From the sequence record KT184314.1: a stretch of 64,000 bases of DNA; one strand, 5' to 3'. The position numbers were made by a program, and so were the translations under genes. The DNA comes from Enterobacteria phage KhF2. Each line of letters starts with the position of its first letter. Position 1 is the first letter of the stretch. The notes below the pieces were generated by a model. The model saw only the letters and a list, made by a program, of their open reading frames with translations. It did not search any database and had not been told where the DNA came from. This document shows positions 1 to 64,000 of this stretch, piece after piece.

Positions 1-688
1 TATCACGAGCTTTACAAACATCATCAAAACAGACTAATAAGATACCTGATAAGAAACCATTGATATTCGTTTTCAGGTACTCTGCAATAAGAGNNNATTN
101 TTNTNCNNTCATCTGCACAACTTCATCTGCATAAGCTGTAATCTTCGAAATACCTTCATTAATCTTACTAACAGCTTGGTTAGCTAAATCAGAAATAGTA
201 TCAAGACCTTTGTCAATAGCATCTTGTAAGTCACTTAATACATCATTAACGACATCTAGTGCACTGTTAATTGTGTCAATAGCTTTTTGACCATATTCTG
301 TAGCAACGCCCATAATACCACTAAACGGTGTACAGCCAACTTGTTCCCCTGCTGCACCCATAACATTGGAATACCCCTTTGCTACCTGCATACGTGATGA
401 AAACTCATCAATAGACTTTTGACCATAGTCTGTTAAGGTCTTAGTAGTCGCTGTAGTGCTTGTAAGGCTTGTTGTAAAGCTGTTTAGAAGGACTGTTGTA
501 AGTCCAGCAGCAACAAGTTTCTCCTTCATTGTAGGGTCTGTTACAGAGCTAATAGAACTTACAAGTGATGTAGAGGCAGCTACGGTTCCACCGAGAACTG
601 CTGCACCAGTAATAAGGGGATTAGAAAACCCTCTACCGGTTTTTAAGAGATTAAAAATCTCCTTACCTTGTTCTGTCATCTCTTTCAT
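1..688 (-). CDS. partial CDS, hypothetical Ala/Thr/Ser-rich protein (N-terminal part; 3' end lies beyond window start)
   Basis: Continuous minus-strand frame from ATG at 686-688 (MKEMTEQGKEIFNLL...); interrupted by N-run at 94-108; the listed plus-strand ORF 456..701 is its antisense shadow. Confidence 0.4.
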   Translation of the reverse strand, partial: MKEMTEQGKEIFNLLKTGRGFSNPLITGAAVLGGTVAASTSLVSSISSVTDPTMKEKLVAAGLTTVLLNSFTTSLTSTTATTKTLTDYGQKSIDEFSSRMQVAKGYSNVMGAAGEQVGCTPFSGIMGVATEYGQKAIDTINSALDVVNDVLSDLQDAIDKGLDTISDLANQAVSKINEGISKITAYADEVVQMXXXXXXLIAEYLKTNINGFLSGILLVCFDDVCKARD

Positions 689-704
689 TAAGCACCTTTG
701 AAAT

Positions 705-780
705 TGGTAGTCCAGTGGGATTTGAACCCTCTTCTCATGTTTTTCAGACACGCGCTTTAACCATATAAGCTACTTGGACT
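705..780 (-). tRNA. tRNA-Phe (anticodon GAA)
   Basis: Hand-folded cloverleaf; T-loop TTCAAAT; anticodon loop CTGAAAA; CCA encoded. Confidence 0.6.
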
Positions 781-786
781 ATAAAT

Positions 787-862
787 TGGGGTGACCTACG
801 GGATTTGAACCCGTATAGACCATGTTCACAGCATGGGTCATTACCATTTATGATAAGGCCAC
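787..862 (-). tRNA. tRNA-His (anticodon GTG)
   Basis: Anticodon stem CCATG/CATGG with loop CTGTGAA; T-arm CGGG-TTCAAAT-CCCG; CCA encoded. Confidence 0.6.
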
Positions 863-893
863 ATTTAAGGACTCTCGTAAGAATCCTTAGAAG

Positions 894-969
894 TGGCAGC
901 GGCATAAGGATTTGAACCTTAATAGGACAGCTTCAGAGACTGTTGCATTGCCAGTTATGCTATACCGCT
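894..969 (-). tRNA. tRNA-Gln (anticodon CTG)
   Basis: Acceptor AGCGGTA/TGCCGCT, D-stem GCAT/ATGC, anticodon loop CTCTGAA, G73, CCA encoded. Confidence 0.6.
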
Positions 970-974
970 AAATT

Positions 975-1054
975 TGGTACTCCATATCGGATTCGAACCG
1001 ATACATAACACAGATTTTAAGTCTGGCCTCTCTGCCAATTGGAGTAATGGAGCA
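975..1054 (-). tRNA. tRNA-like, anticodon probably TAA (Leu by anticodon), atypical short variable loop
   Basis: T-arm ATCGG-TTCGAAT-CCGAT and CCA present; anticodon loop CTTAAAA on a 4 bp stem; D-arm weak. Confidence 0.35.
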
Positions 1055-1055
1055 T

Positions 1056-1131
1056 TGGCGGGGGATGTTGGAATTGAACCAACTTCTTCGATTTCAAAGA
1101 CCGAGGTTTTAACCTTGTAAACTAATCCCCT
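1056..1131 (-). tRNA. tRNA-Gln (anticodon TTG)
   Basis: Acceptor AGGGGAT/ATCCCCC with G73; D-stem GTTT/AAAC; anticodon stem TCGGT/ATCGA with loop CTTTGAA. Confidence 0.55.
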
Positions 1132-1139
1132 TTAAATCT

Positions 1140-1697
1140 TTACTTTCTCAGTGGATGAATAAAGAATGCCAACATAACTCTTTCCCTTGAGAATGCTCTT
1201 TCTTCTGGGACAACACTTTTTAGTTTCCATCCAATATAAATTCTCCAGTAAAACTGTTTACCAAAGACTTTAATTGATGGGATAAAGGCGAATAATCCCC
1301 AAGCATTACTGTTCCACATTAGGAGATAACCAGTCTGATTATCTTCAGGGTCAGAACTTACGTTGATATTACCTTTCCACTTAGTAACATCTTTTACATC
1401 TCTTCCTAATACATGGTAAGAGAAGTTATAAGCTTTGTTTCTCCAGAGCCATCCGACTCTTTGCATGTAGACGCCTAGTTTACCAATCCATCTAATATTA
1501 GCCCATCTTTTAACGTGACCTTCATCACCATCAATTGGGTTGTCATATGTCTCCATCCATCTGAACCCGAAAGGTAAGCGTCCTTTCTTCTCACTGTAGA
1601 ATGGAACTACAAAAGGTGCTAAGATAACTGCTAAGATTGCTGCAAATGGCTCTAACAAAGCTAAGAAAATCCATGAAACATATTTTAAGTATCTCAT
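1140..1697 (-). CDS. hypothetical membrane protein (185 aa) embedded in tRNA array
   Basis: ORF track; hydrophobic N-terminus; start overlaps stop of upstream ORF (ATGA). Confidence 0.45.
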   Translation of the reverse strand: MRYLKYVSWIFLALLEPFAAILAVILAPFVVPFYSEKKGRLPFGFRWMETYDNPIDGDEGHVKRWANIRWIGKLGVYMQRVGWLWRNKAYNFSYHVLGRDVKDVTKWKGNINVSSDPEDNQTGYLLMWNSNAWGLFAFIPSIKVFGKQFYWRIYIGWKLKSVVPEERAFSRERVMLAFFIHPLRK

Positions 1698-1936
1698 TGT
1701 CTAACCCTCGTAAGGAGGTAAGCATTATTATTTGTTTCTGAGCTTTCTGGTAACATTGTCTCAAAATTGACGCTTTTAAGTTGTCTTCCACCAAAGCAAT
1801 GACCAATAAATCTTTCTACTTTTATTGGGTCGCATTCCCATCCGACTTTCAAGAAAATGTGGGTATCTATAGTGGGAACCCTTACAAACTCAATACTATT
1901 GGGATTTTCATGTTCAACGACGATTAATGTTTGCAT
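1694..1936 (-). CDS. hypothetical protein (80 aa)
   Basis: ORF track; translationally coupled to 1140..1697. Confidence 0.4.
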   Translation of the reverse strand: MQTLIVVEHENPNSIEFVRVPTIDTHIFLKVGWECDPIKVERFIGHCFGGRQLKSVNFETMLPESSETNNNAYLLTRVRQ

Positions 1937-1954
1937 AAATTCCTCTTGCTTATC

Positions 1955-2030
1955 TGGCGCAGGATAAGGGATTCGAACCCCTATTAACAGCTTCGTAGAC
2001 TGTTGCTCTATCCATTTGAACTAATCCTGC
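1955..2030 (-). tRNA. tRNA-Arg (anticodon ACG)
   Basis: Acceptor GCAGGAT/ATCCTGC, anticodon stem ACAGT/GCTGT with loop CTACGAA, T-loop TTCGAAT, CCA encoded. Confidence 0.6.
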
Positions 2031-2035
2031 AAAAT

Positions 2036-2113
2036 TGGTGTTCCAAGACGGATTCGAACCGTCACTAGTACAAGGTTTGAGCTTGCATCCTCTGCCAATT
2101 GGGATACTGGAAC
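2036..2113 (-). tRNA. tRNA with anticodon CAA (Leu by anticodon) but class-I-like short variable loop
   Basis: Acceptor GTTCCAG/TTGGAAC with A73; anticodon stem GCAAG/CTTGT with loop CTCAAAC; only a 6 nt variable region. Confidence 0.45.
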
Positions 2114-2114
2114 A

Positions 2115-2193
2115 TGGTACTCACTAAAGGACTTGAACCTTTTTCTTCATCTTGTAAGGGTGATGTTTTACCATATAAACTAAGCGAGTATGA
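2115..2193 (-). tRNA. tRNA-Val (anticodon TAC)
   Basis: Acceptor ACTCGCT/AGTGAGT, D-stem GTTT/AAAC, anticodon loop CTTACAA, A73, CCA encoded. Confidence 0.55.
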
Positions 2194-2195
2194 AA

Positions 2196-2283
2196 GAGGT
2201 CTGGAGTTGTGCCGCTAACTCAACTCCGTGGAATTTGTTACGGTCTTCAGTTGACTCAAAGCGGTCTTTCACTTGACCTCTGA
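2196..2283. ncRNA. structured RNA candidate / non-canonical tRNA-like element
   Basis: Closing stem GAGGTC...GACCTC plus internal hairpins (GGAGTTG...CAACTCC; CCGT...ACGG); no canonical T-loop found. Confidence 0.25.
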
Positions 2284-2285
2284 AT

Positions 2286-2362
2286 TGGTGCTGCTCACAG
2301 GACTCGAACCTGCATTTCCATCCTTACAAGGGATGTGTAATAGCCAATTATACGAAAGCAGC
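2286..2362 (-). tRNA. tRNA-Thr (anticodon TGT)
   Basis: Anticodon stem CATCC/GGATG with loop CTTGTAA; T-loop TTCGAGT; CCA encoded. Confidence 0.6.
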
Positions 2363-2368
2363 ATTGTT

Positions 2369-2443
2369 TGGAGCATCCAGAGGGAATCGAACCCTCAACC
2401 TCAGTTTGGAAGACTGTAATTTTCCCGTTTAAACTATGGATGC
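2369..2443 (-). tRNA. tRNA-Gly (anticodon TCC)
   Basis: Acceptor GCATCCA/TGGATGC; anticodon loop CTTCCAA; T-arm GAGGG-TTCGATT-CCCTC. Confidence 0.6.
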
Positions 2444-2449
2444 ACTAAT

Positions 2450-2526
2450 TGGTGGAGAAGCAGGGAATTGAACCCTGTACTTAAGTTTGCAAAACTTATG
2501 TTTTAACCATGTAAACTACATCCCCA
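2450..2526 (-). tRNA. tRNA-Ala (anticodon TGC)
   Basis: G3:U70 wobble pair in acceptor stem (Ala identity element); anticodon stem TAAGT/ACTTA with loop TTTGCAA. Confidence 0.6.
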
Positions 2527-2531
2527 ATGTC

Positions 2532-2607
2532 TGGTACAGGTGGAGGGAATTGAACCCATCGTCTTACTGATTAAGAGTCAGCCGCATAACCATTTTGCTA
2601 CACCTGC
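2532..2607 (-). tRNA. tRNA-Lys (anticodon CTT)
   Basis: Acceptor GCAGGTG/CACCTGT; anticodon stem GCTGA/TCAGT with loop CTCTTAA; T-stem only 3 clean pairs. Confidence 0.5.
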
Positions 2608-2614
2608 ATTAATT

Positions 2615-2692
2615 TGGTAGGAGACAAGGGATTCGAACCCTCAAACACCAACTTCTAAGGATGGTAGGTTTACCAATTACCATCAATCTCCC
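2615..2692 (-). tRNA. tRNA with anticodon TAG (Leu by anticodon), short variable loop
   Basis: T-arm GAGGG-TTCGAAT-CCCTT; anticodon stem CCATC/GTTGG (one mismatch) with loop CTTAGAA; A73. Confidence 0.4.
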
Positions 2693-2948
2693 ATTAAATC
2701 TTTTTAGAGAACTTCTAAGAACCTGAGCAACAAGGTTCCACAACAAGCGACTAATAACCTTAGAAGCCCTCTAAAAAGACCTAAATAGGTCTTTGCATAG
2801 TCTTGTTTAATCCGGTGACTAGAACCTTTGGAGAGCTTGATATTATCTCTTCTCCGTGACACCTACTAGGTGCTTTGACAGTGTACGACAATACACGAGG
2901 GATAAACCGACAATGCGAACAAGCATGGACGGAGTAAATCTTATTAGG

Positions 2949-3036
2949 CGGTAAGTAAAGGAGTCGAACCCTCACCGTATCTCTACAGTGGCAACTGTTT
3001 TCAAGACAGTTTGGCTACCATTAGCCGCTACCTACC
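2949..3036 (-). tRNA. tRNA-Ser (anticodon TGA), class II with long variable arm
   Basis: 88 nt; acceptor GGTAGGT/ACTTACC, G73; anticodon stem ACTGT/ACAGT with loop CTTGAAA; long extra arm; CCA not encoded. Confidence 0.55.
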
Positions 3037-3049
3037 CCTAATAAGACTT

Positions 3050-3132
3050 TGGCATGGGACGGAGGAGTTGAACCCCTTTGAAACGGTTTTGGAGGCCGTT
3101 GCTCATGCCTTAGAGTCTTAACATCGTCCCAT
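3050..3132 (-). tRNA. tRNA-like, possible Trp (anticodon CCA), atypical 5' region
   Basis: Good T-arm and acceptor ATGGGAC/GTCCCAT with G73; anticodon-like stem-loop ACGGC-CTCCAAA-ACCGT; about 7 extra nt between acceptor and D-arm. Confidence 0.3.
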
Positions 3133-3274
3133 ATTATAATTCGAAGCTTACCCTGTTATCTCAACACTGTCAAGCTTCTTCTCAGATTATTTACATGTTC
3201 TGGAAAACATGAGATACAGACCACCTCCCTACAGGAAGACCCGCTAAGGCCGTCTAAGTAATCTGCTAACTATT

Positions 3275-3356
3275 TGGTCGAGGCGGCAGGACTCGAACCC
3301 GCATACTCCACTTACTCGGTTAACGGCGGTTTAGAAGACCGCTGAGATACGCCCCG
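3275..3356 (-). tRNA. tRNA-like, possible Arg (anticodon TCT), atypical architecture
   Basis: Acceptor CGGGGCG/CGCCTCG, T-arm GCGGG-TTCGAGT-CCTGC, perfect stem-loop GCGGT-CTTCTAA-ACCGC; D-arm not identifiable, 23 nt between anticodon arm and T-arm. Confidence 0.3.
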
Positions 3357-3604
3357 TAATTATCTTTAAAGACTCTCTTAGAAAGCCCTTAAAGATGCCC
3401 ACCTTATTAATCATACCGTGGGCGAGTACGCCAAATTCTTTAATGAGGGATTGGAAGACCTCACTGGTGTTTAGCCTATCAAGCTACTGCCAGAAAAACA
3501 TTGTCGTTTGCATTTATTTTAAATTTGCAAAATAGACGCTACGCAACGAAAACTAAGGTTACTATAAAGCAGTCACATCTCAATGTCAACAACTTTATTG
3601 AAAT

Positions 3605-3680
3605 TGGTACTGGTAGGTGGAATCGAACCACCGATGTTCCCTTATCAGGGGAGTGTTATAACCTTCTTAACTATACCAGC
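3605..3680 (-). tRNA. tRNA-Ile (anticodon GAT)
   Basis: Acceptor GCTGGTA/TACCAGT; T-arm GGTGG-TTCGATT-CCACC; anticodon loop CTGATAA. Confidence 0.55.
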
Positions 3681-3681
3681 T

Positions 3682-3758
3682 TGGAGGTTCAGATGGGAAT
3701 CGAACCCACATTCATAGGGCTTATGAGACCCTTGCATTACCTTATCTGCGACTGAACC
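3682..3758 (-). tRNA. tRNA-Met (anticodon CAT; elongator, initiator or Ile2 not distinguished)
   Basis: Acceptor GGTTCAG/CTGAACC; anticodon stem AGGGT/GCCCT with loop CTCATAA. Confidence 0.55.
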
Positions 3759-3762
3759 ATAT

Positions 3763-3838
3763 TGGTAGAAGTGGAGGGATTCGAACCCATCGCCTGTCAG
3801 ATTAAAAGTCTGCCGCATCACCATTCTGCTACACTTCC
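3763..3838 (-). tRNA. tRNA-Lys (anticodon TTT)
   Basis: Acceptor GGAAGTG/CACTTCT; anticodon stem CAGA/TCTG with loop CTTTTAA. Confidence 0.5.
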
Positions 3839-4035
3839 ATTAAATTATCTTTGTAGATAAGCTACCCAGACTTGCTTAAGGTCTGTAGCGATGTGCCTTG
3901 TTGGGTTTAAATCTAGAATTTACCCTTTCACCCTTTGTGGTCGCATACTCACAGGTAAGCTTAATAACTTATCTACAAAGATAATTACCAGACCGTTGTT
4001 TATCATCTTAAGTGCTACCATTACACCAACTCGAC

Positions 4036-4063
4036 ATCTGCCGAGTGAAGGAATCGAACCTTC
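4036..4063 (-). pseudogene. tRNA 3' fragment (T-arm plus acceptor 3' strand without a matching 5' half)
   Basis: GAAGG-TTCGATT-CCTTC T-arm followed by ACTCGGC-A; no complementary 5' acceptor strand within 100 nt. Confidence 0.25.
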
Positions 4064-4270
4064 GCCTTTTCTTTACCGGAGAAATAGATTGTTTAAGTTT
4101 TGCTGTAAACGGTCTTCTGTAAATTTGTTGAGCCAGACCAAGTTTTAAATTTTTTCAAAATTAAATTGGCTTGAAATTTTCATACGTTCTTGATGTATTT
4201 GGTCTTCTGCTCCTTTAAAGAATACTCGTAAGAACTCTTTAAGGGAGGGGCTAAATAGCCCTCTCAAAAT

Positions 4271-4347
4271 TGGCGGCTACGATGAGACTTGAACTCACAT
4301 CATCTCCCGTGACAGGGGAGTATTTTCTCCAGTTAAACTACATAGCC
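4271..4347 (-). tRNA. tRNA-Asp (anticodon GTC)
   Basis: Acceptor GGCTATG/CGTAGCC with G73; anticodon stem CTCCC/GGGAG with loop CTGTCAC. Confidence 0.6.
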
Positions 4348-4352
4348 TTTAT

Positions 4353-4440
4353 TGGTGTGCCGTGTAGGAGTCGAACCTACCGAGTCTCAATGACAAGGGA
4401 TTTACAGTCCCCACCGCTACCATCTACGGGATAACGACAC
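4353..4440 (-). tRNA. tRNA-Tyr (anticodon GTA), class II
   Basis: 88 nt; anticodon loop CTGTAAA; long variable arm; T-arm GTAGG-TTCGACT-CCTAC. Confidence 0.6.
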
Positions 4441-4448
4441 ATTTAATT

Positions 4449-4525
4449 TGGCGGTTAGTCAGGGATTCGAACCCTGTGCCATTCGCTTAACAGGCGACCG
4501 CACATACCTTATGTGCTTCCTAACC
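4449..4525 (-). tRNA. tRNA-Asn (anticodon GTT)
   Basis: D-arm GCAC-ATAAGGTAT-GTGC; anticodon loop CTGTTAA; G73. Confidence 0.55.
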
Positions 4526-4602
4526 TTAATACATTGCCAGACCGTGTTTTTTCTTTTATCCGCAAAAAGTATTTTGTTGCTGAATACGGTCTTCTGCAAA
4601 AT

Positions 4603-4679
4603 TGGAGGCGGGTGCAGGAGTCGAACCTGCCGATACCATGCTAATGAGACATGTGAGACGCCCTTTCTCTATACCCGCA
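4603..4679 (-). tRNA. tRNA, anticodon probably CAT (second Met/Ile2-type), fold imperfect
   Basis: T-arm GCAGG-TTCGACT-CCTGC; candidate anticodon stem CATGT/GCATG with loop CTCATTA (unusual T37). Confidence 0.4.
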
Positions 4680-4768
4680 ATTCTTAATGACCAGACCAAA
4701 TATCTTCTTTGTCCGATTAACTTTCAGATGAGTAGATTAAGTTTGCTGTAATTGGTCTTCTGTCAAAA

Positions 4769-4847
4769 CTGGCGTTCCAGAAGGGATTTGAACCCTCAGA
4801 TATCCACTTTGAAAGAGTGGTGACTTTACCATTTTGTCTACTGGAAC
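4769..4847 (-). tRNA. tRNA-Glu (anticodon TTC)
   Basis: Acceptor GTTCCAG/CTGGAAC with G73; anticodon stem CCACT/AGTGG with loop CTTTCAA. Confidence 0.55.
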
Positions 4848-4854
4848 ATTAATT

Positions 4855-4930
4855 TGGTCTCTGTTGGAGGACTTGAACCTCCGGCCTTACCGCCCCAAAC
4901 GGAACGCTCTACCAAGCTGAGCTAAACAGA
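4855..4930 (-). tRNA. tRNA-Pro (anticodon TGG)
   Basis: Canonical D-arm AGCTCAGCTTGGTAGAGC; anticodon loop TTTGGGG; T-arm GGAGG-TTCAAGT-CCTCC. Confidence 0.6.
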
Positions 4931-5096
4931 GATAAACTTTTCAAACTCTATGTAACAACTTTAACATTATTTTTTAGTGGTTGTCAAGAACTTTTTTAAA
5001 ATATTTTTCAGTATCTTAGAAAAGCTCTCATTTCGTTTCTATGTAGAACATATTAAAGGGTATTAAACACATTGTCAATACCCTTTTTAAAACTTT

Positions 5097-6512
5097 TTAC
5101 CAGATGTAACGGTCAATCATTACTGCTTTGAGCATTACGCTGATTGGGTCAAACTTCTCACCACCAAGCAGAGCTTTTAAAGTGGCTGGAGAGAAACCAG
5201 ATACCATTGCTACACCGTTATCCTTAACAGACACTTCGCAAGTACCACTACGGTTTGCTAAGTACCAGAATACCAGTTGTGGCATTTCGTATCCAGCTTT
5301 TTTGTACTTACTACGAATTGCTTCAAAGTTTGTACGACCATTTGCACCGTCAACCTGATTGAACTCCATATCAGAGAAGATGATAAGCTTACTTGGCATA
5401 TCTTTCTGAGTCAAGTTGTTTCTCTTACCTGTCTCAAGGATGCGGTCAAAAGCTGCTTGTAAGTTAGTTGAACCGTATTCAACATGTCGCATTACTTGAC
5501 GGTGACGGTTCTTTAAATCGCCACTCAGTTCGATGAAATGAGGGTTTGTTGAATAAACCATTAACTCGTTCTTAAAGCAACCTGTATTGCGTTCTGCTAC
5601 ATACAAGGCAAGTGATACACCAATATCAAGGGCAGTAATTGAGCCAAAATTCACCCAAGACATTGAACTTGAAACATCAGACATACATAGAATGTTTTCA
5701 CCCTCTGCCATCCAGTTTGGTAGTGCTTTCCACTGCTCATTAGCAACATCTGCATTACCATACTTAACAGATTTAATCACATCGTATGGGTAAACAGCAC
5801 CAGCATTAATCTTAGCCTCACCCTTTGATAATGACTCGATGTAAGCTTTGTAGCGTTCTCCATCTTTACGGTTAAACAGTTTTTGGTAACGTGCAGCAGC
5901 AAGTGAAGGAATCTTACTGTAGTCAATCTTACCAAACTCATTAGCAGAGATTTTTTGCTCAACTGTATCAGATAGTGCAGACAACAGTGTGCGGTACTCT
6001 TTCTCACTTAAGTTTGCAAACTTGCAGAAACGTTTTACAAACTGCTTATGACGTGGTTTGACTCGTGGTAACCACTTAGCTGCCAAACCTGCTGTTGCAG
6101 GGTCTAGTAATGCTGCTTCTAAATGTTTGAAGGCATCTGTCTCGAAACGAGTACCTACGAAGATTTTGAAGTCATCAAAACGACCAAGTTCTGCAATCTT
6201 ATCCATAATACGAAGAACCTGTGTAGGCTCTAAAACTTTGTCTTCGATTGCTTGAAGTAAAACAGTTCGGAAAGCTTTACGCTCACCCATACCTTCTCGT
6301 ACATCTCGCATATGCAGTAAAATACGAACTGCAACATCAACACCCTCACGCAAAGCTTTGTAGAACAGGTCTGGTAAGATTTCTACATTGCTACGGCTTG
6401 AACCAGCAGCTTTGTAAAAGTCTACCAGAGCAGACATTGATGAAGTATGGTTTACAGCACCATTTTCAGTTCGACCTGCATGAAGGTGCGCATGTTTAAA
6501 TAATTCGCTCAT
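5097..6512 (-). CDS. vWA-like domain protein (putative MIDAS motif D-x-S-x-S)
   Basis: 471 aa ORF; motif LCMSDVSSSM resembles a von Willebrand A metal-ion site; no other recognisable motif. Confidence 0.4.
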   Translation of the reverse strand: MSELFKHAHLHAGRTENGAVNHTSSMSALVDFYKAAGSSRSNVEILPDLFYKALREGVDVAVRILLHMRDVREGMGERKAFRTVLLQAIEDKVLEPTQVLRIMDKIAELGRFDDFKIFVGTRFETDAFKHLEAALLDPATAGLAAKWLPRVKPRHKQFVKRFCKFANLSEKEYRTLLSALSDTVEQKISANEFGKIDYSKIPSLAAARYQKLFNRKDGERYKAYIESLSKGEAKINAGAVYPYDVIKSVKYGNADVANEQWKALPNWMAEGENILCMSDVSSSMSWVNFGSITALDIGVSLALYVAERNTGCFKNELMVYSTNPHFIELSGDLKNRHRQVMRHVEYGSTNLQAAFDRILETGKRNNLTQKDMPSKLIIFSDMEFNQVDGANGRTNFEAIRSKYKKAGYEMPQLVFWYLANRSGTCEVSVKDNGVAMVSGFSPATLKALLGGEKFDPISVMLKAVMIDRYIW

Positions 6513-6594
6513 ATTTTACTCTCTTCTCTCATTTTGTTTGTTGATGTGACAGACTTTAGAGCAACTTTGTAGAGTCTGTCAACACCTTTTAAAA

Positions 6595-6966
6595 TTATTT
6601 TTTGAGGGTTGCAACAGCAGAGAACGTTGGTTTGTTATCTGTCTGAGACTGACCGCCGTTATCAGGGGTCTTCTTAGTGTCTGCTGCAATTGCTTTCATC
6701 TCACCTGCTGAGTGAGTCATGATAGTTTTACCGACCTCAATCATACTCTTGATGGTTACGTCATCTGTGTTTAACCCGAACTCTGCAAGCTTAGCAGCAT
6801 CCCTTGTAACAATCGCTTCAAATAACTTTGCAGCAAACTCAGCAGAATTGTCAATGGTCAGTTGAGCTTTTACAAGTGAGCTTTTGTTACGAGAGCCTTT
6901 TGGTCTTCCAGATGGGTTTCCAGACTGGCCTTTTTTAAACTGGCCTTTGTTTGTTCTGTTTTTCAT
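6595..6966 (-). CDS. hypothetical protein with N-terminal basic GNPSGRPKG motif
   Basis: ORF track; motif KGQSGNPSGRPKGSRN. Confidence 0.5.
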   Translation of the reverse strand: MKNRTNKGQFKKGQSGNPSGRPKGSRNKSSLVKAQLTIDNSAEFAAKLFEAIVTRDAAKLAEFGLNTDDVTIKSMIEVGKTIMTHSAGEMKAIAADTKKTPDNGGQSQTDNKPTFSAVATLKK

Positions 6967-7193
6967 TGGTATGCCTCTTATAAGACCTCTTAAAAGGCTT
7001 TTAAGATAAAAGATAGATATCCAGAAAGATATCTGTTTAAATAGCCTTTTTAGAGGAACCTTTTAAGTTATCTTCTAAGTATTTATAAGCCTACACCTTG
7101 TCAAGTACTTTGTCAACAACTTTTTAACTTGCAATAGTTCTTGACTTGTTGTATGGATTACTGTACCATCTTAGTTAAAGCTGTAGGTCTGCC

Positions 7194-7376
7194 TTGTTCT
7201 ACAAAGGAGACTTAATGAGAAAATCAAATAAACCGAAGAAAGGTAAGAATACCAATCACTGTAAGGAATCAAAAAGGGTAGAGTTAATCTACTATTCATC
7301 CTCTGAAATTGGTCTGTACCTGTTCTTTCAAAATTACAGAAGACAAGAGGATTATCTATGTGTAGTTCCCAATTAG
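7194..7376 (+). CDS. hypothetical small basic protein
   Basis: ORF track; AGGAG RBS upstream. Confidence 0.3.
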   Translation: MFYKGDLMRKSNKPKKGKNTNHCKESKRVELIYYSSSEIGLYLFFQNYRRQEDYLCVVPN

Positions 7377-7591
7377 AAATCGCAGATATTATAGATTTAT
7401 ATCAAACTGCAAAGAGTCATGGCTATATAACCTCAATTGGAAAGAATAGTCACTATGATGCTTTGACTGGAATGTATTTCAGGGCAATGGCTCAATCTAG
7501 TGAACAACACTTAATGGTTTCTTCCAGTGAGTTTACTTCGTTTCTCTATTGCAGCAAAATTATAAATCGCAGGAGAACTGAAAAATGTTAA
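7358..7591 (+). CDS. hypothetical protein
   Basis: ORF track; GAGG RBS. Confidence 0.3.
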   Translation: MCSSQLEIADIIDLYQTAKSHGYITSIGKNSHYDALTGMYFRAMAQSSEQHLMVSSSEFTSFLYCSKIINRRRTEKC

Positions 7592-8175
7592 CAGTAAGTT
7601 TTAATTACAATAGTGATGGCTCTGTATCAATTAATTCACCATATGCAAATGACCTTCTTAAAGAGCTAGTCAATCAGTGTGATAGAGGTCTTCACTATGT
7701 TCAAAATTCTTTTAAACAGAAGACTATTGCTAATAACTTGATGCGTGTAACAGTGACGCCATCGAATCCAAATTATGACTTTGATAGTGAAAGTCCGTAC
7801 TCATTAGTTGCGCTTGGAGAGAGCAGCCAATTCAAACTTGTTTGCCACGACTCAGAAACATTTCTTAAGGTATTTTCCAACCTTATCCATAATAATAAGT
7901 ACAGCTACGTTGATGGTAGTGTAAACTTCTATCCAGCAAACTATACATGTTTGTTGGTTGATAATATGAGAAAAAGTAAGCAAGAACCTACAGAAATTTC
8001 ATTTGATGTGAACTCTAGTCCAGACGCAGAAACAAGTAAGAACTTCGATATGAGTTACGCATTGTCACTCAGTAAGAAATCCGAGTTCATTGATTATGTC
8101 AATGGATTTGGTTTTAAGTTTGATGAGAGTATGAATCTTAAAAAACTTAAGAACCTACTTAAGACCAAAGCTTAA
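7585..8175 (+). CDS. hypothetical protein
   Basis: ORF track; AGGAGA RBS; followed by hairpin GGGGCtgatGCCCC. Confidence 0.5.
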   Translation: MLTVSFNYNSDGSVSINSPYANDLLKELVNQCDRGLHYVQNSFKQKTIANNLMRVTVTPSNPNYDFDSESPYSLVALGESSQFKLVCHDSETFLKVFSNLIHNNKYSYVDGSVNFYPANYTCLLVDNMRKSKQEPTEISFDVNSSPDAETSKNFDMSYALSLSKKSEFIDYVNGFGFKFDESMNLKKLKNLLKTKA

Positions 8176-8222
8176 GTGTGAATAGGGGCTGATGCCCCTT
8201 TAACTATTTATAAGGATATTTA

Positions 8223-8594
8223 ATGAAAGCTAAGAGTGCAAAAGACTTTTATTGCTTCCTACAATCCTATATCAATTCCGTGCAAAATGGTGAAAGGTAC
8301 AACCTTAATGATGTTATCCCGACACCTTTGACATGGAGACTAAGTAAATGGCCTGAAGAAGATATTACACCAACAATCGAACAACGCACCTACAAACCCG
8401 AAATCAATATTCCAGACTCTGAGAATCTATTATATCCAATGTTCCATATTGTTGGTCTTGGAAGATTCCTTATGGATATTCAGTATGTAATTGGTAAAGG
8501 TTATAAGGTTAAAGGTATTGTTGTTGGTGATGTATCTCCGCATCACAAAGGTTATTTTAGACTAAACGCACATTTAGAGGCTAAAAAGAAATGA
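8223..8594 (+). CDS. hypothetical protein, paralog of the N-terminal domain of the next gene
   Basis: Alignable by eye to residues 1-100 of 8591..9475 (shared ...RY...W...KP...LLY...MDLQY...). Confidence 0.55.
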   Translation: MKAKSAKDFYCFLQSYINSVQNGERYNLNDVIPTPLTWRLSKWPEEDITPTIEQRTYKPEINIPDSENLLYPMFHIVGLGRFLMDIQYVIGKGYKVKGIVVGDVSPHHKGYFRLNAHLEAKKK

Positions 8595-9475
8595 TTAAAG
8601 CAAAGACTTACCCAGACTTCAAAGAGTTTGTGAAGGGCTTCATTGCAAACGTAAAGGCTGGTAAGAGGTATGATTTTAGAACATATCAAGAGGCTATTTT
8701 ACCACTTACCTATAGCTCGTATTGGCCTGAAGCTGATATTGCAGAAGTTGAGAAGTTTGACTATAAACCAGACTATAAAGTTCCTTTTAGTGATGAACTC
8801 CTTTACAGTGTTGGTGCACAGATGAGAACTGCTGATTTCTTCATGGATTTGCAGTATGCAATCATCAATGGTAAAGATGTTGACACTATTTACTGTGAAT
8901 GGTTGGCAAGAGTTAAGCCGTTCTCAATGTTGAATGCTAAGCTGAAGGATGCTATCAAGCCACCAGCAATTACTCAGCAACCAACAGGTCAAACAGTCAA
9001 TGAGGGTGGCACACTTACCCTAAGCATTCTAGCAACTAACGCCACTGGATATCAGTGGAAGAAGGATGGTGAGGATATCCCTAGTGCCAATTCTGCAACT
9101 TACACAAAACAGTCAGTAGCACCTTCTGATGCTGGTTCATACACTTGTGTTGTATCTGGAGAGGGTGGAACAAGTGTTACCTCAGATGCAGCAACAGTGA
9201 CTGTGAATGCACTTCCAGTAATCACTCAACAGCCAACCAATCAAGAAATCACTGAAGGTGAAACCTTAACGCTGAATGTTGTGGCAACAGGTGCGACAGG
9301 TTACCAGTGGAAGAAAGGTGAGGAAGACATCCTCGATGCAACTACTGCAACTTACACCAAAGAAGGTGCAACCGCTGCTGATTCAGGAAGCTACACCTGT
9401 GTAGTGACTGGTGCAGGTGGTTCTGTAACGTCTAATGCTGCAACAGTTACTGTTAACCCAGCAGGGGAGGCATAA
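8591..9475 (+). CDS. protein with N-terminal paralog domain and two tandem Ig-like repeats
   Basis: Two about 80 aa repeats (TQQPT.Q...EG.TLTL...ATGATGYQWKK...SGSYTCVV.G.GG...TVTVN) typical of Ig-like folds. Confidence 0.55.
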   Translation: MIKAKTYPDFKEFVKGFIANVKAGKRYDFRTYQEAILPLTYSSYWPEADIAEVEKFDYKPDYKVPFSDELLYSVGAQMRTADFFMDLQYAIINGKDVDTIYCEWLARVKPFSMLNAKLKDAIKPPAITQQPTGQTVNEGGTLTLSILATNATGYQWKKDGEDIPSANSATYTKQSVAPSDAGSYTCVVSGEGGTSVTSDAATVTVNALPVITQQPTNQEITEGETLTLNVVATGATGYQWKKGEEDILDATTATYTKEGATAADSGSYTCVVTGAGGSVTSNAATVTVNPAGEA

Positions 9476-9939
9476 TGCAACTCTCAAGAAAAGGTTTAGA
9501 AGCTATTAAGTTCTTCGAAGGTCTTGAGTTAGAGGCTTACGAAGACTCTGCCGGAATCCCAACAATCGGGTATGGTACAATTCGTATTGACGGAAAACCT
9601 GTTAAGATGGGAATGAAAATCACCGCTGAACAAGCTGAACAGTATCTTCTCGCGGATGTTGAGAAGTTTGTTGCAGCAGTGAACAAAGCTATCAAGGTTC
9701 CAACTACTCAGAATGAGTTCGATGCACTTGTAAGTGAAACATACAACATCGGTATCACAGCTATGCAGGATTCCACATTTATCAAGCGCCACAATGCTGG
9801 TAATAAGGTAGGTTGTGCAGAAGCTATGCAGTGGTGGAACAAGGTTACAGTCAAAGGTAAGAAGGTCACTTCAAACGGTCTTAAAAACAGACGTAGGATG
9901 GAAGCTGACATTTATCTTGACAGTGTATACCCAAAGTAA
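9475..9939 (+). CDS. GH24 lysozyme (T4 e-type endolysin)
   Basis: E-x8-D-x5-T catalytic triad pattern (EGLELEAYEDSAGIPTIGYG) matching T4 lysozyme; followed by terminator. Confidence 0.8.
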   Translation: MQLSRKGLEAIKFFEGLELEAYEDSAGIPTIGYGTIRIDGKPVKMGMKITAEQAEQYLLADVEKFVAAVNKAIKVPTTQNEFDALVSETYNIGITAMQDSTFIKRHNAGNKVGCAEAMQWWNKVTVKGKKVTSNGLKNRRRMEADIYLDSVYPK

Positions 9940-9951
9940 TATCTTCATAGG

Positions 9952-9978
9952 CTCCTTCGGGAGCCTTTTTTATTTTCT
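9952..9978 (+). terminator. rho-independent terminator
   Basis: GGCTCC-ttcg-GGAGCC followed by TTTTTTATTTT. Confidence 0.7.
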
Positions 9979-9990
9979 AAGGAGAAAACT

Positions 9991-10389
9991 ATGAAACTTT
10001 GGGCTAGTGACTTTGGAACTTTTAAGTACACTCGTAATGGCTCGCTTGTACGCATTGTAGGAAACAATGTGGTTTCAAGAGGCGACAAGGTATATACACG
10101 GTTTACTGTAGAACTTGTTGAATTGTCACCTATTGAGTCTGTGAACAATGGCCTGTTCAAGTTTGAGACTTACAATGTCAACGAACATGGACAATTCAAC
10201 CCTCTTGGTGAAAGTGGACTTGATATTATTTCAGAGCACCCATTGACAAAAGAGCAACTCGCAAGTTATTATAAAACTGTTCTGGAAAGGCAGTTAGCAA
10301 CACATGAACAAGAAGCTAACTATCATTTACAACATTGCGAAGCTTTAAGAGCAAAAATAGAACAAGCAGAGAGAGGTTTTTATGAATAA
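9991..10389 (+). CDS. hypothetical protein
   Basis: ORF track; GGAG RBS. Confidence 0.5.
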   Translation: MKLWASDFGTFKYTRNGSLVRIVGNNVVSRGDKVYTRFTVELVELSPIESVNNGLFKFETYNVNEHGQFNPLGESGLDIISEHPLTKEQLASYYKTVLERQLATHEQEANYHLQHCEALRAKIEQAERGFYE

Positions 10390-10771
10390 AGAGATTCAAG
10401 TAAAAGTTGACACCTTTGGCCATGATGGTCGAGAAGATGCTGGACTTGCTGACGCAGTGATTTTTGAGTGTAATGGAAATATTAGTCTTCGCTTTACAGG
10501 CTCAGGTAGCACCCTTCGCAGAATGCGAGATGATGCAGATGGTTGCCCTGTATTTGGTTGGTATGACATGGAGTTTCCTCTTTACGCCATCCATTATCCA
10601 GATGGTGGAGAAGACTGGACAACTCAATCAATCCGCGATGAGCTTAATGGCATTCCAGTTGAGCAAGAAGAGCAAGAGCCTGTTGAACTCACATTCACTT
10701 TTATCAAAGAAGAGAAAGTTGGTGATTTGTCTGTAACTGAAGCAATTCAAGTCTCACAGGTTATTCGTTAA
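10382..10771 (+). CDS. hypothetical acidic protein
   Basis: ORF track; start overlaps previous stop. Confidence 0.5.
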   Translation: MNKEIQVKVDTFGHDGREDAGLADAVIFECNGNISLRFTGSGSTLRRMRDDADGCPVFGWYDMEFPLYAIHYPDGGEDWTTQSIRDELNGIPVEQEEQEPVELTFTFIKEEKVGDLSVTEAIQVSQVIR

Positions 10772-11064
10772 TGAGTAAAGTACAGGTTGTTTTCCCTATT
10801 TGTGACTTCTCACTAGAGCGTGAACTTGACCTGTACGAAGAAATTACTGACGAAATTATCTGGTCTGTTGTAGAAGAGGCTATCAAGAAGCTGTATGGTG
10901 GCCTCTTAAATCCATCAAGTAAGAAGTTAAGCACTAAGCAAGTAGCTGACCCATATGTTTCATACGATGCCTACAACAAGCCTTTTGAAAATACCTGCTT
11001 TGACCTTATGGTAGGTAATAACAAAGTCAACTATTTCTTCGTCAGAGAGTTTAACGATGAGTAA
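10771..11064 (+). CDS. hypothetical protein
   Basis: ORF track; coupled starts. Confidence 0.5.
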   Translation: MSKVQVVFPICDFSLERELDLYEEITDEIIWSVVEEAIKKLYGGLLNPSSKKLSTKQVADPYVSYDAYNKPFENTCFDLMVGNNKVNYFFVREFNDE

Positions 11065-11401
11065 GCTCCATGTCACAGTTTACAAAAACTTCTCAGATAT
11101 CAAAGAGTCTTTAACAAATAAGCTTGACTTACAACGTAAAAGACTCTTTTTAATGTATGACATAGACAACTACAACCATCCTAAAGAGTTTAACTACAAA
11201 GATGGTACAAAGGTTGTTGAGTTTGAAGATTCTGTGACGGTGTATGTCAAGCATGACTTACCAGCAAAGTATATAGGGATGTTAGAGTACTACATATTCA
11301 AACACACTGGTATGCGTGGTGAGTCTGTCAAGATATCTTCTATAGAAGTTTTTGAGAAACCTAACACACAACTTAAAAAGTATTTAATGAGGAAACTGTA
11401 A
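11057..11401 (+). CDS. hypothetical protein
   Basis: ORF track. Confidence 0.5.
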   Translation: MSKLHVTVYKNFSDIKESLTNKLDLQRKRLFLMYDIDNYNHPKEFNYKDGTKVVEFEDSVTVYVKHDLPAKYIGMLEYYIFKHTGMRGESVKISSIEVFEKPNTQLKKYLMRKL

Positions 11402-11991
11402 TGTCCGAAGAGCAACAGAATATTACCCCACAAGTAACACTAGTCCAACATTTTGGGAACATTGAAGGTTGTGTTGCACTTTTTCAACCAAATATCAATT
11501 CTCCTGCAAAAGTCTGTAAGTTGACTATGAATGTCAACAATATCAGTGTTTGCCTTGTTGACGAAGTACAATACTTCAAATTCAATGACAGAGAAGTTGA
11601 TGCTGCACTATTGAAGTATCGAGCAAGCCTCGAAAAAGATATTGACCACAAAGAACTTGTAACACTGTTTGGTGACCTTCACAAGCTTCTTGAAAAGGTT
11701 ATTAAGCGTACATACTACATGAACAATGGTTCAATCATCACAACTTTGATTTCTCCATGTATCTCAGAGCCAATTCTGACTGATGAAGGTGGATACTACG
11801 TAGTGGCATCAGCAGATTCTGATTGGTGGATGAAAAATACAGCACTTAAGACAGTTATTGAGGCTATTCGTGAGCATATCCCTTCATTCAGCCCGTGGAA
11901 AGGTAAAGGTGATGACTTTATCGCACTATTGAGTGAAGAAAGTAGCAAACGCAGTGCATTAATGCCTAAGAAGTACTCTTGCCGAGTATAA
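11401..11991 (+). CDS. hypothetical protein
   Basis: ORF track. Confidence 0.5.
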   Translation: MSEEQQNITPQVTLVQHFGNIEGCVALFQPNINSPAKVCKLTMNVNNISVCLVDEVQYFKFNDREVDAALLKYRASLEKDIDHKELVTLFGDLHKLLEKVIKRTYYMNNGSIITTLISPCISEPILTDEGGYYVVASADSDWWMKNTALKTVIEAIREHIPSFSPWKGKGDDFIALLSEESSKRSALMPKKYSCRV

Positions 11992-12063
11992 AATATTGAC
12001 TATAATGGGAGCTATCGAGAGGTAGTTCCCTTTTTAGCTTCTTAAGAAGATGCGTGGTGAAAA

Positions 12064-12282
12064 ATGAAAAAACTAACTACAGTTGAAGATTACTACAAAC
12101 TGTCCCTATTAGAACAATATCGTAGGAGTCAGAATATCAGAAAATGCTATGGTAAACACGCTGAAGGTGACTTTTACCGTTGCTACGATGCAGATTTAAA
12201 AGGTGTAACACCTAGAGGGAAAGTCCTGCAAAGACTTGTTGACCTTGAGTGGAATAAACGATTGAGAGGGATTGGAAAATGA
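12064..12282 (+). CDS. hypothetical protein
   Basis: ORF track. Confidence 0.4.
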   Translation: MKKLTTVEDYYKLSLLEQYRRSQNIRKCYGKHAEGDFYRCYDADLKGVTPRGKVLQRLVDLEWNKRLRGIGK

Positions 12283-12782
12283 TTTATGAAGAAAGATACA
12301 AAATAGACTATCAAGATACTCGTCATCACACCTCTTTGAGAGTAACCAAACCAAATGGGGATACTGGTATCATAGCGCATTTTGGTGGTGATTATTGGTA
12401 TGGTACAGGTTGCTTTGAAGGCTACACTCAAGAATACTTGAAAGCTTTCTACAGAGACTTTACAAATGACTACAACAGGGTTGTTGAAGAGAAGAATAAG
12501 TGCATTAAGCATGAATACCATGCCAGAGGTTGTCTGAATATTGCTATGATACTGGTTTTCTTCTTAGCAACATTACTAGCTGTATCAGCAATCAGCTACA
12601 TAGCTCAAGACTTGACCATTACACAGATTACTGCAAAGTTGCATGATGTCTGGTACTTGTATGCTGTTCCTTTAGCTGGTATCATAATCTCACTACTAAG
12701 ATTCAGAGTTCATAAGAAACGGCTTAAGGACTCTGAGGTTAAACTTGAAGAGGTAAGTAAAGAATGCAACCTACAATTATAG
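12279..12782 (+). CDS. hypothetical protein with C-terminal transmembrane helix
   Basis: ORF track; hydrophobic stretch LNIAMILVFFLATLLAVSAISYIA. Confidence 0.5.
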   Translation: MIYEERYKIDYQDTRHHTSLRVTKPNGDTGIIAHFGGDYWYGTGCFEGYTQEYLKAFYRDFTNDYNRVVEEKNKCIKHEYHARGCLNIAMILVFFLATLLAVSAISYIAQDLTITQITAKLHDVWYLYAVPLAGIIISLLRFRVHKKRLKDSEVKLEEVSKECNLQL

Positions 12783-12858
12783 CTGTATGTGTTCGTTTTG
12801 CAATCGCTGAAATGATTAACAAGGCAATCTTAAAAGATGCCTATGGAGAGACTAAGTA

Positions 12859-13083
12859 ATGATTAAGACACCTGTACCAATTTTTGGATTTCCTTCTATA
12901 GAAGAGTTCAAAGTTTATCTTGACAAAAACTTCTACAACGAGCAGCCTGTTACTTTGCTGAAGAGTGACTTATCAGAGCTTCTTGATATGGTTATCAAGG
13001 CAACTTCTGAGAAGGAACCTGAGCAGAAAGCTGAGAAGAAGACTAGTAAGAAATCTGATAAGAAGACTGAAAAGTCTGAGTAG
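12859..13083 (+). CDS. hypothetical protein with lysine-rich C-terminus
   Basis: ORF track. Confidence 0.4.
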   Translation: MIKTPVPIFGFPSIEEFKVYLDKNFYNEQPVTLLKSDLSELLDMVIKATSEKEPEQKAEKKTSKKSDKKTEKSE

Positions 13084-13136
13084 TAACTTGAGGGGTTACT
13101 TGATAGCCCCTTTGTAGAAACTTAGAAGGTAGCGAA

Positions 13137-13559
13137 ATGAAAGAGCTTATTGGTAAAAGATTGACAGTTTACTGCTCTAAAACAAAGAAACCACTCACTT
13201 CTGTGAAGGTTTTTGATGTTGACACCACTGGTGTAGAGTACCCAATCCAATGCACAATAATTACTCCATTCAATGCAGATGATATGGATTTTAAAGAGTG
13301 TGAAGTGATATCTTTTAATGCTGATGGGTATTGGAGAGGTAAGTTAAACAAGCAATCAAAAGATTTTGATATGCAAATCCTTATCAATGAAGGCTATATC
13401 TGTGTAAAAGATATCCTCGTAGAAGCCTATGAAGAAGGTATAATTGATATTGTGCATGATGTTGAAAAAGCTTTAAAGCTTGTTATGCCGCATTTAGAAT
13501 CTGGAAAGCTGACTTTAGAGATGCTTAATAGGGTTATTCGGAGAGCTTATGAAAATTAA
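13137..13559 (+). CDS. hypothetical protein
   Basis: ORF track. Confidence 0.5.
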   Translation: MKELIGKRLTVYCSKTKKPLTSVKVFDVDTTGVEYPIQCTIITPFNADDMDFKECEVISFNADGYWRGKLNKQSKDFDMQILINEGYICVKDILVEAYEEGIIDIVHDVEKALKLVMPHLESGKLTLEMLNRVIRRAYEN

Positions 13560-14013
13560 AGAAGTAGTGCAAAGAGCAATGCTTGACAATTCTACTAAAG
13601 ATGAGATGTACACAGAAATTTGTGATAAGTTGAACTGCTCAAGACATGCTGCTAAGGTTCTTGTACATTGTTTTATTTGGGAATGCTCAGAAGCCTATAT
13701 GAAACACGTAGCTTTTGAGAGTTCTCATTTACTCGGTGATGCAAAAATAGGTGTAGCACTAAAAGAGCCTGAGATGAAAACAGTACCTAAAGTTGGTAAT
13801 GTGTATAAACTAAAAAATTTTATTACAGGCGAGATTGTTGCAGAAGGTGAAGTGCAACAGGTTTATCATGATGGTAAATATCTGTTTAAGATATTCGAGT
13901 ATGATAGTCGTTACAGACACTTATGTGGTATTACATTTTTAGTTTCAGAGGATGACCTCATCAAGAACAATAGTAATAAATTCGCAGTACCAGAATATCA
14001 AGTTTTACGATAA
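13549..14013 (+). CDS. hypothetical protein
   Basis: ORF track. Confidence 0.5.
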   Translation: MKIKEVVQRAMLDNSTKDEMYTEICDKLNCSRHAAKVLVHCFIWECSEAYMKHVAFESSHLLGDAKIGVALKEPEMKTVPKVGNVYKLKNFITGEIVAEGEVQQVYHDGKYLFKIFEYDSRYRHLCGITFLVSEDDLIKNNSNKFAVPEYQVLR

Positions 14014-14026
14014 TGGTGTGATAGAT

Positions 14027-14575
14027 ATGGAAAAAGATAACTTAAAAGAAGTTGAAGGTAACTACTTAGTACTTGACTGGAAGGATGTTCGGGAAGCACT
14101 CTCCGAAGAAAATCTTGACTGGTTCGAACAAATTATCTTTGCAGTACGGCATAACAGAGAAGTTGAAAATGGTAAAGAGCCACTTGAAGGAATCTTTGTA
14201 GAAAGGTCTTATCCGTTCTATGAAGACACTTTGCAGAAAGTTAAGATGTACTTTAAACAGAAGAACCGTAAAGTGGTCACTATGGTATCTCTTGGTGGAC
14301 AGAGTATGTCTGTGATGGAAGATATCAACCCTAAGAGACCGAGTAAAGGTGTTTGTATAAAAATCACAGGTCATGAAGAGTATATCTCAGTTGATGACTT
14401 TAGTGCATTCTGTAATGGCTCTTGTGTCTTTAATGGTTTTCACTATGATATCCGAGTGTACCCAATCAAGGGAGATGATATCATGATGCAGGTATTTGAT
14501 AACAACAACGGATTTACTCATTTTTATCAGACAACCAAGTCATCATTAAAAACAGTTCTGGAAACACTGATTTAA
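14027..14575 (+). CDS. hypothetical protein (start moved to internal Met to remove 62 nt overlap)
   Basis: ORF track 13952..14575; in-frame ATG at 14027. Confidence 0.45.
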   Translation: MEKDNLKEVEGNYLVLDWKDVREALSEENLDWFEQIIFAVRHNREVENGKEPLEGIFVERSYPFYEDTLQKVKMYFKQKNRKVVTMVSLGGQSMSVMEDINPKRPSKGVCIKITGHEEYISVDDFSAFCNGSCVFNGFHYDIRVYPIKGDDIMMQVFDNNNGFTHFYQTTKSSLKTVLETLI

Positions 14576-14585
14576 AATATCTTAA

Positions 14586-14614
14586 GAGCCTCCTTAATCG
14601 GGGGCTTTTTTATT
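14586..14614 (+). terminator. rho-independent terminator ending the plus-strand block
   Basis: AGCCTCC-ttaatc-GGGGGCT followed by TTTTTTATT. Confidence 0.65.
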
Positions 14615-14619
14615 GAGTA

Positions 14620-16100
14620 AAATTTACGAAATTTATATTTTTTATAAAAATTTTATCGGTTGTCCCAACCTCTGGGTCACCATCATATGTGAATAAAGTA
14701 TCTACCCTTCTTAACAACCTTCTTAAGCTTACTCTCTATATAGTTATATAGTACTATATAGTATCTTAGTAACTATCTAGTGGTCTTAATAGCCCTCTGT
14801 ATAGCCCTTCTAAACACTCTTCTAACAAGCCTTCTTAACAACCTATACAATCACCTTAACCATCTCTCTACATCCTCTTAGAAGCTCCTATACACCTCTT
14901 AATCTCTATGTCAGCTATGATACTCTCTATAGGTGTTCACTAGGTGCTACTAAGCCTCTATATAGACTGTTTTAACAAACTTAACAGGAATGTCTTCACA
15001 GACCTTATCTCACAAGGTCTAACACGGTACTAACAAGGTATCTTATAAGCCTGTTATTACCTGTATTTTAGAAAGACTGTATAGGTAATTATTCAGATTT
15101 TTAAAATTTTTATAAAATAGGACTATCAAGTCATTTTTTAGGGTCTTTGAAGGAACTGAAAAATATCTGTAGAAGATGTATATCTGCTTGGTAGCCCTTA
15201 ACAACTCCCTTACAAGTACTTTGCAAAATTTTAAAATATCATTAACAATTCCTTAACAACTCTCTCAAGTTCTTAACATCTCTTCAGAGGTCTTAACAGA
15301 TTCTTAACAGAACTAACAAGGTTGTAACAAGTTCTTAACAGTTGATACATAGGCTTTACAGAATCTTAACAGATGACTAACAAGAGCTAACAAGTTAATT
15401 TTTAAGAGTTATTTTGTTAAGATAATTAACAAGTCTCTAATAAGTGTTTAATCTTTTTAACAAGCTATTAACATGGTCACTACTCTTTTCTTATCGTTCC
15501 CTTTCCTTTCTTAGTGATTCTTTAAACATACCTCTTAAAAGCTCTCTATAGCCCCTTGTAAGCCCTTTTAAGCCTCTTCCTAGTAATTACACCCCAACTG
15601 TACAGATACCTCTTTATAGGGCTTTACAGGAGCTTTTAAGGCTATGTCAAAGGTTCTTACAAGGCTTTTACGTGGTCTTAACAGAGATTTAACAAGGGGC
15701 TAACAAGTCTCTAACAAGTGCCTTAAAAGCATAACTATGTAGGGATTGTTAAGAAATTGTTAAGAAAATGTTAAGGGGGCTAGCATTTACGTAACTTTTA
15801 AGCAACTTCAAAGTAACTTTATAGCCCCTATAACATACTTTTAAGACACTAACAAGCCCTTTTTAGATATTCACAAGAATACTAATGAGATGATAAAGCT
15901 TACACCCTTATAAGATTCTTTTAAGTCTCTGGGAAGCTTTATAAAGGGCTTTTAAGGGTGAGGTAATGCAATCCCTTAAGTTAGGTTGATAAGGCTGTTA
16001 TAGAGCTTTATAGAGCGTTTAAATGGGCCATCCCCTTTCTGGGGTTATTGGCTTTTATTTAAGTTGATTTGATAAGAGGTTATAGAGTAGACTATAGAGT
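14620..16100. repeat. non-coding iteron field: more than 30 copies of (C)TTAACA(A/G) / CTAACAAG in both orientations
   Basis: No ORF of 60 aa or more on either strand; motif recurs every 10-40 bp (e.g. 15291-15400 has ten copies); lies where convergent transcription units meet. Confidence 0.7.
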
Positions 16101-16167
16101 TATTGTTTTTAAGGTCTGATAAGATTCTGGAAAGGAAAGGAAAAGGATTGTATAGAGGCTATTACAT

Positions 16168-16195
16168 AGACGTAAAAAGCCCCATTTTAAGGGGC
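16168..16195 (-). terminator. rho-independent terminator ending the minus-strand small-gene array
   Basis: Minus-strand reading AGCCCCTTAAAATGGGGCT followed by TTTTTAC. Confidence 0.6.
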
Positions 16196-16234
16196 TGTTC
16201 AGGTATCTGGGGCTATTTAGCCCCGTTGCGTCGA

Positions 16235-16483
16235 TTAGTTATAATCTTGTTTGTTGTAGTACAGGGAGACGATTTTTTCTCCCCAATAGTGATAAGTATA
16301 ACCATCCTTGAGAACTTCTTGTTTTGTTTCCTCCCAGAACTCATCCGAAGGATTATAATCTTTGATGGTCTGACTGATAAGACATTTCACCATTTCAAAG
16401 GCGTTATCAGTGCCTGCAATGTCAAATTTAACATCCAGAGAGGAAAAACCGAACTCGTTAACAGTAGCGCGGATAGTTGCCAT
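16235..16483 (-). CDS. hypothetical small protein (array gene 1)
   Basis: ORF track; conserved leader module directly upstream. Confidence 0.55.
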   Translation of the reverse strand: MATIRATVNEFGFSSLDVKFDIAGTDNAFEMVKCLISQTIKDYNPSDEFWEETKQEVLKDGYTYHYWGEKIVSLYYNKQDYN

Positions 16484-16549
16484 TTTTGAATCTCCTAGTT
16501 TAAGGGTTTTATTTAGTGGGGAGGTTATCGCCTCCCGTTGATTAGTAAT
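16484..16549. repeat. leader module, subfamily A (hairpin GGGAGG...CCTCCC + conserved RBS)
   Basis: Shares TAGTGGGGA(A)GG...CCTCCCCGTTGAT and RBS block CTAAACTGGAGATTC with six other copies. Confidence 0.7.
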
Positions 16550-16813
16550 TTACTGCATATTGGCGTATGTTGCAAGCCTTTTTTCGTTGTATTTTGTAAG
16601 AATCTCACAAGATACAACATCATACTTTGTAACAGCGTTGCCTTTATCGAGGTCAAAAAAGCCAAACGCTTTACCATCTTTGAATCCGACAACTTCGTAA
16701 GATTCTTTGATGATTTCACCATTGAACAAATCACTTTCGATACGGTGAAATAATGCTACATCTTCTTTGTCGGTTGCAATTTGTAAAAGTGTGGTTAATT
16801 CTACGTTTTCCAT
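16550..16813 (-). CDS. hypothetical small protein (array gene 2)
   Basis: ORF track; leader module upstream. Confidence 0.55.
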   Translation of the reverse strand: MENVELTTLLQIATDKEDVALFHRIESDLFNGEIIKESYEVVGFKDGKAFGFFDLDKGNAVTKYDVVSCEILTKYNEKRLATYANMQ

Positions 16814-16879
16814 CTTGATAACTCCAGTTTAGGATTTTATTTAGTGGGAAAGGTCATTCCCTCCCCGTTGATTGACAAT
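16814..16879. repeat. leader module, subfamily A
   Basis: Conserved sequence with other A copies. Confidence 0.7.
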
Positions 16880-17410
16880 TTACAGACTTTTGATTGTCTC
16901 GTCAATATCTTTTTCAATATCTTTTAAAGTTTTTTCTAAGTTCTTGATATTGAACGTTAAACCTTCACCAAGAGTCTTAGAGTAACCACTAGGACGTAAA
17001 TTATACAGTTTAATTTCTTCCACTTTAAAGAGGCTAGCTAACTCACCGTTTACATCATAAGCCATTGAAACAGTATTTGCAGGTGCATTGTAAAACTTGT
17101 TTAGTGACTTGATAGAACGTTCATAAGCCATTTTATAACCGTTTAAAAGGCTTTTAACGTGGTTGTGAACGTTTTTACACTCATCTAGATAAATCTCTAA
17201 GAATAACGGTAATAATTCCGCTACAGCTTGCATAAAGTGAGAGACTACAACGGTTGAGACATTACGACGATGAACGTAATAAGCCCCGTTTTCTGATTTG
17301 GTGATTGTTGCGAAATGTACCCCATTACAACGAAATTCGTATGTATCTTTTACAGGCTTAGACATTACAGCATTTGAACGAATGAAGTTGATAGCTTGAA
17401 ATTTGTTCAT
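16880..17410 (-). CDS. hypothetical protein (array gene 3, 176 aa)
   Basis: ORF track; leader module upstream. Confidence 0.55.
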   Translation of the reverse strand: MNKFQAINFIRSNAVMSKPVKDTYEFRCNGVHFATITKSENGAYYVHRRNVSTVVVSHFMQAVAELLPLFLEIYLDECKNVHNHVKSLLNGYKMAYERSIKSLNKFYNAPANTVSMAYDVNGELASLFKVEEIKLYNLRPSGYSKTLGEGLTFNIKNLEKTLKDIEKDIDETIKSL

Positions 17411-25613: not shown

Positions 25614-25854
25614 ACGTTAGTACCTCTTTTGTGTGCTTATTCTTAGCAAGCACATCTTTCAAATCATTTTTGTAATTGGTGCTGAGTGTGGCTAAACCTT
25701 CCTGATAAGCATCTTTGGCAACACTTATTAGTTTCTCATTATTTAGCTCAGTTTCAGCAACTTGGTAGTCTCTGTAAGAGTATCCTCCCCAGACACCTGT
25801 CCCAACTAAGAAAACAATTATGAAAGTAGCTTGACAGAACTCTTTAAATGTCAT
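25507..25854 (-). CDS. putative i-spanin (N-terminal TM helix, charged helical periplasmic domain)
   Basis: TM segment FIIVFLVGTGVWGGYSY followed by a Glu/Lys-rich region; architecture only. Confidence 0.45.
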   Translation of the reverse strand: MTFKEFCQATFIIVFLVGTGVWGGYSYRDYQVAETELNNEKLISVAKDAYQEGLATLSTNYKNDLKDVLAKNKHTKEVLTYEKTKPEFYNVCVTDNYVRVFNEQSEQYIQKLPSK

Positions 25855-25871
25855 TTAACAATCTCCTGAAA

Positions 25872-25899
25872 TGAAAAAGGCTCCCGAAGGAGCCTGTAT
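25872..25899 (-). terminator. rho-independent terminator
   Basis: Minus-strand GGCTCCTTCGGGAGCC followed by TTTTTCATTT. Confidence 0.6.
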
Positions 25900-25906
25900 C
25901 TTAACC

Positions 25907-26386
25907 TTAACCGAGGACTTTAGCAAGGATATTCGCAGCCATCGAAGAAGCTTTTGCAGCAGCAACTACGCCAGCTTTGACAGTGCTATCCTTAATAGCA
26001 GATACCGTTGCAGCATCAGTAAAGAGATAAGTGATTGTTTTGGAACCACTTGTAAAGGAAAGCATAAGGGTAGTTTCCAGATTGAAAGAGCGATACGGAG
26101 CACCTTCTTTAACGATACCTTCAGCACCTAACTCTGAAGCCTTACCCATATCATAGATAGTCATCAGGTTTTCTTTGTGTGCAGTCGTTGAACCAACACC
26201 TTTTACGTGCTTCTTAACGTTCAACAATGCACGATATTCACGAATGCTGCCATCAGCTTTTACATTAACAGCACGGAAAATTTTACCTTCAAAGTTACCT
26301 TGAATCATTTTACGAACTACTTCAGATTTGTTTGCCGTATCGTCCAGTGCTACCGTAATGATATTGTTCATAAGTTCTTCTCTCAA
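25907..26386 (-). CDS. hypothetical protein
   Basis: ORF track. Confidence 0.5.
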   Translation of the reverse strand: MREELMNNIITVALDDTANKSEVVRKMIQGNFEGKIFRAVNVKADGSIREYRALLNVKKHVKGVGSTTAHKENLMTIYDMGKASELGAEGIVKEGAPYRSFNLETTLMLSFTSGSKTITYLFTDAATVSAIKDSTVKAGVVAAAKASSMAANILAKVLG

Positions 26387-27078
26387 TGTTTAACTAACAT
26401 GGTTTTAATGTGTGGAAGGATTCTGTTTACCTTCTGAACATTCTTCTCTGTATCTTCTATAAAGCATACTATATTAAAGTAAGGAAGAATGCAAGACTGA
26501 ATCATCCTCACTTTCAAACTTTCTGCACTTATAGAGTTAGTTCCAAAACCACGCATAAAAAGCAAGTAATCATGCTCTATATTGTGCCTTAAAAACATCT
26601 CAGTAGGTATTCTCTGAGATTCACCTCTTGCTGTCAAGAGTCCAACTGCTGCATGATTTGCAATTGCATCAATAATGTTGAAAACATATGTTGGTTTTGC
26701 TCTTACAGAATCAAGAAGATTAGTGTACTGTGAGAATGACCCATCAGTCAATTCCGTTGAGCAATCTTCGTGATTAAAATTTGTAAGAACACCATCAATA
26801 TCTGCTAAGATGAGGTTACCTTTTTCTACAAGGTCTTTATTGACTATCACTAAGCTATCACGCCTTACACCTATAGTTTGTCCAGTCTCTTTGTCCACAA
26901 CGTTCACAATGGGTTCTGATGTGTGGAACTCTTCAAGTGAACATACAACCTCTCTTGCAGTATCTTCAAAATCCCTGCACTGTTCTGGAGTCCATACACA
27001 GGAATCAAGACCTAACTCATGAGGGTGCAAGTCGTAAGCATGGCACAGTACTTCATCAGACTTTCTTAATTTTTTCAT
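26383..27078 (-). CDS. HAD-superfamily phosphatase-like protein (possible nucleotidase)
   Basis: Motif ILADIDGVLTNF resembles HAD motif I (DxDG[TV]); assignment by motif only. Confidence 0.45.
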   Translation of the reverse strand: MKKLRKSDEVLCHAYDLHPHELGLDSCVWTPEQCRDFEDTAREVVCSLEEFHTSEPIVNVVDKETGQTIGVRRDSLVIVNKDLVEKGNLILADIDGVLTNFNHEDCSTELTDGSFSQYTNLLDSVRAKPTYVFNIIDAIANHAAVGLLTARGESQRIPTEMFLRHNIEHDYLLFMRGFGTNSISAESLKVRMIQSCILPYFNIVCFIEDTEKNVQKVNRILPHIKTMLVKH

Positions 27079-27604
27079 GGTTTACCTTAGAAATGTTTGT
27101 TGCAAATTCACATTGAGCAATAACTTTCATGTTGTTATAGACATCTTGAGAATATTTCTTAGCTTTAGGGATTCTGTACGAATACCCAGCATTATATGAT
27201 GCTAAAACTTTTTGTAAAGTCTTCTTTGACTTTGGCTGACCATGCACCTTTGTCCAAAACTCAAGCTCTTTGTGAGTTTCCTTCGCAGCATAGTCAAAGT
27301 CTTTTAAGAGTTTCTTTTTAGCCACATTAGGACTAATTTTGTTACGCTTTACAACAGTCTTCAAGTGATTCTGGAAAATACCATAATCATGTGTCTTTTT
27401 ATTCTCTACCTTCAGACCTAACTCTGACTCTTGTAAGGCTATAGCAGCTAGAGTGATACCCCAACCTTTACCCATGTTATTCTCACCATACTGGTAAGCT
27501 TTTAACATGTTTACTTTTTGGCTAATTGATAGCTCTGGGCAGTCAACTGCATAAGATAAGTGTGCTGTAAACATTAAGCACAAACCTAGAATCAATTTCT
27601 TCAT
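27056..27604 (-). CDS. secreted lytic-transglycosylase-like protein
   Basis: Signal peptide MKKLILGLCLMFTAHLSYA; motif AAIALQESELG resembles the SLT catalytic Glu-Ser region. Confidence 0.4.
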   Translation of the reverse strand: MKKLILGLCLMFTAHLSYAVDCPELSISQKVNMLKAYQYGENNMGKGWGITLAAIALQESELGLKVENKKTHDYGIFQNHLKTVVKRNKISPNVAKKKLLKDFDYAAKETHKELEFWTKVHGQPKSKKTLQKVLASYNAGYSYRIPKAKKYSQDVYNNMKVIAQCEFATNISKVNHEKIKKV

Positions 27605-27662
27605 TGGTTCTCCTGTTTAGTTTATCGTGACAACAATTATACAGTACTCTGCACAAAATACA

Positions 27663-27690
27663 AATAAAAAAGGCCGCCGAAGCAGCCTTT
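27663..27690 (-). terminator. rho-independent terminator
   Basis: Minus-strand GGCTGCTTCGGCGGCC followed by TTTTTTATTT. Confidence 0.6.
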
Positions 27691-27704
27691 TAAGAAATTA
27701 CTTA

Positions 27705-28814
27705 TTAGATTTCACGTTTACGCTGAGAGATAAGTTCACCAGCAGTGCCAACGATGACATGCAGAGCTTCAGTCTTGCCATCCCACGCTTTCAGTACCTT
27801 ACGTTGATTATCAACGATTGCTGCAACTTCATAACGAGACGAGCGCATCTTCATATCATTGTAATCAGTTGGAACAGATACAACATCTCGTGGATGGACA
27901 CGAACCTTCAGAATTGTATCGCCTGAGAAGCAACGAACATAATCCCAAGCACCAACGTGAAGACCTTGAGAGCAAGTCACGTTACGGTTATTATCAACCA
28001 TCCAACGTGGCATTTCTACAACGTTACCCAAATCATTAGGTACTTTGTAGGTGTGGGAGTCAACCAGCTTGCCTTCACGAGTGGATACTTTCTTCCAACC
28101 AATGATGTAGCCTTCCTCATCAATTTCGACATCAAGGTGAGATACGAAGCCCCAAAGTTGTTCTACAGAGTCTTTAGATGGGTTTTCCATCAGTTTTTCG
28201 AAGAACATCACAAGGCGTTCAAAGCCTTTGTCTCCAGTCTTCATCATGTGAAGAATACGGTCAACCAGAGTAGAACGCATCTCAACAGCACCGTAGAATA
28301 GCTTGTCGCCTTTGATTGTGATAGCACCCTGAGTGAAGTTTTCGATAGACTTACGAATGTTCATCAGTTCAAATGCTTTCTTGAACTCACCTTTCACAAC
28401 ATGAACTACAATCTCTTGATAGTTCGGATGAGTAGACTCAACAATTTCAGATTCTGAACCATAAGTCATAATTACAGAATCACCAGTAATCATGTACTCA
28501 ATCTTGTCATCTTTCTGCATAGCTTCGTGCAGTTTATTTACTGGAGCTTTCTGTACAGCGTCTTTAACTACCTTTTCAACTGGTTTTCCATCTTTCTTCT
28601 TAAAGGTCTTAGCAACTTGTTTCAAAGTCTTCGTAGCTGGTGTAGAAGTTGCCTTCTTATTCCCTTTTAAGGTTGCTTCATGACGCTCTACAGCACGACC
28701 GACTGAACGGGTTGAAGTATTAAATTTCTGTGCAATAGCTGTTTTAGTCAGCTTACCTTCTTTAACCAGTTTGTAAATTTCTGCGTCAATCTGTGCTTTA
28801 GTTTTAGTAGTCAT
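27705..28814 (-). CDS. rIIB: rIIB-like protein
   Basis: Directly downstream of the rIIA-like gene, similar size class; assignment by synteny, not motif. Confidence 0.4.
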   Translation of the reverse strand: MTTKTKAQIDAEIYKLVKEGKLTKTAIAQKFNTSTRSVGRAVERHEATLKGNKKATSTPATKTLKQVAKTFKKKDGKPVEKVVKDAVQKAPVNKLHEAMQKDDKIEYMITGDSVIMTYGSESEIVESTHPNYQEIVVHVVKGEFKKAFELMNIRKSIENFTQGAITIKGDKLFYGAVEMRSTLVDRILHMMKTGDKGFERLVMFFEKLMENPSKDSVEQLWGFVSHLDVEIDEEGYIIGWKKVSTREGKLVDSHTYKVPNDLGNVVEMPRWMVDNNRNVTCSQGLHVGAWDYVRCFSGDTILKVRVHPRDVVSVPTDYNDMKMRSSRYEVAAIVDNQRKVLKAWDGKTEALHVIVGTAGELISQRKREI

Positions 28815-28857
28815 CTTATTACTCTCTCTTGTTAGTTAATAAATCATTTTGTGATGC

Positions 28858-28893
28858 TATTTTAAGGGGCTTTGAAGCCCCTTGTCAAACACT
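28858..28893 (-). promoter_or_regulatory. sigma70-like promoter with a hairpin in the spacer
   Basis: Minus-strand TTGACA - AGGGGCTTCAAAGCCCC (17 nt) - TTAAAAT upstream of the rIIB-like start. Confidence 0.45.
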
Positions 28894-31260
28894 TTAATCG
28901 TAAATTGTAGTCCCTTCTGGAACACATTTTACATCAAAACCTAAGAACTTACTCACTTCGATGGGTGACACTTTATTCCAATCTAAATGAGAAAGCAAGA
29001 AGTTTTCTTGTTTTCTTTTTGAAAGATAGTTTGTCACCTTAATAACCATACGGTCACCAGCTTTCTTAATTTTCTTGTAAAGCTTTGTATCGTTGTCAAG
29101 GCAGTCTTTCAAAGTTTTCAATACACTAATGGTATAAGTGTATGCAAATGGTGCAGCAACGTATTGGATTTTACCGAACATTGCCTCTACAGCCTCTTCA
29201 TTTCCTTCTAGGAAGATAGTTTTGTTTGTATCCCTTGAATAACAATACCCGCGAGAAATCTTCCTGTTATTAAACGTAAAGTTTCTGGCAATAATCCAAC
29301 TGCTTGTAAGGTCAAGGACACCATTCATATAGATACGCGTCATATATCTGTTATGGTTAATCCAGTGAACATCAGTTAAGCTGTCGTTCAAGAGTTTCTC
29401 ATCTACTTCAATCCAATCTTCTGGTATCTTTTTCCAATTTGCTTTTCGGAAAACATAGACTGTCTTACCTGTAACATTAGCAACTGACTTAGCTACATCT
29501 TCTGGAGATGAGCAAAAACATTCACCATCAACTGTGTCACCGATTGCCTTAATGTAAAGCTGAGGTTCTTCAATTGTGTCTAAGTCCTCTGACACCTCTT
29601 TGTAGGAGGCTACACCTTCTGCTGGAACAGCTTTCCAGAGTTTTACAACACCTCTTACAGCTTCTTTACGTTGGTAATGGTGTTCCTTATCAGACATTTT
29701 CACAATCTTTAACAAGCTTTTATCAAGTTTGTGCAGATTGATTAAGTCATCTAACTCTTTTTCAGTCGAGAATACAAAGACAATACCATTGTATCTGTGA
29801 AACAGACTTGACTCACTGGCATAGTCTCGACATGCACCACGCAAGATTTGGTTGCGTCCTACAGTCTTCTCAGTACCATTTTTATTGCGACGGTCATTTA
29901 TAACAAACAAAAACTGTTCAATTTGGCTTTTACGCATTGCGCCAAAGATATTGAACATACTTGCCTCTTGAGTGTAGGAAAGTGCTGTTGCACGAATCTT
30001 ACTCTCTAAAGAGTTGAACTTGACATAAGCAACTGGGTCATAAAGATAATCTACTTTAGGGATGTTGTTTCCGTTCCTATCAACCTTAATATTACCTTTA
30101 CCGTCACGTTCATAAATGACTGAGCCGTCTTCTGCGTAGATAATTCCACGACGAATGTTTAGTAATTCTTCTTCCAGAGAATCAAGCTTAACGCCTCCCC
30201 ACTCTAACTTTGGACACACAGCATTAAACATCTCTCGTGAGTTCAAACGTAACTCAGCATAAGCCTGTGCAGCATCCATGAGTGTAGGTTGACTGTTAAC
30301 TTTCTTGATAACATCCTTTGTAATTGCTTCAGTTATCTTTTTAGTAGCCTCAATGATAACATTTTTTGTCGTGTCATTCATCTGCAATGCTTCACGAGAA
30401 GCTGCAATAGCGACTGAACCAATAGGCATGTAGATGTTTACAAGGTCTACGCTCCTACGGAAAAATTCTGGCAATACTTTGAAGAAATCATCACCAAGTA
30501 ATGCTTCCATGTTAACAGGGTAGGCAATGTTACCCATCACCACATTAAACTCTGTCCTGTTATCACTAGAACGCCAGCTGTGCTTATGAATCATGGCATC
30601 ATAAACACCTTCTTCACGGGCAATGACGTTCATATCTGCTAATACATCGTCGTACTCAATATTACTTTCTGGTTTTACAGTGAAGTATGAGTACACATTC
30701 CCAGCTTCTTCAAAGAACTTTGAGATACGGTGGTCAGCAACCGCCACACGTACAGCTAAACCATTAGGTTCTTTTGTTGGGTTAGTTGTCAGCTTAGTTA
30801 CTTGAGGGATACCATTCTCAAGATAAACAGAGTACTTATTAACAACACCATCAACATAGCTAGATACTGTGAATGACTGAGCAATTGCAAATGGTGACTT
30901 TGAGCCGATACCCATTGCACCAATGTAGTCATTAGAGTCATTCTTCGTAGAAGCTCCATAGTTTAGGTACAAACTCATAACTTTATCATGAGTCAATCCA
31001 GTTCCAAAATCACGAACTTCGAAGTAAGGCTCAAAACGAGTAGGTAAATGCACATGGAACGGGATGTTCTCTTTTCCAGCCTCTTTCTGAGCATCTACTG
31101 CGTTACATGACAGTTCACGAATCACTGCCCTTTCTTTAAAGGTATATACACCAGAACTCAAAAGGCTGAACATCTCAGGTGTCATTGTAATCTGTGCTTG
31201 AGACGTCTCTAAAGAAGTTGAACTCTTAATCACTTCTGCGTGGTCGTTTACCATGCGCAT
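28894..31260 (-). CDS. rIIA: rIIA-like protein with N-terminal GHKL (Bergerat-fold) ATPase motifs
   Basis: Motifs VIRELSCNAVDA, RDFGTGL and GAMGIGSKSPF correspond to the N, G1 and G2 boxes of GHKL ATPases as found in T4 rIIA; 788 aa. Confidence 0.6.
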   Translation of the reverse strand: MRMVNDHAEVIKSSTSLETSQAQITMTPEMFSLLSSGVYTFKERAVIRELSCNAVDAQKEAGKENIPFHVHLPTRFEPYFEVRDFGTGLTHDKVMSLYLNYGASTKNDSNDYIGAMGIGSKSPFAIAQSFTVSSYVDGVVNKYSVYLENGIPQVTKLTTNPTKEPNGLAVRVAVADHRISKFFEEAGNVYSYFTVKPESNIEYDDVLADMNVIAREEGVYDAMIHKHSWRSSDNRTEFNVVMGNIAYPVNMEALLGDDFFKVLPEFFRRSVDLVNIYMPIGSVAIAASREALQMNDTTKNVIIEATKKITEAITKDVIKKVNSQPTLMDAAQAYAELRLNSREMFNAVCPKLEWGGVKLDSLEEELLNIRRGIIYAEDGSVIYERDGKGNIKVDRNGNNIPKVDYLYDPVAYVKFNSLESKIRATALSYTQEASMFNIFGAMRKSQIEQFLFVINDRRNKNGTEKTVGRNQILRGACRDYASESSLFHRYNGIVFVFSTEKELDDLINLHKLDKSLLKIVKMSDKEHHYQRKEAVRGVVKLWKAVPAEGVASYKEVSEDLDTIEEPQLYIKAIGDTVDGECFCSSPEDVAKSVANVTGKTVYVFRKANWKKIPEDWIEVDEKLLNDSLTDVHWINHNRYMTRIYMNGVLDLTSSWIIARNFTFNNRKISRGYCYSRDTNKTIFLEGNEEAVEAMFGKIQYVAAPFAYTYTISVLKTLKDCLDNDTKLYKKIKKAGDRMVIKVTNYLSKRKQENFLLSHLDWNKVSPIEVSKFLGFDVKCVPEGTTIYD

Positions 31261-31288
31261 AATACTTTCCTCTTAGTTTACTGTTAAA

Positions 31289-31465
31289 TTACTTGTTAAA
31301 CATTTTACCAGAACCACCACACATAGGGCAACAACCTGCTCTTGTATAACCTTCCCCATTACAGTAGTCACATTTTTTGTGCTCTGCATAGTACTTACAA
31401 AGAAGGTAAACAAACACTGCTACGCCACCAAGTGACAGTAAAATTTCTATCCAATATGCTTGCAT
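31289..31465 (-). CDS. small membrane-anchored protein with DnaJ-type zinc finger (58 aa, below the ORF-track cutoff)
   Basis: Hand translation MQAYWIEILLSLGGVAVFVYLLCKYY...CDYCNGEGY...CPMCGGSG; two CxxCxGxG motifs. Confidence 0.4.
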   Translation of the reverse strand: MQAYWIEILLSLGGVAVFVYLLCKYYAEHKKCDYCNGEGYTRAGCCPMCGGSGKMFNK

Positions 31466-31782
31466 GACTCACCTCTCATATTCTTGTAAAGGATAAAGCT
31501 TCTGTCATGGACGATACTTGTAGATACTGCAAAGTTACTTTCAAGCATCTGTTTATTTGGATTGTAGAAGCTTTCTTTAAACTCGTCAAGTGCAAATTGG
31601 TGATTGTCTGGAAGACCTTTTACACAGACCTTTATTGTGATTGCTGCTGCAATCTTACCAGTCAGTTCTTCTTTAGCTGCTACTAAAATTTTGTTAAGGA
31701 ACTTATGACCATTTTCAGGTTTCTTGATGTTCTCCCAACGTTCCTCTAAGACGATGTTGATGTTCATCTCTTTGATTTTCAT
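31447..31782 (-). CDS. hypothetical protein
   Basis: ORF track. Confidence 0.45.
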   Translation of the reverse strand: MKIKEMNINIVLEERWENIKKPENGHKFLNKILVAAKEELTGKIAAAITIKVCVKGLPDNHQFALDEFKESFYNPNKQMLESNFAVSTSIVHDRSFILYKNMRGESCKHIG

Positions 31783-31802
31783 AATCTTCTCCAGAAATTA
31801 AA

Positions 31803-31828
31803 AAGGCTCCCGTAGGAGCCTCTTATCA
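31803..31828 (-). terminator. rho-independent terminator
   Basis: Minus-strand GGCTCCTACGGGAGCC followed by TTTTTAATTT. Confidence 0.6.
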
Positions 31829-31835
31829 TATACTT

Positions 31836-33617
31836 TTAAAGCTGCTTGTCAATATTATTTCGAATATCACCAAGAGTTGTGTATCCGAACTGCTCAGAGT
31901 CACTAAAGACTAGACGTAAAGCACAAGCTGGATGTTCAAGTGCATCTGCAAAGCTCTGGAACCCATAGCCATCTACAGCTTTCAGATTTTCACCATCCCA
32001 CATAGGTGCTACACCACCAAAAGCAGACTTCTTAACACCACTATCTGTTTTAGGGTCTTTTGCAAGCATAATCTCTTTACCACCAATGCTTGCAAGGGTT
32101 GCTTTGACAGCAAATGCAAAGGTGTCACGAGTCATGTACTGGTAAGTGTAAGAACCTACACCAAACACTACGTTAGAGCTTGCAAAACCCATTTCATACA
32201 AACGCTTCAGTATTTCATTTGCACGTTCCAACGTGATAGAGTCGCCATAAATAAGTCCAATATGCTCATCCAGTACCTTAAAACCTTTAGAGTTAATAGT
32301 TCCTCCAAAGATGTTATACAGTGTCTTGATAGCTCCATCAATCTCAGCTACAGGACGTGTTACAACGTTTGCAGAACCAACCATATAAGCATTTTTCAAC
32401 ATCACTGTATCAGCAACTTCAAAGTCTTCTCTGTCAACAACCATCTCGTAGCCTTCTGACAGTAGCCATCCAGCAATACCATAGTTGATGTTCTCAAGCT
32501 TCATGTTCAGAACAGCATTCAACATTGTGTCACTGGCTTCCAGCTTGCTTAGGTGCTCGTAATAAGCCTTCTTAGCACATTCTAAGTGGATTGCTTTATA
32601 ACCTGTGACAATATGTACAGGGTCTCCAGAGTCAGGGCGAATTACCAGTTTGCCATCACGTCCCATAATTTCTTTACGAAGTGCTGGTAAGATTTCTGAC
32701 ACAGTTCTCCAGAAGTTATAAGTATCTGAAACAATGCTTGCAATACCTGTTGGGTAAGTTTCTGTTAAGAAACGACGGAAGGTTTGTAACTCACCTTTAA
32801 AGCGTCTTTCTTCTTCAATCAACTCATTACCACCTTCCCAAGCAATGTTTGCACACATTACAGAGTGCTCAGTGGCTGGTACAGAACTACCAATATCAGA
32901 GATTGGGTAGGACTGTCCATAGATTCGTTTAGCCGTGTATACAGCAGGGAAGCTATCAGTCCCTTTAAAGCTGGTTAAGTGACCTACAGCGTTAAATGCG
33001 TCATCAGTAAAGCCGGACATACCACGCATAGCAAAATCATGGCACTGATAAGGTAAATGTAAGTCATTGTCACAAGTAAGGTCAGCCCACTTCTTACAGA
33101 TGCGTTTGTAATGCAATGCAATAGTTGCAATGGTGCAAGCCTTCCAAATTTCAGCAGAGAAAGCATCTTCCAGATAACCTGCTACCCAATGAAAACCTGA
33201 AACAGTGTTCTGAAAGACAATCATCGGGACACGCATTGGAACAACTGTGCCTTCTTCTACAGCGTATACTTCAACTGGTAGATAACCTAAGTCGTGAAGT
33301 GCTTCCCAATGCTCTCGACCGATAGCATCTTTACCCAGAACACCATTCATGACTTCTAAGATTTCATCAATGGCTTCTTTTTTATCACGTTCAAAGAAAG
33401 TGGCATTCCAGTGGTCTATCAAGTAATCTTTAACAAAACGTTGAATACCAAAAGCCACTACACCGTCAATTGCTAAGGGGCTGTTAAACCATTTGTCGCT
33501 ACGTGGTGTCAGATTGAACATCAAGTACTCTGTTGCGCTAGGATACTGGTAAACATGACCAGATTTGTAAGCATCTGCATTTAAACCTGCTGGTACTGCA
33601 TAAAGTGATTTAGTCAT
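31836..33617 (-). CDS. nicotinamide phosphoribosyltransferase (NAMPT/NadV)-like protein
   Basis: 593 aa; recalled similarity to the NadV/NAMPT family (not motif-verified); paired with a PRPP-synthetase-like gene. Confidence 0.6.
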   Translation of the reverse strand: MTKSLYAVPAGLNADAYKSGHVYQYPSATEYLMFNLTPRSDKWFNSPLAIDGVVAFGIQRFVKDYLIDHWNATFFERDKKEAIDEILEVMNGVLGKDAIGREHWEALHDLGYLPVEVYAVEEGTVVPMRVPMIVFQNTVSGFHWVAGYLEDAFSAEIWKACTIATIALHYKRICKKWADLTCDNDLHLPYQCHDFAMRGMSGFTDDAFNAVGHLTSFKGTDSFPAVYTAKRIYGQSYPISDIGSSVPATEHSVMCANIAWEGGNELIEEERRFKGELQTFRRFLTETYPTGIASIVSDTYNFWRTVSEILPALRKEIMGRDGKLVIRPDSGDPVHIVTGYKAIHLECAKKAYYEHLSKLEASDTMLNAVLNMKLENINYGIAGWLLSEGYEMVVDREDFEVADTVMLKNAYMVGSANVVTRPVAEIDGAIKTLYNIFGGTINSKGFKVLDEHIGLIYGDSITLERANEILKRLYEMGFASSNVVFGVGSYTYQYMTRDTFAFAVKATLASIGGKEIMLAKDPKTDSGVKKSAFGGVAPMWDGENLKAVDGYGFQSFADALEHPACALRLVFSDSEQFGYTTLGDIRNNIDKQL

Positions 33618-33662
33618 CTTTTAATCTCTCTCAAAATGGGGCTTGGAAGCCCCTATAAAGTT

Positions 33663-34559
33663 TTAATCAAGGTTTGCTACAGTAACTTGGCTATAATGTG
33701 TTAAGCCACGGTCTTTAGCTTCCCCTAAAGAGTTTGTAGTGTAGATATGGTCAATACCATTGTCAAGCAAGTTTTCAACATCTTTAGAGAAAATACCATG
33801 AGTTACATAGAGTTCCACACGTTTTGCACCTGCTTCACGAAGATGTTTGGCTGCTTCTATGAAGGTTCGACCTCCATCACAAATATCATCCAGAATCATG
33901 ACAGTTTTATCTGTCAAATCAACATCGTCAAGGATTCGCATACCAGTAATTTCACCAGTCTTAAGGTTACGCACCTTAGACATTGTGATGTATGGTTTAT
34001 CCACCTCTTTAGCAGTCTCTGCAATCTTCTTAGCAGCACCTGCATCTGGGGCTACTAAGTAATCAATCAGTGGGTCATTTGCGTAGTGAACTGCAATCTC
34101 CTTTTGAGGAATACTCTGGAAGCAGTTAAACAGGTTATCTGGAACGTAACTGTGAGGGTCAACTGCACAGACTGCACCAAATCCCATTGCATTTACCTGT
34201 TTAGCAAAAACCTTTAAAGCTGCTGCGTCGCCTTTAAACATGTGACGGTCATAACGTGCATTTGGTAAGTAGTAAAAGATGACAGTCTTTAAAGCATAAT
34301 CATGAGGAATTAAATCATCAATTGCTTCTTTAGCAAGTGCCACAGCAAACAATGTATCCTTATCATAACCTTTTACAATCATAATCACATTGTTGATGGA
34401 TGATGCTGCATAAGCAGTGAAATCAACAAACTCTGGCGAAAAGTGTCCACCAATCTCACCAGAAGGAAATTGGATGATGTTAAACTCTTCTTCATGAGTT
34501 CCTTTAGTTGGTGAATGAACTGTAACACGGATAGATGTTTTCATAGTTTTCTCTCTCAA
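33663..34559 (-). CDS. ribose-phosphate pyrophosphokinase (PRPP synthetase)-like protein
   Basis: PRPP-binding signature VMILDDICDGGRT; 298 aa. Confidence 0.6.
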   Translation of the reverse strand: MREKTMKTSIRVTVHSPTKGTHEEEFNIIQFPSGEIGGHFSPEFVDFTAYAASSINNVIMIVKGYDKDTLFAVALAKEAIDDLIPHDYALKTVIFYYLPNARYDRHMFKGDAAALKVFAKQVNAMGFGAVCAVDPHSYVPDNLFNCFQSIPQKEIAVHYANDPLIDYLVAPDAGAAKKIAETAKEVDKPYITMSKVRNLKTGEITGMRILDDVDLTDKTVMILDDICDGGRTFIEAAKHLREAGAKRVELYVTHGIFSKDVENLLDNGIDHIYTTNSLGEAKDRGLTHYSQVTVANLD

Positions 34560-34834
34560 TCAAAAGTTACGTTTGTTACTGCCATTGCAGATTTGCATTT
34601 TGCAGGGTCTACAACGTGATAAAGTACACTACAGTTACCTGTGCTGTCTGGTACAGGTTTAACCCATTGTTGCTTGACAGTTGGTTCGCCTAAGTCTTTG
34701 TAAGAACCATCTGTAAAGTTGTTTACCATCTCAAGTGCAATTGGCTCTGGAACATGACCACGTATCATGTACATTTCACAACCATTACCTCCTTCACTGA
34801 CTAATGGTAAAATCTCCCACTTTTCTTTAGCCAT
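34556..34834 (-). CDS. hypothetical protein
   Basis: ORF track; coupled start. Confidence 0.45.
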   Translation of the reverse strand: MAKEKWEILPLVSEGGNGCEMYMIRGHVPEPIALEMVNNFTDGSYKDLGEPTVKQQWVKPVPDSTGNCSVLYHVVDPAKCKSAMAVTNVTFD

Positions 34835-35342
34835 TATAAGTTGCCCTATAAACTGTCTCGAACTTCAACAGGAGAGATATTGCCAAATCTGTATAGTTGT
34901 TGTCAAGCACATCTGGCATATTATTTTTGATATATTTCTCTTGCTCTTCATAGGTCATCTTAGGGATACTTAGGAGGCTATCTCCTTGCTTCTGGTTATC
35001 AGTTTTAGTTTGGATAAACCAGTTCGCACAGTGATGTTCACCACCTTTTGTAACAGGTTTGTGGTGGCCTAGTGTAAATGTTTGCTTACCCGTATACCTG
35101 CAAAGATTGTTCAGTGTTGCAATGGTGTTCTTCACAACACACCATTCATACAGGTTATCTATTGTGTAGTGTGGGTAATAACGGACAAGTGCTCTTTCAC
35201 GGAAGTTATCACGATTCCAAAGAACCATGTGATTAGAATTTGAAGGGTCATATTTGTGGGAGTCTATAAACTCTTGACGCTCATCAAAGCTGAGTCTTAG
35301 AACTGACATTGCAACCGAACGTTTCAGGTTTGACAGATACAT
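34827..35342 (-). CDS. possible HNH-family endonuclease
   Basis: His-rich segment GHHKPVTKGGEHHCANW resembles an HNH core; weak. Confidence 0.3.
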   Translation of the reverse strand: MYLSNLKRSVAMSVLRLSFDERQEFIDSHKYDPSNSNHMVLWNRDNFRERALVRYYPHYTIDNLYEWCVVKNTIATLNNLCRYTGKQTFTLGHHKPVTKGGEHHCANWFIQTKTDNQKQGDSLLSIPKMTYEEQEKYIKNNMPDVLDNNYTDLAISLLLKFETVYRATYNG

Positions 35343-35393
35343 TTTACCTCCAAAATAAAAAGGGAACCTTTACAGTCCCCTTATAGTATCTGT

Positions 35394-35714
35394 TTACTGA
35401 GCTACTTTCAAGATGCTTGTGAATGAAATATCACTCTCATCCATAAACTCTTTTGCTTCTCCAGTAACTTTCACAAAGTTATCTAGGCAGATAATCTTCT
35501 TATCTTTCTTGCTGTAGGTTAGCTTAACCTTTTCAATATCTTTCTTAGAGCTTTTCTCTTCATTAAAGAGTTTTACAGCTTCTTTGAATGGGAGGTATGA
35601 GCCATCATCATCGCTAATAAAACCTGTACCACAATAGTAGAAGTTGTATTCTTTAGCCATAAACTGGCACAGTACGAAAATCTGTAATTTACGAGTGTTA
35701 TAAACTTTGCTCAT
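35394..35714 (-). CDS. hypothetical protein
   Basis: ORF track. Confidence 0.45.
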   Translation of the reverse strand: MSKVYNTRKLQIFVLCQFMAKEYNFYYCGTGFISDDDGSYLPFKEAVKLFNEEKSSKKDIEKVKLTYSKKDKKIICLDNFVKVTGEAKEFMDESDISFTSILKVAQ

Positions 35715-35716
35715 GG

Positions 35717-35983
35717 TTATTTAACCTTCTTGTTACGTTTACGGTTACGAGCTTTCTTAGCTGCTCGTTTAATAGCTGCTGCACCAGATTGGCGGTGGGC
35801 TTGTTTCTTACCACCTTTACCACGTCCTACGTAGATGTAAGGATGCTGTTCAATTTGGCTTGCAAGAACCTGTGCAACCGCTGAAGCATCTACACCGACC
35901 TGCTTTCCAGTCATAGAAACAATTGCTGCTGCTTTTTCCAGTGCCTTCAAGAATCCAGCTTTCATATTACCTAAAATTCCCAT
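35717..35983 (-). CDS. hypothetical basic protein (Lys/Arg-rich C-terminus)
   Basis: ORF track. Confidence 0.45.
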   Translation of the reverse strand: MGILGNMKAGFLKALEKAAAIVSMTGKQVGVDASAVAQVLASQIEQHPYIYVGRGKGGKKQAHRQSGAAAIKRAAKKARNRKRNKKVK

Positions 35984-36079
35984 TTTTAGTCTCTCTCATT
36001 AAAGTTTAATACAGAACTTATGAAGTTCTTCTTCAGTGATACCAATTGGAGTTATACCTTAGTCCATTTGCCAGAATAA

Positions 36080-36565
36080 TCACTCTGCTCTCCACTGACA
36101 ATCACCTTGCCATCCGTACTCTTTTCTCCAGAGGTTTTGGTTATCTGAACCACGATACGGTTTAACTGTTGGTTTAGATGAATCATACTTACCATCAATC
36201 ACCACGTCAACATATTTCATCACATCAAGGTGAATTTTTTCATGTAACTGAAAACCTGTCCAGAGCCAGATAGATTTTTCTGGGTAAACGGTTTTAATAC
36301 GTTTGCATATGTTGGTAACCTCTTGAATGTTTCTATCATCCAGAGGTTCTCCACCAAGTATTGACAGCCCACTGATGGCATTATCATCCATTAACTTAAT
36401 GATGCCATAAAGGTTTGCATAAGTGAACTCTTTACCAGCATTAAACTTCCAAGATTCCTTATTAAAGCAACCTTCACAGTGATGCTTACAACCAGCTACG
36501 AAGAGGCTTACACGAACCCCTTCACCATTAGCTGTGTCAAATGGTCGAATCTCCATGTAATTCAT
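36080..36565 (-). CDS. nrdG: anaerobic ribonucleotide reductase activating protein (radical SAM)
   Basis: CxxxCxxC cluster (CKHHCEGC) near N-terminus; about 160 aa; near nrdD. Confidence 0.7.
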   Translation of the reverse strand: MNYMEIRPFDTANGEGVRVSLFVAGCKHHCEGCFNKESWKFNAGKEFTYANLYGIIKLMDDNAISGLSILGGEPLDDRNIQEVTNICKRIKTVYPEKSIWLWTGFQLHEKIHLDVMKYVDVVIDGKYDSSKPTVKPYRGSDNQNLWRKEYGWQGDCQWRAE

Positions 36566-36574
36566 CTAGTTACC

Positions 36575-36874
36575 TCACCAATACATATAAGTGTTCTTAG
36601 CGGCTTTCTTTGGAGACTTGCTATCAATATCAAAATCTTCATCTAAGAAGGATGTCTTAGAAAGCTGCCTTATTTGTGTTCTTGTAAGACGTTTAGTGGC
36701 CTTCTTAATCTCTCTACAAGGCTGGCTTGTGAAGTCGTAAGAGCCACCTTTTCTGGACATCATATCAGAATGGAAGTAGACATCTGAAGCATTTTCTCTG
36801 TTACGTACCTCATTTCTCCACTCATAGAGTCCATGAACGTTCTTTAAACCTTTTCTTCGAATTGTTTTACTCAT
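36575..36874 (-). CDS. hypothetical protein
   Basis: ORF track. Confidence 0.45.
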   Translation of the reverse strand: MSKTIRRKGLKNVHGLYEWRNEVRNRENASDVYFHSDMMSRKGGSYDFTSQPCREIKKATKRLTRTQIRQLSKTSFLDEDFDIDSKSPKKAAKNTYMYW

Positions 36875-37266
36875 TCAAACACCACCTGACAAGGAACCTG
36901 TTTAGTAATAAATTCTTCACAGTGCTCTTTAATGAAGTTTTGTAGTGGCACACAGTCTTGTGCACAAGTCATTAGCATAATGTACTCTGGATTCATAATA
37001 TTTTCAAGACTGTAGAAGACAACATCGTCAGATAGCTCGTGACCATCTTCTTCACTCCACGTTCCAGTGACTACAGCTAATTTATCAAGCAATTCATTAG
37101 GCAATGCTACACCATCTTCTACGGAATCGCTTAGAACGTTGTCGCTGATATACAATGTGAAGGCCGTATGGAATGTTGAGTATTTTACGTGATTCTTTTC
37201 GCAAGAGCCACACTCTGAGGCGTAATCTTTAATCCACTCTAACTGTTTTTGGTTTAACTTAATCAT
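36871..37266 (-). CDS. hypothetical protein
   Basis: ORF track. Confidence 0.45.
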   Translation of the reverse strand: MIKLNQKQLEWIKDYASECGSCEKNHVKYSTFHTAFTLYISDNVLSDSVEDGVALPNELLDKLAVVTGTWSEEDGHELSDDVVFYSLENIMNPEYIMLMTCAQDCVPLQNFIKEHCEEFITKQVPCQVVFE

Positions 37267-37463
37267 AATTTCACCTTAGTTGGTAATGCACTGAATGCTA
37301 TAGCTAACCCTAAAAATGGTTTGAAGCATGACCATAAATCCATCTGACCATGATATGATAAACTCCATTGTGGGTCTGAAAAACCCCATAACATAACACT
37401 AACCCCAAAGAAGAAGATTAGAATGTGGAGTATGTATATCATCGTTTTTGATATCTTAAACAT
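37263..37463 (-). CDS. hypothetical small membrane protein
   Basis: ORF track; two hydrophobic segments. Confidence 0.4.
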   Translation of the reverse strand: MFKISKTMIYILHILIFFFGVSVMLWGFSDPQWSLSYHGQMDLWSCFKPFLGLAIAFSALPTKVKL

Positions 37464-37617
37464 TTTAACTTATCTCTCAATTCACAATAAGAGAGTCCTA
37501 AAAAGAACCCTAGTAAGACAGAACCTATGAATAGGCCAATGATGTTCTCTGCCATATCTAACATCCAATAAAAAAGGTGATGCAAGCCTATCAAGACCCA
37601 CATCACCTTGTCAAGTT

Positions 37618-39762
37618 TTACATAGAAATTCTGTCACGAATCTCAGCGATTTTTGCATCATTCATTCGAGATTCACCTTTAATCTTAGTCCACCCAAGAT
37701 ATCCGCACACCCTGTTAATCACAGAGATGTCGTGTGAATGGCAAACCTCACATTCTTCAACATCAGCCTTTGGTCTGTTACCACAATGTTCACAGATTGC
37801 TAAGTCAAAGTTAAGTCCCTGATAAAAACCCTTCAACATCCCTCTGGTAATACAACTTTTAAGTGCTGGCAAGTTTTCTGGGTTAGCTACCCTTACATAC
37901 TGGATTCTGCCGCCTCTACAGATATGGAAGAATGGCTCTTCTAAGTCCTGCTTCTCAAATGGTGAGATGTCTGCTGCAACATTCATATGGAAACTGTTTG
38001 TAAAGTATTCCTTGTCAGAGACACCTTTAATGACGCCAAACATATCTCTGAACTGTTTTAACTGAGTTCCACAAAGTGATTCTGCTGGAGTGCCATATAC
38101 CGCATACAAGAAGCCATCTTCGTTCTTAAACTCTTCAGTTTTCATGTTGATGTATTCCAGAACATCATATGCAAAACTATAGCCTCCAACTTCATGAAGT
38201 CGTTTACCTTCAGCAAGAACAGACAGCTCATCAAGAGCAGTAACCCCAAAAGAAGCTGTGAAGGACTTCACGATATCCCAACCAACCTTGTCAGTAGGTT
38301 TCTTAGTCCCTTTGTACAGACCACCTTGTGTGAATGCAAGAGGGTTAGAACTTGCTGGCATATTAGCAATCATTTCGTAGCGTTTCTTGTGGAAGCTGCG
38401 AATCATCTCTAGGTACTTATCAAGCTCTTTCCAGAAATCTAAACCATTCTCTTTAGAATACTGGTAAATCATTGGTAAGTTCAAAGATACAGCACCAATG
38501 TTAGCACGACCAACGTAGAACTCTTCCCCATCCTCGTTAAGATATGGAGATAAGAAGGCTCTACAACCCATCGGCGAGATTACCTTGCCAGAACGCTCAA
38601 AAGCTTCTGCTACAGCACCATGACCAGATACACTTAAGAAATCTGGATACATCGCTTTAGAGCAACACTCTATAGCTTTACTGTACAGGTGGCCTTGACA
38701 GATATTCTCATTATGTCTCTTCTGGTCATAAATATAAACCAGTTTAGGGAATACAACAGGTTTCTTGCTCTTACCTTGTCCATTCATACGAACATCTAGG
38801 AGAGTACTTGCAATCATATATTGCAGTCGGTTATCTTCATTAGACATATCTGAGTCAAGTAACCCGAATGTCAAAGTTGTAAATGCAAAATCCCCACGGC
38901 TACAAGGTACGGTATTTAGTTTCATTTCAAGTGACTGGAAACCTTGAGTTAGTTCAATCTGTAGCTGCTCCATTACATAATTGTGGTAATGCTCTTTAGG
39001 AATACCATAAGATGATGCTTTCTCAGCATGATAGCGTAGAGACTTCTTAGCATACGGTACAAGTACCTTATCAATCTCTGCTAAAGTAAAACCACCAAAT
39101 TGCTGTGCAGTTGCTGAAAGTACTACGTCACCAATAACCTGCAACGCTGACAGTACAGATTTAGGTTCACAGTACTCAATGCCGGACATTTCAAAGCCAC
39201 CTTTTAGTACTTTACCAATGTCAAACAGGCAACAGTTAATACCACCAAAAATCAGGTCTCTCAAATCGTGGATATAGATAAAGCCTTTCTCAATGGCTTC
39301 AAGTTCCTCTGGTGTTAGATGATACTGTTTAAATATTTCTTTAGTCAGGTAACCACGGATAATTGAACCTTTCGTAGAAATTAAACTGCTGTCAAAGTTA
39401 GCATTTTCACGGTCACCTAAGAAGAGTGTATCTTTAGTCTTCTGGTAGAGTTCGTCCCAATTTTGAGCAACCTCTTTACGGTAATTTCTGTATGTTGAGT
39501 AAGACTCATAAATCTCGTGATTGACCTCTGCCAAAGCACCTTCAACAATACTGTGAATATCATTTACCGAGATAAGCAAATTATTCTGCTTAGTGGACTT
39601 TACCAAAATCCTCATGAATGCTGACTCAAGAGCTTGGGTAACATCTGGTGGAAGTTCTTTATATCCAACCCTGTTAGCTGACTTAGCTACTGCTGCTAAA
39701 ACTTTTTTGATATCGGGTTCTTCAAGTGAGCCGTTCTTTTTAATAATCTGTACTTTGTTCAT
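37618..39762 (-). CDS. nrdD: anaerobic ribonucleoside-triphosphate reductase (class III)
   Basis: 714 aa; C-terminal glycyl-radical motif RVCGYLG and C-terminal Cys cluster (CEHCG...CEVCHS). Confidence 0.8.
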   Translation of the reverse strand: MNKVQIIKKNGSLEEPDIKKVLAAVAKSANRVGYKELPPDVTQALESAFMRILVKSTKQNNLLISVNDIHSIVEGALAEVNHEIYESYSTYRNYRKEVAQNWDELYQKTKDTLFLGDRENANFDSSLISTKGSIIRGYLTKEIFKQYHLTPEELEAIEKGFIYIHDLRDLIFGGINCCLFDIGKVLKGGFEMSGIEYCEPKSVLSALQVIGDVVLSATAQQFGGFTLAEIDKVLVPYAKKSLRYHAEKASSYGIPKEHYHNYVMEQLQIELTQGFQSLEMKLNTVPCSRGDFAFTTLTFGLLDSDMSNEDNRLQYMIASTLLDVRMNGQGKSKKPVVFPKLVYIYDQKRHNENICQGHLYSKAIECCSKAMYPDFLSVSGHGAVAEAFERSGKVISPMGCRAFLSPYLNEDGEEFYVGRANIGAVSLNLPMIYQYSKENGLDFWKELDKYLEMIRSFHKKRYEMIANMPASSNPLAFTQGGLYKGTKKPTDKVGWDIVKSFTASFGVTALDELSVLAEGKRLHEVGGYSFAYDVLEYINMKTEEFKNEDGFLYAVYGTPAESLCGTQLKQFRDMFGVIKGVSDKEYFTNSFHMNVAADISPFEKQDLEEPFFHICRGGRIQYVRVANPENLPALKSCITRGMLKGFYQGLNFDLAICEHCGNRPKADVEECEVCHSHDISVINRVCGYLGWTKIKGESRMNDAKIAEIRDRISM

Positions 39763-39773
39763 TATTGCCCCTT

Positions 39774-39798
39774 TACATGCTAAAAAGGTCTCCGAAGA
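39774..39798 (-). terminator. rho-independent terminator
   Basis: Minus-strand GGGTCTCTTCGGAGACC followed by TTTTTAG. Confidence 0.55.
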
Positions 39799-39810
39799 GA
39801 CCCTTTCATT

Positions 39811-40017
39811 TTAAATCTTTTTAGAAAACTTAGAAACGAGTTTTCTCAGTTTTTCAGTGATGCCTAGCTGTATCTCTAATATTTCGAAGATAACCCATAG
39901 TAACATGGCTCCAAACAATGAACCTTGTTCAAAGTCAGTAAATAGGTTAACAATAAGCATACCAATCACAATAGCTGGTGCATCAACAACCAAACCTTCC
40001 CAAAGGCGTTTAAGCAT
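39811..40017 (-). CDS. hypothetical small membrane protein
   Basis: ORF track; hydrophobic. Confidence 0.4.
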   Translation of the reverse strand: MLKRLWEGLVVDAPAIVIGMLIVNLFTDFEQGSLFGAMLLWVIFEILEIQLGITEKLRKLVSKFSKKI

Positions 40018-40252
40018 TATTCACCTCTGCCATAAAATTCTGTAGCGTTCCAACAGGTTTTAGGTTTTGTCCATCAGTTTTCATGATGAACGGCATCTGA
40101 CGAACTGGCATCTGTGCAATATCCATCAGGTCTGACAGTTCATAATCCTGCCCTAACATTCTCACAACATGGTCAATACCACGAGCTTTTGCAAAATTCT
40201 TTGCAGTCTCACACTGAGGGCATCCAGTTTTGGAGTAAATCACATAAGTCAT
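40010..40252 (-). CDS. glutaredoxin / NrdH-like redoxin
   Basis: 80 aa; CPQC redox motif near N-terminus; adjacent to nrdB. Confidence 0.6.
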   Translation of the reverse strand: MTYVIYSKTGCPQCETAKNFAKARGIDHVVRMLGQDYELSDLMDIAQMPVRQMPFIMKTDGQNLKPVGTLQNFMAEVNNA

Positions 40253-41325
40253 TAAGGAACCTCTAAAAATCCACTATTCAAATCATCTACAATAGTATTC
40301 AACAGGTACGCACCGTTCTGTTGCTCCTGATTAGCATTCTGCTCTTTATCAATTTCCATCTTCTTAATCATATACTTCAAAGGTGGTTCTTTAGGAGCTA
40401 CAAAATCTCTGGGAATGCCAAACATATCATACAGTGGGGCAGCATTATAGTAAACCCACTCATGAAGAAGCTTTGTATTTAAGCCAACTACAGCACGTCC
40501 TTCGGAGAAGATATAATACGACCATTTCTCTTCACTTTCAACTACTTCATCTAAGATTACTTTAATCTCTGGAAGAATTTGTTGAAAAGCTTTCTGCCAC
40601 TCATCATCTCTTAAAGTTTCTTTTAAAACTTCAATATCAATTTTAGTGTGAAGGATTTCATCAAGCATAATCTTCTGCACAGCTTGAGCAATACCCTGAA
40701 ATTTATCTTGAGCATCAAGTGCAAAAGTACATGCAAAGGATGCCATAAAAGATATACCTTCCAGTGCAGTCACTGCAAATAGACCTTTTAGAATCACTTT
40801 ATGGAAGTGTAAAGGGTCTTTGTCCAGAAGCGAATCACGCACATAACTCAGGCGATAGTTTATACCTTCATCCAGTAATTCTTCAAGAACACGATTCACA
40901 GTTTTTAATCGGTCTTGCACAGCAACATTCTGGTTAATCTCATCTAAGATTGTTTCAGGGTTTTTAATACATTGTCTTACAATCTCTGAGTAAGTAAGAG
41001 CATGTAGGTTTTCAATCTCAGACTGCTTCATAATTGCAGTTGCATAGATGTCATCAGAGATAAAGGGTGCAAAGGCAAATGCCAAGCTCTTAGCAACTTG
41101 AGTGTCTGCTTCCCATTGCCACTTAAGAATCTCAAGCATTACACCTGACATTGATGCTGGAACACTCTCAAAATCAAGACGTGATTGTTCAAAAGGGAAC
41201 TCATCTTCTGACCAGTCTTGTGCTTTTTGTTGTTTATAAAGTTCAAAGATTTTTGGGTAGTGCTTATTAAGTGAGTCAAAAGTTTTTCTCTCACCACCTA
41301 AAAAGATTGGGTGCTGGTTAATCAT
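40252..41325 (-). CDS. nrdB: ribonucleotide reductase small subunit (class Ia)
   Basis: About 360 aa directly downstream of nrdA; start set at internal Met (MINQHPIF) to give ATGA coupling with the upstream small ORF; track start is 41385. Confidence 0.65.
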   Translation of the reverse strand: MINQHPIFLGGERKTFDSLNKHYPKIFELYKQQKAQDWSEDEFPFEQSRLDFESVPASMSGVMLEILKWQWEADTQVAKSLAFAFAPFISDDIYATAIMKQSEIENLHALTYSEIVRQCIKNPETILDEINQNVAVQDRLKTVNRVLEELLDEGINYRLSYVRDSLLDKDPLHFHKVILKGLFAVTALEGISFMASFACTFALDAQDKFQGIAQAVQKIMLDEILHTKIDIEVLKETLRDDEWQKAFQQILPEIKVILDEVVESEEKWSYYIFSEGRAVVGLNTKLLHEWVYYNAAPLYDMFGIPRDFVAPKEPPLKYMIKKMEIDKEQNANQEQQNGAYLLNTIVDDLNSGFLEVP

Positions 41326-41579
41326 AGCGTGATTTCTCCTTTCTTTATCATTTCTAAGGCTTGTTTTCTGTCTAAAACTTCCCAATTTTCTTTGTTAAAC
41401 ATCTCATAAGGTCTTGCGTAAATTTTACCATCTGCTGTAGAGATATAAGAGGCTCCAGTGACCCATAAGTCATCATTCTGCTTTATCATGATACCTGTGC
41501 TGCTCACATAGTACAATGTTTTGCGGGGTTTGTAGAGCAAGTATATTGGTCGCTCATGTTTTTCTATTAAATCTTTCAT
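41322..41579 (-). CDS. hypothetical small protein between nrdA and nrdB
   Basis: ORF track 41322..41663, trimmed to Met MKDLIEKH. Confidence 0.4.
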   Translation of the reverse strand: MKDLIEKHERPIYLLYKPRKTLYYVSSTGIMIKQNDDLWVTGASYISTADGKIYARPYEMFNKENWEVLDRKQALEMIKKGEITL

Positions 41580-41634
41580 GGTCTCTCCAAAGTTATTTTT
41601 AGAGGGTCTTTTACGACCCTCATAATTGTTAAAA

Positions 41635-43869
41635 CTAAACACCACAACCCTCGCAATAAGCATCTTGCAGTGCAGATTTACCTACACCAATGCGACTGTT
41701 AAGGTAGTACATAGTTTTCATACCTACTGAGTTAGCATAAATCATGTACTTCAAAGCTTGAGCCAATGATACCTTCTTAGCTTTTGCGTAGTCAACATAG
41801 AAATCTGAAGAGATAGCTTGACCAGTGAACTTTTGAACAATTGCATAACAATCAATCAGGTCAAAGGTGTCAATATCCCAAGCAATTTCATAGACATACT
41901 TCAACTCTTCGTAATCTGGAACAATAAACAGTACGTTACCAGTTGCAGACTTTTTAGTTAAAATAAAGTCACGAATTGGGTACAAGCCGTTTGTCGTATT
42001 AGTTGCCAGTGAAGAACTCTCATTAGGCATGTAAGCCTCTAATACAGAGTTACGGATTCCACCATTTTCTTTAATACGTTGTGCTAAGTCATCCCAATCA
42101 TAACGAAGTTTTGCATCATGCTTCTCATCAATCTTCTTGTTAGCTGTCTTTGGAGGAACCCAGCCTTCAGGATACTTAGTGAACTGCATATACTCAGGTA
42201 CACCACGTTCTTTAGCAAGTCTTAAAGAAGCTTCGTGTAAGTAGTAAGAGTGCATTTCAGCAAGCTCATGAAGCTTCGTCTTACCTGCTCTTGAAGAGTA
42301 GTTCACGTAGTTTTTTGCAAGGTAATGAGCCACATTTGTAAGGCCAATACCAACAGAACGACGCTTCTGAACATGGTTACGCATCGACGGATACGGATAA
42401 TCCATAAGGTCAATAACGGAGTCAACCATTGCAAGAGCATAATAAGCAACGTCAGCGTATTCATCTTCTGAAATTCTCCCTGCAACCAAACTAGCTAGGA
42501 AGCAAAGAGCTACCTCACCATCCTCTTTCACAGCATCATCTCTGTAAAGGTCTGTCTCTTTCTCAAAGCCGTACACTGGCAACACAATTTCCATACAAAG
42601 ATTTGACATCTTCAAAGGTTCTTTAAATGGCGTATGTGTGTTTGCATTATTCGTGAAGAATGGGTACACACGGCCTGTTGCATAACGCTGCTGGATAAAC
42701 AGTTTAGCAATTTCACGAGCCTTTACTCGTCTGTGCTTAACACCTGAATGGACTGCGTGACCAACTGCCATAGCAAACTCATCAGCAGATGCTGTGTAGA
42801 ACATGTCATAGAGTTTTGGTGCATCCTTGTAAGAGAATAGCAACCAGTCTGTATCATATTGAACACACTGCCAGAAATAATCATTTGTACCAAATGAGTA
42901 GTCCATCTCGTTAATACGTTTCGAAGGAACCGTTGTAGGGTGCTTCAAACGCAGTAAATCTTCAATCTGCGGGTCTAGAGCAGTATAGAAGTTGTTAGCT
43001 GAACCACCACGACTCTTCTGTTTGTTTGCCTCTACAGATGAACGTACAAGCTTGTAATAAGGTAGCTTACCCATGTGTTCAATAGTATTTTGACGGATAC
43101 CATCACCAATAGTGCGAGTCTCCATCAGCATCCCGATACCAGCTTGCTTTGTAGTCATATCATAAGCAACCTTTGCAGCAATACCGAGAGATTCAGCGGT
43201 ATCATTCGCCTTAATCAAACAGCATGACGCATAACCTGATTTAGTGGCTCTTAAACCATTCAGGTAAGGAGTAGGAGCGTTAATCTTCAGGTCAGATAGG
43301 TAAGTGTACAGCTTGATAACATCTTGCAGTCTACGGTGCTTTGGTTGCTTCTCAAAGGCTTTCATAGCCATACCCATAAACATAAATTGTGGTGACTCAA
43401 AAAGTCTTCCCGTTTTAATATCACGGATACCATACTTGTCTCTGAACTGTTTCAGGACTGCATAACCATAAGAGATATCTTTTGAGTGCACAATGTACCC
43501 TTGCAGGTATTCAAGCTCTTCCTGAGAATAGTCCATCTTCTCCCAAAGTCCTGCTCTCTCCATATTTTTAACGAAGGTAACCAGCGTAGGAACCTTAGTA
43601 AAACCTCCAAAGGCTTCTTTGTAGATAATTCCCAGAAGTAGCCGTCCAGCCATATCTGAGTACTCTTGAGTTTGTTTATCAACACAAACATCAATCATGG
43701 CTTGGTGCATCTCTTTTGTAGTGCAACCTTCATAGACACGTTTCATGGCTTCCATAGTGACTTCTGACCAGATGATTCCGCGCTTATCTGCCCATGATGC
43801 CCACTTATTCAGTCTTTCTGGGTCAAAGCTTACTACTGTACCGTTTGATTTTTTAATTGTCTTAATCAT
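41635..43869 (-). CDS. nrdA: ribonucleotide reductase large subunit (class Ia)
   Basis: 744 aa; active-site region SNLCMEIVLP (NxCxE) and operon context with nrdB. Confidence 0.75.
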   Translation of the reverse strand: MIKTIKKSNGTVVSFDPERLNKWASWADKRGIIWSEVTMEAMKRVYEGCTTKEMHQAMIDVCVDKQTQEYSDMAGRLLLGIIYKEAFGGFTKVPTLVTFVKNMERAGLWEKMDYSQEELEYLQGYIVHSKDISYGYAVLKQFRDKYGIRDIKTGRLFESPQFMFMGMAMKAFEKQPKHRRLQDVIKLYTYLSDLKINAPTPYLNGLRATKSGYASCCLIKANDTAESLGIAAKVAYDMTTKQAGIGMLMETRTIGDGIRQNTIEHMGKLPYYKLVRSSVEANKQKSRGGSANNFYTALDPQIEDLLRLKHPTTVPSKRINEMDYSFGTNDYFWQCVQYDTDWLLFSYKDAPKLYDMFYTASADEFAMAVGHAVHSGVKHRRVKAREIAKLFIQQRYATGRVYPFFTNNANTHTPFKEPLKMSNLCMEIVLPVYGFEKETDLYRDDAVKEDGEVALCFLASLVAGRISEDEYADVAYYALAMVDSVIDLMDYPYPSMRNHVQKRRSVGIGLTNVAHYLAKNYVNYSSRAGKTKLHELAEMHSYYLHEASLRLAKERGVPEYMQFTKYPEGWVPPKTANKKIDEKHDAKLRYDWDDLAQRIKENGGIRNSVLEAYMPNESSSLATNTTNGLYPIRDFILTKKSATGNVLFIVPDYEELKYVYEIAWDIDTFDLIDCYAIVQKFTGQAISSDFYVDYAKAKKVSLAQALKYMIYANSVGMKTMYYLNSRIGVGKSALQDAYCEGCGV

Positions 43870-43885
43870 TTTTGAATCCTACAGA

Positions 43886-43910
43886 TGAAAAGAGCCTCCG
43901 AAGAGGCTCC
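43886..43910 (-). terminator. rho-independent terminator
   Basis: Minus-strand GGAGCCTCTTCGGAGGCTC followed by TTTTCATCTG. Confidence 0.55.
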
Positions 43911-43915
43911 CTAGT

Positions 43916-44251
43916 TTAAATCTTGAAAATTTGCTCATTCTGCCACATATCGTAAAACTTATCACTTACTTTTGTGATAGACGAAGCGTGCATACAATTT
44001 AAGAGCCATGATGGAGTCTTGCTATCCATGATTATTTTGAGCTTTTGTGCGACGTTGCCATCCATATCTGAAACAACATAATTACCGCGTATTTTACATA
44101 CAACTTTTCCAAACAAGATTGCACTTCTTCCTCTTCGGTCATCACAGTACATAACTGTGTCTCCGTGTTTAACGTCCCGTCCGAGACTGTCAACACCTAA
44201 TTTAGCACCAGAGATAATGGCATCGTAATCTAACTTCTTTGCTTTAAACAC
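43916..44251 (-). CDS. hypothetical protein
   Basis: ORF track. Confidence 0.45.
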   Translation of the reverse strand: MFKAKKLDYDAIISGAKLGVDSLGRDVKHGDTVMYCDDRRGRSAILFGKVVCKIRGNYVVSDMDGNVAQKLKIIMDSKTPSWLLNCMHASSITKVSDKFYDMWQNEQIFKI

Positions 44252-44576
44252 GGTATTTCTCCAAGTTTCTTTTTAGATATAACCAACCGTAGTCAGTCCT
44301 TTCTACACCCATAAAAAGTGGAGCCATCACAACTTTACCAAAAGTATTCCTGTGTTGGCAGATTTCAAAAGAATACTCTTTCTCAATGTCAATCCCGTAT
44401 TTGTACAGGACTGCTTTTAAAACTTGTTCATTATCCAGAAGTGTATCTGGAGTCTCACCATACTTTTCAAGTAACGGGTCATTCATAAACACCGTCATAG
44501 AAATATTGTAGTTTGAGAAGTGGCTCTTCTGAGCCACACCTTCTTTATTAATGTTCTGTGAATCCATTATAACCAA
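44244..44576 (-). CDS. hypothetical protein
   Basis: ORF track. Confidence 0.45.
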   Translation of the reverse strand: MVIMDSQNINKEGVAQKSHFSNYNISMTVFMNDPLLEKYGETPDTLLDNEQVLKAVLYKYGIDIEKEYSFEICQHRNTFGKVVMAPLFMGVERTDYGWLYLKRNLEKYRV

Positions 44577-45303
44577 CCCCTTTTAACCAGCACTTCAGGT
44601 TATTAGCATCATAATTCAGTTTCGGGTATGAGGTTACATGGAACTGCTCACCATCATAGTAGACAATATCTGCAATCCATAGTCCATTCTCTTTACAGAA
44701 GTCTTTATCTGCTTTAGAGGTAATTGGATTAACTTCTACAAAACCATCTACACCCAAATCCTTTAAGCTACATACAATACCTTTGCAGATAACGCATGTG
44801 TCAGATACTACCACAAAAAGTTCTTGGCTTTCAAGTTCTACAATGTATTCACCAAGCTGAACTTTAGGGAGATTAGATTGCTTCATAATCTTCCCATCGG
44901 CTGCGCGAACAATTGCATACCACTCTTTACCATCAACTACTGACATTCTGATGATACACTCTTGACCAGTACGCTTCTCAATATCTGCAAGACGTTTTAA
45001 AGCTTCTTCATAGTCGTCTGTGTACTTCAGGTCATTATTATGGCAAACGGCTTCCATAGCGCCATTGTGGTCATGCTGTGACAGATAAATCAGACCGTCA
45101 AGAACATATTGCAAATCTGCCTGAGCATCCAGTGTCTCAATGGGGTCTTTCTCTTCAATTGCTTTTACAAGCTCTTTTGCTTCTTCAAGCATACATAGAG
45201 ATTGAGATTTCAAAGACTCCCAATACTCATCACTGTAAGGTTGCTTTTGAGTGTTTCCACAACGAAGATTCCAGTTTTTTACTGATTCTCTTGAGTTAAA
45301 CAT
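44548..45303 (-). CDS. hypothetical protein
   Basis: ORF track. Confidence 0.45.
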   Translation of the reverse strand: MFNSRESVKNWNLRCGNTQKQPYSDEYWESLKSQSLCMLEEAKELVKAIEEKDPIETLDAQADLQYVLDGLIYLSQHDHNGAMEAVCHNNDLKYTDDYEEALKRLADIEKRTGQECIIRMSVVDGKEWYAIVRAADGKIMKQSNLPKVQLGEYIVELESQELFVVVSDTCVICKGIVCSLKDLGVDGFVEVNPITSKADKDFCKENGLWIADIVYYDGEQFHVTSYPKLNYDANNLKCWLKGVGYNGFTEH

Positions 45304-45542
45304 TTGGACTCCTTAAAATATCTGTTAACCTTTAGCTCTCGTGTTTCAATATATTCCAGATGTTCACGTAGCTCTTGACGTTTAAGCATTAGGTGCTGCA
45401 TTTGAGATTCAACAGCTTCAACCTCTTTAATTATTGACTCTCTGGCATTTGCAAGAATGCGCTCAAGTTCTTCAATCTTGCTGTCAACTTTTGCTACATG
45501 ACTCACAGCTTTACTTTTGTTAAACATTTTATTCTCTCTCAA
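45279..45542 (-). CDS. hypothetical coiled-coil protein
   Basis: ORF track; heptad-like charged pattern. Confidence 0.4.
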   Translation of the reverse strand: MRENKMFNKSKAVSHVAKVDSKIEELERILANARESIIKEVEAVESQMQHLMLKRQELREHLEYIETRELKVNRYFKESKCLTQENQ

Positions 45543-45548
45543 TAGTTA

Positions 45549-46046
45549 TCAAGCACAGTTTGCTTTCATTACCTTATGGATTCTTTTTTCAGCATCTTCA
45601 TAAGTTTCTTTAGTAATAAACTTAATTGCTGCAATATTGGCATTGTAGAAGAGCCTGAGCTTCGAGTCAATCCTTTTTGTCATTACATCGAATTTATGTT
45701 GAAGGTTTGCTTCACCATAGACTAGACCACCTTTTGTGTAGTAGGTTTGAATAATGTAAAAATCAAAAGATTCTTTTCCAAAGCTTTCAATATCTTTTTT
45801 AATATACTCAGAAGAGGTTTCGTAAGTCATCCAATCACTCTCCTTAGTGACTACCTTCTTCCGAGTCTTCCCAGCAACTTTTCTTTTTGTCACACTGTTA
45901 AGCTGTTTCTTTCCGATATAATATTGTCCAGTCTTCTTACAGTGCACTAAATAGACAAAGCCAAAATGTTTAGTGGGGTCAACTTCCCCACATAAAGATA
46001 CCCAATGACCGTAGGTAGGGCAATTGCCAAATCCTTTAATCTTCAT
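45549..46046 (-). CDS. putative GIY-YIG endonuclease
   Basis: Motif FVYLVHCKKTGQYYIGKK resembles the GIY-x(10)-YIG signature. Confidence 0.4.
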   Translation of the reverse strand: MKIKGFGNCPTYGHWVSLCGEVDPTKHFGFVYLVHCKKTGQYYIGKKQLNSVTKRKVAGKTRKKVVTKESDWMTYETSSEYIKKDIESFGKESFDFYIIQTYYTKGGLVYGEANLQHKFDVMTKRIDSKLRLFYNANIAAIKFITKETYEDAEKRIHKVMKANCA

Positions 46047-47076
46047 TCATACACGGCTCCCAATTATATTTCTTGAAAGAGAAATTGTCTTTTGGATTTC
46101 TCTCTTGATATGCTATCCAGAAATGCTGTTCCATTAACTCTAATGGTGTTTTGGTAACAGTCTGTCCATCCCATGACACATAGGTATAAGAATCTTTTTT
46201 AGCATAAAGTTCATAGATAGCGTCAAGACACTCTTTGTAGGTCTCTTTACCCTCTAAAGCATTCATCACAGCTACTTTACCAGCACCTTTTAGGCCGAAG
46301 TAGTTGTCTGCATTATCTCCAGCAACAGCCTGATAGCACAAGAATTTAAAACCTACACCAACTGTTTTTGCAGCTTTTGGTTTTGATTTGATAGGACAAT
46401 CCCAGATATCACCAACATTATTGTCAGCAATAAAGATTAGTGGTGATTTTTCATAGGTCATATCAATGCAGTAAGTCCCTTCAGCTTGTCGAAGGTCTTT
46501 GTCAATGCTCATAAGAGCAGCTTTCTTACCCATCTTTTCAGCTTTAGCAATTACGATTGAATCGGCTTCGAAGCCACCCTTTAAGAGTTTGAATTCTGGT
46601 CTTGACAGAAGATACTCACGACAAGCAACTAAGTGTGTTGGTGTGACAGCATCTTTACGGTTACCTTGATATTGGTGCTCAAGACCTTTAATGTCTTTAT
46701 GTTTATGCACACCTTTCTCTGTTAAATAACCTACCCAAGTTCTCTCTTTACCAACAATCTTAAGCCATTCCTGAAGCACCTGTTGAGTAGCCATGATAGC
46801 TTCTTTTTCACTCTTAGCTTCTTTCCAAGTCTGTCTTTCCCATTCATCTTCATCAAATGCTAGGCCAAGCTCTTCTACAAGGATTCTCTGGTCTGCTAAC
46901 CATCTTGCAGCATCTTTTGCATTATCAAATGATTCAGATTCTTCTGCTGTGAGTTTATTAACGTATTTATATTTTGCTTTCTCAACTACACAAGCACCTT
47001 TATAGGCAATACTGTCAGAGTCAATAAAAACATGTGTAACTGAATCGGGAAGTTTTGTTAATGTGTACTTCTCCAT
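46036..47076 (-). CDS. putative 5'-3' exonuclease / flap endonuclease (PIN-like)
   Basis: N-terminal THVFIDSDSIAYKGA resembles the Pol I 5'-nuclease / FEN motif (LVDGSSLAYRA). Confidence 0.35.
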   Translation of the reverse strand: MEKYTLTKLPDSVTHVFIDSDSIAYKGACVVEKAKYKYVNKLTAEESESFDNAKDAARWLADQRILVEELGLAFDEDEWERQTWKEAKSEKEAIMATQQVLQEWLKIVGKERTWVGYLTEKGVHKHKDIKGLEHQYQGNRKDAVTPTHLVACREYLLSRPEFKLLKGGFEADSIVIAKAEKMGKKAALMSIDKDLRQAEGTYCIDMTYEKSPLIFIADNNVGDIWDCPIKSKPKAAKTVGVGFKFLCYQAVAGDNADNYFGLKGAGKVAVMNALEGKETYKECLDAIYELYAKKDSYTYVSWDGQTVTKTPLELMEQHFWIAYQERNPKDNFSFKKYNWEPCMNED

Positions 47077-47091
47077 TATGGCTCTCCATAT

Positions 47092-47120
47092 GAAAAAGCC
47101 CCATACTAAGTACAGGGCTT
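47092..47120 (-). terminator. rho-independent terminator
   Basis: Minus-strand AGCCCTGTACTTAGTATGGGGCT followed by TTTTTCATA. Confidence 0.55.
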
Positions 47121-47138
47121 TAAAGTAACTTTTAGAGA

Positions 47139-47996
47139 TTAGTCTTCTGTATCGAAGTCTTCATCTTCTTCGTCATCTGGGTCTGGCAAGTCTTCATCGT
47201 CACCATCATCAGAATCATTCGAAGGTTTGTGGTCTTTTGCGTCTTCTTCAGTGATTTCACCGTTATCTTCAACACCATCAAGACCAAGCATAGCCAGTTC
47301 GTCTTCATCCAGTTCAGGTTCACCGTTAGCACCGTTGCCACCAGTGTAAGGTACAAGAGTATCAATGATAAACTGTTCCTGAATAGGTTTTGTCAGAACA
47401 TTGTTCTCAAAAGTGTAGAAGTGAGTAGAAAGAATCACACTACCAAAAGAACCGTTACCGACTGCAATATCTGGATGAATTACATCATAGTTCTTGTCAT
47501 CTTCATGTTTATCAGATGCTTGAGCTTTGATTTTCTTCATCGGCTGTTTAACAGCTACACGTTTACCATTTACTTCTTCAATCAGCATTACAGGGAATGA
47601 CTGTTTAGCTGTCCACACAGCACCATCTTTATAAGCTGCTGCACGACTTACTTTCAAGATGTAGTAAGTGTCTGCTTCAAAAGGTGGTTTACAACCAAAC
47701 TTCTCTTCGAAGTCGTCTGCATCAACTGCTTCAGTAGTAACTTTATCCCATCCTTCTGGATTTTTCTTAGACTTAGTAAACTCTTTAAACAGTTTGTTAC
47801 CGTCTTCTGCCAGAATTGATACGCTGTAGTTACAATCTTTTCCTGGGAATTTCTTATCAATAGACTTACCTTTTCCCGGACGTGGTGAAGTATTCAGGTA
47901 ATAAAACCAGACATCTTTCAGCAGGTAACGCAGAGTTTGACGTTCAGTACCGTTGTACTTCTCTACCGGAGCTTTCATTTTAACAACTTTAGACAT
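47139..47996 (-). CDS. putative ssDNA-binding protein with acidic C-terminal tail
   Basis: 285 aa; last 45 residues almost entirely Asp/Glu, ending ...DEDFDTED (as in T7 gp2.5-type SSBs). Confidence 0.4.
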   Translation of the reverse strand: MSKVVKMKAPVEKYNGTERQTLRYLLKDVWFYYLNTSPRPGKGKSIDKKFPGKDCNYSVSILAEDGNKLFKEFTKSKKNPEGWDKVTTEAVDADDFEEKFGCKPPFEADTYYILKVSRAAAYKDGAVWTAKQSFPVMLIEEVNGKRVAVKQPMKKIKAQASDKHEDDKNYDVIHPDIAVGNGSFGSVILSTHFYTFENNVLTKPIQEQFIIDTLVPYTGGNGANGEPELDEDELAMLGLDGVEDNGEITEEDAKDHKPSNDSDDGDDEDLPDPDDEEDEDFDTED

Positions 47997-48069
47997 TATT
48001 TTAAACCTCTATCTCAATTTATGAAGAGTACCAATTCTAATTTGTTGATACTCTATTGTCAAACATTAA

Positions 48070-48219
48070 TTACTGGAAGTTGTGCTTATCTTTAGAAGCT
48101 GCTTTACGTGCAGTTTTTCCAGTTCTTACACGTTTTTCTTCATAGTATTTTGCTGGTTTTCCAACAGTGGCTTTTAAAGAGTCCCCAAAAACTTTTTCAA
48201 ATGCTTTAGAGTGTTTCAT
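48070..48219 (-). CDS. small basic protein (49 aa, below the ORF-track cutoff)
   Basis: Hand translation MKHSKAFEKVFGDSLKATVGKPAKYYEEKRVRTGKTARKAASKDKHNFQ; GGAGAA RBS. Confidence 0.35.
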   Translation of the reverse strand: MKHSKAFEKVFGDSLKATVGKPAKYYEEKRVRTGKTARKAASKDKHNFQ

Positions 48220-48509
48220 GATATTCTCCGATATACTTGATATTCAAACACATTTTCTTTCATTATAAACAGCCAACCAATATTATGTTCAGGTATAGTA
48301 ATAGTGACTGTGATAATACTGTGATGGAACTTTTCTTCTACCTCAACACCCCCATCACATTTCATGTAGAGCATTCTATAGAACCTATCAATCTTTGTCA
48401 AACACTCTTCCTGAAATTTATTTAAACTTTTTTCTTCAAAGAAGGGTGTGAACCCCTCTCTTTTATAACTATCACTCAGTTTCAAACGGGCAGTCATCTG
48501 CATCCTCAC
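48216..48509 (-). CDS. hypothetical protein
   Basis: ORF track; coupled to primase-helicase stop. Confidence 0.4.
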   Translation of the reverse strand: MRMQMTARLKLSDSYKREGFTPFFEEKSLNKFQEECLTKIDRFYRMLYMKCDGGVEVEEKFHHSIITVTITIPEHNIGWLFIMKENVFEYQVYRRIS

Positions 48510-50463
48510 TTAATACAGGTGGAATCGTTGAGCTTTGACGTTGTTCTTCAGTATAGACTTCACCAGTCTCACGGTCAAACACTTCATCCTCATAATGAGG
48601 CAAAGAGTCATCATAATGGTCTTCAGCTTCACCAATACCAAACTGTTGACGAATATTTTCTGCTGCGCCATCAATGTCAACACCACATCCAGAAGCTTTA
48701 ATAAGACGTCCTGTATCTGGATTATACCAAGTATGACCAGCAATACCTGTTGACTTACCATGACGACGACACTTAGTTAACTTGATTTTTGTCAAGTTTT
48801 TCTTAACTGGGTCTGGGTCAACCTTGTTACGCATTAACAGAATGTTATTCATAGAAATCTGAAAATACGCACCAGAACCTTTGATATCCTCTTCAGAGAT
48901 ATCTCCACCTTCAGAGTTAGCTTTCTGACCACCTGCACTCTTACGAACGTGACATACGTTTACCTGCGCATACTGGTAGCGTTTGCAACGACGCAATAGC
49001 TCAGACAAAACTTCTTCTTCATCCGTATCAGAACGTGACAGGGCTAACGTGATAGGGTCAAGAATGATAATCTTACAGTCTAAACTGTTAACAAGATAGT
49101 CAACAAACTCTAGCAGGTTATCTTGGTCAATTGCCCCTTGATGGTCAACGATATGGATACGACGGCCTTTAGATAGTTCTGCGTGTGCTCCTTTTAATTC
49201 ATCCCAATCCCGTTCATCATAAGGAATCTCAGAAATCTGCTTGCTCAGGTGGATTGCACAGAGCATCTCCATCAACTCTTCATAGGTATCTTCTACAGGA
49301 ATTACACCGATATTATAATCAGTTTCTTTCCAAGCTGAGTAAATCATCTCACGAGTGTAAGCTGACTTACCTACTGAAGATGGTGCTGCAATAGTTGTAA
49401 TCTCACCTAAACCGTAACCACCATAAGTCAGCCTGTTCAAATCTCCGAAAGATTCTGGGAAAGGAATCAATGGAATCTGACCACGATTCTTCATTGCCTC
49501 AAAACCATCTGCGAAGTTCTTGATACCAGCAGGGCAGTAACGGGGTGCATTGTAGATACGCTGCTTAAATCCTTCCAGAACTGTATCTTTTTCTTTATAG
49601 AACTTTGTCCACCATTCGTTAAGGTCTTTTACACCTTCTGGATACTGGAATAAACGAACCTTCTCAATAGGTAGGATACCAGCAGCCTCTTTAGTGGCTT
49701 TAGCACCTGCTTCATCGTTATCAAAGCACAAGTAAATCTCATCAAATGATGTAATGTACTGATAGTTATCCTTGATAGACTTGATGTTTGCACCTGATGG
49801 AACAGATACGTGACAGTAATTCTTACGACGAGATTTGTCCTTAATCGCAAGAGAAGTCATATAGATTGCTGTCGCACATTCCATCTCACCTTCCCAGATG
49901 AATAGACGGTTACCACCTTCTGGAGCAATCCATGAACCGAACATTGCCAGTTCACCTTTAATGTCTCCAACACCACCAGAAAAGTCTTTTAACTTACCTC
50001 GTAGGTGCTCTTTTGGATGGTCTTCTGGGTAACGGTGACGAACACGATATCCAACATGCTCTAGCTTGCCATCTTCATTGCGTTTGTAAGTTGGGTAGAA
50101 ATGCGCGTCAATTTCACCATCACTGTCAATGTCAACCTTGATACCCAAACGCTCAAGAACTTTTGCAGGAATCTTCCTGTCTTTCAAGTCCATCGCTTCA
50201 AGGTTTTCTTTCACATCGTCTAAATCCATTCCACGGAAAGTACGGTTTTTATTGTCTGAACCAGTAGAATAAGTGCTCACGATTTGTCCTTTATCAAAAT
50301 CCCACTCTGGGAAACCTTTGTTACAACTAAAGCAAGTCATTGAATAAGAACCATCGTCATGATGATAGATTGAACCAGCATCTGATGAACCACAACGTGG
50401 ACATGCGCAATGACCAACAAACTGACCAGCCTCTTTCAATTTACGACCTTTAGACATTAGCAC
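48472..50463 (-). CDS. bifunctional DNA primase-helicase (zinc-ribbon + TOPRIM + DnaB-like helicase)
   Basis: Zn ribbon CxxC (HCACPRCGSSD ... CFSCN), TOPRIM-like LCFDNDEAG, Walker A APSSVGKS; 663 aa. Confidence 0.75.
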   Translation of the reverse strand: MLMSKGRKLKEAGQFVGHCACPRCGSSDAGSIYHHDDGSYSMTCFSCNKGFPEWDFDKGQIVSTYSTGSDNKNRTFRGMDLDDVKENLEAMDLKDRKIPAKVLERLGIKVDIDSDGEIDAHFYPTYKRNEDGKLEHVGYRVRHRYPEDHPKEHLRGKLKDFSGGVGDIKGELAMFGSWIAPEGGNRLFIWEGEMECATAIYMTSLAIKDKSRRKNYCHVSVPSGANIKSIKDNYQYITSFDEIYLCFDNDEAGAKATKEAAGILPIEKVRLFQYPEGVKDLNEWWTKFYKEKDTVLEGFKQRIYNAPRYCPAGIKNFADGFEAMKNRGQIPLIPFPESFGDLNRLTYGGYGLGEITTIAAPSSVGKSAYTREMIYSAWKETDYNIGVIPVEDTYEELMEMLCAIHLSKQISEIPYDERDWDELKGAHAELSKGRRIHIVDHQGAIDQDNLLEFVDYLVNSLDCKIIILDPITLALSRSDTDEEEVLSELLRRCKRYQYAQVNVCHVRKSAGGQKANSEGGDISEEDIKGSGAYFQISMNNILLMRNKVDPDPVKKNLTKIKLTKCRRHGKSTGIAGHTWYNPDTGRLIKASGCGVDIDGAAENIRQQFGIGEAEDHYDDSLPHYEDEVFDRETGEVYTEEQRQSSTIPPVLSEDADDCPFETE

Positions 50464-50650
50464 CTCTTCGTTGTAGTTCTTCCTTCAATCCATTTTCAAT
50501 CTTGTCCAGTTCATGAATTTCATCTGCAATCTCTTTCCTTCGTGATTCAACTCTCTTAAGACGTTCAATCATTACCTCATTGGAAAGAGATGAGAGTTCC
50601 ACTAAACGGTGGTCAATAACTTTAAAATTGTCTTTTACTCTCATCTTCAT
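50450..50650 (-). CDS. hypothetical small protein
   Basis: ORF track. Confidence 0.4.
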   Translation of the reverse strand: MKMRVKDNFKVIDHRLVELSSLSNEVMIERLKRVESRRKEIADEIHELDKIENGLKEELQRRGANV

Positions 50651-50658
50651 TCTCTCTT

Positions 50659-51402
50659 TTAAACTTTAATGATGGCTCTTAGCTTGTTCTCAAGGTCTGC
50701 AAGAGTACCATTATTATGAATAATGTCACGCTCATATTTTGTAGAAATCCCATTTTCTGAAACATGTGATGAAACTTTGTCCACATTGTCTCTTTTTACT
50801 TCAATAGTTTGGTGTGCAAATCTACTCAGCCATTCAGCTTCAGAGTCAAATCTTAAATCACTGATTAAGACAAAACCATATTGGTTTCTAAGTGAGCACA
50901 TTTCATGGAATCTAACCATTCTTTTTTCAAGGTCTTTAGACCAGAACTTGTCGCCCATTACTTTACGGACAACTTCAGTACCCCAAACCTGTTGAATTTG
51001 TCTTGATGAGAATTTATACTTTTTACTAAACCCCAGACGTGTCAATAGAGTCGGTTTAGCAACCTTCTTAAGCTCCATGATTAATCGTCCGGTTAACTCT
51101 GACATAAGCTTGAAGTCCATATGGTAACGTTCATCTCTGAAGGTGAACTCCATAGCTTCCGTAACTTTAAACATCAGTTCAGAGTATGATAAGTCAAAAA
51201 CCTGTGGAGTCTCTTTAGTTTCACCGTACAGGTCATTCCAAGTCAAGTCAAATATCTTTGATGCAGATAGTTTAAGGTTGTCTGCAAAGGCCATTACAGC
51301 AACATTGTAGCCAAACTCATCCTCTAAGATGTTCTTCACAATAGAACATGAGGTGTCTTTTCCAGAACGTGCCTTTCCAGTAAATGCGATAATATTACTC
51401 AT
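50659..51402 (-). CDS. deoxynucleoside monophosphate kinase-like P-loop protein
   Basis: N-terminal IAFTGKARSGKDT resembles the T4 dNMP kinase P-loop. Confidence 0.55.
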   Translation of the reverse strand: MSNIIAFTGKARSGKDTSCSIVKNILEDEFGYNVAVMAFADNLKLSASKIFDLTWNDLYGETKETPQVFDLSYSELMFKVTEAMEFTFRDERYHMDFKLMSELTGRLIMELKKVAKPTLLTRLGFSKKYKFSSRQIQQVWGTEVVRKVMGDKFWSKDLEKRMVRFHEMCSLRNQYGFVLISDLRFDSEAEWLSRFAHQTIEVKRDNVDKVSSHVSENGISTKYERDIIHNNGTLADLENKLRAIIKV

Positions 51403-51463
51403 TTTATCTCCCTTAATTACTAAAAAGCCCCCAACTAAGGAGGCTTGTAAGATTTATAAAGAC

Positions 51464-52264
51464 TTAGTGCAGTTGCTCAGCAGACTCTTTTTCAGCCATA
51501 GCTGAGATTTGCTTCACAAAATCATCACCGAAGTTAATGCGTAGTTTCTCTTCAATGATTGAAGCACCAATGTTCACCAAAACATCATTGATTGCTTGCA
51601 TACTAACGCCACCAGTCATTTCCTCAATGAACTCAATACTCACACCCATCATCTGTGACAGTTGGATTAGTGCAACGATATTCATCATCGTAGAGATAGC
51701 TGGAATCATCAGTGCAACTTTCACCTGAAGTGGTTCAATGTCAGCTACAGAGTCATTTTCAACAGCTTCTTCCAAAGACTCTTTAGTTTGCTGGATAATC
51801 TCTTTGATTCGTGGGTTTAATTCTTCTACGCCCCAATCAAGTTTTTCATATCGTGAAAGTTTCTCTTCCATACGCTTCTCAAGAACAGCCATAACAGCAC
51901 TCGTTGATGAGATAAGCGTATCAATAATGAAATCAGTGTCCTTAGTCAGCAACAGTTCCTTATCTTCGTCTGACATCCTGATATAGTCATTCTTTTGCAT
52001 TTCATAAAAAATGAACTCAGCAAGTGCATCAACACCAACCGCAATAGATGCCAGAGCAAGTGTAGTGTCTGTTAACATCATGTTGACCTGTTCTGCAAAA
52101 GCACCGTTATCAGACTTGTCTTCAGGCAAGTTATAGCTTGCAGGCATAAACTGTTCTGTGTAGTTGTTACCACGAAGAATCATAGCCATGCTTTCTACGG
52201 CATTGATTAAGAATGCTTCATCAACACCTTTCTCTTCAAGCATCTTTTCTACATCGATATTCAT
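51464..52264 (-). CDS. hypothetical protein
   Basis: ORF track. Confidence 0.45.
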   Translation of the reverse strand: MNIDVEKMLEEKGVDEAFLINAVESMAMILRGNNYTEQFMPASYNLPEDKSDNGAFAEQVNMMLTDTTLALASIAVGVDALAEFIFYEMQKNDYIRMSDEDKELLLTKDTDFIIDTLISSTSAVMAVLEKRMEEKLSRYEKLDWGVEELNPRIKEIIQQTKESLEEAVENDSVADIEPLQVKVALMIPAISTMMNIVALIQLSQMMGVSIEFIEEMTGGVSMQAINDVLVNIGASIIEEKLRINFGDDFVKQISAMAEKESAEQLH

Positions 52265-52265
52265 A

Positions 52266-52688
52266 TTATTTCTCTCTCAGTTGGTTAAGTTTCTTTCTAG
52301 AACATTTTAAGTTTTCAGATGAAGAAAAGTCAAGTGTCTTTTCAGAACGTGGATAATAGTGCCTATCCCAAGAAGTTTCAACATCGTTAATCAGTGATGC
52401 TAGATTACACAGGTCTGTACCACTTTGCAACCTCTTTTTAAGAGAATCTAGTAAAGCAACTGTGTCTTTAGCTTTACGTCTCGCTGTAGCAACATCTTTC
52501 ATATGCTCAAATACAGAGCATTTTAAGTCATCTTCATAGTCTTCAGACAACTCTATTTCATGTTGTATATCAACCATTCTCCTGTGATGGTGAGCATATT
52601 CCCGTTGAGCAGCAATGTCAAGTTCTTCCAACTTCTGCAAAGCTCTAACAAAGTCAGCTATGTCTGGGTGAACAAACATTTTCTGCAT
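52266..52688 (-). CDS. hypothetical protein
   Basis: ORF track. Confidence 0.45.
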   Translation of the reverse strand: MQKMFVHPDIADFVRALQKLEELDIAAQREYAHHHRRMVDIQHEIELSEDYEDDLKCSVFEHMKDVATARRKAKDTVALLDSLKKRLQSGTDLCNLASLINDVETSWDRHYYPRSEKTLDFSSSENLKCSRKKLNQLREK

Positions 52689-52863
52689 GTAAGCCTCTTT
52701 TAAGTAGCTATTAAGTTTTAATCTTTTATCTTAACGTATTCTATACGTTATACTTTAAAGCTTTTTAAAAGCTATTAAATAATCTTTTAAGAATTTTAAA
52801 GTATCTGTATAGTTAAACTGTTAAGTAACCTTTTAAGTAAAAACCCACTTCGCAAAGATTAAC

Positions 52864-52888
52864 ACCTTGTCAAGTGCATTGTCAACTT
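52864..52888. promoter_or_regulatory. conserved operator/promoter-like motif ACCTTGTCAAGTGCATTGTCAAC in a divergent intergenic region
   Basis: Near-identical to 7093-7118 (ACCTTGTCAAGTACTTTGTCAAC); TATAAT box 10 bp downstream. Confidence 0.5.
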
Positions 52889-52945
52889 GCTTTTTATAAT
52901 TTTTTGCAGTAATGTATGAGGTTAATGATTTTAGAGGGAGTAAAA

Positions 52946-55645
52946 ATGGAAAACGTAGATTTTAAAAACTTACATTTAGTTGGTGATACAGAAACTGATG
53001 GTTTACTCCTTGAGTTCACTAAAGTGCACGTAATGGCCTTTGCAGACTATAAATCTGACGATGAAGAGCCACCTGTATGGGTCTTTACAGATGAACCTAT
53101 TCTCGGTCACAAGTACACCAAGTACATCAAGGGTGGCTTACGTGAAGGTATTGAGTTTGCGTTAAAGGCAAAACGTCTTTGCATCCATAATGGTCTCGGT
53201 TATGACTGGTGGGTTTTCAATCACATTGCACCTGATTTATGGAACTTTGATAATCCAAAGTGTAAACCGTGGAGTAATTTCTTTCAGGATTCTCTTATCC
53301 AGTCTCGTGTTCAGTGGATGGATAGACCAACTCCAAAGGGTTATAAAGGTGCTCATGGTTTGGCTGCATGGGGTGCTCGTGTTGGTGTTCGTAAACCAGA
53401 GATTGAACACTGGGGTGTGTGGAATGCAGAAATCTTCACTCGTGTTGTAGAAGATATCCGTATTAACGCCAAAACTAAACGGGCACTTGATAACGAGTAT
53501 CTCAAGCTTAAGAAGTGTGGCATAGACACTTATGAAACTTACATGAGAGCTAAAGAGACATCTTTCTGGATGAGCCAACAAGCTATCAATGGTTGGAAAG
53601 CTGATAAAGAGCTTATGGAGTTTCATGTAAAGGAACTTGACAAGTTGACTAATGAGCTTGCTTCAGAGGTTGAACCACATCTACCTCCAACTATTAAGAC
53701 CAAAGGTAAAGTCACTGGAGAAGAGTTTGCAAAAGCTTGGAATGAGTATGTTGAAGCATTTGGTCATGCAGATGGACTGAAAAGAATTACCAAGTACCCT
53801 AAGACGAAGTATCGTCAGCAGGTTCGTAATGGTGAGATGCAGACTTACGCTATCAAACCTTTTGGTAAACCAACTACCAAGATTTTCAACATTGAGAAGC
53901 GGAACTGCTACACTCCAACTAACACAGTTACTGGAGAAGAGTACAAGGAAGGTTTTGTAGCAATGAAGGATGCTCGTGCAATTTGCAACGAGTTGAATGC
54001 AAAGATTGGTAAGAAATGCAAAGACTGGAAGCCAGTAAAAACAGTCAAAACTGTGAAGTACTACAACAGTCATGTTGTTAACCACTTTGAACTTGAGTCA
54101 AGTCGCTATACAGGTTTGATTGATGCACCATATACACCAATTGAGTTCGAAGTTTCTCGTATGACTCAGGTAGCAGTTGTTAAAGACTACTTGAAATCAG
54201 TTGGTTGGATTCCAGATGACTGGAACTACAAGAAAGACTCAGATGGTCGCCCTGTCAAAGTTTGTCGTTTCAAAGACAACAAAAAGATGATTACAAAGCA
54301 TCCTAAGTGGCAGGAGATGGTTGAACGGTGTGGCTTGAGTTATGTTGAACATGAAGGTGTCCAGTACATTGAGCATAACTGGTCTGTGAAGAAGTACACA
54401 GATTTGCTTGAGCCTTGCTTAATCCGTACTTCACCAAAACTTACTGAATCATCTTATGATACGATTGAAGGCGAGCTTGGACAGAAGATTGCTAAATACT
54501 ATACTTTGATGCACCGACGTAGAACTATTGAGAACTCAAAGGATGATGAAAAAGGTTGGTTGAACCAGATTCGTCCTGATGGTCGCCTTAGTGCTGGTGC
54601 AATGGTGTTTGGTACTTCAACTGGACGTATGACACAATATGGTATTGTAAACGTACCGTCTGGTGCTGCTGTCTATGGGGAACCAATGAGGGCAGTGTGG
54701 ATTTGTGAAGAAGGTACTAACGTCGTCTCTGTAGACATGAACTCAGCCCAGCTAGTTCTTCTTTGTAACTTTATGGGTGATAAAGAGTTCACCAAAGCGG
54801 TAACGCAAGGTAAAGAAGAGATTGAGTTTATTCGTCAAGAAGATGGACGCTATTACTGCAAACATTTTGATGAGTACCTCAACCCAGAGATTGATAAGTA
54901 CCTTCGCTATGACTCTGAGAATGACCTTTACGTTGTCTATTCAGGGACTGATGCACACACACTGAACAGTATTTACTTTAGCTTGAATGATGAGCAGGAT
55001 ATCTTGACTTGTCGAGCTACTCAGGATGAGAATCTTCTTCATGAGATTAGTAAAGGTCGTAAGAAAGCTAAGAATGGTATCTATGCACTGCTGTTCGGTG
55101 CAGGGGATGAGAAGTTTGCTAAGACGATTAAAGCTGCAACTACTCAGGAAGGTGCACTGACTAAACAAACTTACTTTATTCGTTTGCCTAAAATTAAGAA
55201 GCTACTAGATGACTTGGAAGCTGACTACAAAGCAACTAAAAAGGCACTTGAAGAGGTGTTTGGTAAGACTGCTGCAATCTCTAAAGGGGGTTTTGTAAAG
55301 GTTGCTGGAGCTTGGTTGTGGTGTAAATCTCCACACAAACTGTTGAACTACCTTTTGATGGGTTCAGAGGCCCAGATTCAAAATGAGGCAATTAACCTTG
55401 CTTGTCGTCGCATGATTGCCGAAGGGTTGATGAAGCTAAATGGGCGTAAACCAGCTATAGGTGCTCGCTTATTGTGCGCATATCACGATGAGACTAGCTG
55501 GGAATGTCCAGAGAGTATGACGGCAGAAGTAAAAGCAGTTACTGATTGGTATTACGGGCAAGCTTCTAAGAACTTAGGTCTTAAGAAAGAAACACTTGTA
55601 ACTGGTACAGGTAAGGTTGGAAAGAGTTGGCTTGAGGTTCACTGA
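52946..55645 (+). CDS. family A (Pol I-like) DNA polymerase with N-terminal 3'-5' exonuclease-like region
   Basis: Exo I-like DTETDG; Pol A motif A (VDMNSAQLVLL), motif B (RKKAKNGIYALLFGAG) and motif C (YHDE); start set at ATG 52946 after GAGGGAG RBS (track start 52916). Confidence 0.75.
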   Translation: MENVDFKNLHLVGDTETDGLLLEFTKVHVMAFADYKSDDEEPPVWVFTDEPILGHKYTKYIKGGLREGIEFALKAKRLCIHNGLGYDWWVFNHIAPDLWNFDNPKCKPWSNFFQDSLIQSRVQWMDRPTPKGYKGAHGLAAWGARVGVRKPEIEHWGVWNAEIFTRVVEDIRINAKTKRALDNEYLKLKKCGIDTYETYMRAKETSFWMSQQAINGWKADKELMEFHVKELDKLTNELASEVEPHLPPTIKTKGKVTGEEFAKAWNEYVEAFGHADGLKRITKYPKTKYRQQVRNGEMQTYAIKPFGKPTTKIFNIEKRNCYTPTNTVTGEEYKEGFVAMKDARAICNELNAKIGKKCKDWKPVKTVKTVKYYNSHVVNHFELESSRYTGLIDAPYTPIEFEVSRMTQVAVVKDYLKSVGWIPDDWNYKKDSDGRPVKVCRFKDNKKMITKHPKWQEMVERCGLSYVEHEGVQYIEHNWSVKKYTDLLEPCLIRTSPKLTESSYDTIEGELGQKIAKYYTLMHRRRTIENSKDDEKGWLNQIRPDGRLSAGAMVFGTSTGRMTQYGIVNVPSGAAVYGEPMRAVWICEEGTNVVSVDMNSAQLVLLCNFMGDKEFTKAVTQGKEEIEFIRQEDGRYYCKHFDEYLNPEIDKYLRYDSENDLYVVYSGTDAHTLNSIYFSLNDEQDILTCRATQDENLLHEISKGRKKAKNGIYALLFGAGDEKFAKTIKAATTQEGALTKQTYFIRLPKIKKLLDDLEADYKATKKALEEVFGKTAAISKGGFVKVAGAWLWCKSPHKLLNYLLMGSEAQIQNEAINLACRRMIAEGLMKLNGRKPAIGARLLCAYHDETSWECPESMTAEVKAVTDWYYGQASKNLGLKKETLVTGTGKVGKSWLEVH

Positions 55646-55706
55646 TTAGTATTGACAAGGTTCTCATGGAAGAGTACCTTATACTGTATCTTATATAGGA
55701 GGGCTT

Positions 55707-55916
55707 ATGAGCCACCGTGGAAGAACTCATGCAGCAATGATGAAAGGTGCTTCAAAGGAGACTATCAAGAATCGTAAGCAAAAGTTGTTTGAGAGAATGA
55801 ATAGACTCATTGATAACACTTCCCTGTCTGGTGGTGAGAAAGTTTTCCTTAAAAGTAACCTTAAAAGCATTGCACAAGAACTTATAGACATTGAATATTG
55901 GAGATATCAAAAATGA
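55707..55916 (+). CDS. hypothetical protein
   Basis: ORF track. Confidence 0.45.
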   Translation: MSHRGRTHAAMMKGASKETIKNRKQKLFERMNRLIDNTSLSGGEKVFLKSNLKSIAQELIDIEYWRYQK

Positions 55917-56131
55917 CACTTGCAGACGTTATTCAGCAACTTCATGATAACTGCTATACTCCAGAGCTGATTCAGGAGATGTGCATTGTAGTCATGCCTA
56001 GTAGGTTCGTAAAAACCTTTAACAGCGACACTTTAAGGTCTGCACACATTCTTATTGTTGAAGGTAAGATTGCAAAAGACCGTACTGGAGTACTCAAAGG
56101 TGAACGTATTGATATTCTGGAGTTGCTATGA
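55898..56131 (+). CDS. hypothetical protein
   Basis: ORF track. Confidence 0.45.
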   Translation: MEISKMTLADVIQQLHDNCYTPELIQEMCIVVMPSRFVKTFNSDTLRSAHILIVEGKIAKDRTGVLKGERIDILELL

Positions 56132-56263
56132 AGAAAATGTACAGTCTCTGGGGGAGGGTTGGTAAAGGTTTTGACTGGACACTTCTTCGTTCAAACGTTA
56201 AACGTAGTGAATTACCAGAACTCATCACTCACTATTTAAAAACATACAGAGAGGTAGATTATC

Positions 56264-56524
56264 GTGAACAATAAGGTTAAGAGTTGTGTGAAAGCAATGG
56301 TTGCACTTGGAGTAATTTTTCTGGCTGGCTGTAACCCATCTTATGAAAACAAAGATGCCTCTTACAGCCTCCCTCCAGAGATGCAAGACTGCAAAATCTA
56401 CAAACTCAATGGGGATGCTATAAGCAGGGATATTGTTGTTGTCAGATGCCCAAACTCTCAAACAACAACATCTTATAGATATGGCAAAAATGGTCAATCA
56501 CACACTACTGTTATTGATGGATGA
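56264..56524 (+). CDS. putative lipoprotein
   Basis: Signal peptide with lipobox VIFLAGC; 86 aa. Confidence 0.5.
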   Translation: MNNKVKSCVKAMVALGVIFLAGCNPSYENKDASYSLPPEMQDCKIYKLNGDAISRDIVVVRCPNSQTTTSYRYGKNGQSHTTVIDG

Positions 56525-56531
56525 GACTAAT

Positions 56532-56738
56532 ATGCAAGTTTTAATACACTATATCTACTGCTACGATGTTGTTTATTCCACTGCAACCGTGGCCCAACGT
56601 AACCCAATCGTACCGCGAGAAGGTGAATTGGTTCGCATTGAGGGTTGGACTTACACTGTGGAAAACATCATTCATAAGTTTGATGTTGCTGGTGATGTTC
56701 AAGTTATTGACGTAGAGATTGGTGGTAAGAGAAAATGA
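56532..56738 (+). CDS. hypothetical protein (start trimmed to internal Met)
   Basis: ORF track 56433..56738 overlaps the lipoprotein gene; Met at 56532. Confidence 0.4.
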   Translation: MQVLIHYIYCYDVVYSTATVAQRNPIVPREGELVRIEGWTYTVENIIHKFDVAGDVQVIDVEIGGKRK

Positions 56739-56926
56739 ACAAAGAAGATAAGCATAAAAATGCTGTACGGACTCCTGATGGAAAGGTTCAATCCTTCATC
56801 CTGACAGTTGGTGGAAAGCCGTTTCGTTGCCACTGCGGAGCAAACTGTTTTCATAAACCAGATAAAAATGACTTAGAGCTTTACGCATGTAATGCTTGCA
56901 ATACTTGGTATCACTCAGAGGATTGA
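56735..56926 (+). CDS. small zinc-finger protein
   Basis: CHCGANC...CNACNTWYH Cys/His cluster. Confidence 0.45.
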   Translation: MNKEDKHKNAVRTPDGKVQSFILTVGGKPFRCHCGANCFHKPDKNDLELYACNACNTWYHSED

Positions 56927-56928
56927 TT

Positions 56929-57453
56929 ATGATTGACAATAGGCGCAGAAATATAATCATCAAAAACTTCCGCGAAGTGTCGCAAAATTTAAGACTAGAT
57001 GATGTCAGACTTAGGAAATCTTGGTATGACATGAAGGTATTAGAATATTCTAAAAATCAGCCAATTAAGTTATCTATCTTAGAACATTGGTATACAAACT
57101 TTGCAACACCTGAAAATCATAATAAATTATACAAAAACTATGTAGATGTTTGTAAAAAGTTTGGTGTAGCAATAGTCGACGACAGTATTGGATTGCTTTA
57201 TGACCTGTACACAAGGTTCTCTGAATATGCTTTTAATGTTCAGTTCAAGAACTACTTAAAGTATGATGATGGTTCATTAAAGTTGTACAACTATGGTTAT
57301 GGAAAACTAGCCTGCAAACAAGATGATGGTTCTTTTATAGACTTCTACACAGGGGTTTTTGTGTACTTACCTGAACAGTGTATGTCACTATCTGATTTAG
57401 CAGTCTCACAATTTGGTATCTTTATTCCAGTAAAATCACACATGCTAAGGTAA
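56929..57453 (+). CDS. hypothetical protein (start at RBS-proximal Met)
   Basis: ORF track 56896..57453; GAGG RBS before ATG 56929. Confidence 0.45.
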   Translation: MIDNRRRNIIIKNFREVSQNLRLDDVRLRKSWYDMKVLEYSKNQPIKLSILEHWYTNFATPENHNKLYKNYVDVCKKFGVAIVDDSIGLLYDLYTRFSEYAFNVQFKNYLKYDDGSLKLYNYGYGKLACKQDDGSFIDFYTGVFVYLPEQCMSLSDLAVSQFGIFIPVKSHMLR

Positions 57454-57458
57454 TTTGA

Positions 57459-58559
57459 ATGACAATTCTATACAAACAAAATAAAGATGGCTCTTTTAAC
57501 GTCTGGTCATGTGTCGCTGTAGGTGACAAAGTTATTACAACCTATGGTAAAGAAAATGGCAAGATGATGTTTGAAGAGTATACAGCAGAACCTAAAAACA
57601 TCGGTAAAAAGAATGAGCGTAACGCTGAACAGCAAGCTCTCTTTGAAGTTGCTGCTAAGTATAAAAAGCAAGTTGACCGTAAAGGTTATGCTTACACAAA
57701 AGAGTCTGCACAGAATACTGAAAAGGTAGGTGTACAGCTTGCTCATGATGCTGCAAAGGTTAGTCACGCAAAGTATCTGAAGTTCCCTGCTGATGCTCAA
57801 CCGAAACTTGATGGTGTCCGTTGTAGGATTTCAAGAGATGCTGATTTAGTTAACTTCACGGCTTATTCTCGTGAGAATACTATTTACAACGTCCCAGAAG
57901 AACTAATCCCAGATTTGCTTTTGTTGCTTAAATTGCATCCACAAGTAGAAGACTTTGATGGTGAGATTTATGCTCATGGTTGGGACTTAGAAGATATTGT
58001 GTCTATGATTAAGAATGCTGACAATCCAGACCGACATCTACTCCAGTTCTACTGGTACGATATCTGTGACAGCACTAAGACGTGGCCTGAGCGTAGAGAT
58101 ATTATTGAGACTTCACCTATTGTTGAGCTTGGTGATACCTGTAGAGTGGTTCCTGTACAGACTATCCGTGTAAATTCTTGGGAAGAGTTTGATGAAGCCC
58201 ATGATAAGTGGGTTGAAGCTAAGTTTGAAGGTGCAATGTACCGTTCAATCTCTGAAGACTCCTTCTATGAGTGTGGTCACCGTTCATACTTCTTGATTAA
58301 GCACAAGAAGATGCACACTGAAGAGTTTAAAGTAACTGGTGTAAAGACTGATAAACGTGGTCATGGTAAGTTCGTCGTAGAGACTCTTCCTAACGTCTTT
58401 GTAGATGTCTCATGGAAGACTACTCATGAGAAGAAACAGTATCTTGCTGAACATCCTGAAGAGTTTATCGGGAAACCTTTAACTGTTCAGTTCCAGAAGA
58501 TGACTCGTAAGGGTTCTTTACAGTTCCCTGTTGGGTTAGTTATTCGAGATTACGAATAA
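57459..58559 (+). CDS. lig: ATP-dependent DNA ligase
   Basis: Adenylation motif I KLDGVR (KxDGxR); 366 aa. Confidence 0.7.
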   Translation: MTILYKQNKDGSFNVWSCVAVGDKVITTYGKENGKMMFEEYTAEPKNIGKKNERNAEQQALFEVAAKYKKQVDRKGYAYTKESAQNTEKVGVQLAHDAAKVSHAKYLKFPADAQPKLDGVRCRISRDADLVNFTAYSRENTIYNVPEELIPDLLLLLKLHPQVEDFDGEIYAHGWDLEDIVSMIKNADNPDRHLLQFYWYDICDSTKTWPERRDIIETSPIVELGDTCRVVPVQTIRVNSWEEFDEAHDKWVEAKFEGAMYRSISEDSFYECGHRSYFLIKHKKMHTEEFKVTGVKTDKRGHGKFVVETLPNVFVDVSWKTTHEKKQYLAEHPEEFIGKPLTVQFQKMTRKGSLQFPVGLVIRDYE

Positions 58560-58566
58560 AAAGTTG

Positions 58567-58594
58567 TTGACATAAAAAATTTGGTGAGTATACT
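58567..58594 (+). promoter_or_regulatory. strong sigma70-type promoter (TTGACA - 16 nt - TATACT)
   Basis: Consensus -35 at 58567-58572 and -10 at 58589-58594. Confidence 0.6.
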
Positions 58595-58619
58595 GAGCAG
58601 CATAAACCAACGGGTACTC

Positions 58620-58880
58620 ACCAGCATCACTTAAGAGTCTTTTAAAAGGGTTTTTAAGTGATGTTTGGTAAAGTATGGTTCTGTCCGGTAATGCGATGTA
58701 TGCTATGGTTTGGTGTGGGTAGTTAGTCTCAGCTACATTAAAATGAGACTTACCTTTTTAAAAGGTCTTTAAACAGGGTCTTTTAATAAGGTCTGGTCGT
58801 GTCCGGTTCGGTAGTGTTGGGCTTGGCTTGGTCTGGTCTGGTAAGGGTGGATGGTAGTAGCCACGTTAAAAATCTACCAA
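58620..58880. repeat. tandem G/T-rich elements (about 2 copies of a roughly 120 bp unit beginning AAAAGGGT(C)TTTAA and ending GGT...GGTAGTAGCC)
   Basis: Copies near 58628-58735 and 58738-58880; a third related copy at 60018-60140. Confidence 0.55.
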
Positions 58881-58936
58881 GTTTCTAAAGAGTCTTCTGT
58901 TGAGGGTTCTTTACAAACAACTTAACAATCAACTAA

Positions 58937-59542
<606 letters not shown>

Positions 59543-59544
59543 TT

Positions 59545-59985
59545 ATGAATACGAAAGCATTAGCAGCAAAGTTTAGTTACGGTGACACTGTATCACATTC
59601 TGAGATGGACACCTTCTTAGGTATTGTGAAACCAACTTATCAAGGTGACATTGTTAAGTACGAAGATGAAATGAAGGCTTATGCGCTTACACGTCTAAAC
59701 CGACTTGAGAAGTTTATTGAGAAGCTTCTTAAAGAAGAGAAGATTTATCTGGTTGCTTCAATGGGTGTTGGTTATCGTGTGGTTGAACCTAAGCATCAAG
59801 CAACTATTGCAAAACGTAAAATGTCTGGTAAGATTGGTCGTGCTTTAAAGCAAGCCACTCAAGCAATTGAGAATGTGAACACTATGGCACTTAGTCATCA
59901 AGAACGTTCACGGTTGATTGAACAGCAAAACCATTTAGCTGCTATGAAAGCTAACATTAACAAGCAACGCAGAAAACCTTTCTAA
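59545..59985 (+). CDS. hypothetical protein
   Basis: ORF track. Confidence 0.5.
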   Translation: MNTKALAAKFSYGDTVSHSEMDTFLGIVKPTYQGDIVKYEDEMKAYALTRLNRLEKFIEKLLKEEKIYLVASMGVGYRVVEPKHQATIAKRKMSGKIGRALKQATQAIENVNTMALSHQERSRLIEQQNHLAAMKANINKQRRKPF

Positions 59986-59995
59986 GTTGACTAGG

Positions 59996-60022
59996 TAGCC
60001 TCTTCGGAGGCTCCTTTTTAAA
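59996..60022 (+). terminator. rho-independent terminator
   Basis: GGTAGCCTC-ttcg-GAGGCTCC followed by TTTTT. Confidence 0.6.
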
Positions 60023-60140
60023 AGGTCTTTAAGAGGGTCTTTTAATGAGGTACGGCGCGGTTAGGTAAGGTCTGGTAGGGTAGGGTGAGGTTTGGTATGG
60101 AAGGATGGCAGTAGCCTTATAAAAAATCTGCCAAATAAGC
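60018..60140. repeat. third copy of the G/T-rich element
   Basis: AAAAGGTCTTTAAGAGGGTCTTTTAATGAGGT...GGTAGGGTAGGGTGAGGTTTGGTATGGAAGGATGGCAGTAGCC parallels 58738-58880. Confidence 0.55.
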
Positions 60141-60224
60141 TATAAAATCTGTTGACAAGTCAGGTGTTATAGCTTATTTTTATACTCAATGTAATACAAA
60201 ATTTAATATAACTTTGAGGTCATT

Positions 60225-60608
60225 ATGAAAAAGATTTTATTAGCTGCTGCAATGGTTATGGTAATGAATTTACCAGTCAATGCAACAGAACTTCCAAATG
60301 TGGACTTATCAGGTGTTCCAGAAGACACTTGCCAGATTGTTAAAGGTGTTGCCCTATCTAAAGGTGAACTACTTAAACCAATCTCTGAAGAGTCTTTAAC
60401 AGAGATGACTGATAAGGTAACTGACTATCAGTATCGTGTTCTTGCAGAGTATTTCCTGCAATCTGCAAATATTAAAGAGAAGCACCCTGATGATATTGAT
60501 GTACAGGCTATGCTCAATCATCGTATCCAGTTTAAAGAAGATTTGATGCAAAAAGCTATGTATGGTGTTGAGTATTTCTTAGAAAACAGAAGCTGCACAG
60601 GTATTTGA
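60225..60608 (+). CDS. secreted/periplasmic protein
   Basis: N-terminal signal peptide MKKILLAAAMVMVMNLPVNA. Confidence 0.5.
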   Translation: MKKILLAAAMVMVMNLPVNATELPNVDLSGVPEDTCQIVKGVALSKGELLKPISEESLTEMTDKVTDYQYRVLAEYFLQSANIKEKHPDDIDVQAMLNHRIQFKEDLMQKAMYGVEYFLENRSCTGI

Positions 60609-60609
60609 T

Positions 60610-60822
60610 ATGGCTCTTAAAAAGTTACATCCCAGAAGCGGTTATGGTAAGATAATTGACGATACAGACGGCTTTACAGTCTTTACAGTCATCTGTCAGG
60701 ATGATTCACAGATTGAAAAGGCTCTTGACGATTATCTTAATGATGAACGTGAAAAGGTCAGAGCTACAAACATAGACTCATTAATTGATACTTCACGTAA
60801 ACGGAAGAAGAAAGATGAATGA
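60610..60822 (+). CDS. hypothetical small acidic protein
   Basis: ORF track. Confidence 0.45.
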   Translation: MALKKLHPRSGYGKIIDDTDGFTVFTVICQDDSQIEKALDDYLNDEREKVRATNIDSLIDTSRKRKKKDE

Positions 60823-61114
60823 GGTTTTTGACCCTTATGCTCCACAAGATGATTGGGAGGCTGATAGAGAGGCTGAAATGGAGAGTTATATTTGTCCAAT
60901 GGATGTAGACGAGATGAGGGATTTCGTTGCACATCGTTTTAAGAGAGAGATTAAATCCAGAGGTCTTTCTCAAGAGCAAGTTGCTAAAATTTGTGGTATC
61001 TCTCAAGCTCGTGTATCCAACATAATCCACCTCACTGGGAATGTCTCTCTTGAGTATATGTTGGGTGTCTGTGAAAAATTTGGTGTTAATTTTAATTTAA
61101 GGTTGGCAGATTAA
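60815..61114 (+). CDS. helix-turn-helix DNA-binding protein
   Basis: HTH-like segment LSQEQVAKICGISQARVSNIIH; start set at ATG 60815 overlapping the previous stop (ATGAATGA); track start is 60785. Confidence 0.5.
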   Translation: MNEVFDPYAPQDDWEADREAEMESYICPMDVDEMRDFVAHRFKREIKSRGLSQEQVAKICGISQARVSNIIHLTGNVSLEYMLGVCEKFGVNFNLRLAD

Positions 61115-61115
61115 T

Positions 61116-61475
61116 ATGAAACGTGAAAACATTATCCACTCTGAAAACTTTGCATTAGGCTTTTATGGTGTACCTACTCACCTTGAAAAGTATTATGGTG
61201 TGAAGATTCTCTCCAATCTCATTATGGCTTACAAAGATGGTAAGATTAAGCATACTGAGAAGAAACGTGTCATGGGCTATATGGCTGTAGGTTCAGCAAT
61301 CTCAAACATTAAGCTGGAAACAACTAGCAGCCAGATTGTAAAAGACCACTTCATCAAAGAGCTTTACCACAACCTTGATGGTGTAGATGTTCAGGCTGTT
61401 TGGCTGGATGTTGATGGTCATAACTACACAAGTTTTGTTTTCAAAAATGATGACATTAAGTGCTTGTTCCCATAA
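61116..61475 (+). CDS. hypothetical protein
   Basis: ORF track. Confidence 0.45.
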   Translation: MKRENIIHSENFALGFYGVPTHLEKYYGVKILSNLIMAYKDGKIKHTEKKRVMGYMAVGSAISNIKLETTSSQIVKDHFIKELYHNLDGVDVQAVWLDVDGHNYTSFVFKNDDIKCLFP

Positions 61476-61488
61476 TAGGTGATTAACT

Positions 61489-62004
61489 ATGATTGATATC
61501 TACTTACAAGATGCTCATGCAGATTTCCTTAAAGAAATGCTTAAAAAGTTTATGGCTTCACAGTATGAGAATGAAGCATCTTTTAAAATAGTTACATGTG
61601 GCGACGAAGCTGGTTTTGTTGAGATTGAACATGAAGGTACTGGAAAGACTGTTTGTAAGCTACCTGATAGCATGTTCTCTAAAACGTTCTTAACAAAGAC
61701 TAGTATAAATGTTAAGCTTGTTCCTCAGATTGAAACATACTCTGGTACAGGTTACCCTAAAGGCTTCAAGTCACTGATGAAACACTTCTTAGATGACTTT
61801 GTGAGTAATCTTCTAAGTGAGGTAACAGAAAGCCGTACAATATTAACTGTAGAGAATATAGGGAACACTATCAGGGTTACTTCTGACCGATATTCTATGA
61901 GCCTCTTCGACTTTGTACCTAAGAACTTTGATGGTATTCTGGATGAAGAAGATGTCTGTGTAGACTTTATATTGGTTCTTGAACCAGTTTTTGAGGTTAA
62001 ATAG
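61489..62004 (+). CDS. hypothetical protein
   Basis: ORF track. Confidence 0.45.
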   Translation: MIDIYLQDAHADFLKEMLKKFMASQYENEASFKIVTCGDEAGFVEIEHEGTGKTVCKLPDSMFSKTFLTKTSINVKLVPQIETYSGTGYPKGFKSLMKHFLDDFVSNLLSEVTESRTILTVENIGNTIRVTSDRYSMSLFDFVPKNFDGILDEEDVCVDFILVLEPVFEVK

Positions 62005-62265
62005 ATGAAAATTGAACACTGCTATGAGTCTGATGGGACACCTATCCGATGTCCACATTGTGGGTGTACAGACTTACAAGGTGAAGTTCATGTGATTGTT
62101 AATGGTCATATAGCTGAAGAAAGTACTACATGTGTTGGTTGTGGTGAGCATCTATCATTCTGGGCTTATGGTTCATACCAACCTACACCACACCTAATAT
62201 ACCATAGCAATAAAGCCGTGAAGAATGTTATCAACTGGTTCATTAAGAAAGGATTTACAAAATGA
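62005..62265 (+). CDS. small zinc-ribbon protein
   Basis: CPHCGC ... CVGCGE. Confidence 0.45.
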   Translation: MKIEHCYESDGTPIRCPHCGCTDLQGEVHVIVNGHIAEESTTCVGCGEHLSFWAYGSYQPTPHLIYHSNKAVKNVINWFIKKGFTK

Positions 62266-62807
62266 TTAAATTAATCTTTGCAAGTGGTGAAAATGGGGAG
62301 TTTGGTACTCCAACTGGTATGCCGTGGCCTCGACATAAACAGGACATGCAAGAGTTTAAGAGACTCACTAAAAACAACTTAGTAGTGATGGGTAACGAGA
62401 CTTTCAAGACTCTGGGGAGTAAACCTTTACCAGAACGTGCAAATCTCATCTTAACAAATTCTGTACCATACTTAGGCATAGACTTTGGCAAAGATGAGGT
62501 AATGTATGCTAAGGCCAGCAAAGAATCCTTTGGAGCATTTTTGAAGTATCTTGATAGCTCTATTGATGAAGATGTCTTTGTAATTGGTGGTGCAGGTGTC
62601 CTTGTCAATGCTTTACCGTATGCTGGTGTGGTGTTCCATACAGTCTTCCATAAAGTTACTGAAGAGGTCACTGTGCATTTACCTTTTGAAAACTTCTTTG
62701 AGAAGCTGTATGATAACCGTGTATTTACAAAGGTACAGTCAAAACCATCAGAGGATGGTAAAGCAACTTTTGAAATTTATGTTCCACAAGTAAAAGGACA
62801 CTTTTGA
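62262..62807 (+). CDS. folA: dihydrofolate reductase
   Basis: 181 aa; resembles T4 Frd by recall (MIKL... N-terminus, VIGGAGVL...LPYA NADPH-binding region); adjacent to thymidylate synthase. Confidence 0.65.
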   Translation: MIKLIFASGENGEFGTPTGMPWPRHKQDMQEFKRLTKNNLVVMGNETFKTLGSKPLPERANLILTNSVPYLGIDFGKDEVMYAKASKESFGAFLKYLDSSIDEDVFVIGGAGVLVNALPYAGVVFHTVFHKVTEEVTVHLPFENFFEKLYDNRVFTKVQSKPSEDGKATFEIYVPQVKGHF

Positions 62808-62808
62808 T

Positions 62809-63708
62809 ATGTCACAAGCAGATTCAAGTTACAAAAATATCCTGAACCATGTTTTATCCGTTGGTGAACTGCGTACTACACGAACTGGAGATGTTATCTC
62901 TGCATTTGCTCCACCTCAGTTTCGTTTTGATATGCGAACTGGTTTCCCACTCTTAACATCTAAACAGGTGTTTACACGGCAAGTTATCGGAGAAGCTTTA
63001 TGGTTCCTGAATGGTGAGAATAAACTGGGTGAACTCCGTTACCGCACTTGGGGTGAAAATGACGGAGAACGTTGGACTATCTGGTCAGATGATTTTAAAC
63101 GTTGGTTAAGCTCTAACTATTCTTCTGAGCAAGACTGGTTAGAAGATGCAGGTGGGAGAATCTACGGGGTTCAGTGGAGAAACTTCGAAGGTCATAATGG
63201 TTGTGTTGTAGACCAGTTAGAGGCCTTAGTAACGAAGATGAAGGGTGATATCACAGACCGTTACATGCTTGTTAATGCTTGGAATGCAGCAGATATTGCA
63301 GCAAACTCAATGGCTTTAGCACCTTGTCATGTTCTGTTTCAGATTTATATCACTAATGAAGGTGAAGTGGATTTGCAATGGTATCAGCGTTCTGTAGACA
63401 CCTTTTTAGGACTTCCATTTAACATTGCGTCTTATGGCTTCATCTTAGAAGTTCTTTGCAAGATGACTGGATACACTCCACGGTACTTGATAGGTGTCTT
63501 TGGAGATACTCAGATTTATCAGAACCATATGAAGCAGGTTTATGAACTGATGAACAATGAAGAGTTCCATGCACCTACTTTTGAGATTGGTGTACAGCTT
63601 AACACTTTAAGTGACTTAAAACATCTTACTGCAAGTGACTTTATTGGTGGAATTAACAACTACCAACATGCAGGGAAGATTGAAGCACCTCTGTCAGTAG
63701 GCAAGTAA
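62809..63708 (+). CDS. thyA: thymidylate synthase
   Basis: Active-site region MALAPCHVLFQ (catalytic Cys) and conserved N-terminal block (...PLLTSKQVF...EALWFLNG); 299 aa. Confidence 0.8.
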   Translation: MSQADSSYKNILNHVLSVGELRTTRTGDVISAFAPPQFRFDMRTGFPLLTSKQVFTRQVIGEALWFLNGENKLGELRYRTWGENDGERWTIWSDDFKRWLSSNYSSEQDWLEDAGGRIYGVQWRNFEGHNGCVVDQLEALVTKMKGDITDRYMLVNAWNAADIAANSMALAPCHVLFQIYITNEGEVDLQWYQRSVDTFLGLPFNIASYGFILEVLCKMTGYTPRYLIGVFGDTQIYQNHMKQVYELMNNEEFHAPTFEIGVQLNTLSDLKHLTASDFIGGINNYQHAGKIEAPLSVGK

Positions 63709-63712
63709 AACA

Positions 63713-63742
63713 AAAAAGGCTCCCGTAAAAAGGAGCCTTAAA
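63713..63742. terminator. bidirectional rho-independent terminator
   Basis: AAAAAAGGCTCC-cgtaaaaa-GGAGCC flanked by T/A tracts on both strands; sits between convergent genes. Confidence 0.6.
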
Positions 63743-63748
63743 CTTTAT

Positions 63749-64000: not shown

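Follow-up and report, generated by a model that had tools for sequence, protein, structure and literature searches.

The region between positions 31836 and 34559 of the 64,000-nucleotide stretch of phage DNA analysed here (the window) holds two adjacent genes, one resembling a nicotinamide phosphoribosyltransferase (Nampt) and the other a PRPP synthetase (Prs), and the question is what they do together. A preliminary description, made from the letters of the DNA, had proposed the pair as a candidate NAD+ reconstitution anti-defence module, fitting the ADPR-pyrophosphate (ADPR-PP) route. Both open reading frames are exactly where that description put them. They lie on the minus strand, one at 31836..33617 with an ATG start and 593 aa, the other at 33663..34559 with a TTG start and 298 aa. 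[quoted passage not shown] We consider it very probable that the two genes are the core NARP1 operon of a Felixounavirus. This reading builds on orthology, synteny, fold and the conservation of published catalytic and specificity residues; the enzyme activities and the anti-defence phenotype would follow by analogy with characterised relatives.

Genomic context of the gene pair

Judged by sequence identity, the genome that carries the pair is that of a Felixounavirus (FelixO1-like coliphage), the window being 99.7% identical to Felixounavirus LF82P5 and 96–99% identical to many FelixO1-like coliphages. Between the adps stop codon and the start of namat lie 45 nt, which places a Namat homologue within ten genes of adps, and there is no ORF in this 45-nt spacer. 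What the spacer does contain is a GC-rich hairpin (GGGGCTT-NN-AAGCCCC, followed by ATTTT; 33638..33653, minus strand) with a predicted RNA folding energy of -13.7 kcal/mol (z -2.1), the stem of which is invariant in the window, Bas63 and phage wV8, all variation being confined to the loop. Another hairpin with a T-run, resembling an intrinsic terminator, is found on the same strand 12 nt past the namat stop codon (31801..31824). On the upstream side, a consensus scan picked up a terminator-like hairpin (35382..35360) and an overlapping promoter-like site (35411..35383), also on the minus strand. These elements (35360..35411) are likely to be the upstream boundary of a four-gene block made up of a 171 aa gene, a 92 aa gene, adps and namat.

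The two upstream genes were considered as possible parts of NARP1 and rejected. They were compared by tblastn with the Nampt locus of VH7D and with four NARP1 loci, those of Erwinia phage Prophecy, Pseudomonas phage PAK_P2, ICP1 and SPbetaL1. The 171 aa gene had a match in the related Erwinia phage locus alone, and the 92 aa gene had none in any of the loci compared. Because of this distribution they are treated as lineage synteny, with no functional link to the pair. Pfam searches with the flanking 92, 171 and 111 aa gene products gave no match, Macro and RyR domains included, and from these searches and the ORFs the Macro-domain phosphatase Adpp and RyDEP are absent from the operon. Such additional genes are known from other NARP1 systems: NARP1-AP of Vibrio phage Gary consists of Adps, Adpp and Namat, and Mycobacterium phage DyoEdafos has a NARP1 that contains RyDEP. 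The window operon shares the Adps and Namat core with both, but has no third gene.

Orthology with the NARP1 genes of Bas63

Bas63 is Escherichia phage JohannRWettstein (MZ501086), a Felixounavirus, and its genes 79 and 80 are the founding example of NARP1, which was identified there by knockout. Gene order and sequence identity make the window pair their positional and syntenic orthologue. Both genomes have the order NrdD, NrdG, gp76, gp77, gp78, gp79 (Adps), gp80 (Namat), gp82, gp83 and rIIA, so that the pair sits in the same position between NrdG and rIIA in two phages of the same genus, with the same hairpin in a spacer of about 45 nt. One difference is a small extra gene directly downstream of namat in Bas63, bas63_0081, which the window lacks. 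The window Namat is 98.5% identical to gp80 and the window Adps 78.5% identical to gp79. Identities to the wV8 proteins are 99.0% for Namat and 98.3% for Adps, and in the published NARP1 tables these wV8 proteins are listed as 'Adps-associated' and as Namat-associated, respectively.

The genes of Bas63 have been studied in infection. Without genes 79-80 the phage no longer overcomes SIR2-HerA and does not keep up NAD+, and ADPR-PP has been detected in Bas63-infected cells (bioRxiv 10.1101/2024.02.11.579819). In an independent study, deleting g79 or g80 singly led to a 1e4- to 1e6-fold drop in plating efficiency, which was rescued by complementation. The defect of these mutants is specific to hosts carrying an NADase defence; on the defence-free hosts tested, the region is scored as non-essential.

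The Nampt-like enzyme, a Namat by sequence and fold

The preliminary description assigned the 593 aa protein to the NAMPT family from its resemblance to that family, and suggested searches with family HMMs and an inspection of the active-site residues. The assignment is borne out by HMMs, catalytic residues, the clamp motif and a structure match. The protein (31836..33617, minus strand) matches NCBIfam PRK09198 with 467.5 bits (cutoff 405, E 4e-140), PHROG 448 'nicotinamide phosphoribosyl transferase' with an E-value of 1e-201, and in Pfam both NAPRTase (E 2e-34) and NAMPT_N. Together with the matches of its partner to TIGR01251 and PHROG 619 (see below), this puts the family assignments of both proteins far beyond chance. 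The catalytic core of Nampt-like enzymes, for which D13', Y15', F189, R192, D215, R306, D308 and the catalytic His of SPbetaL1 served as reference, is conserved, and the conserved residues in the window protein are D15, Y17, F195, R198, D221, A248, H251, R327, D329, G458-D459, G488-S489, R497 and D498.

The enzyme is better named Namat, a nicotinamide ADPR-transferase, than Nampt. In the alignment the selectivity-clamp helix (residues 488-498; 32124..32156, minus strand) reads GSYTYQYMTRD, compared with GSFTYQYNTRD in the Namat of SPbetaL1 and GGGLLQQLDRD in the KVP40-type Nampt of VH7D. The second element is the selectivity-clamp loop RSDKWFNSPLAI (33468..33503, minus strand), which is identical to that of Bas63 and includes the segment PRSDKWF with K42 and W43. 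In this loop an Arg at position 3 stacks on the adenine, and if a Lys or Tyr stands there it is the next residue that does so; the Namat of Bas63 is the published example, with a Lys in the third position and the fourth residue stacking. The window protein has K42/W43 in place of the R40 of SPbetaL1, and stacking on adenine is predicted from its sequence. By alignment, then, the aromatic adenine clamp specific to Namat is present in the 593 aa protein, and it is absent from Nampt.

The structural comparison agrees with this. An AF2 model of the protein (pLDDT 93.8) has its best PDB matches in 9w5x and 9w5w ('Crystal structure of Namat', from SPbetaL1) with a TM score of 0.95, and human NAMPT comes behind these with about 0.90. 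At the sequence level the protein is about 43% identical to the Namat of SPbetaL1 and about 29% to the KVP40-type Nampt of VH7D. The gene is under strong constraint, with a dN/dS of 0.03 against Bas63.

These data bear on whether the pair could belong to the NARP2 type, as in Vibrio phage KVP40, in which a Nampt makes NMN and a phage Nmnat converts it to NAD+. The preliminary description had named NadV genes of large vibriophages as relatives, which is right in that the proteins are of the same superfamily, but the vibriophage genes belong to this separate pathway and the identity is only the 29% given above. NARP2 and cellular Nampt/NadV with Prs share two enzyme superfamilies and the Nampt catalytic core with the window pair. 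They differ from it in lacking the aromatic clamp, in the partner gene, and in the donor, which is PRPP for them and, by analogy, would be ADPR-PP for the window Namat. In the window the partner is an Adps and not an Nmnat, and the near-identical wV8 protein is among the 'Adps-associated' ones in the published tree table. The clamp motif and the partner gene, both read from sequence, thus effectively refute the NARP2 reading, to which we give next to no probability.

The Prs-like enzyme, an Adps by sequence

The start of the Prs-like gene is most likely the ATG at 34544, five codons past the TTG at 34559, because it is preceded by a Shine-Dalgarno-like run (GAGAGAG, of the same type as the run before the other gene) and because the resulting 293 aa are the length of Adps as annotated in Bas63 and wV8. 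The gene would then cover 33663..34544 on the minus strand. Of the lengths given earlier, the 593 aa of the Nampt-like protein stand and the 298 aa should probably be corrected to 293; the longer version is the product of a mechanical search for the longest ORF, which extends to the TTG.

The protein matches TIGR01251 (ribP_PPkin) with 123.6 bits (cutoff 113), PHROG 619 with an E-value of 5e-97, and Pribosyltran and Pribosyl_synth in Pfam. PADLOC returned only weak, generic PRTase-fold matches (ShosT, PsyrT), which are uninformative. None of the NCBIfam equivalog cutoffs for Prs is reached; PRK00934, the best of these models, gives 103.6 bits where 296 would be required. In blastp the protein scores 116 bits against the Adps of ICP1, 100 bits against that of SPbetaL1 and 61 bits against E. 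coli Prs.

A MAFFT alignment with SPbetaL1, ICP1, Bas63 and E. coli Prs identifies K190 (33975..33977, minus strand) as the putative catalytic lysine, corresponding to K162 of SPbetaL1 and K185 of ICP1, where the mutations K162A and K185A abolish activity. The PRPP-synthetase signature VMILDDICDGGRT noted earlier was located at 33864..33902 (minus strand); it is the PP-loop and ribose-binding motif with D219, D220 and D223, and it aligns with D212/D213/D216 and the C215-S220 PP loop of ICP1. The acceptor groove and PP loop are conserved by comparison with F18, R87, H121, D161, D212, D213 and D216 of ICP1, the window residues being F26, R97, H131, D167, D219, D220 and D223. Besides these and K190, F228 is conserved. 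F92 of ICP1, which contacts the adenine of ADPR, is replaced by Met102 in the window and by Met in Bas63 as well. The C-terminal helical segment of canonical Prs, the alpha11-alpha12 module, is missing from the window protein in the alignment with E. coli Prs. Identity to wV8, the blastp scores, the missed equivalog cutoffs and the alignment all place the protein in the Adps clade by sequence, and not with canonical Prs.

It is against this background that conventional salvage has to be weighed, in which the Prs-like enzyme would make PRPP from ribose-5-phosphate, the NadV-like enzyme would make NMN from this PRPP and nicotinamide, and the NadR or NadD of the host would finish NAD+, as a general metabolic boost instead of a counter-defence. 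Public records do label the pair ribose-phosphate pyrophosphokinase and nicotinamide phosphoribosyltransferase or NadV, the broad TIGR01251 subfamily cutoff is passed, and Namat-family enzymes retain some PRPP-dependent NMN formation in vitro (Osterman et al., bioRxiv 10.1101/2024.02.11.579819), so by analogy the window Namat may have a minor salvage role. However, the Prs-like protein falls at least about threefold short of every Prs equivalog cutoff, the score against validated Adps enzymes is about twice that against E. coli Prs, and the 593 aa protein has the clamp found in Namat and not in Nampt. In SPbetaL1, Adps uses ADPR, and Namat yields only NAD+ when given both donors (bioRxiv 10.1101/2024.02.11.579819). 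Orthologues have already been shown to make ADPR-PP, and the deletion phenotype in Bas63 is limited to NAD+-depleting hosts. Taken together, salvage as the main function is very unlikely.

Proposed function of the operon

As a NARP1 operon, the pair would act once NAD+ has been split into ADP-ribose (ADPR) and nicotinamide by an NADase defence of the host, such as SIR2-HerA, type I Thoeris TIR, DSR1/DSR2 or SEFIR. Going by the orthologues, Adps would make ADPR-PP by moving the beta,gamma-pyrophosphate from ATP to the 1'' hydroxyl of ADPR, and Namat would then replace the pyrophosphate with nicotinamide, giving NAD+ directly. The phage would in this way retain NAD+ and escape abortive infection. 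These reactions have been demonstrated for the enzymes of SPbetaL1 (Adps, gene 190; Namat, gene 191, solved by crystallography as 9w5w and 9w5x), of ICP1, for which Liu et al. 2026 give structures of Adps, and of DyoEdafos. The biochemistry comes from SPbetaL1 and ICP1 enzymes that are just 36-43% identical to the window proteins. They share with these proteins the residues for catalysis and specificity, and also the fold (TM 0.95). Since the core of two genes lacks Adpp and RyDEP, it should counter SIR2, TIR and DSR2-type NADases and not aRES; it is predicted neither to counter aRES-type defences, which produce ADPR-1''-phosphate, nor to consume cyclic ADPR signals.

Diverged cassettes of the Adps N-terminal domain

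Another difference from Bas63 lies in the N-terminal domain of Adps, where the window carries a different allele. In the nucleotide identity profile, identity drops to 61-75% within a sharply bounded cassette (34072..34522, minus strand) and is 90-98% in the flanks. The domain (codons 1-157) is 66.9% identical at the amino acid level, with saturated synonymous sites (pS 0.78); the C-terminal domain is 91.9% identical, with a dN/dS of 0.10. Bas63 is the sole Felixounavirus in which the operon has been deleted, and it carries the other allele. Across 253 phage records the allele classes are bimodal. Recent positive selection was considered as the source of the divergence and rejected, given the saturation (pS 0.78) and the sharp boundaries, which instead point to an old allele imported by recombination. 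From sequence, there would be at least two anciently diverged cassettes of this domain that recombination exchanges, while the neighbouring Namat hardly varies.

One may ask whether the window allele alters the function of Adps, be it through another acceptor such as a modified ADPR, through regulation, or by loss of function. A cassette so sharply bounded in a locus that is otherwise 90-98% identical, the bimodal classes, and the fact that in ICP1 this domain supplies adenine contacts and oligomer interfaces (Liu et al. 2026) all speak for such a change. Yet the published ligand-contacting residues of the domain, F26, R97, M102 and H131, are the same in both alleles, and most records (about 155 of the 253) have the window type, which is always found beside an intact Namat and under strong purifying selection (dN/dS 0.035 against wV8). 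We regard an altered function as more improbable still than conventional salvage, and an unchanged NARP1 Adps as the reading to keep.

An inserted segment in Namat

The window Namat also differs from the enzymes of SPbetaL1 and ICP1 in length. It has about 14 additional residues at roughly 258-271, and an insertion of about 87 aa after RPDSGDPvhIvTG (residues 341-427; 32337..32597, minus strand), as seen in the alignment. Neither the Namat of SPbetaL1 and ICP1 nor Nampt has the larger insertion, and the bacterial homologues of 496 aa lack it too. It is shared with the Namat of Bas63, which has the same clamp loop and clamp helix; it is confidently folded in the prediction, with no recognisable fold relative. 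The insertion and the Adps cassettes are not addressed in the NARP1 literature examined, and we see them as modest leads on the evolution of the pathway. The reading that the NAD+ arms race has a second layer, formed by these two features, is unlikely, if somewhat less so than the alternatives above. In that case the cassettes might let Adps evade sensing or inhibition by a host factor, or adjust its specificity for the acceptor or in regulation, and the inserted domain might give Namat regulation, partner docking or ligand binding.

Implications

The NARP1 pair in the window is real, already known, and nothing new in kind. Structures of both NARP1 enzymes now exist. The value for annotation is direct: public records say Prs and NadV for genes that are Adps and Namat. 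Phages of this type serve in therapy and typing, and the pair also allows a prediction of their host range. Because the operon has no Adpp, the phage should stay sensitive to aRES-type defences, and it should resist NAD+ depletion of the SIR2, TIR and DSR types.

Assignment to NARP1

Judged from its sequence, the gene pair at 31836-34559 on the minus strand is a textbook member of the already characterised NAD+ reconstitution pathway 1 (NARP1). This system was first found as 'genes 79-80' of Escherichia phage JohannRWettstein (Bas63, MZ501086), where a phage without these genes is sensitive to SIR2-HerA and no longer keeps up NAD+, and where ADPR-pyrophosphate (ADPR-PP) was seen as a new metabolite in infected cells (bioRxiv 10.1101/2024.02.11.579819). 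The same study used purified homologues to assign the two steps: Adps, which is Prs-like, pyrophosphorylates ADPR, and Namat, which is Nampt-like, joins nicotinamide and ADPR-PP to give NAD+. A second, independent study found that single deletions of g79 and g80 in Bas63 cause 1e4-1e6-fold plating defects on SIR2-HerA hosts, which complementation rescues. For retron Ec86 and hhe the effects were weaker.

The ORF listing places namat (593 aa) at 31836..33617 and adps (298 aa) at 33663..34559, the latter containing the Prs-like motif VMILDDICDGGRT at 33864..33902, all on the minus strand. The 593 aa protein scores 467.5 bits against NCBIfam PRK09198 (curated cutoff 405, E 4e-140), and is matched by PHROG 448 'nicotinamide phosphoribosyl transferase' (E 1e-201) and by both NAPRTase and NAMPT_N in Pfam. 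Its neighbour hits the Pfam families Pribosyltran and Pribosyl_synth as well as PHROG 619 (E 5e-97), and passes TIGR01251, the broad ribose-phosphate diphosphokinase subfamily model (123.6 bits, cutoff 113). In all Prs equivalog models it is far below cutoff, for example with 103.6 against 296 bits. The preliminary description had placed the two proteins in the NAMPT family and among Prs-like proteins, and both families hold, as do the coordinates of the pair, but the start codon of adps needs correction. An ATG at 34544 lies downstream of a GAGAGAG run, a ribosome-binding sequence of the type also seen before namat; starting there gives 293 aa rather than 298, in agreement with the annotation of related phages.

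Namat aligns with Bas63 gp80 without gaps at 98.5% identity, and Adps with gp79 at 78.5%. At 98-99% identity, both also match proteins of phage wV8, which are included as Adps-associated Namat and Namat-associated Adps in the supplementary tables of the discovery paper (bioRxiv 10.1101/2024.02.11.579819). Together with the synteny to g79/g80, this supports the earlier reading of the pair as an NAD+ reconstitution anti-defence module. NARP1 is already known, and this phage belongs to the genus in which it was discovered.

Residues and predicted structure

The active-site residues expected of both enzymes are present in the alignments. In Adps, the catalytic lysine K190 is kept (equivalent to K162 in phage SPbetaL1 and K185 in ICP1), as are the acceptor and PP-loop residues R97, H131, D167, D219, D220, D223, F26 and F228. 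Canonical Prs has a C-terminal segment which this Adps lacks in the alignment, and validated Adps enzymes give bit scores (116 and 100) roughly double that of E. coli Prs (61).

Structural work on SPbetaL1 Namat has defined two features: a Nampt-like core, which is conserved, and a 'selectivity clamp' specific to Namat. In a MAFFT alignment, all core residues are kept: D15, Y17, F195, R198, D221, A248, H251, R327, D329, G458-D459, G488-S489, R497 and D498. In the clamp helix the sequence is GSYTYQYMTRD, whereas the KVP40-type Nampt of vibriophage VH7D, with only ~29% identity, has GGGLLQQLDRD at this position. The clamp loop, PRSDKWF, is the same as in Bas63, whose loop the structure paper cites for a Lys followed by a stacking residue. 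For an AlphaFold2 model of Namat (pLDDT 93.8, pTM 0.92), the best PDB matches are the Namat crystal structures 9w5x and 9w5w (TM 0.95), with human NAMPT behind.

Chromosomal homologues of 495-496 aa (P0069, P0073, P0075, P0082, P0100 and others; 40-48% identity) were seen in Klebsiella, Cronobacter, Kosakonia, Erwinia and Phytobacter, in contigs as large as ~6 Mb. The Namat-type clamp motif GS[FY]TYQYNTRD is found in the aligned P0069, P0073, P0082 and P0100, which is consistent with a published report of bacterial NARP1 homologues. In ICP1 (MW794154, 3715-5172), the 'hypothetical protein' adjoining Adps looks N-terminally truncated in its annotation, because the Namat tblastn match extends 138 nt further upstream than the annotated start.

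Two variable segments

Two segments are minor leads and do not make a new kind of system. One is a cassette of ~450 nt in adps (codons ~8-157, 34072-34522, minus strand), with nucleotide identity to Bas63 of 61-75% between flanks of 90-98%, and 66.9% amino-acid identity. Recent positive selection as the source of this divergence was considered and rejected, based on saturated synonymous sites (pS 0.78) and sharp boundaries. Identity in this stretch has a bimodal distribution across 253 phage records (~155 at 89.8% or above, 98 at 74.2% or below). By the pattern of its divergence, the cassette is instead an exchanged old allele. Values of dN/dS are 0.10 for the Adps C-terminal domain and 0.03 for Namat. 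Some phages, such as ekra, carry the other cassette together with a 98%-identical Namat, and the known Adps ligand contacts are identical in both alleles in the alignment.

The other segment is an insertion of ~87 residues (341-427) after RPDSGDPvhIvTG in Felixounavirus-type Namats. Inserts at this site differ between Namat clades, and the site is empty in SPbetaL1, ICP1 and the 496 aa enterobacterial homologues. The insert has a confident predicted fold both in context and alone (pLDDT 92.5). The structure paper includes Bas63 Namat in its alignment and does not mention the insertion.

Genomic context and predicted defence range

The 4 kb surrounding the pair are 99.7% identical to Felixounavirus LF82P5, and dozens of FelixO1-like coliphages match them at 96-99%, among them wV8, HY02 and the O157 typing phages. 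These matches, the neighbouring rIIA, NrdG and NrdD genes, and a cluster of 23 tRNA genes (705..4931, minus strand) are all typical of Felixounavirus, to which Bas63 belongs. Both phages share the gene order NrdD, NrdG, three small genes, a 171 aa gene, a 92 aa gene, gene 79, gene 80, small genes and rIIA.

It is worth noting two local differences. Bas63 has an additional small gene of ~345 nt (bas63_0081) that is missing at ~31785 here, between the namat terminator and a 111 aa gene, an indel directly downstream of the NARP1 operon. NrdD (714 aa, 37618-39762, minus strand) is uninterrupted here; in the Bas63 annotation it is joined from two parts that enclose a homing endonuclease gene, and over this stretch the alignment of the two phages breaks down.

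In consensus scans, a block of four genes lies between two minus-strand terminator-like hairpins (35382..35360 and 31824..31801): the 171 aa gene (34827-35342), the 92 aa gene (34556-34834, phrog_4726), adps and namat. The first two, also on the minus strand, seem to share a transcript with NARP1. The 171 aa product has 88.9% identity to Bas63 gp77, described in a preprint as a GIY-YIG protein that counters retron Ec67; a Pfam search with it found nothing, and in PHROGs the only similarity was a weak one to an HNH endonuclease (E 2e-6). The spacer after the adps stop codon, ahead of the namat ribosome-binding site, holds a GC-rich hairpin, GGGGCTT-NN-AAGCCCC followed by ATTTT (33638-33653, minus strand). 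Its stem is invariant among this phage, Bas63 and wV8, which differ only in the loop. It might act in attenuation or in stabilising the mRNA.

Two extended forms of NARP1 have been described. In one, a Macro-domain phosphatase, Adpp, is encoded between adps and namat and lets the phage use the ADPR-1''-phosphate made by aRES defences; in the other, the RyR-domain glycosidase RyDEP channels cyclic ADPR signals into NARP1. Since the adps-namat spacer is only 45 nt, and the small proteins flanking the pair have no match in a Pfam search, this phage has the two-gene core form. For this reason, we infer that it should counter defences releasing plain ADPR and nicotinamide, and should not counter aRES. 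By position, rIIA (788 aa, 28894..31260, PHROG 612) and the adjoining 369 aa ORF (27705..28814), both on the minus strand, should correspond to Bas63 g84/g85, reported to counter QatABCD. If they are the counterparts of these genes, anti-defence functions would be concentrated between ~27.7 and 35.3 kb.

What the first reader, a model, noticed from the sequence alone, without database searches (positions are those of the whole stretch)
34827..46046. Possible homing endonucleases inside the replication/nucleotide-metabolism block
A GIY-YIG-like ORF (45549..46046) between the SSB/flap-endonuclease genes and upstream ORFs, and an HNH-like ORF (34827..35342) next to the NAD module, are the kind of free-standing endonucleases that mobilise themselves between related phages. 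Both calls rest on short motifs only.
Basis: inference. Interest (0 to 1): 0.4.

Follow-up and report, generated by a model that had tools for sequence, protein, structure and literature searches.

The report
Two conserved, non-mobile phage nuclease genes
The two flagged genes of this Felix O1-like phage do look like nucleases, but they are fixed, conserved genes of the whole phage subfamily rather than the selfish "homing" endonucleases that come and go in its relatives, so the finding is mostly ordinary.

Summary
The window is a Felixounavirus (subfamily Ounavirinae), about 96.7% identical to VpaE1_ev78, SP22 and KhF3. Both ORFs exist exactly as described.

**ORF B** (45549..46046, minus strand, 165 aa) is a firm GIY-YIG call: Pfam PF19835, E 4.9e-28.

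**ORF A** (34827..35342, minus strand, 171 aa) is a probable divergent HNH (H-N-N) nuclease. It gets no Pfam hit. The support is an invariant H93/N107 and a near-invariant N116 at the canonical spacing, a predicted beta-beta-alpha unit, and several weak HNH profile and fold matches.

**The homing-endonuclease reading is not supported.**
- ORF B is present in every relative, at the same place.
- Its start overlaps the stop of the 5'-3' exonuclease gene.
- Its dN/dS is 0.00-0.05, and it is better conserved than its neighbours.
- ORF A is complete in about 93% of relatives, has syntenic homologues in other Ounavirinae genera, and has dN/dS of 0.07-0.19.
- Neither protein has a DNA-binding module.

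**Real homing endonucleases** (HNH_3 plus AP2 or NUMOD1) occur sporadically at four sites of this block in relatives. All four sites are empty in this window.

**Most likely roles.** ORF B is a stand-alone endonuclease that works with the adjacent exonuclease; this is inferred, not shown. ORF A is a dispensable accessory nuclease of unknown role.

The parts
45549..46046 (-). ORF B: 165-aa stand-alone GIY-YIG nuclease (phrog_447; often mislabelled 'NAD synthetase' or 'GIY-YIG homing endonuclease' in GenBank)
   Evidence: ORF listed. Pfam PF19835 E 4.9e-28. phrog_447 E 3.4e-48. Present in all relatives. dN/dS 0.00-0.05.
45633..45986 (-). GIY-YIG catalytic domain of ORF B (aa 21-138). Motifs: GFVY32, Y43-I-G45, E112, N135.
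45837..45896 (-). Lys/Arg-rich insertion of about 19 aa (aa 51-70, NSVTKRKVAGKTRKKVVTKE) relative to T4 SegE. It is predicted to form a beta-hairpin and is a candidate DNA-contact element.
   Evidence: Gap in the hhalign alignment with SegE. Strands 50-55 and 64-69 in the model. K64 invariant and R62 nearly invariant. The DNA-contact role is inference.
46036..47076 (-). 5'-3' (FEN/RNase H-type) exonuclease gene. Its last 11 nt (46036..46046) overlap the start of ORF B.
   Evidence: phrog_107 exonuclease E 1.8e-63. Sequence of the overlap...TGT ATG AAT GAA GAT TAA with the ORF B ATG inside it. Pfam 5_3_exonuc hits are only sub-threshold.
46051..46059 (.). Empty insertion site for an HNH_3+AP2 homing endonuclease gene that sits between the exonuclease gene and ORF B in HY02, FO1a and others
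   Evidence: Alignment break points against HY02 and FO1a. Annotations. Pfam HNH_3 about 1e-11 plus AP2. Sporadic distribution. The same insertion is present or absent in a divergent lineage (L020 versus L021).
34827..35342 (-). ORF A: 171-aa protein of a small family (phrog_3500, 'unknown function'); probable divergent HNH (H-N-N) nuclease
   Evidence: ORF. phrog_3500 E 7e-93 and HNH PHROGs at 2.2e-6 and 0.0047. Family alignments. Only 18 representatives among 1.84 billion proteins. dN/dS 0.07-0.19.
34980..35078 (-). Predicted beta-beta-alpha metal-finger core of ORF A (aa 89-121) with H93, G100-G101, N107 and N116
   Evidence: AlphaFold secondary structure. Invariant and near-invariant columns. 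Sub-threshold PF01844 and HNH_5 hits in homologues. NCBIfam match to the IscB HNH region at E 0.022.
35360..35382 (-). Conserved terminator-like hairpin plus T-run between the DUF7390 gene and ORF A, followed by a GGAGG ribosome-binding site
   Evidence: Terminator scan. Sequence. The stem is conserved, with loop changes, in Felixounavirus and Mooglevirus.
34556..34834 (-). 92-aa ORF that overlaps the end of ORF A by 8 nt and the longest prs reading frame (TTG start at 34559) by 4 nt. It is variable: absent in BPS17W1, and co-deleted or replaced together with ORF A in some phages.
   Evidence: (phrog_4726).
35394..35714 (-). DUF7390 gene, next to ORF A in five of the six Ounavirinae lineages checked (not detected beside it in Erwinia phage phiEa104). 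It is annotated 'HNH endonuclease' in several GenBank records, with no support for that label here.
   Evidence: Pfam DUF7390 E 1.1e-16. Adjacent to ORF A homologues in P778, Hafnia and Pectobacterium Wc4. Mostly deleted in HY02.
37618..39762 (-). Intact nrdD. It has an empty site at about 38565, where relatives carry a 741-nt insertion with an HNH_3+NUMOD1 endonuclease gene, and a second empty site at about 37618-37624, where BPS17W1 carries a 567-nt NUMOD3 endonuclease gene.
   Evidence: Break points. Annotations. Pfam. Literature on split nrdD (PMC4837284).

Best explanation
Both ORFs are genuine nuclease-family genes of a Felix O1-like phage, but they are resident, vertically inherited genes and not mobile homing endonuclease genes.

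**ORF B** is a SegE-type GIY-YIG catalytic domain with its active-site residues intact and no DNA-binding domain. It is a core gene of the Ounavirinae and is translationally coupled to the 5'-3' exonuclease gene. Its most likely mechanism is inferred, not shown. It would act as a low-specificity endonuclease that makes nicks or breaks, which the co-expressed 5'-3' exonuclease then extends. The purpose would be either breakdown of host DNA into nucleotides for the surrounding RNR, MazG and dNMP-kinase module, or processing of replication and recombination intermediates. The comparison with T7 endonuclease I plus exonuclease gp6, and with T4 EndoII plus its exonucleases, is from general knowledge.

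**ORF A** is a member of a small, unannotated subfamily of HNH (H-N-N, His-Me finger) nucleases. The motif sits between helical regions. The gene follows a conserved terminator-like hairpin and heads a run of overlapping genes: ORF A, the 92-aa ORF, prs and nadV. It is under purifying selection but is dispensable, and its substrate is unknown.

The true homing endonucleases of this phage group insert at four sites in this block, and all four are unoccupied in this window.
For: **Identity of the phage.** Felixounavirus; 262 related records, the best at 96.7% identity.

**ORF B fold.** Pfam PF19835 E 4.9e-28. The catalytic Tyr, Tyr-x-Gly, Glu and Asn are conserved and align with T4 SegE, SegG and I-TevI.

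**ORF B is not mobile.**
- 297 records (261 at 80% coverage or more) against 286 (260) for the exonuclease control.
- The order exonuclease, GIY-YIG, small ORF, MazG holds in five Ounavirinae lineages and in metagenomic relatives.
- There is an 11-nt overlap with the exonuclease stop.
- dN/dS is 0.00-0.05. Identity to the Yersinia, Hafnia and Erwinia phages is 62-64%, higher than for the exonuclease (53-60%) or MazG (38-42%).
- Only one domain is detected in the 165 aa.

**Coupling to an exonuclease.**
- A 42%-identical homologue directly follows, and overlaps, a FEN-type exonuclease gene in roseophage DSS3_PM1 of the Naomviridae.
- In an unrelated metagenomic phage contig, the homologue overlaps a non-homologous Cas4-domain exonuclease gene.

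**ORF A fold.** Invariant H93, G100, G101 and N107, and near-invariant N116, at the canonical spacing. Predicted beta-beta-alpha unit. HNH PHROGs at 2.2e-6. The family profile reaches a bona fide HNH protein at 1.3e-4. Weak hits all point to HNH.

**ORF A is not mobile.** 254 records (240 at 80% coverage or more) against 257 for the control. Syntenic homologues in P778, Hafnia, Erwinia and Pectobacterium phages, and 38-43% homologues in Phapecoctavirus. dN/dS 0.07-0.19.

**Contrast with real homing endonucleases.** Those in relatives carry HNH_3 at about 1e-11 plus AP2, NUMOD1 or NUMOD3, are sporadic, and have no tblastn match anywhere in the window.
Against: - No biochemical data exist for either family, so every functional step is inferred.
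- The exonuclease adjacency of ORF B-type genes is not universal. In cyanophage P-SSM4 the homologue sits among unrelated genes.
- ORF A is missing or replaced in a few relatives: a methylase cassette in 5 phages, and deletions in GE_vB_7A and FO1a. It also follows a terminator-like hairpin, an arrangement I recall for some T4 free-standing endonuclease genes (from memory). So a past mobile origin is not excluded.
- Longer relatives of the ORF B domain in Vibrio and Aeromonas phages look like classical free-standing endonucleases.
- dN/dS comes from my own pairwise Nei-Gojobori script. dS is saturated for the distant genomes.
Confidence: 0.6

Rival explanations
1. ORF A and ORF B are active free-standing homing endonucleases. 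They cut the cognate locus of relatives that lack them and spread by recombinational repair.
For: - Both have nuclease motifs.
- ORF B belongs to the Pfam family named after the T4 homing endonuclease SegE. It matches 'homing endonuclease' PHROGs and is labelled so in many GenBank records.
- Long relatives in Vibrio D490 and Aeromonas phage 65 look like free-standing endonucleases.
- ORF A is absent or replaced in a few relatives and follows a terminator-like hairpin.
- The block is rich in homing endonucleases in relatives (PMC3185647).
Against: - Presence is universal (ORF B) or near-universal (ORF A), at a fixed syntenic position across genera.
- Purifying selection is strong, and ORF B is better conserved than its neighbours.
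- Neither has a DNA-binding domain, unlike the sporadic endonucleases of the same phages.
- The reading frames overlap those of neighbouring genes.
- The ORF A-less genomes show a cassette swap or a larger deletion, not a clean empty target site.
Confidence: 0.08
2. ORF B is a structure-specific nuclease, similar in role to Slx1 or T7 endonuclease I. It would resolve or trim branched replication and recombination intermediates together with the flap exonuclease, and would not degrade host DNA.
For: - It lies inside the replication block, coupled to the FEN-type exonuclease and close to the SSB-like, primase-helicase and polymerase genes.
- The exonuclease and GIY-YIG genes are also paired in a Naomviridae phage, and with a Cas4-type exonuclease in a metagenomic phage.
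- GIY-YIG enzymes such as Slx1 and UvrC act on DNA structures rather than sequences (general knowledge).
- No DNA-binding domain for sequence recognition is present.
Against: - No sequence or fold link to Slx1 or UvrC was found. The closest relatives are Seg and I-TevI-type domains.
- I did not search the genome for another resolvase.
- The cyanophage homologues are not in a replication context.
Confidence: 0.25
3. ORF A is not a nuclease. The H-N-N pattern would be a relic or a coincidence in a helical protein with a structural or regulatory role, for instance in the NAD-salvage operon.
For: - No Pfam HNH hit for the window protein.
- The Foldseek top hit has E 0.56.
- No zinc-binding cysteine pairs are present.
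- The gene heads a run of overlapping genes that ends with prs and nadV.
Against: - The most conserved positions of the whole family are exactly H93, G100, G101, N107 and N116, at the canonical HNH spacing.
- Five independent weak matches all point to HNH domains: PHROG HNH profiles, PF01844/HNH_5, a phage gene annotated 'McrA protein', the IscB HNH region and the Gme HNH nickase.
- The family profile reaches a bona fide HNH protein at E 1.3e-4.
Confidence: 0.2
4. ORF B is a former homing endonuclease that reached fixation. It would now be functionless and drifting towards decay.
For: Its catalytic domain is of the Seg type. It has lost, or never had, a DNA-binding domain.
Against: - dN/dS is 0.00-0.05.
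- It retains 62-64% identity across genera, more than the neighbouring essential-looking genes.
- The catalytic residues are invariant.
- The reading frame is intact in about 260 genomes.
Confidence: 0.03

Closest known systems
T4 Seg-type free-standing GIY-YIG homing endonucleases (SegE, SegG; Pfam PF19835)
   Same: ORF B has the same catalytic domain family (Pfam E 4.9e-28; hhalign against SegE E 3e-4). It has the same GIY...YIG, Glu and Asn motifs.
   Different: - ORF B is 165 aa and has no C-terminal DNA-binding region, whereas T4 SegE is 205 aa.
- It has a basic insertion of about 19 aa.
- It is present in all relatives at one syntenic position.
- It overlaps the upstream gene.
- It is under strong purifying selection.
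I-TevI (intron-encoded GIY-YIG endonuclease of T4 td)
   Different: Sequence similarity is not significant (hhalign E 0.21). ORF B has no linker, zinc finger or helix-turn-helix DNA-binding region, and it is not inside an intron.
T4 endonuclease II (DenA), the stand-alone GIY-YIG enzyme that starts host DNA breakdown
   Same: Both are short, stand-alone GIY-YIG proteins encoded among nucleotide-metabolism genes; denA lies next to nrdB in T4. This is the functional model proposed for ORF B, by inference.
phrog_447 / cyanomyovirus T4-GC 213 proteins (annotated 'NAD synthetase')
   Same: ORF B is a member (E 3.4e-48). The family consists of short proteins of about 130-170 aa that are conserved in hundreds of Synechococcus and Prochlorococcus phage genomes.
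   Different: Identity to these proteins is about 30-36%. The cyanophage gene examined is not next to an exonuclease gene. Nothing found here supports the 'NAD synthetase' name.
Classical HNH endonucleases (PF01844; e.g. the Gme HNH nickase 4h9d, McrA, the IscB/Cas9 HNH domain)
   Same: ORF A has the H...N...N pattern with the canonical spacing, the P-x3-GG stretch, and a predicted beta-beta-alpha unit. It gives weak matches to these proteins.
   Different: ORF A is below every curated threshold. It has no zinc-binding cysteines. It carries its own conserved helical N-terminal part (R22, D62, E66, N78) and a C-terminal helix. The family is tiny, with 18 representatives in 1.84 billion proteins.
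HNH_3+AP2 / HNH_3+NUMOD1 free-standing homing endonucleases of Felix O1-like phages
   Same: They occupy the same genome block and have a similar size, 154-188 aa.
   Different: They have clear Pfam HNH_3 hits plus DNA-binding modules, are sporadic among close relatives, and interrupt conserved gene junctions or nrdD. ORF A and ORF B have none of these properties, and none of these endonucleases is encoded in the window.

Membership tests
GIY-YIG nuclease superfamily (PF19835 SegE_GIY-YIG) - ORF B | Match to the curated family profile above its gathering score | tested here: met
   98.3 bits against a cut-off of 25, E 4.9e-28, profile positions 10-123 of 123.
GIY-YIG nuclease superfamily (PF19835 SegE_GIY-YIG) - ORF B | GIY and YIG motifs about 10-11 residues apart, plus conserved catalytic Glu and Asn | tested here: met
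   G29-F-V-Y32 and Y43-I-G45. E112 and N135 are invariant in 13 homologues. N135 is invariant, and E112 falls in the Glu-bearing stretch, when T4 SegE, SegG and I-TevI are added. The position of the conserved Arg is ambiguous (R55 or R62).
GIY-YIG nuclease superfamily (PF19835 SegE_GIY-YIG) - ORF B | GIY-YIG alpha/beta fold | tested here: inconclusive
Free-standing (Seg-like) homing endonuclease - ORF B | Catalytic domain joined to a DNA-binding region that gives site specificity | tested here: not met
   165 aa. The only Pfam domain covers aa 21-138, and no NUMOD, HTH, AP2 or zinc-finger hit is found. T4 SegE is 205 aa. Long relatives are 299-327 aa.
Free-standing (Seg-like) homing endonuclease - ORF B | Sporadic presence or absence among close relatives at the locus | tested here: not met
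   297 records (261 at 80% coverage or more) against 286 (260) for the adjacent-gene control. Same position in five Ounavirinae lineages.
Free-standing (Seg-like) homing endonuclease - ORF B | Cleavage of the endonuclease-less allele, with biased inheritance in crosses | not testable with these tools
   Needs enzyme assays and phage crosses. No natural ORF B-less relative was found.
HNH / His-Me finger nucleases (PF01844 and relatives) - ORF A | Match to a curated HNH profile above its gathering score | tested here: not met
   No HNH hit for the window protein. The best among homologues is 16.7 bits against a cut-off of 21.4 (E 0.0085), in the Yersinia phage protein. Others score 14.7-14.8 bits. 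The uncurated PHROG HNH profiles do match, at E 2.2e-6.
HNH / His-Me finger nucleases (PF01844 and relatives) - ORF A | Conserved His ... Asn ... His/Asn triad with canonical spacing | tested here: met
   H93, N107 (+14) and N116 (+23). H93, G100, G101 and N107 are invariant and N116 is at least 90% conserved in 16 sequences down to 22% identity. The canonical spacing itself is from general knowledge of PF01844.
HNH / His-Me finger nucleases (PF01844 and relatives) - ORF A | Beta-beta-alpha metal-finger fold, similar to solved HNH structures | tested here: inconclusive
Free-standing HNH homing endonuclease - ORF A | DNA-binding module (AP2, NUMOD and the like) beside the HNH motif | tested here: not met
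   No such Pfam hit. The sporadic endonucleases of relatives have HNH_3 plus AP2, NUMOD1 or NUMOD3.
Free-standing HNH homing endonuclease - ORF A | Sporadic presence or absence among close relatives at the locus | tested here: not met
   240 complete copies, in 254 matching records, against 257 for the flank control. Syntenic homologues exist in distant Ounavirinae. Exceptions: 5 genomes with a methylase cassette in its place, plus deletions in GE_vB_7A and FO1a.
T4 endonuclease II (DenA) family - ORF B | Detectable sequence or structural homology to DenA | tested here: not met

The most novel reading that the evidence does not exclude
ORF B-type proteins (phrog_447) would be one half of a conserved two-gene nuclease unit: a minimal GIY-YIG endonuclease without a DNA-binding domain, co-translated with a 5'-3' exonuclease. 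The pairing is kept across unrelated phage families, and in one lineage the exonuclease partner is a non-homologous type (FEN-type in Ounavirinae and Naomviridae, Cas4-type in a metagenomic phage). If true, a homing-endonuclease-type catalytic domain has been domesticated as a core phage DNA-processing or host-DNA-degradation enzyme. The widespread 'NAD synthetase' and 'homing endonuclease' labels on hundreds of phage genomes would then be wrong.
Probability: 0.35. Interest if true: 0.45.

Novelty: new member of a known kind. Interest (0 to 1): 0.25.

Why it matters
The practical value is in annotation and phage genomics.

- **ORF B.** Hundreds of Felix O1-like and cyanophage genomes label it 'NAD synthetase' or 'GIY-YIG homing endonuclease'. 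The data here show a core, non-mobile, stand-alone GIY-YIG nuclease. Its gene is tied to an exonuclease gene, which gives a testable idea of how these therapeutically used phages process or degrade DNA.
- **ORF A.** It gives a probable fold and active site to a 'hypothetical protein' family (phrog_3500) that is conserved in several myovirus groups.
- **Scanning pipelines.** A nuclease motif alone does not identify a homing endonuclease. Presence or absence in relatives, domain architecture and selection pressure separate resident nucleases from mobile ones.

None of this would greatly surprise a specialist.

Tried and rejected
1. **PDB sequence search with family profiles.** Nothing relevant for ORF B. 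For ORF A the only hits were staphylococcal protein A B-domain repeats. Each repeat scores E 1-8; the total is inflated by repetition. I treated this as chance.
3. **Pfam and NCBIfam on ORF A and its homologues.** Only sub-threshold HNH hits.
4. **PADLOC on both ORFs and their small neighbours.** No hits, so no link to known defence systems.
5. **T4 EndoII homology for ORF B.** Rejected.
6. **The DUF7390 neighbour as the real HNH gene**, as some GenBank records say. No HNH support. It is a DUF of unknown function.
7. **The 87-aa ORF downstream of ORF B as a detached DNA-binding domain.** Only weak coiled-coil-type matches, and it is poorly conserved beyond Felixounavirus and Mooglevirus. Rejected.
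8. **Rfam search for a group I intron** in the nrdD insertion of phage nataliec. No match at gathering thresholds.
9. **Promoter scan.** 46 sites found against 38 +/- 5 expected, so not informative. One 10-of-12 match lies just upstream of ORF B, inside the exonuclease gene.
10. **Exonuclease dimorphism versus HNH insertion.** I asked whether the two sequence types at the 3' end of the exonuclease gene simply track the presence of the HNH insertion. They do not: BPS17W1 has the divergent tract without the insertion.

Full report
**What the window is.** The 13-kb stretch 34000-47100 matches 262 phage records by megablast. Of these, 226 cover at least 80% of it. Nearly all are Felixounavirus phages (subfamily Ounavirinae, the Felix O1 group) of Escherichia, Salmonella and Shigella. 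The best matches are VpaE1_ev78, SP22 and KhF3 at about 96.7% identity. All genes from about 31.8 to 52 kb lie on the minus strand.

**Check of the observation.** Both ORFs exist at exactly the given coordinates on the minus strand. I call 34827..35342 (171 aa) 'ORF A' and 45549..46046 (165 aa) 'ORF B'.

*ORF B.*
- It matches Pfam PF19835 (SegE_GIY-YIG) with E 4.9e-28 and 98.3 bits against a gathering score of 25, over aa 21-138.
- It is a full-length member of phrog_447 (E 3.4e-48), a family oddly described as 'NAD synthetase'. It also matches three 'homing endonuclease' PHROGs.
- Thirteen homologues share G29-F-x-Y32, Y43-x-G45, E112 and N135.
- When T4 SegE, SegG and I-TevI are added, Y43, G45 and N135 remain invariant. 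E112 falls in the Glu-bearing stretch of those enzymes.
- hhalign against single T4 proteins gives SegE E 3e-4, I-TevI 0.21 and DenA 0.11.
- The GIY-YIG call is therefore confirmed.

*ORF A.*
- It has no Pfam hit of note, and its own family, phrog_3500, has unknown function.
- It matches two HNH PHROGs (E 2.2e-6 and 0.0047, aa 58-124).
- Its sequence FTLGHHKPVTKGGEHHCANWFIQTKTDNQKQG places H93, N107 and N116 at the +14 and +23 spacing of the canonical HNH motif. The canonical spacing is from general knowledge of PF01844.
- In 16 family members down to 22% identity, the invariant positions include H93, G100, G101 and N107. N116 is nearly invariant.
- AlphaFold (pTM 0.74) predicts strand 89-93, strand 108-112 and helix 113-121, that is, a beta-beta-alpha unit.
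- A profile of the family, searched against 1.84 billion representative proteins, finds only 18 proteins. Apart from a few short fragments they are about 160-190 aa long. The exception is a 363-aa protein (P0051, E 1.3e-4) that is a bona fide HNH protein by Pfam (HNH_5 8e-13, HNH 8.7e-12).
- The remaining weak signals all point the same way:
  - PF01844 at E 0.0085 in the Yersinia phage homologue.
  - PF01844 and HNH_5 at about 0.03 in two others.
  - The HNH part of IscB at E 0.022.
  - A cyanophage gene annotated 'McrA protein' at E 9e-3.
  - The Gme HNH nickase 4h9d as Foldseek top hit, at E 0.56.
- I rate ORF A a probable (about 0.75) divergent H-N-N member of the HNH/His-Me finger superfamily, below every curated threshold.

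**Test of the interpretation: presence or absence in relatives.**
- ORF B DNA finds 297 phage records, 261 with at least 80% coverage. A same-length control from the adjacent exonuclease gene finds 286 and 260.
- ORF A DNA finds 254 records, 240 at 80% coverage or more. A flank control finds 257.
- The gene order exonuclease, ORF B, small ORF, MazG-like gene is the same in all lineages examined:
  - Felixounavirus: nataliec, CL1, BPS17W1.
  - Mooglevirus: KPS64, KMM2.
  - Kolesnikvirus: Erwinia phage phiEa104.
  - A Hafnia phage and Yersinia phage P778.
  - Metagenomic relatives at 50-61% identity.
- ORF A homologues lie near prs in the same lineages, at 33-49% identity for the distant ones. 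Homologues at 38-43% identity occur in Phapecoctavirus phages of about 150 kb. In total 429 phage records match.

**Selection.** I ran pairwise Nei-Gojobori estimates against seven Felixounavirus and Mooglevirus genomes.
- ORF B gives dN/dS of 0.00-0.05 and ORF A gives 0.07-0.19. For comparison, nrdA and nrdB give 0.01-0.05 and the small hypothetical ORFs give 0.1-0.3.
- ORF B keeps 62-64% amino-acid identity to the Yersinia, Hafnia and Erwinia phages. That is more than the exonuclease (53-60%), MazG (38-42%) or prs (38-42%).

**Gene architecture.**
- The ORF B start codon lies inside the last 11 nt of the exonuclease gene, with a GGGAG 10 nt upstream. Its stop is 6 nt before the longest reading frame of the next ORF, which starts with TTG at 45542.
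- ORF A overlaps the next ORF by 8 nt. That ORF overlaps the longest prs reading frame (TTG start at 34559) by 4 nt.
- ORF A is preceded by a terminator-like hairpin with a T-run and a GGAGG. The stem is conserved in Felixounavirus and Mooglevirus despite changes in the loop.
- Neither protein has room for, or any hit to, a DNA-binding module.

**What real homing endonucleases look like here.** Relatives carry sporadic genes of 154-188 aa with clear Pfam HNH_3 (about 1e-10 to 1e-12) plus AP2 or NUMOD1, or with NUMOD3. They occupy four sites.

| Site in relatives | Examples | Equivalent position in the window | Calls |
|---|---|---|---|
| Between the exonuclease gene and ORF B | HY02, FO1a, metagenomic L020 (but not L021) | 46051-46059 | 31, 34, 80, 89 |
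| Inside nrdD (741-nt insertion) | nataliec, BPS17W1 | about 38565 | 28, 39, 96; PMC4837284 |
| Just downstream of nrdD | BPS17W1 | 37618-37624 | 39, 96 |
| Just after the DNA polymerase gene | HY02, nataliec, FO1a, KPS64 | 55649-55651 | 28, 31, 32, 34, 96 |

- None of ten such proteins has a tblastn match anywhere in the 64-kb window, so this phage has all four sites empty.
- The insertion at the exonuclease/ORF B junction is patchy among relatives.
- Around that junction, identity falls to 75-80% against 93-99% elsewhere. The low-identity tract covers:
  - window 45900-46100 in HY02;
  - window 45900-46600 in FO1a;
  - window 46100-46600 in BPS17W1, which lacks the insertion.

  This looks like endonuclease-associated gene conversion.
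- Published work reports six HNH endonuclease genes in Felix O1 and one to several in its relatives (PMC3185647, PMC8300805, PMC4837284). I found no paper on the two families studied here.

**Exceptions for ORF A.**
- In GEP101, S19cd, SP4, SEP1 and SP2, codons 39-171 of ORF A plus the first 57 codons of the 92-aa ORF are replaced by an adenine methyltransferase cassette.
- In GE_vB_7A, an unverified record, window 34591-35306 is deleted.
- In the laboratory derivative FO1a, a larger deletion removes prs, the 92-aa ORF and part of ORF A.
- The stretch between prs and nrdG is a small-indel mosaic. The 92-aa ORF is absent in BPS17W1, DUF7390 is mostly deleted in HY02, and 35837-36081 is replaced in CL1, FO1a and GEP101.
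- ORF A is therefore dispensable and sits in a variable zone. The pattern is loss or replacement, not insertion into an otherwise intact target.

**How the genes most likely work.** For ORF B, three things are shown: a GIY-YIG active site, no DNA-binding domain, and core-gene behaviour. There is also a notable neighbourhood signal.
- In roseophage DSS3_PM1 (Naomviridae), a 42%-identical homologue directly follows and overlaps a FEN-type exonuclease gene. That gene is only 24% identical to the window's.
- In an unrelated metagenomic phage contig, the homologue overlaps the end of a Cas4-domain exonuclease gene (phrog_1990, E 6.9e-42). That gene is not homologous to the FEN-type enzyme.
- In cyanophage P-SSM4 the homologue (T4-GC 213) is not next to an exonuclease gene.

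From this I infer that ORF B supplies endonucleolytic nicks or breaks for the co-expressed 5'-3' exonuclease. I see two possible purposes:
- Host DNA breakdown that feeds the surrounding nucleotide-metabolism genes (about 0.35).
- Processing of branched replication or recombination intermediates (about 0.25).

The Lys/Arg-rich hairpin inserted relative to SegE (aa 51-70) is a candidate DNA contact.

For ORF A I can commit only to a metal-dependent DNA nicking or cleaving enzyme with low sequence specificity, expressed as the first gene after the hairpin. Its biological role is unknown.

**Comparison with known families, and novelty.**
- ORF B is a member of PF19835 and phrog_447. It fails the defining features of a free-standing homing endonuclease, and it is not detectably related to T4 EndoII.
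- ORF A resembles HNH enzymes and probably works like them, but it fails the curated membership thresholds. It belongs to a small unannotated subfamily.
- Both genes are already present in hundreds of deposited genomes, annotated as 'hypothetical', 'NAD synthetase' or 'GIY-YIG homing endonuclease'.
- The finding is therefore a re-reading of known genes: new members of known kinds, of modest interest. The one idea worth following up is the conserved pairing of an exonuclease gene with a GIY-YIG gene.

Noticed in passing
window 38565; 37618-37624; 46051-46059; 55649-55651: Four positions where relatives carry free-standing HNH-type homing endonuclease genes: inside nrdD, just downstream of nrdD, between the exonuclease gene and ORF B, and after the DNA polymerase gene. 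All four are unoccupied in this window. Ten such endonucleases from relatives have no tblastn match anywhere in the 64 kb.
   Followed up: yes
window 45900-46600 (5' end of ORF B and 3' part of the exonuclease gene): A local divergence tract. Identity to HY02, FO1a and BPS17W1 drops to 75-82% against 93-99% in the flanks, next to the HNH insertion site. BPS17W1 has the divergent tract without the insertion. This is consistent with past endonuclease-driven gene conversion.
   Followed up: partly
window 34661-35228; locus L001 1519-2614 (phage GEP101): In five Felixounavirus genomes (GEP101, S19cd, SP4, SEP1, SP2), most of ORF A and the start of the 92-aa ORF are replaced by an adenine DNA methyltransferase cassette. 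The cassette is related to methylases of Salmonella siphoviruses. It is frameshifted in GEP101.
   Followed up: partly
window 35394-35714: The 106-aa DUF7390 protein is annotated 'HNH (homing) endonuclease' in several GenBank records (nataliec, KPS64, BPS17W1, P778, the Hafnia phage). It has no HNH support in Pfam or PHROGs. It neighbours ORF A in most Ounavirinae, with the order inverted in the Hafnia phage, and is mostly deleted in HY02.
   Followed up: partly
window 45549-46046 and about 400 cyanophage records (e.g. L016 3893-4381): The label 'NAD synthetase' attached to phrog_447 and T4-GC 213 proteins in Felix O1-like phages and T4-like cyanophages has no support here. These are GIY-YIG domain proteins.
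   Followed up: partly
window 35205-35297 (ORF A aa 16-46): The stretch LSFDERQEFIDSHKYDPSNSNHMVL resembles the staphylococcal protein A B-domain helix [24 protein letters not shown]. Each repeat scores only E 1-8, so the resemblance is probably chance.
   Followed up: no
window 35360-35382: A terminator-like hairpin between DUF7390 and ORF A. It is conserved across Felixounavirus and Mooglevirus, with loop substitutions that keep the stem. This suggests a transcription boundary or attenuator at the head of the ORF A, prs, nadV gene run.
   Followed up: partly
L003 4773-5513 (phage nataliec, inside nrdD): The 741-nt insertion that splits nrdD in relatives contains an HNH_3+NUMOD1 gene. It gave no Rfam group I intron match at gathering thresholds. 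Whether it is an intron or a plain gene split was not resolved.
   Followed up: partly
L018 3178-4399 (JGI metagenome contig Ga0310151_0000723); L017 88-1174 (roseophage DSS3_PM1): phrog_447 GIY-YIG genes directly follow and overlap an exonuclease gene in two phage lineages outside the Ounavirinae. One partner is a Cas4-domain exonuclease and the other a FEN-type exonuclease.
   Followed up: partly
public records GU169904.1 (Staphylococcus phage SA1), MG065668.1 and MG065645.1 (Campylobacter phages A126 and A145), protein P0028: Records named for Staphylococcus, Campylobacter and Methanobrevibacter hold sequence that matches enterobacterial phages. Examples: 93.7% identity over 13 kb in SA1; the Felixounavirus ORF A at 89.6% in A126; a Phapecoctavirus-level ORF A homologue in A145; and the ORF B homologue P0028 labelled Methanobrevibacter. 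This looks like contamination or chimeric assembly.
   Followed up: no
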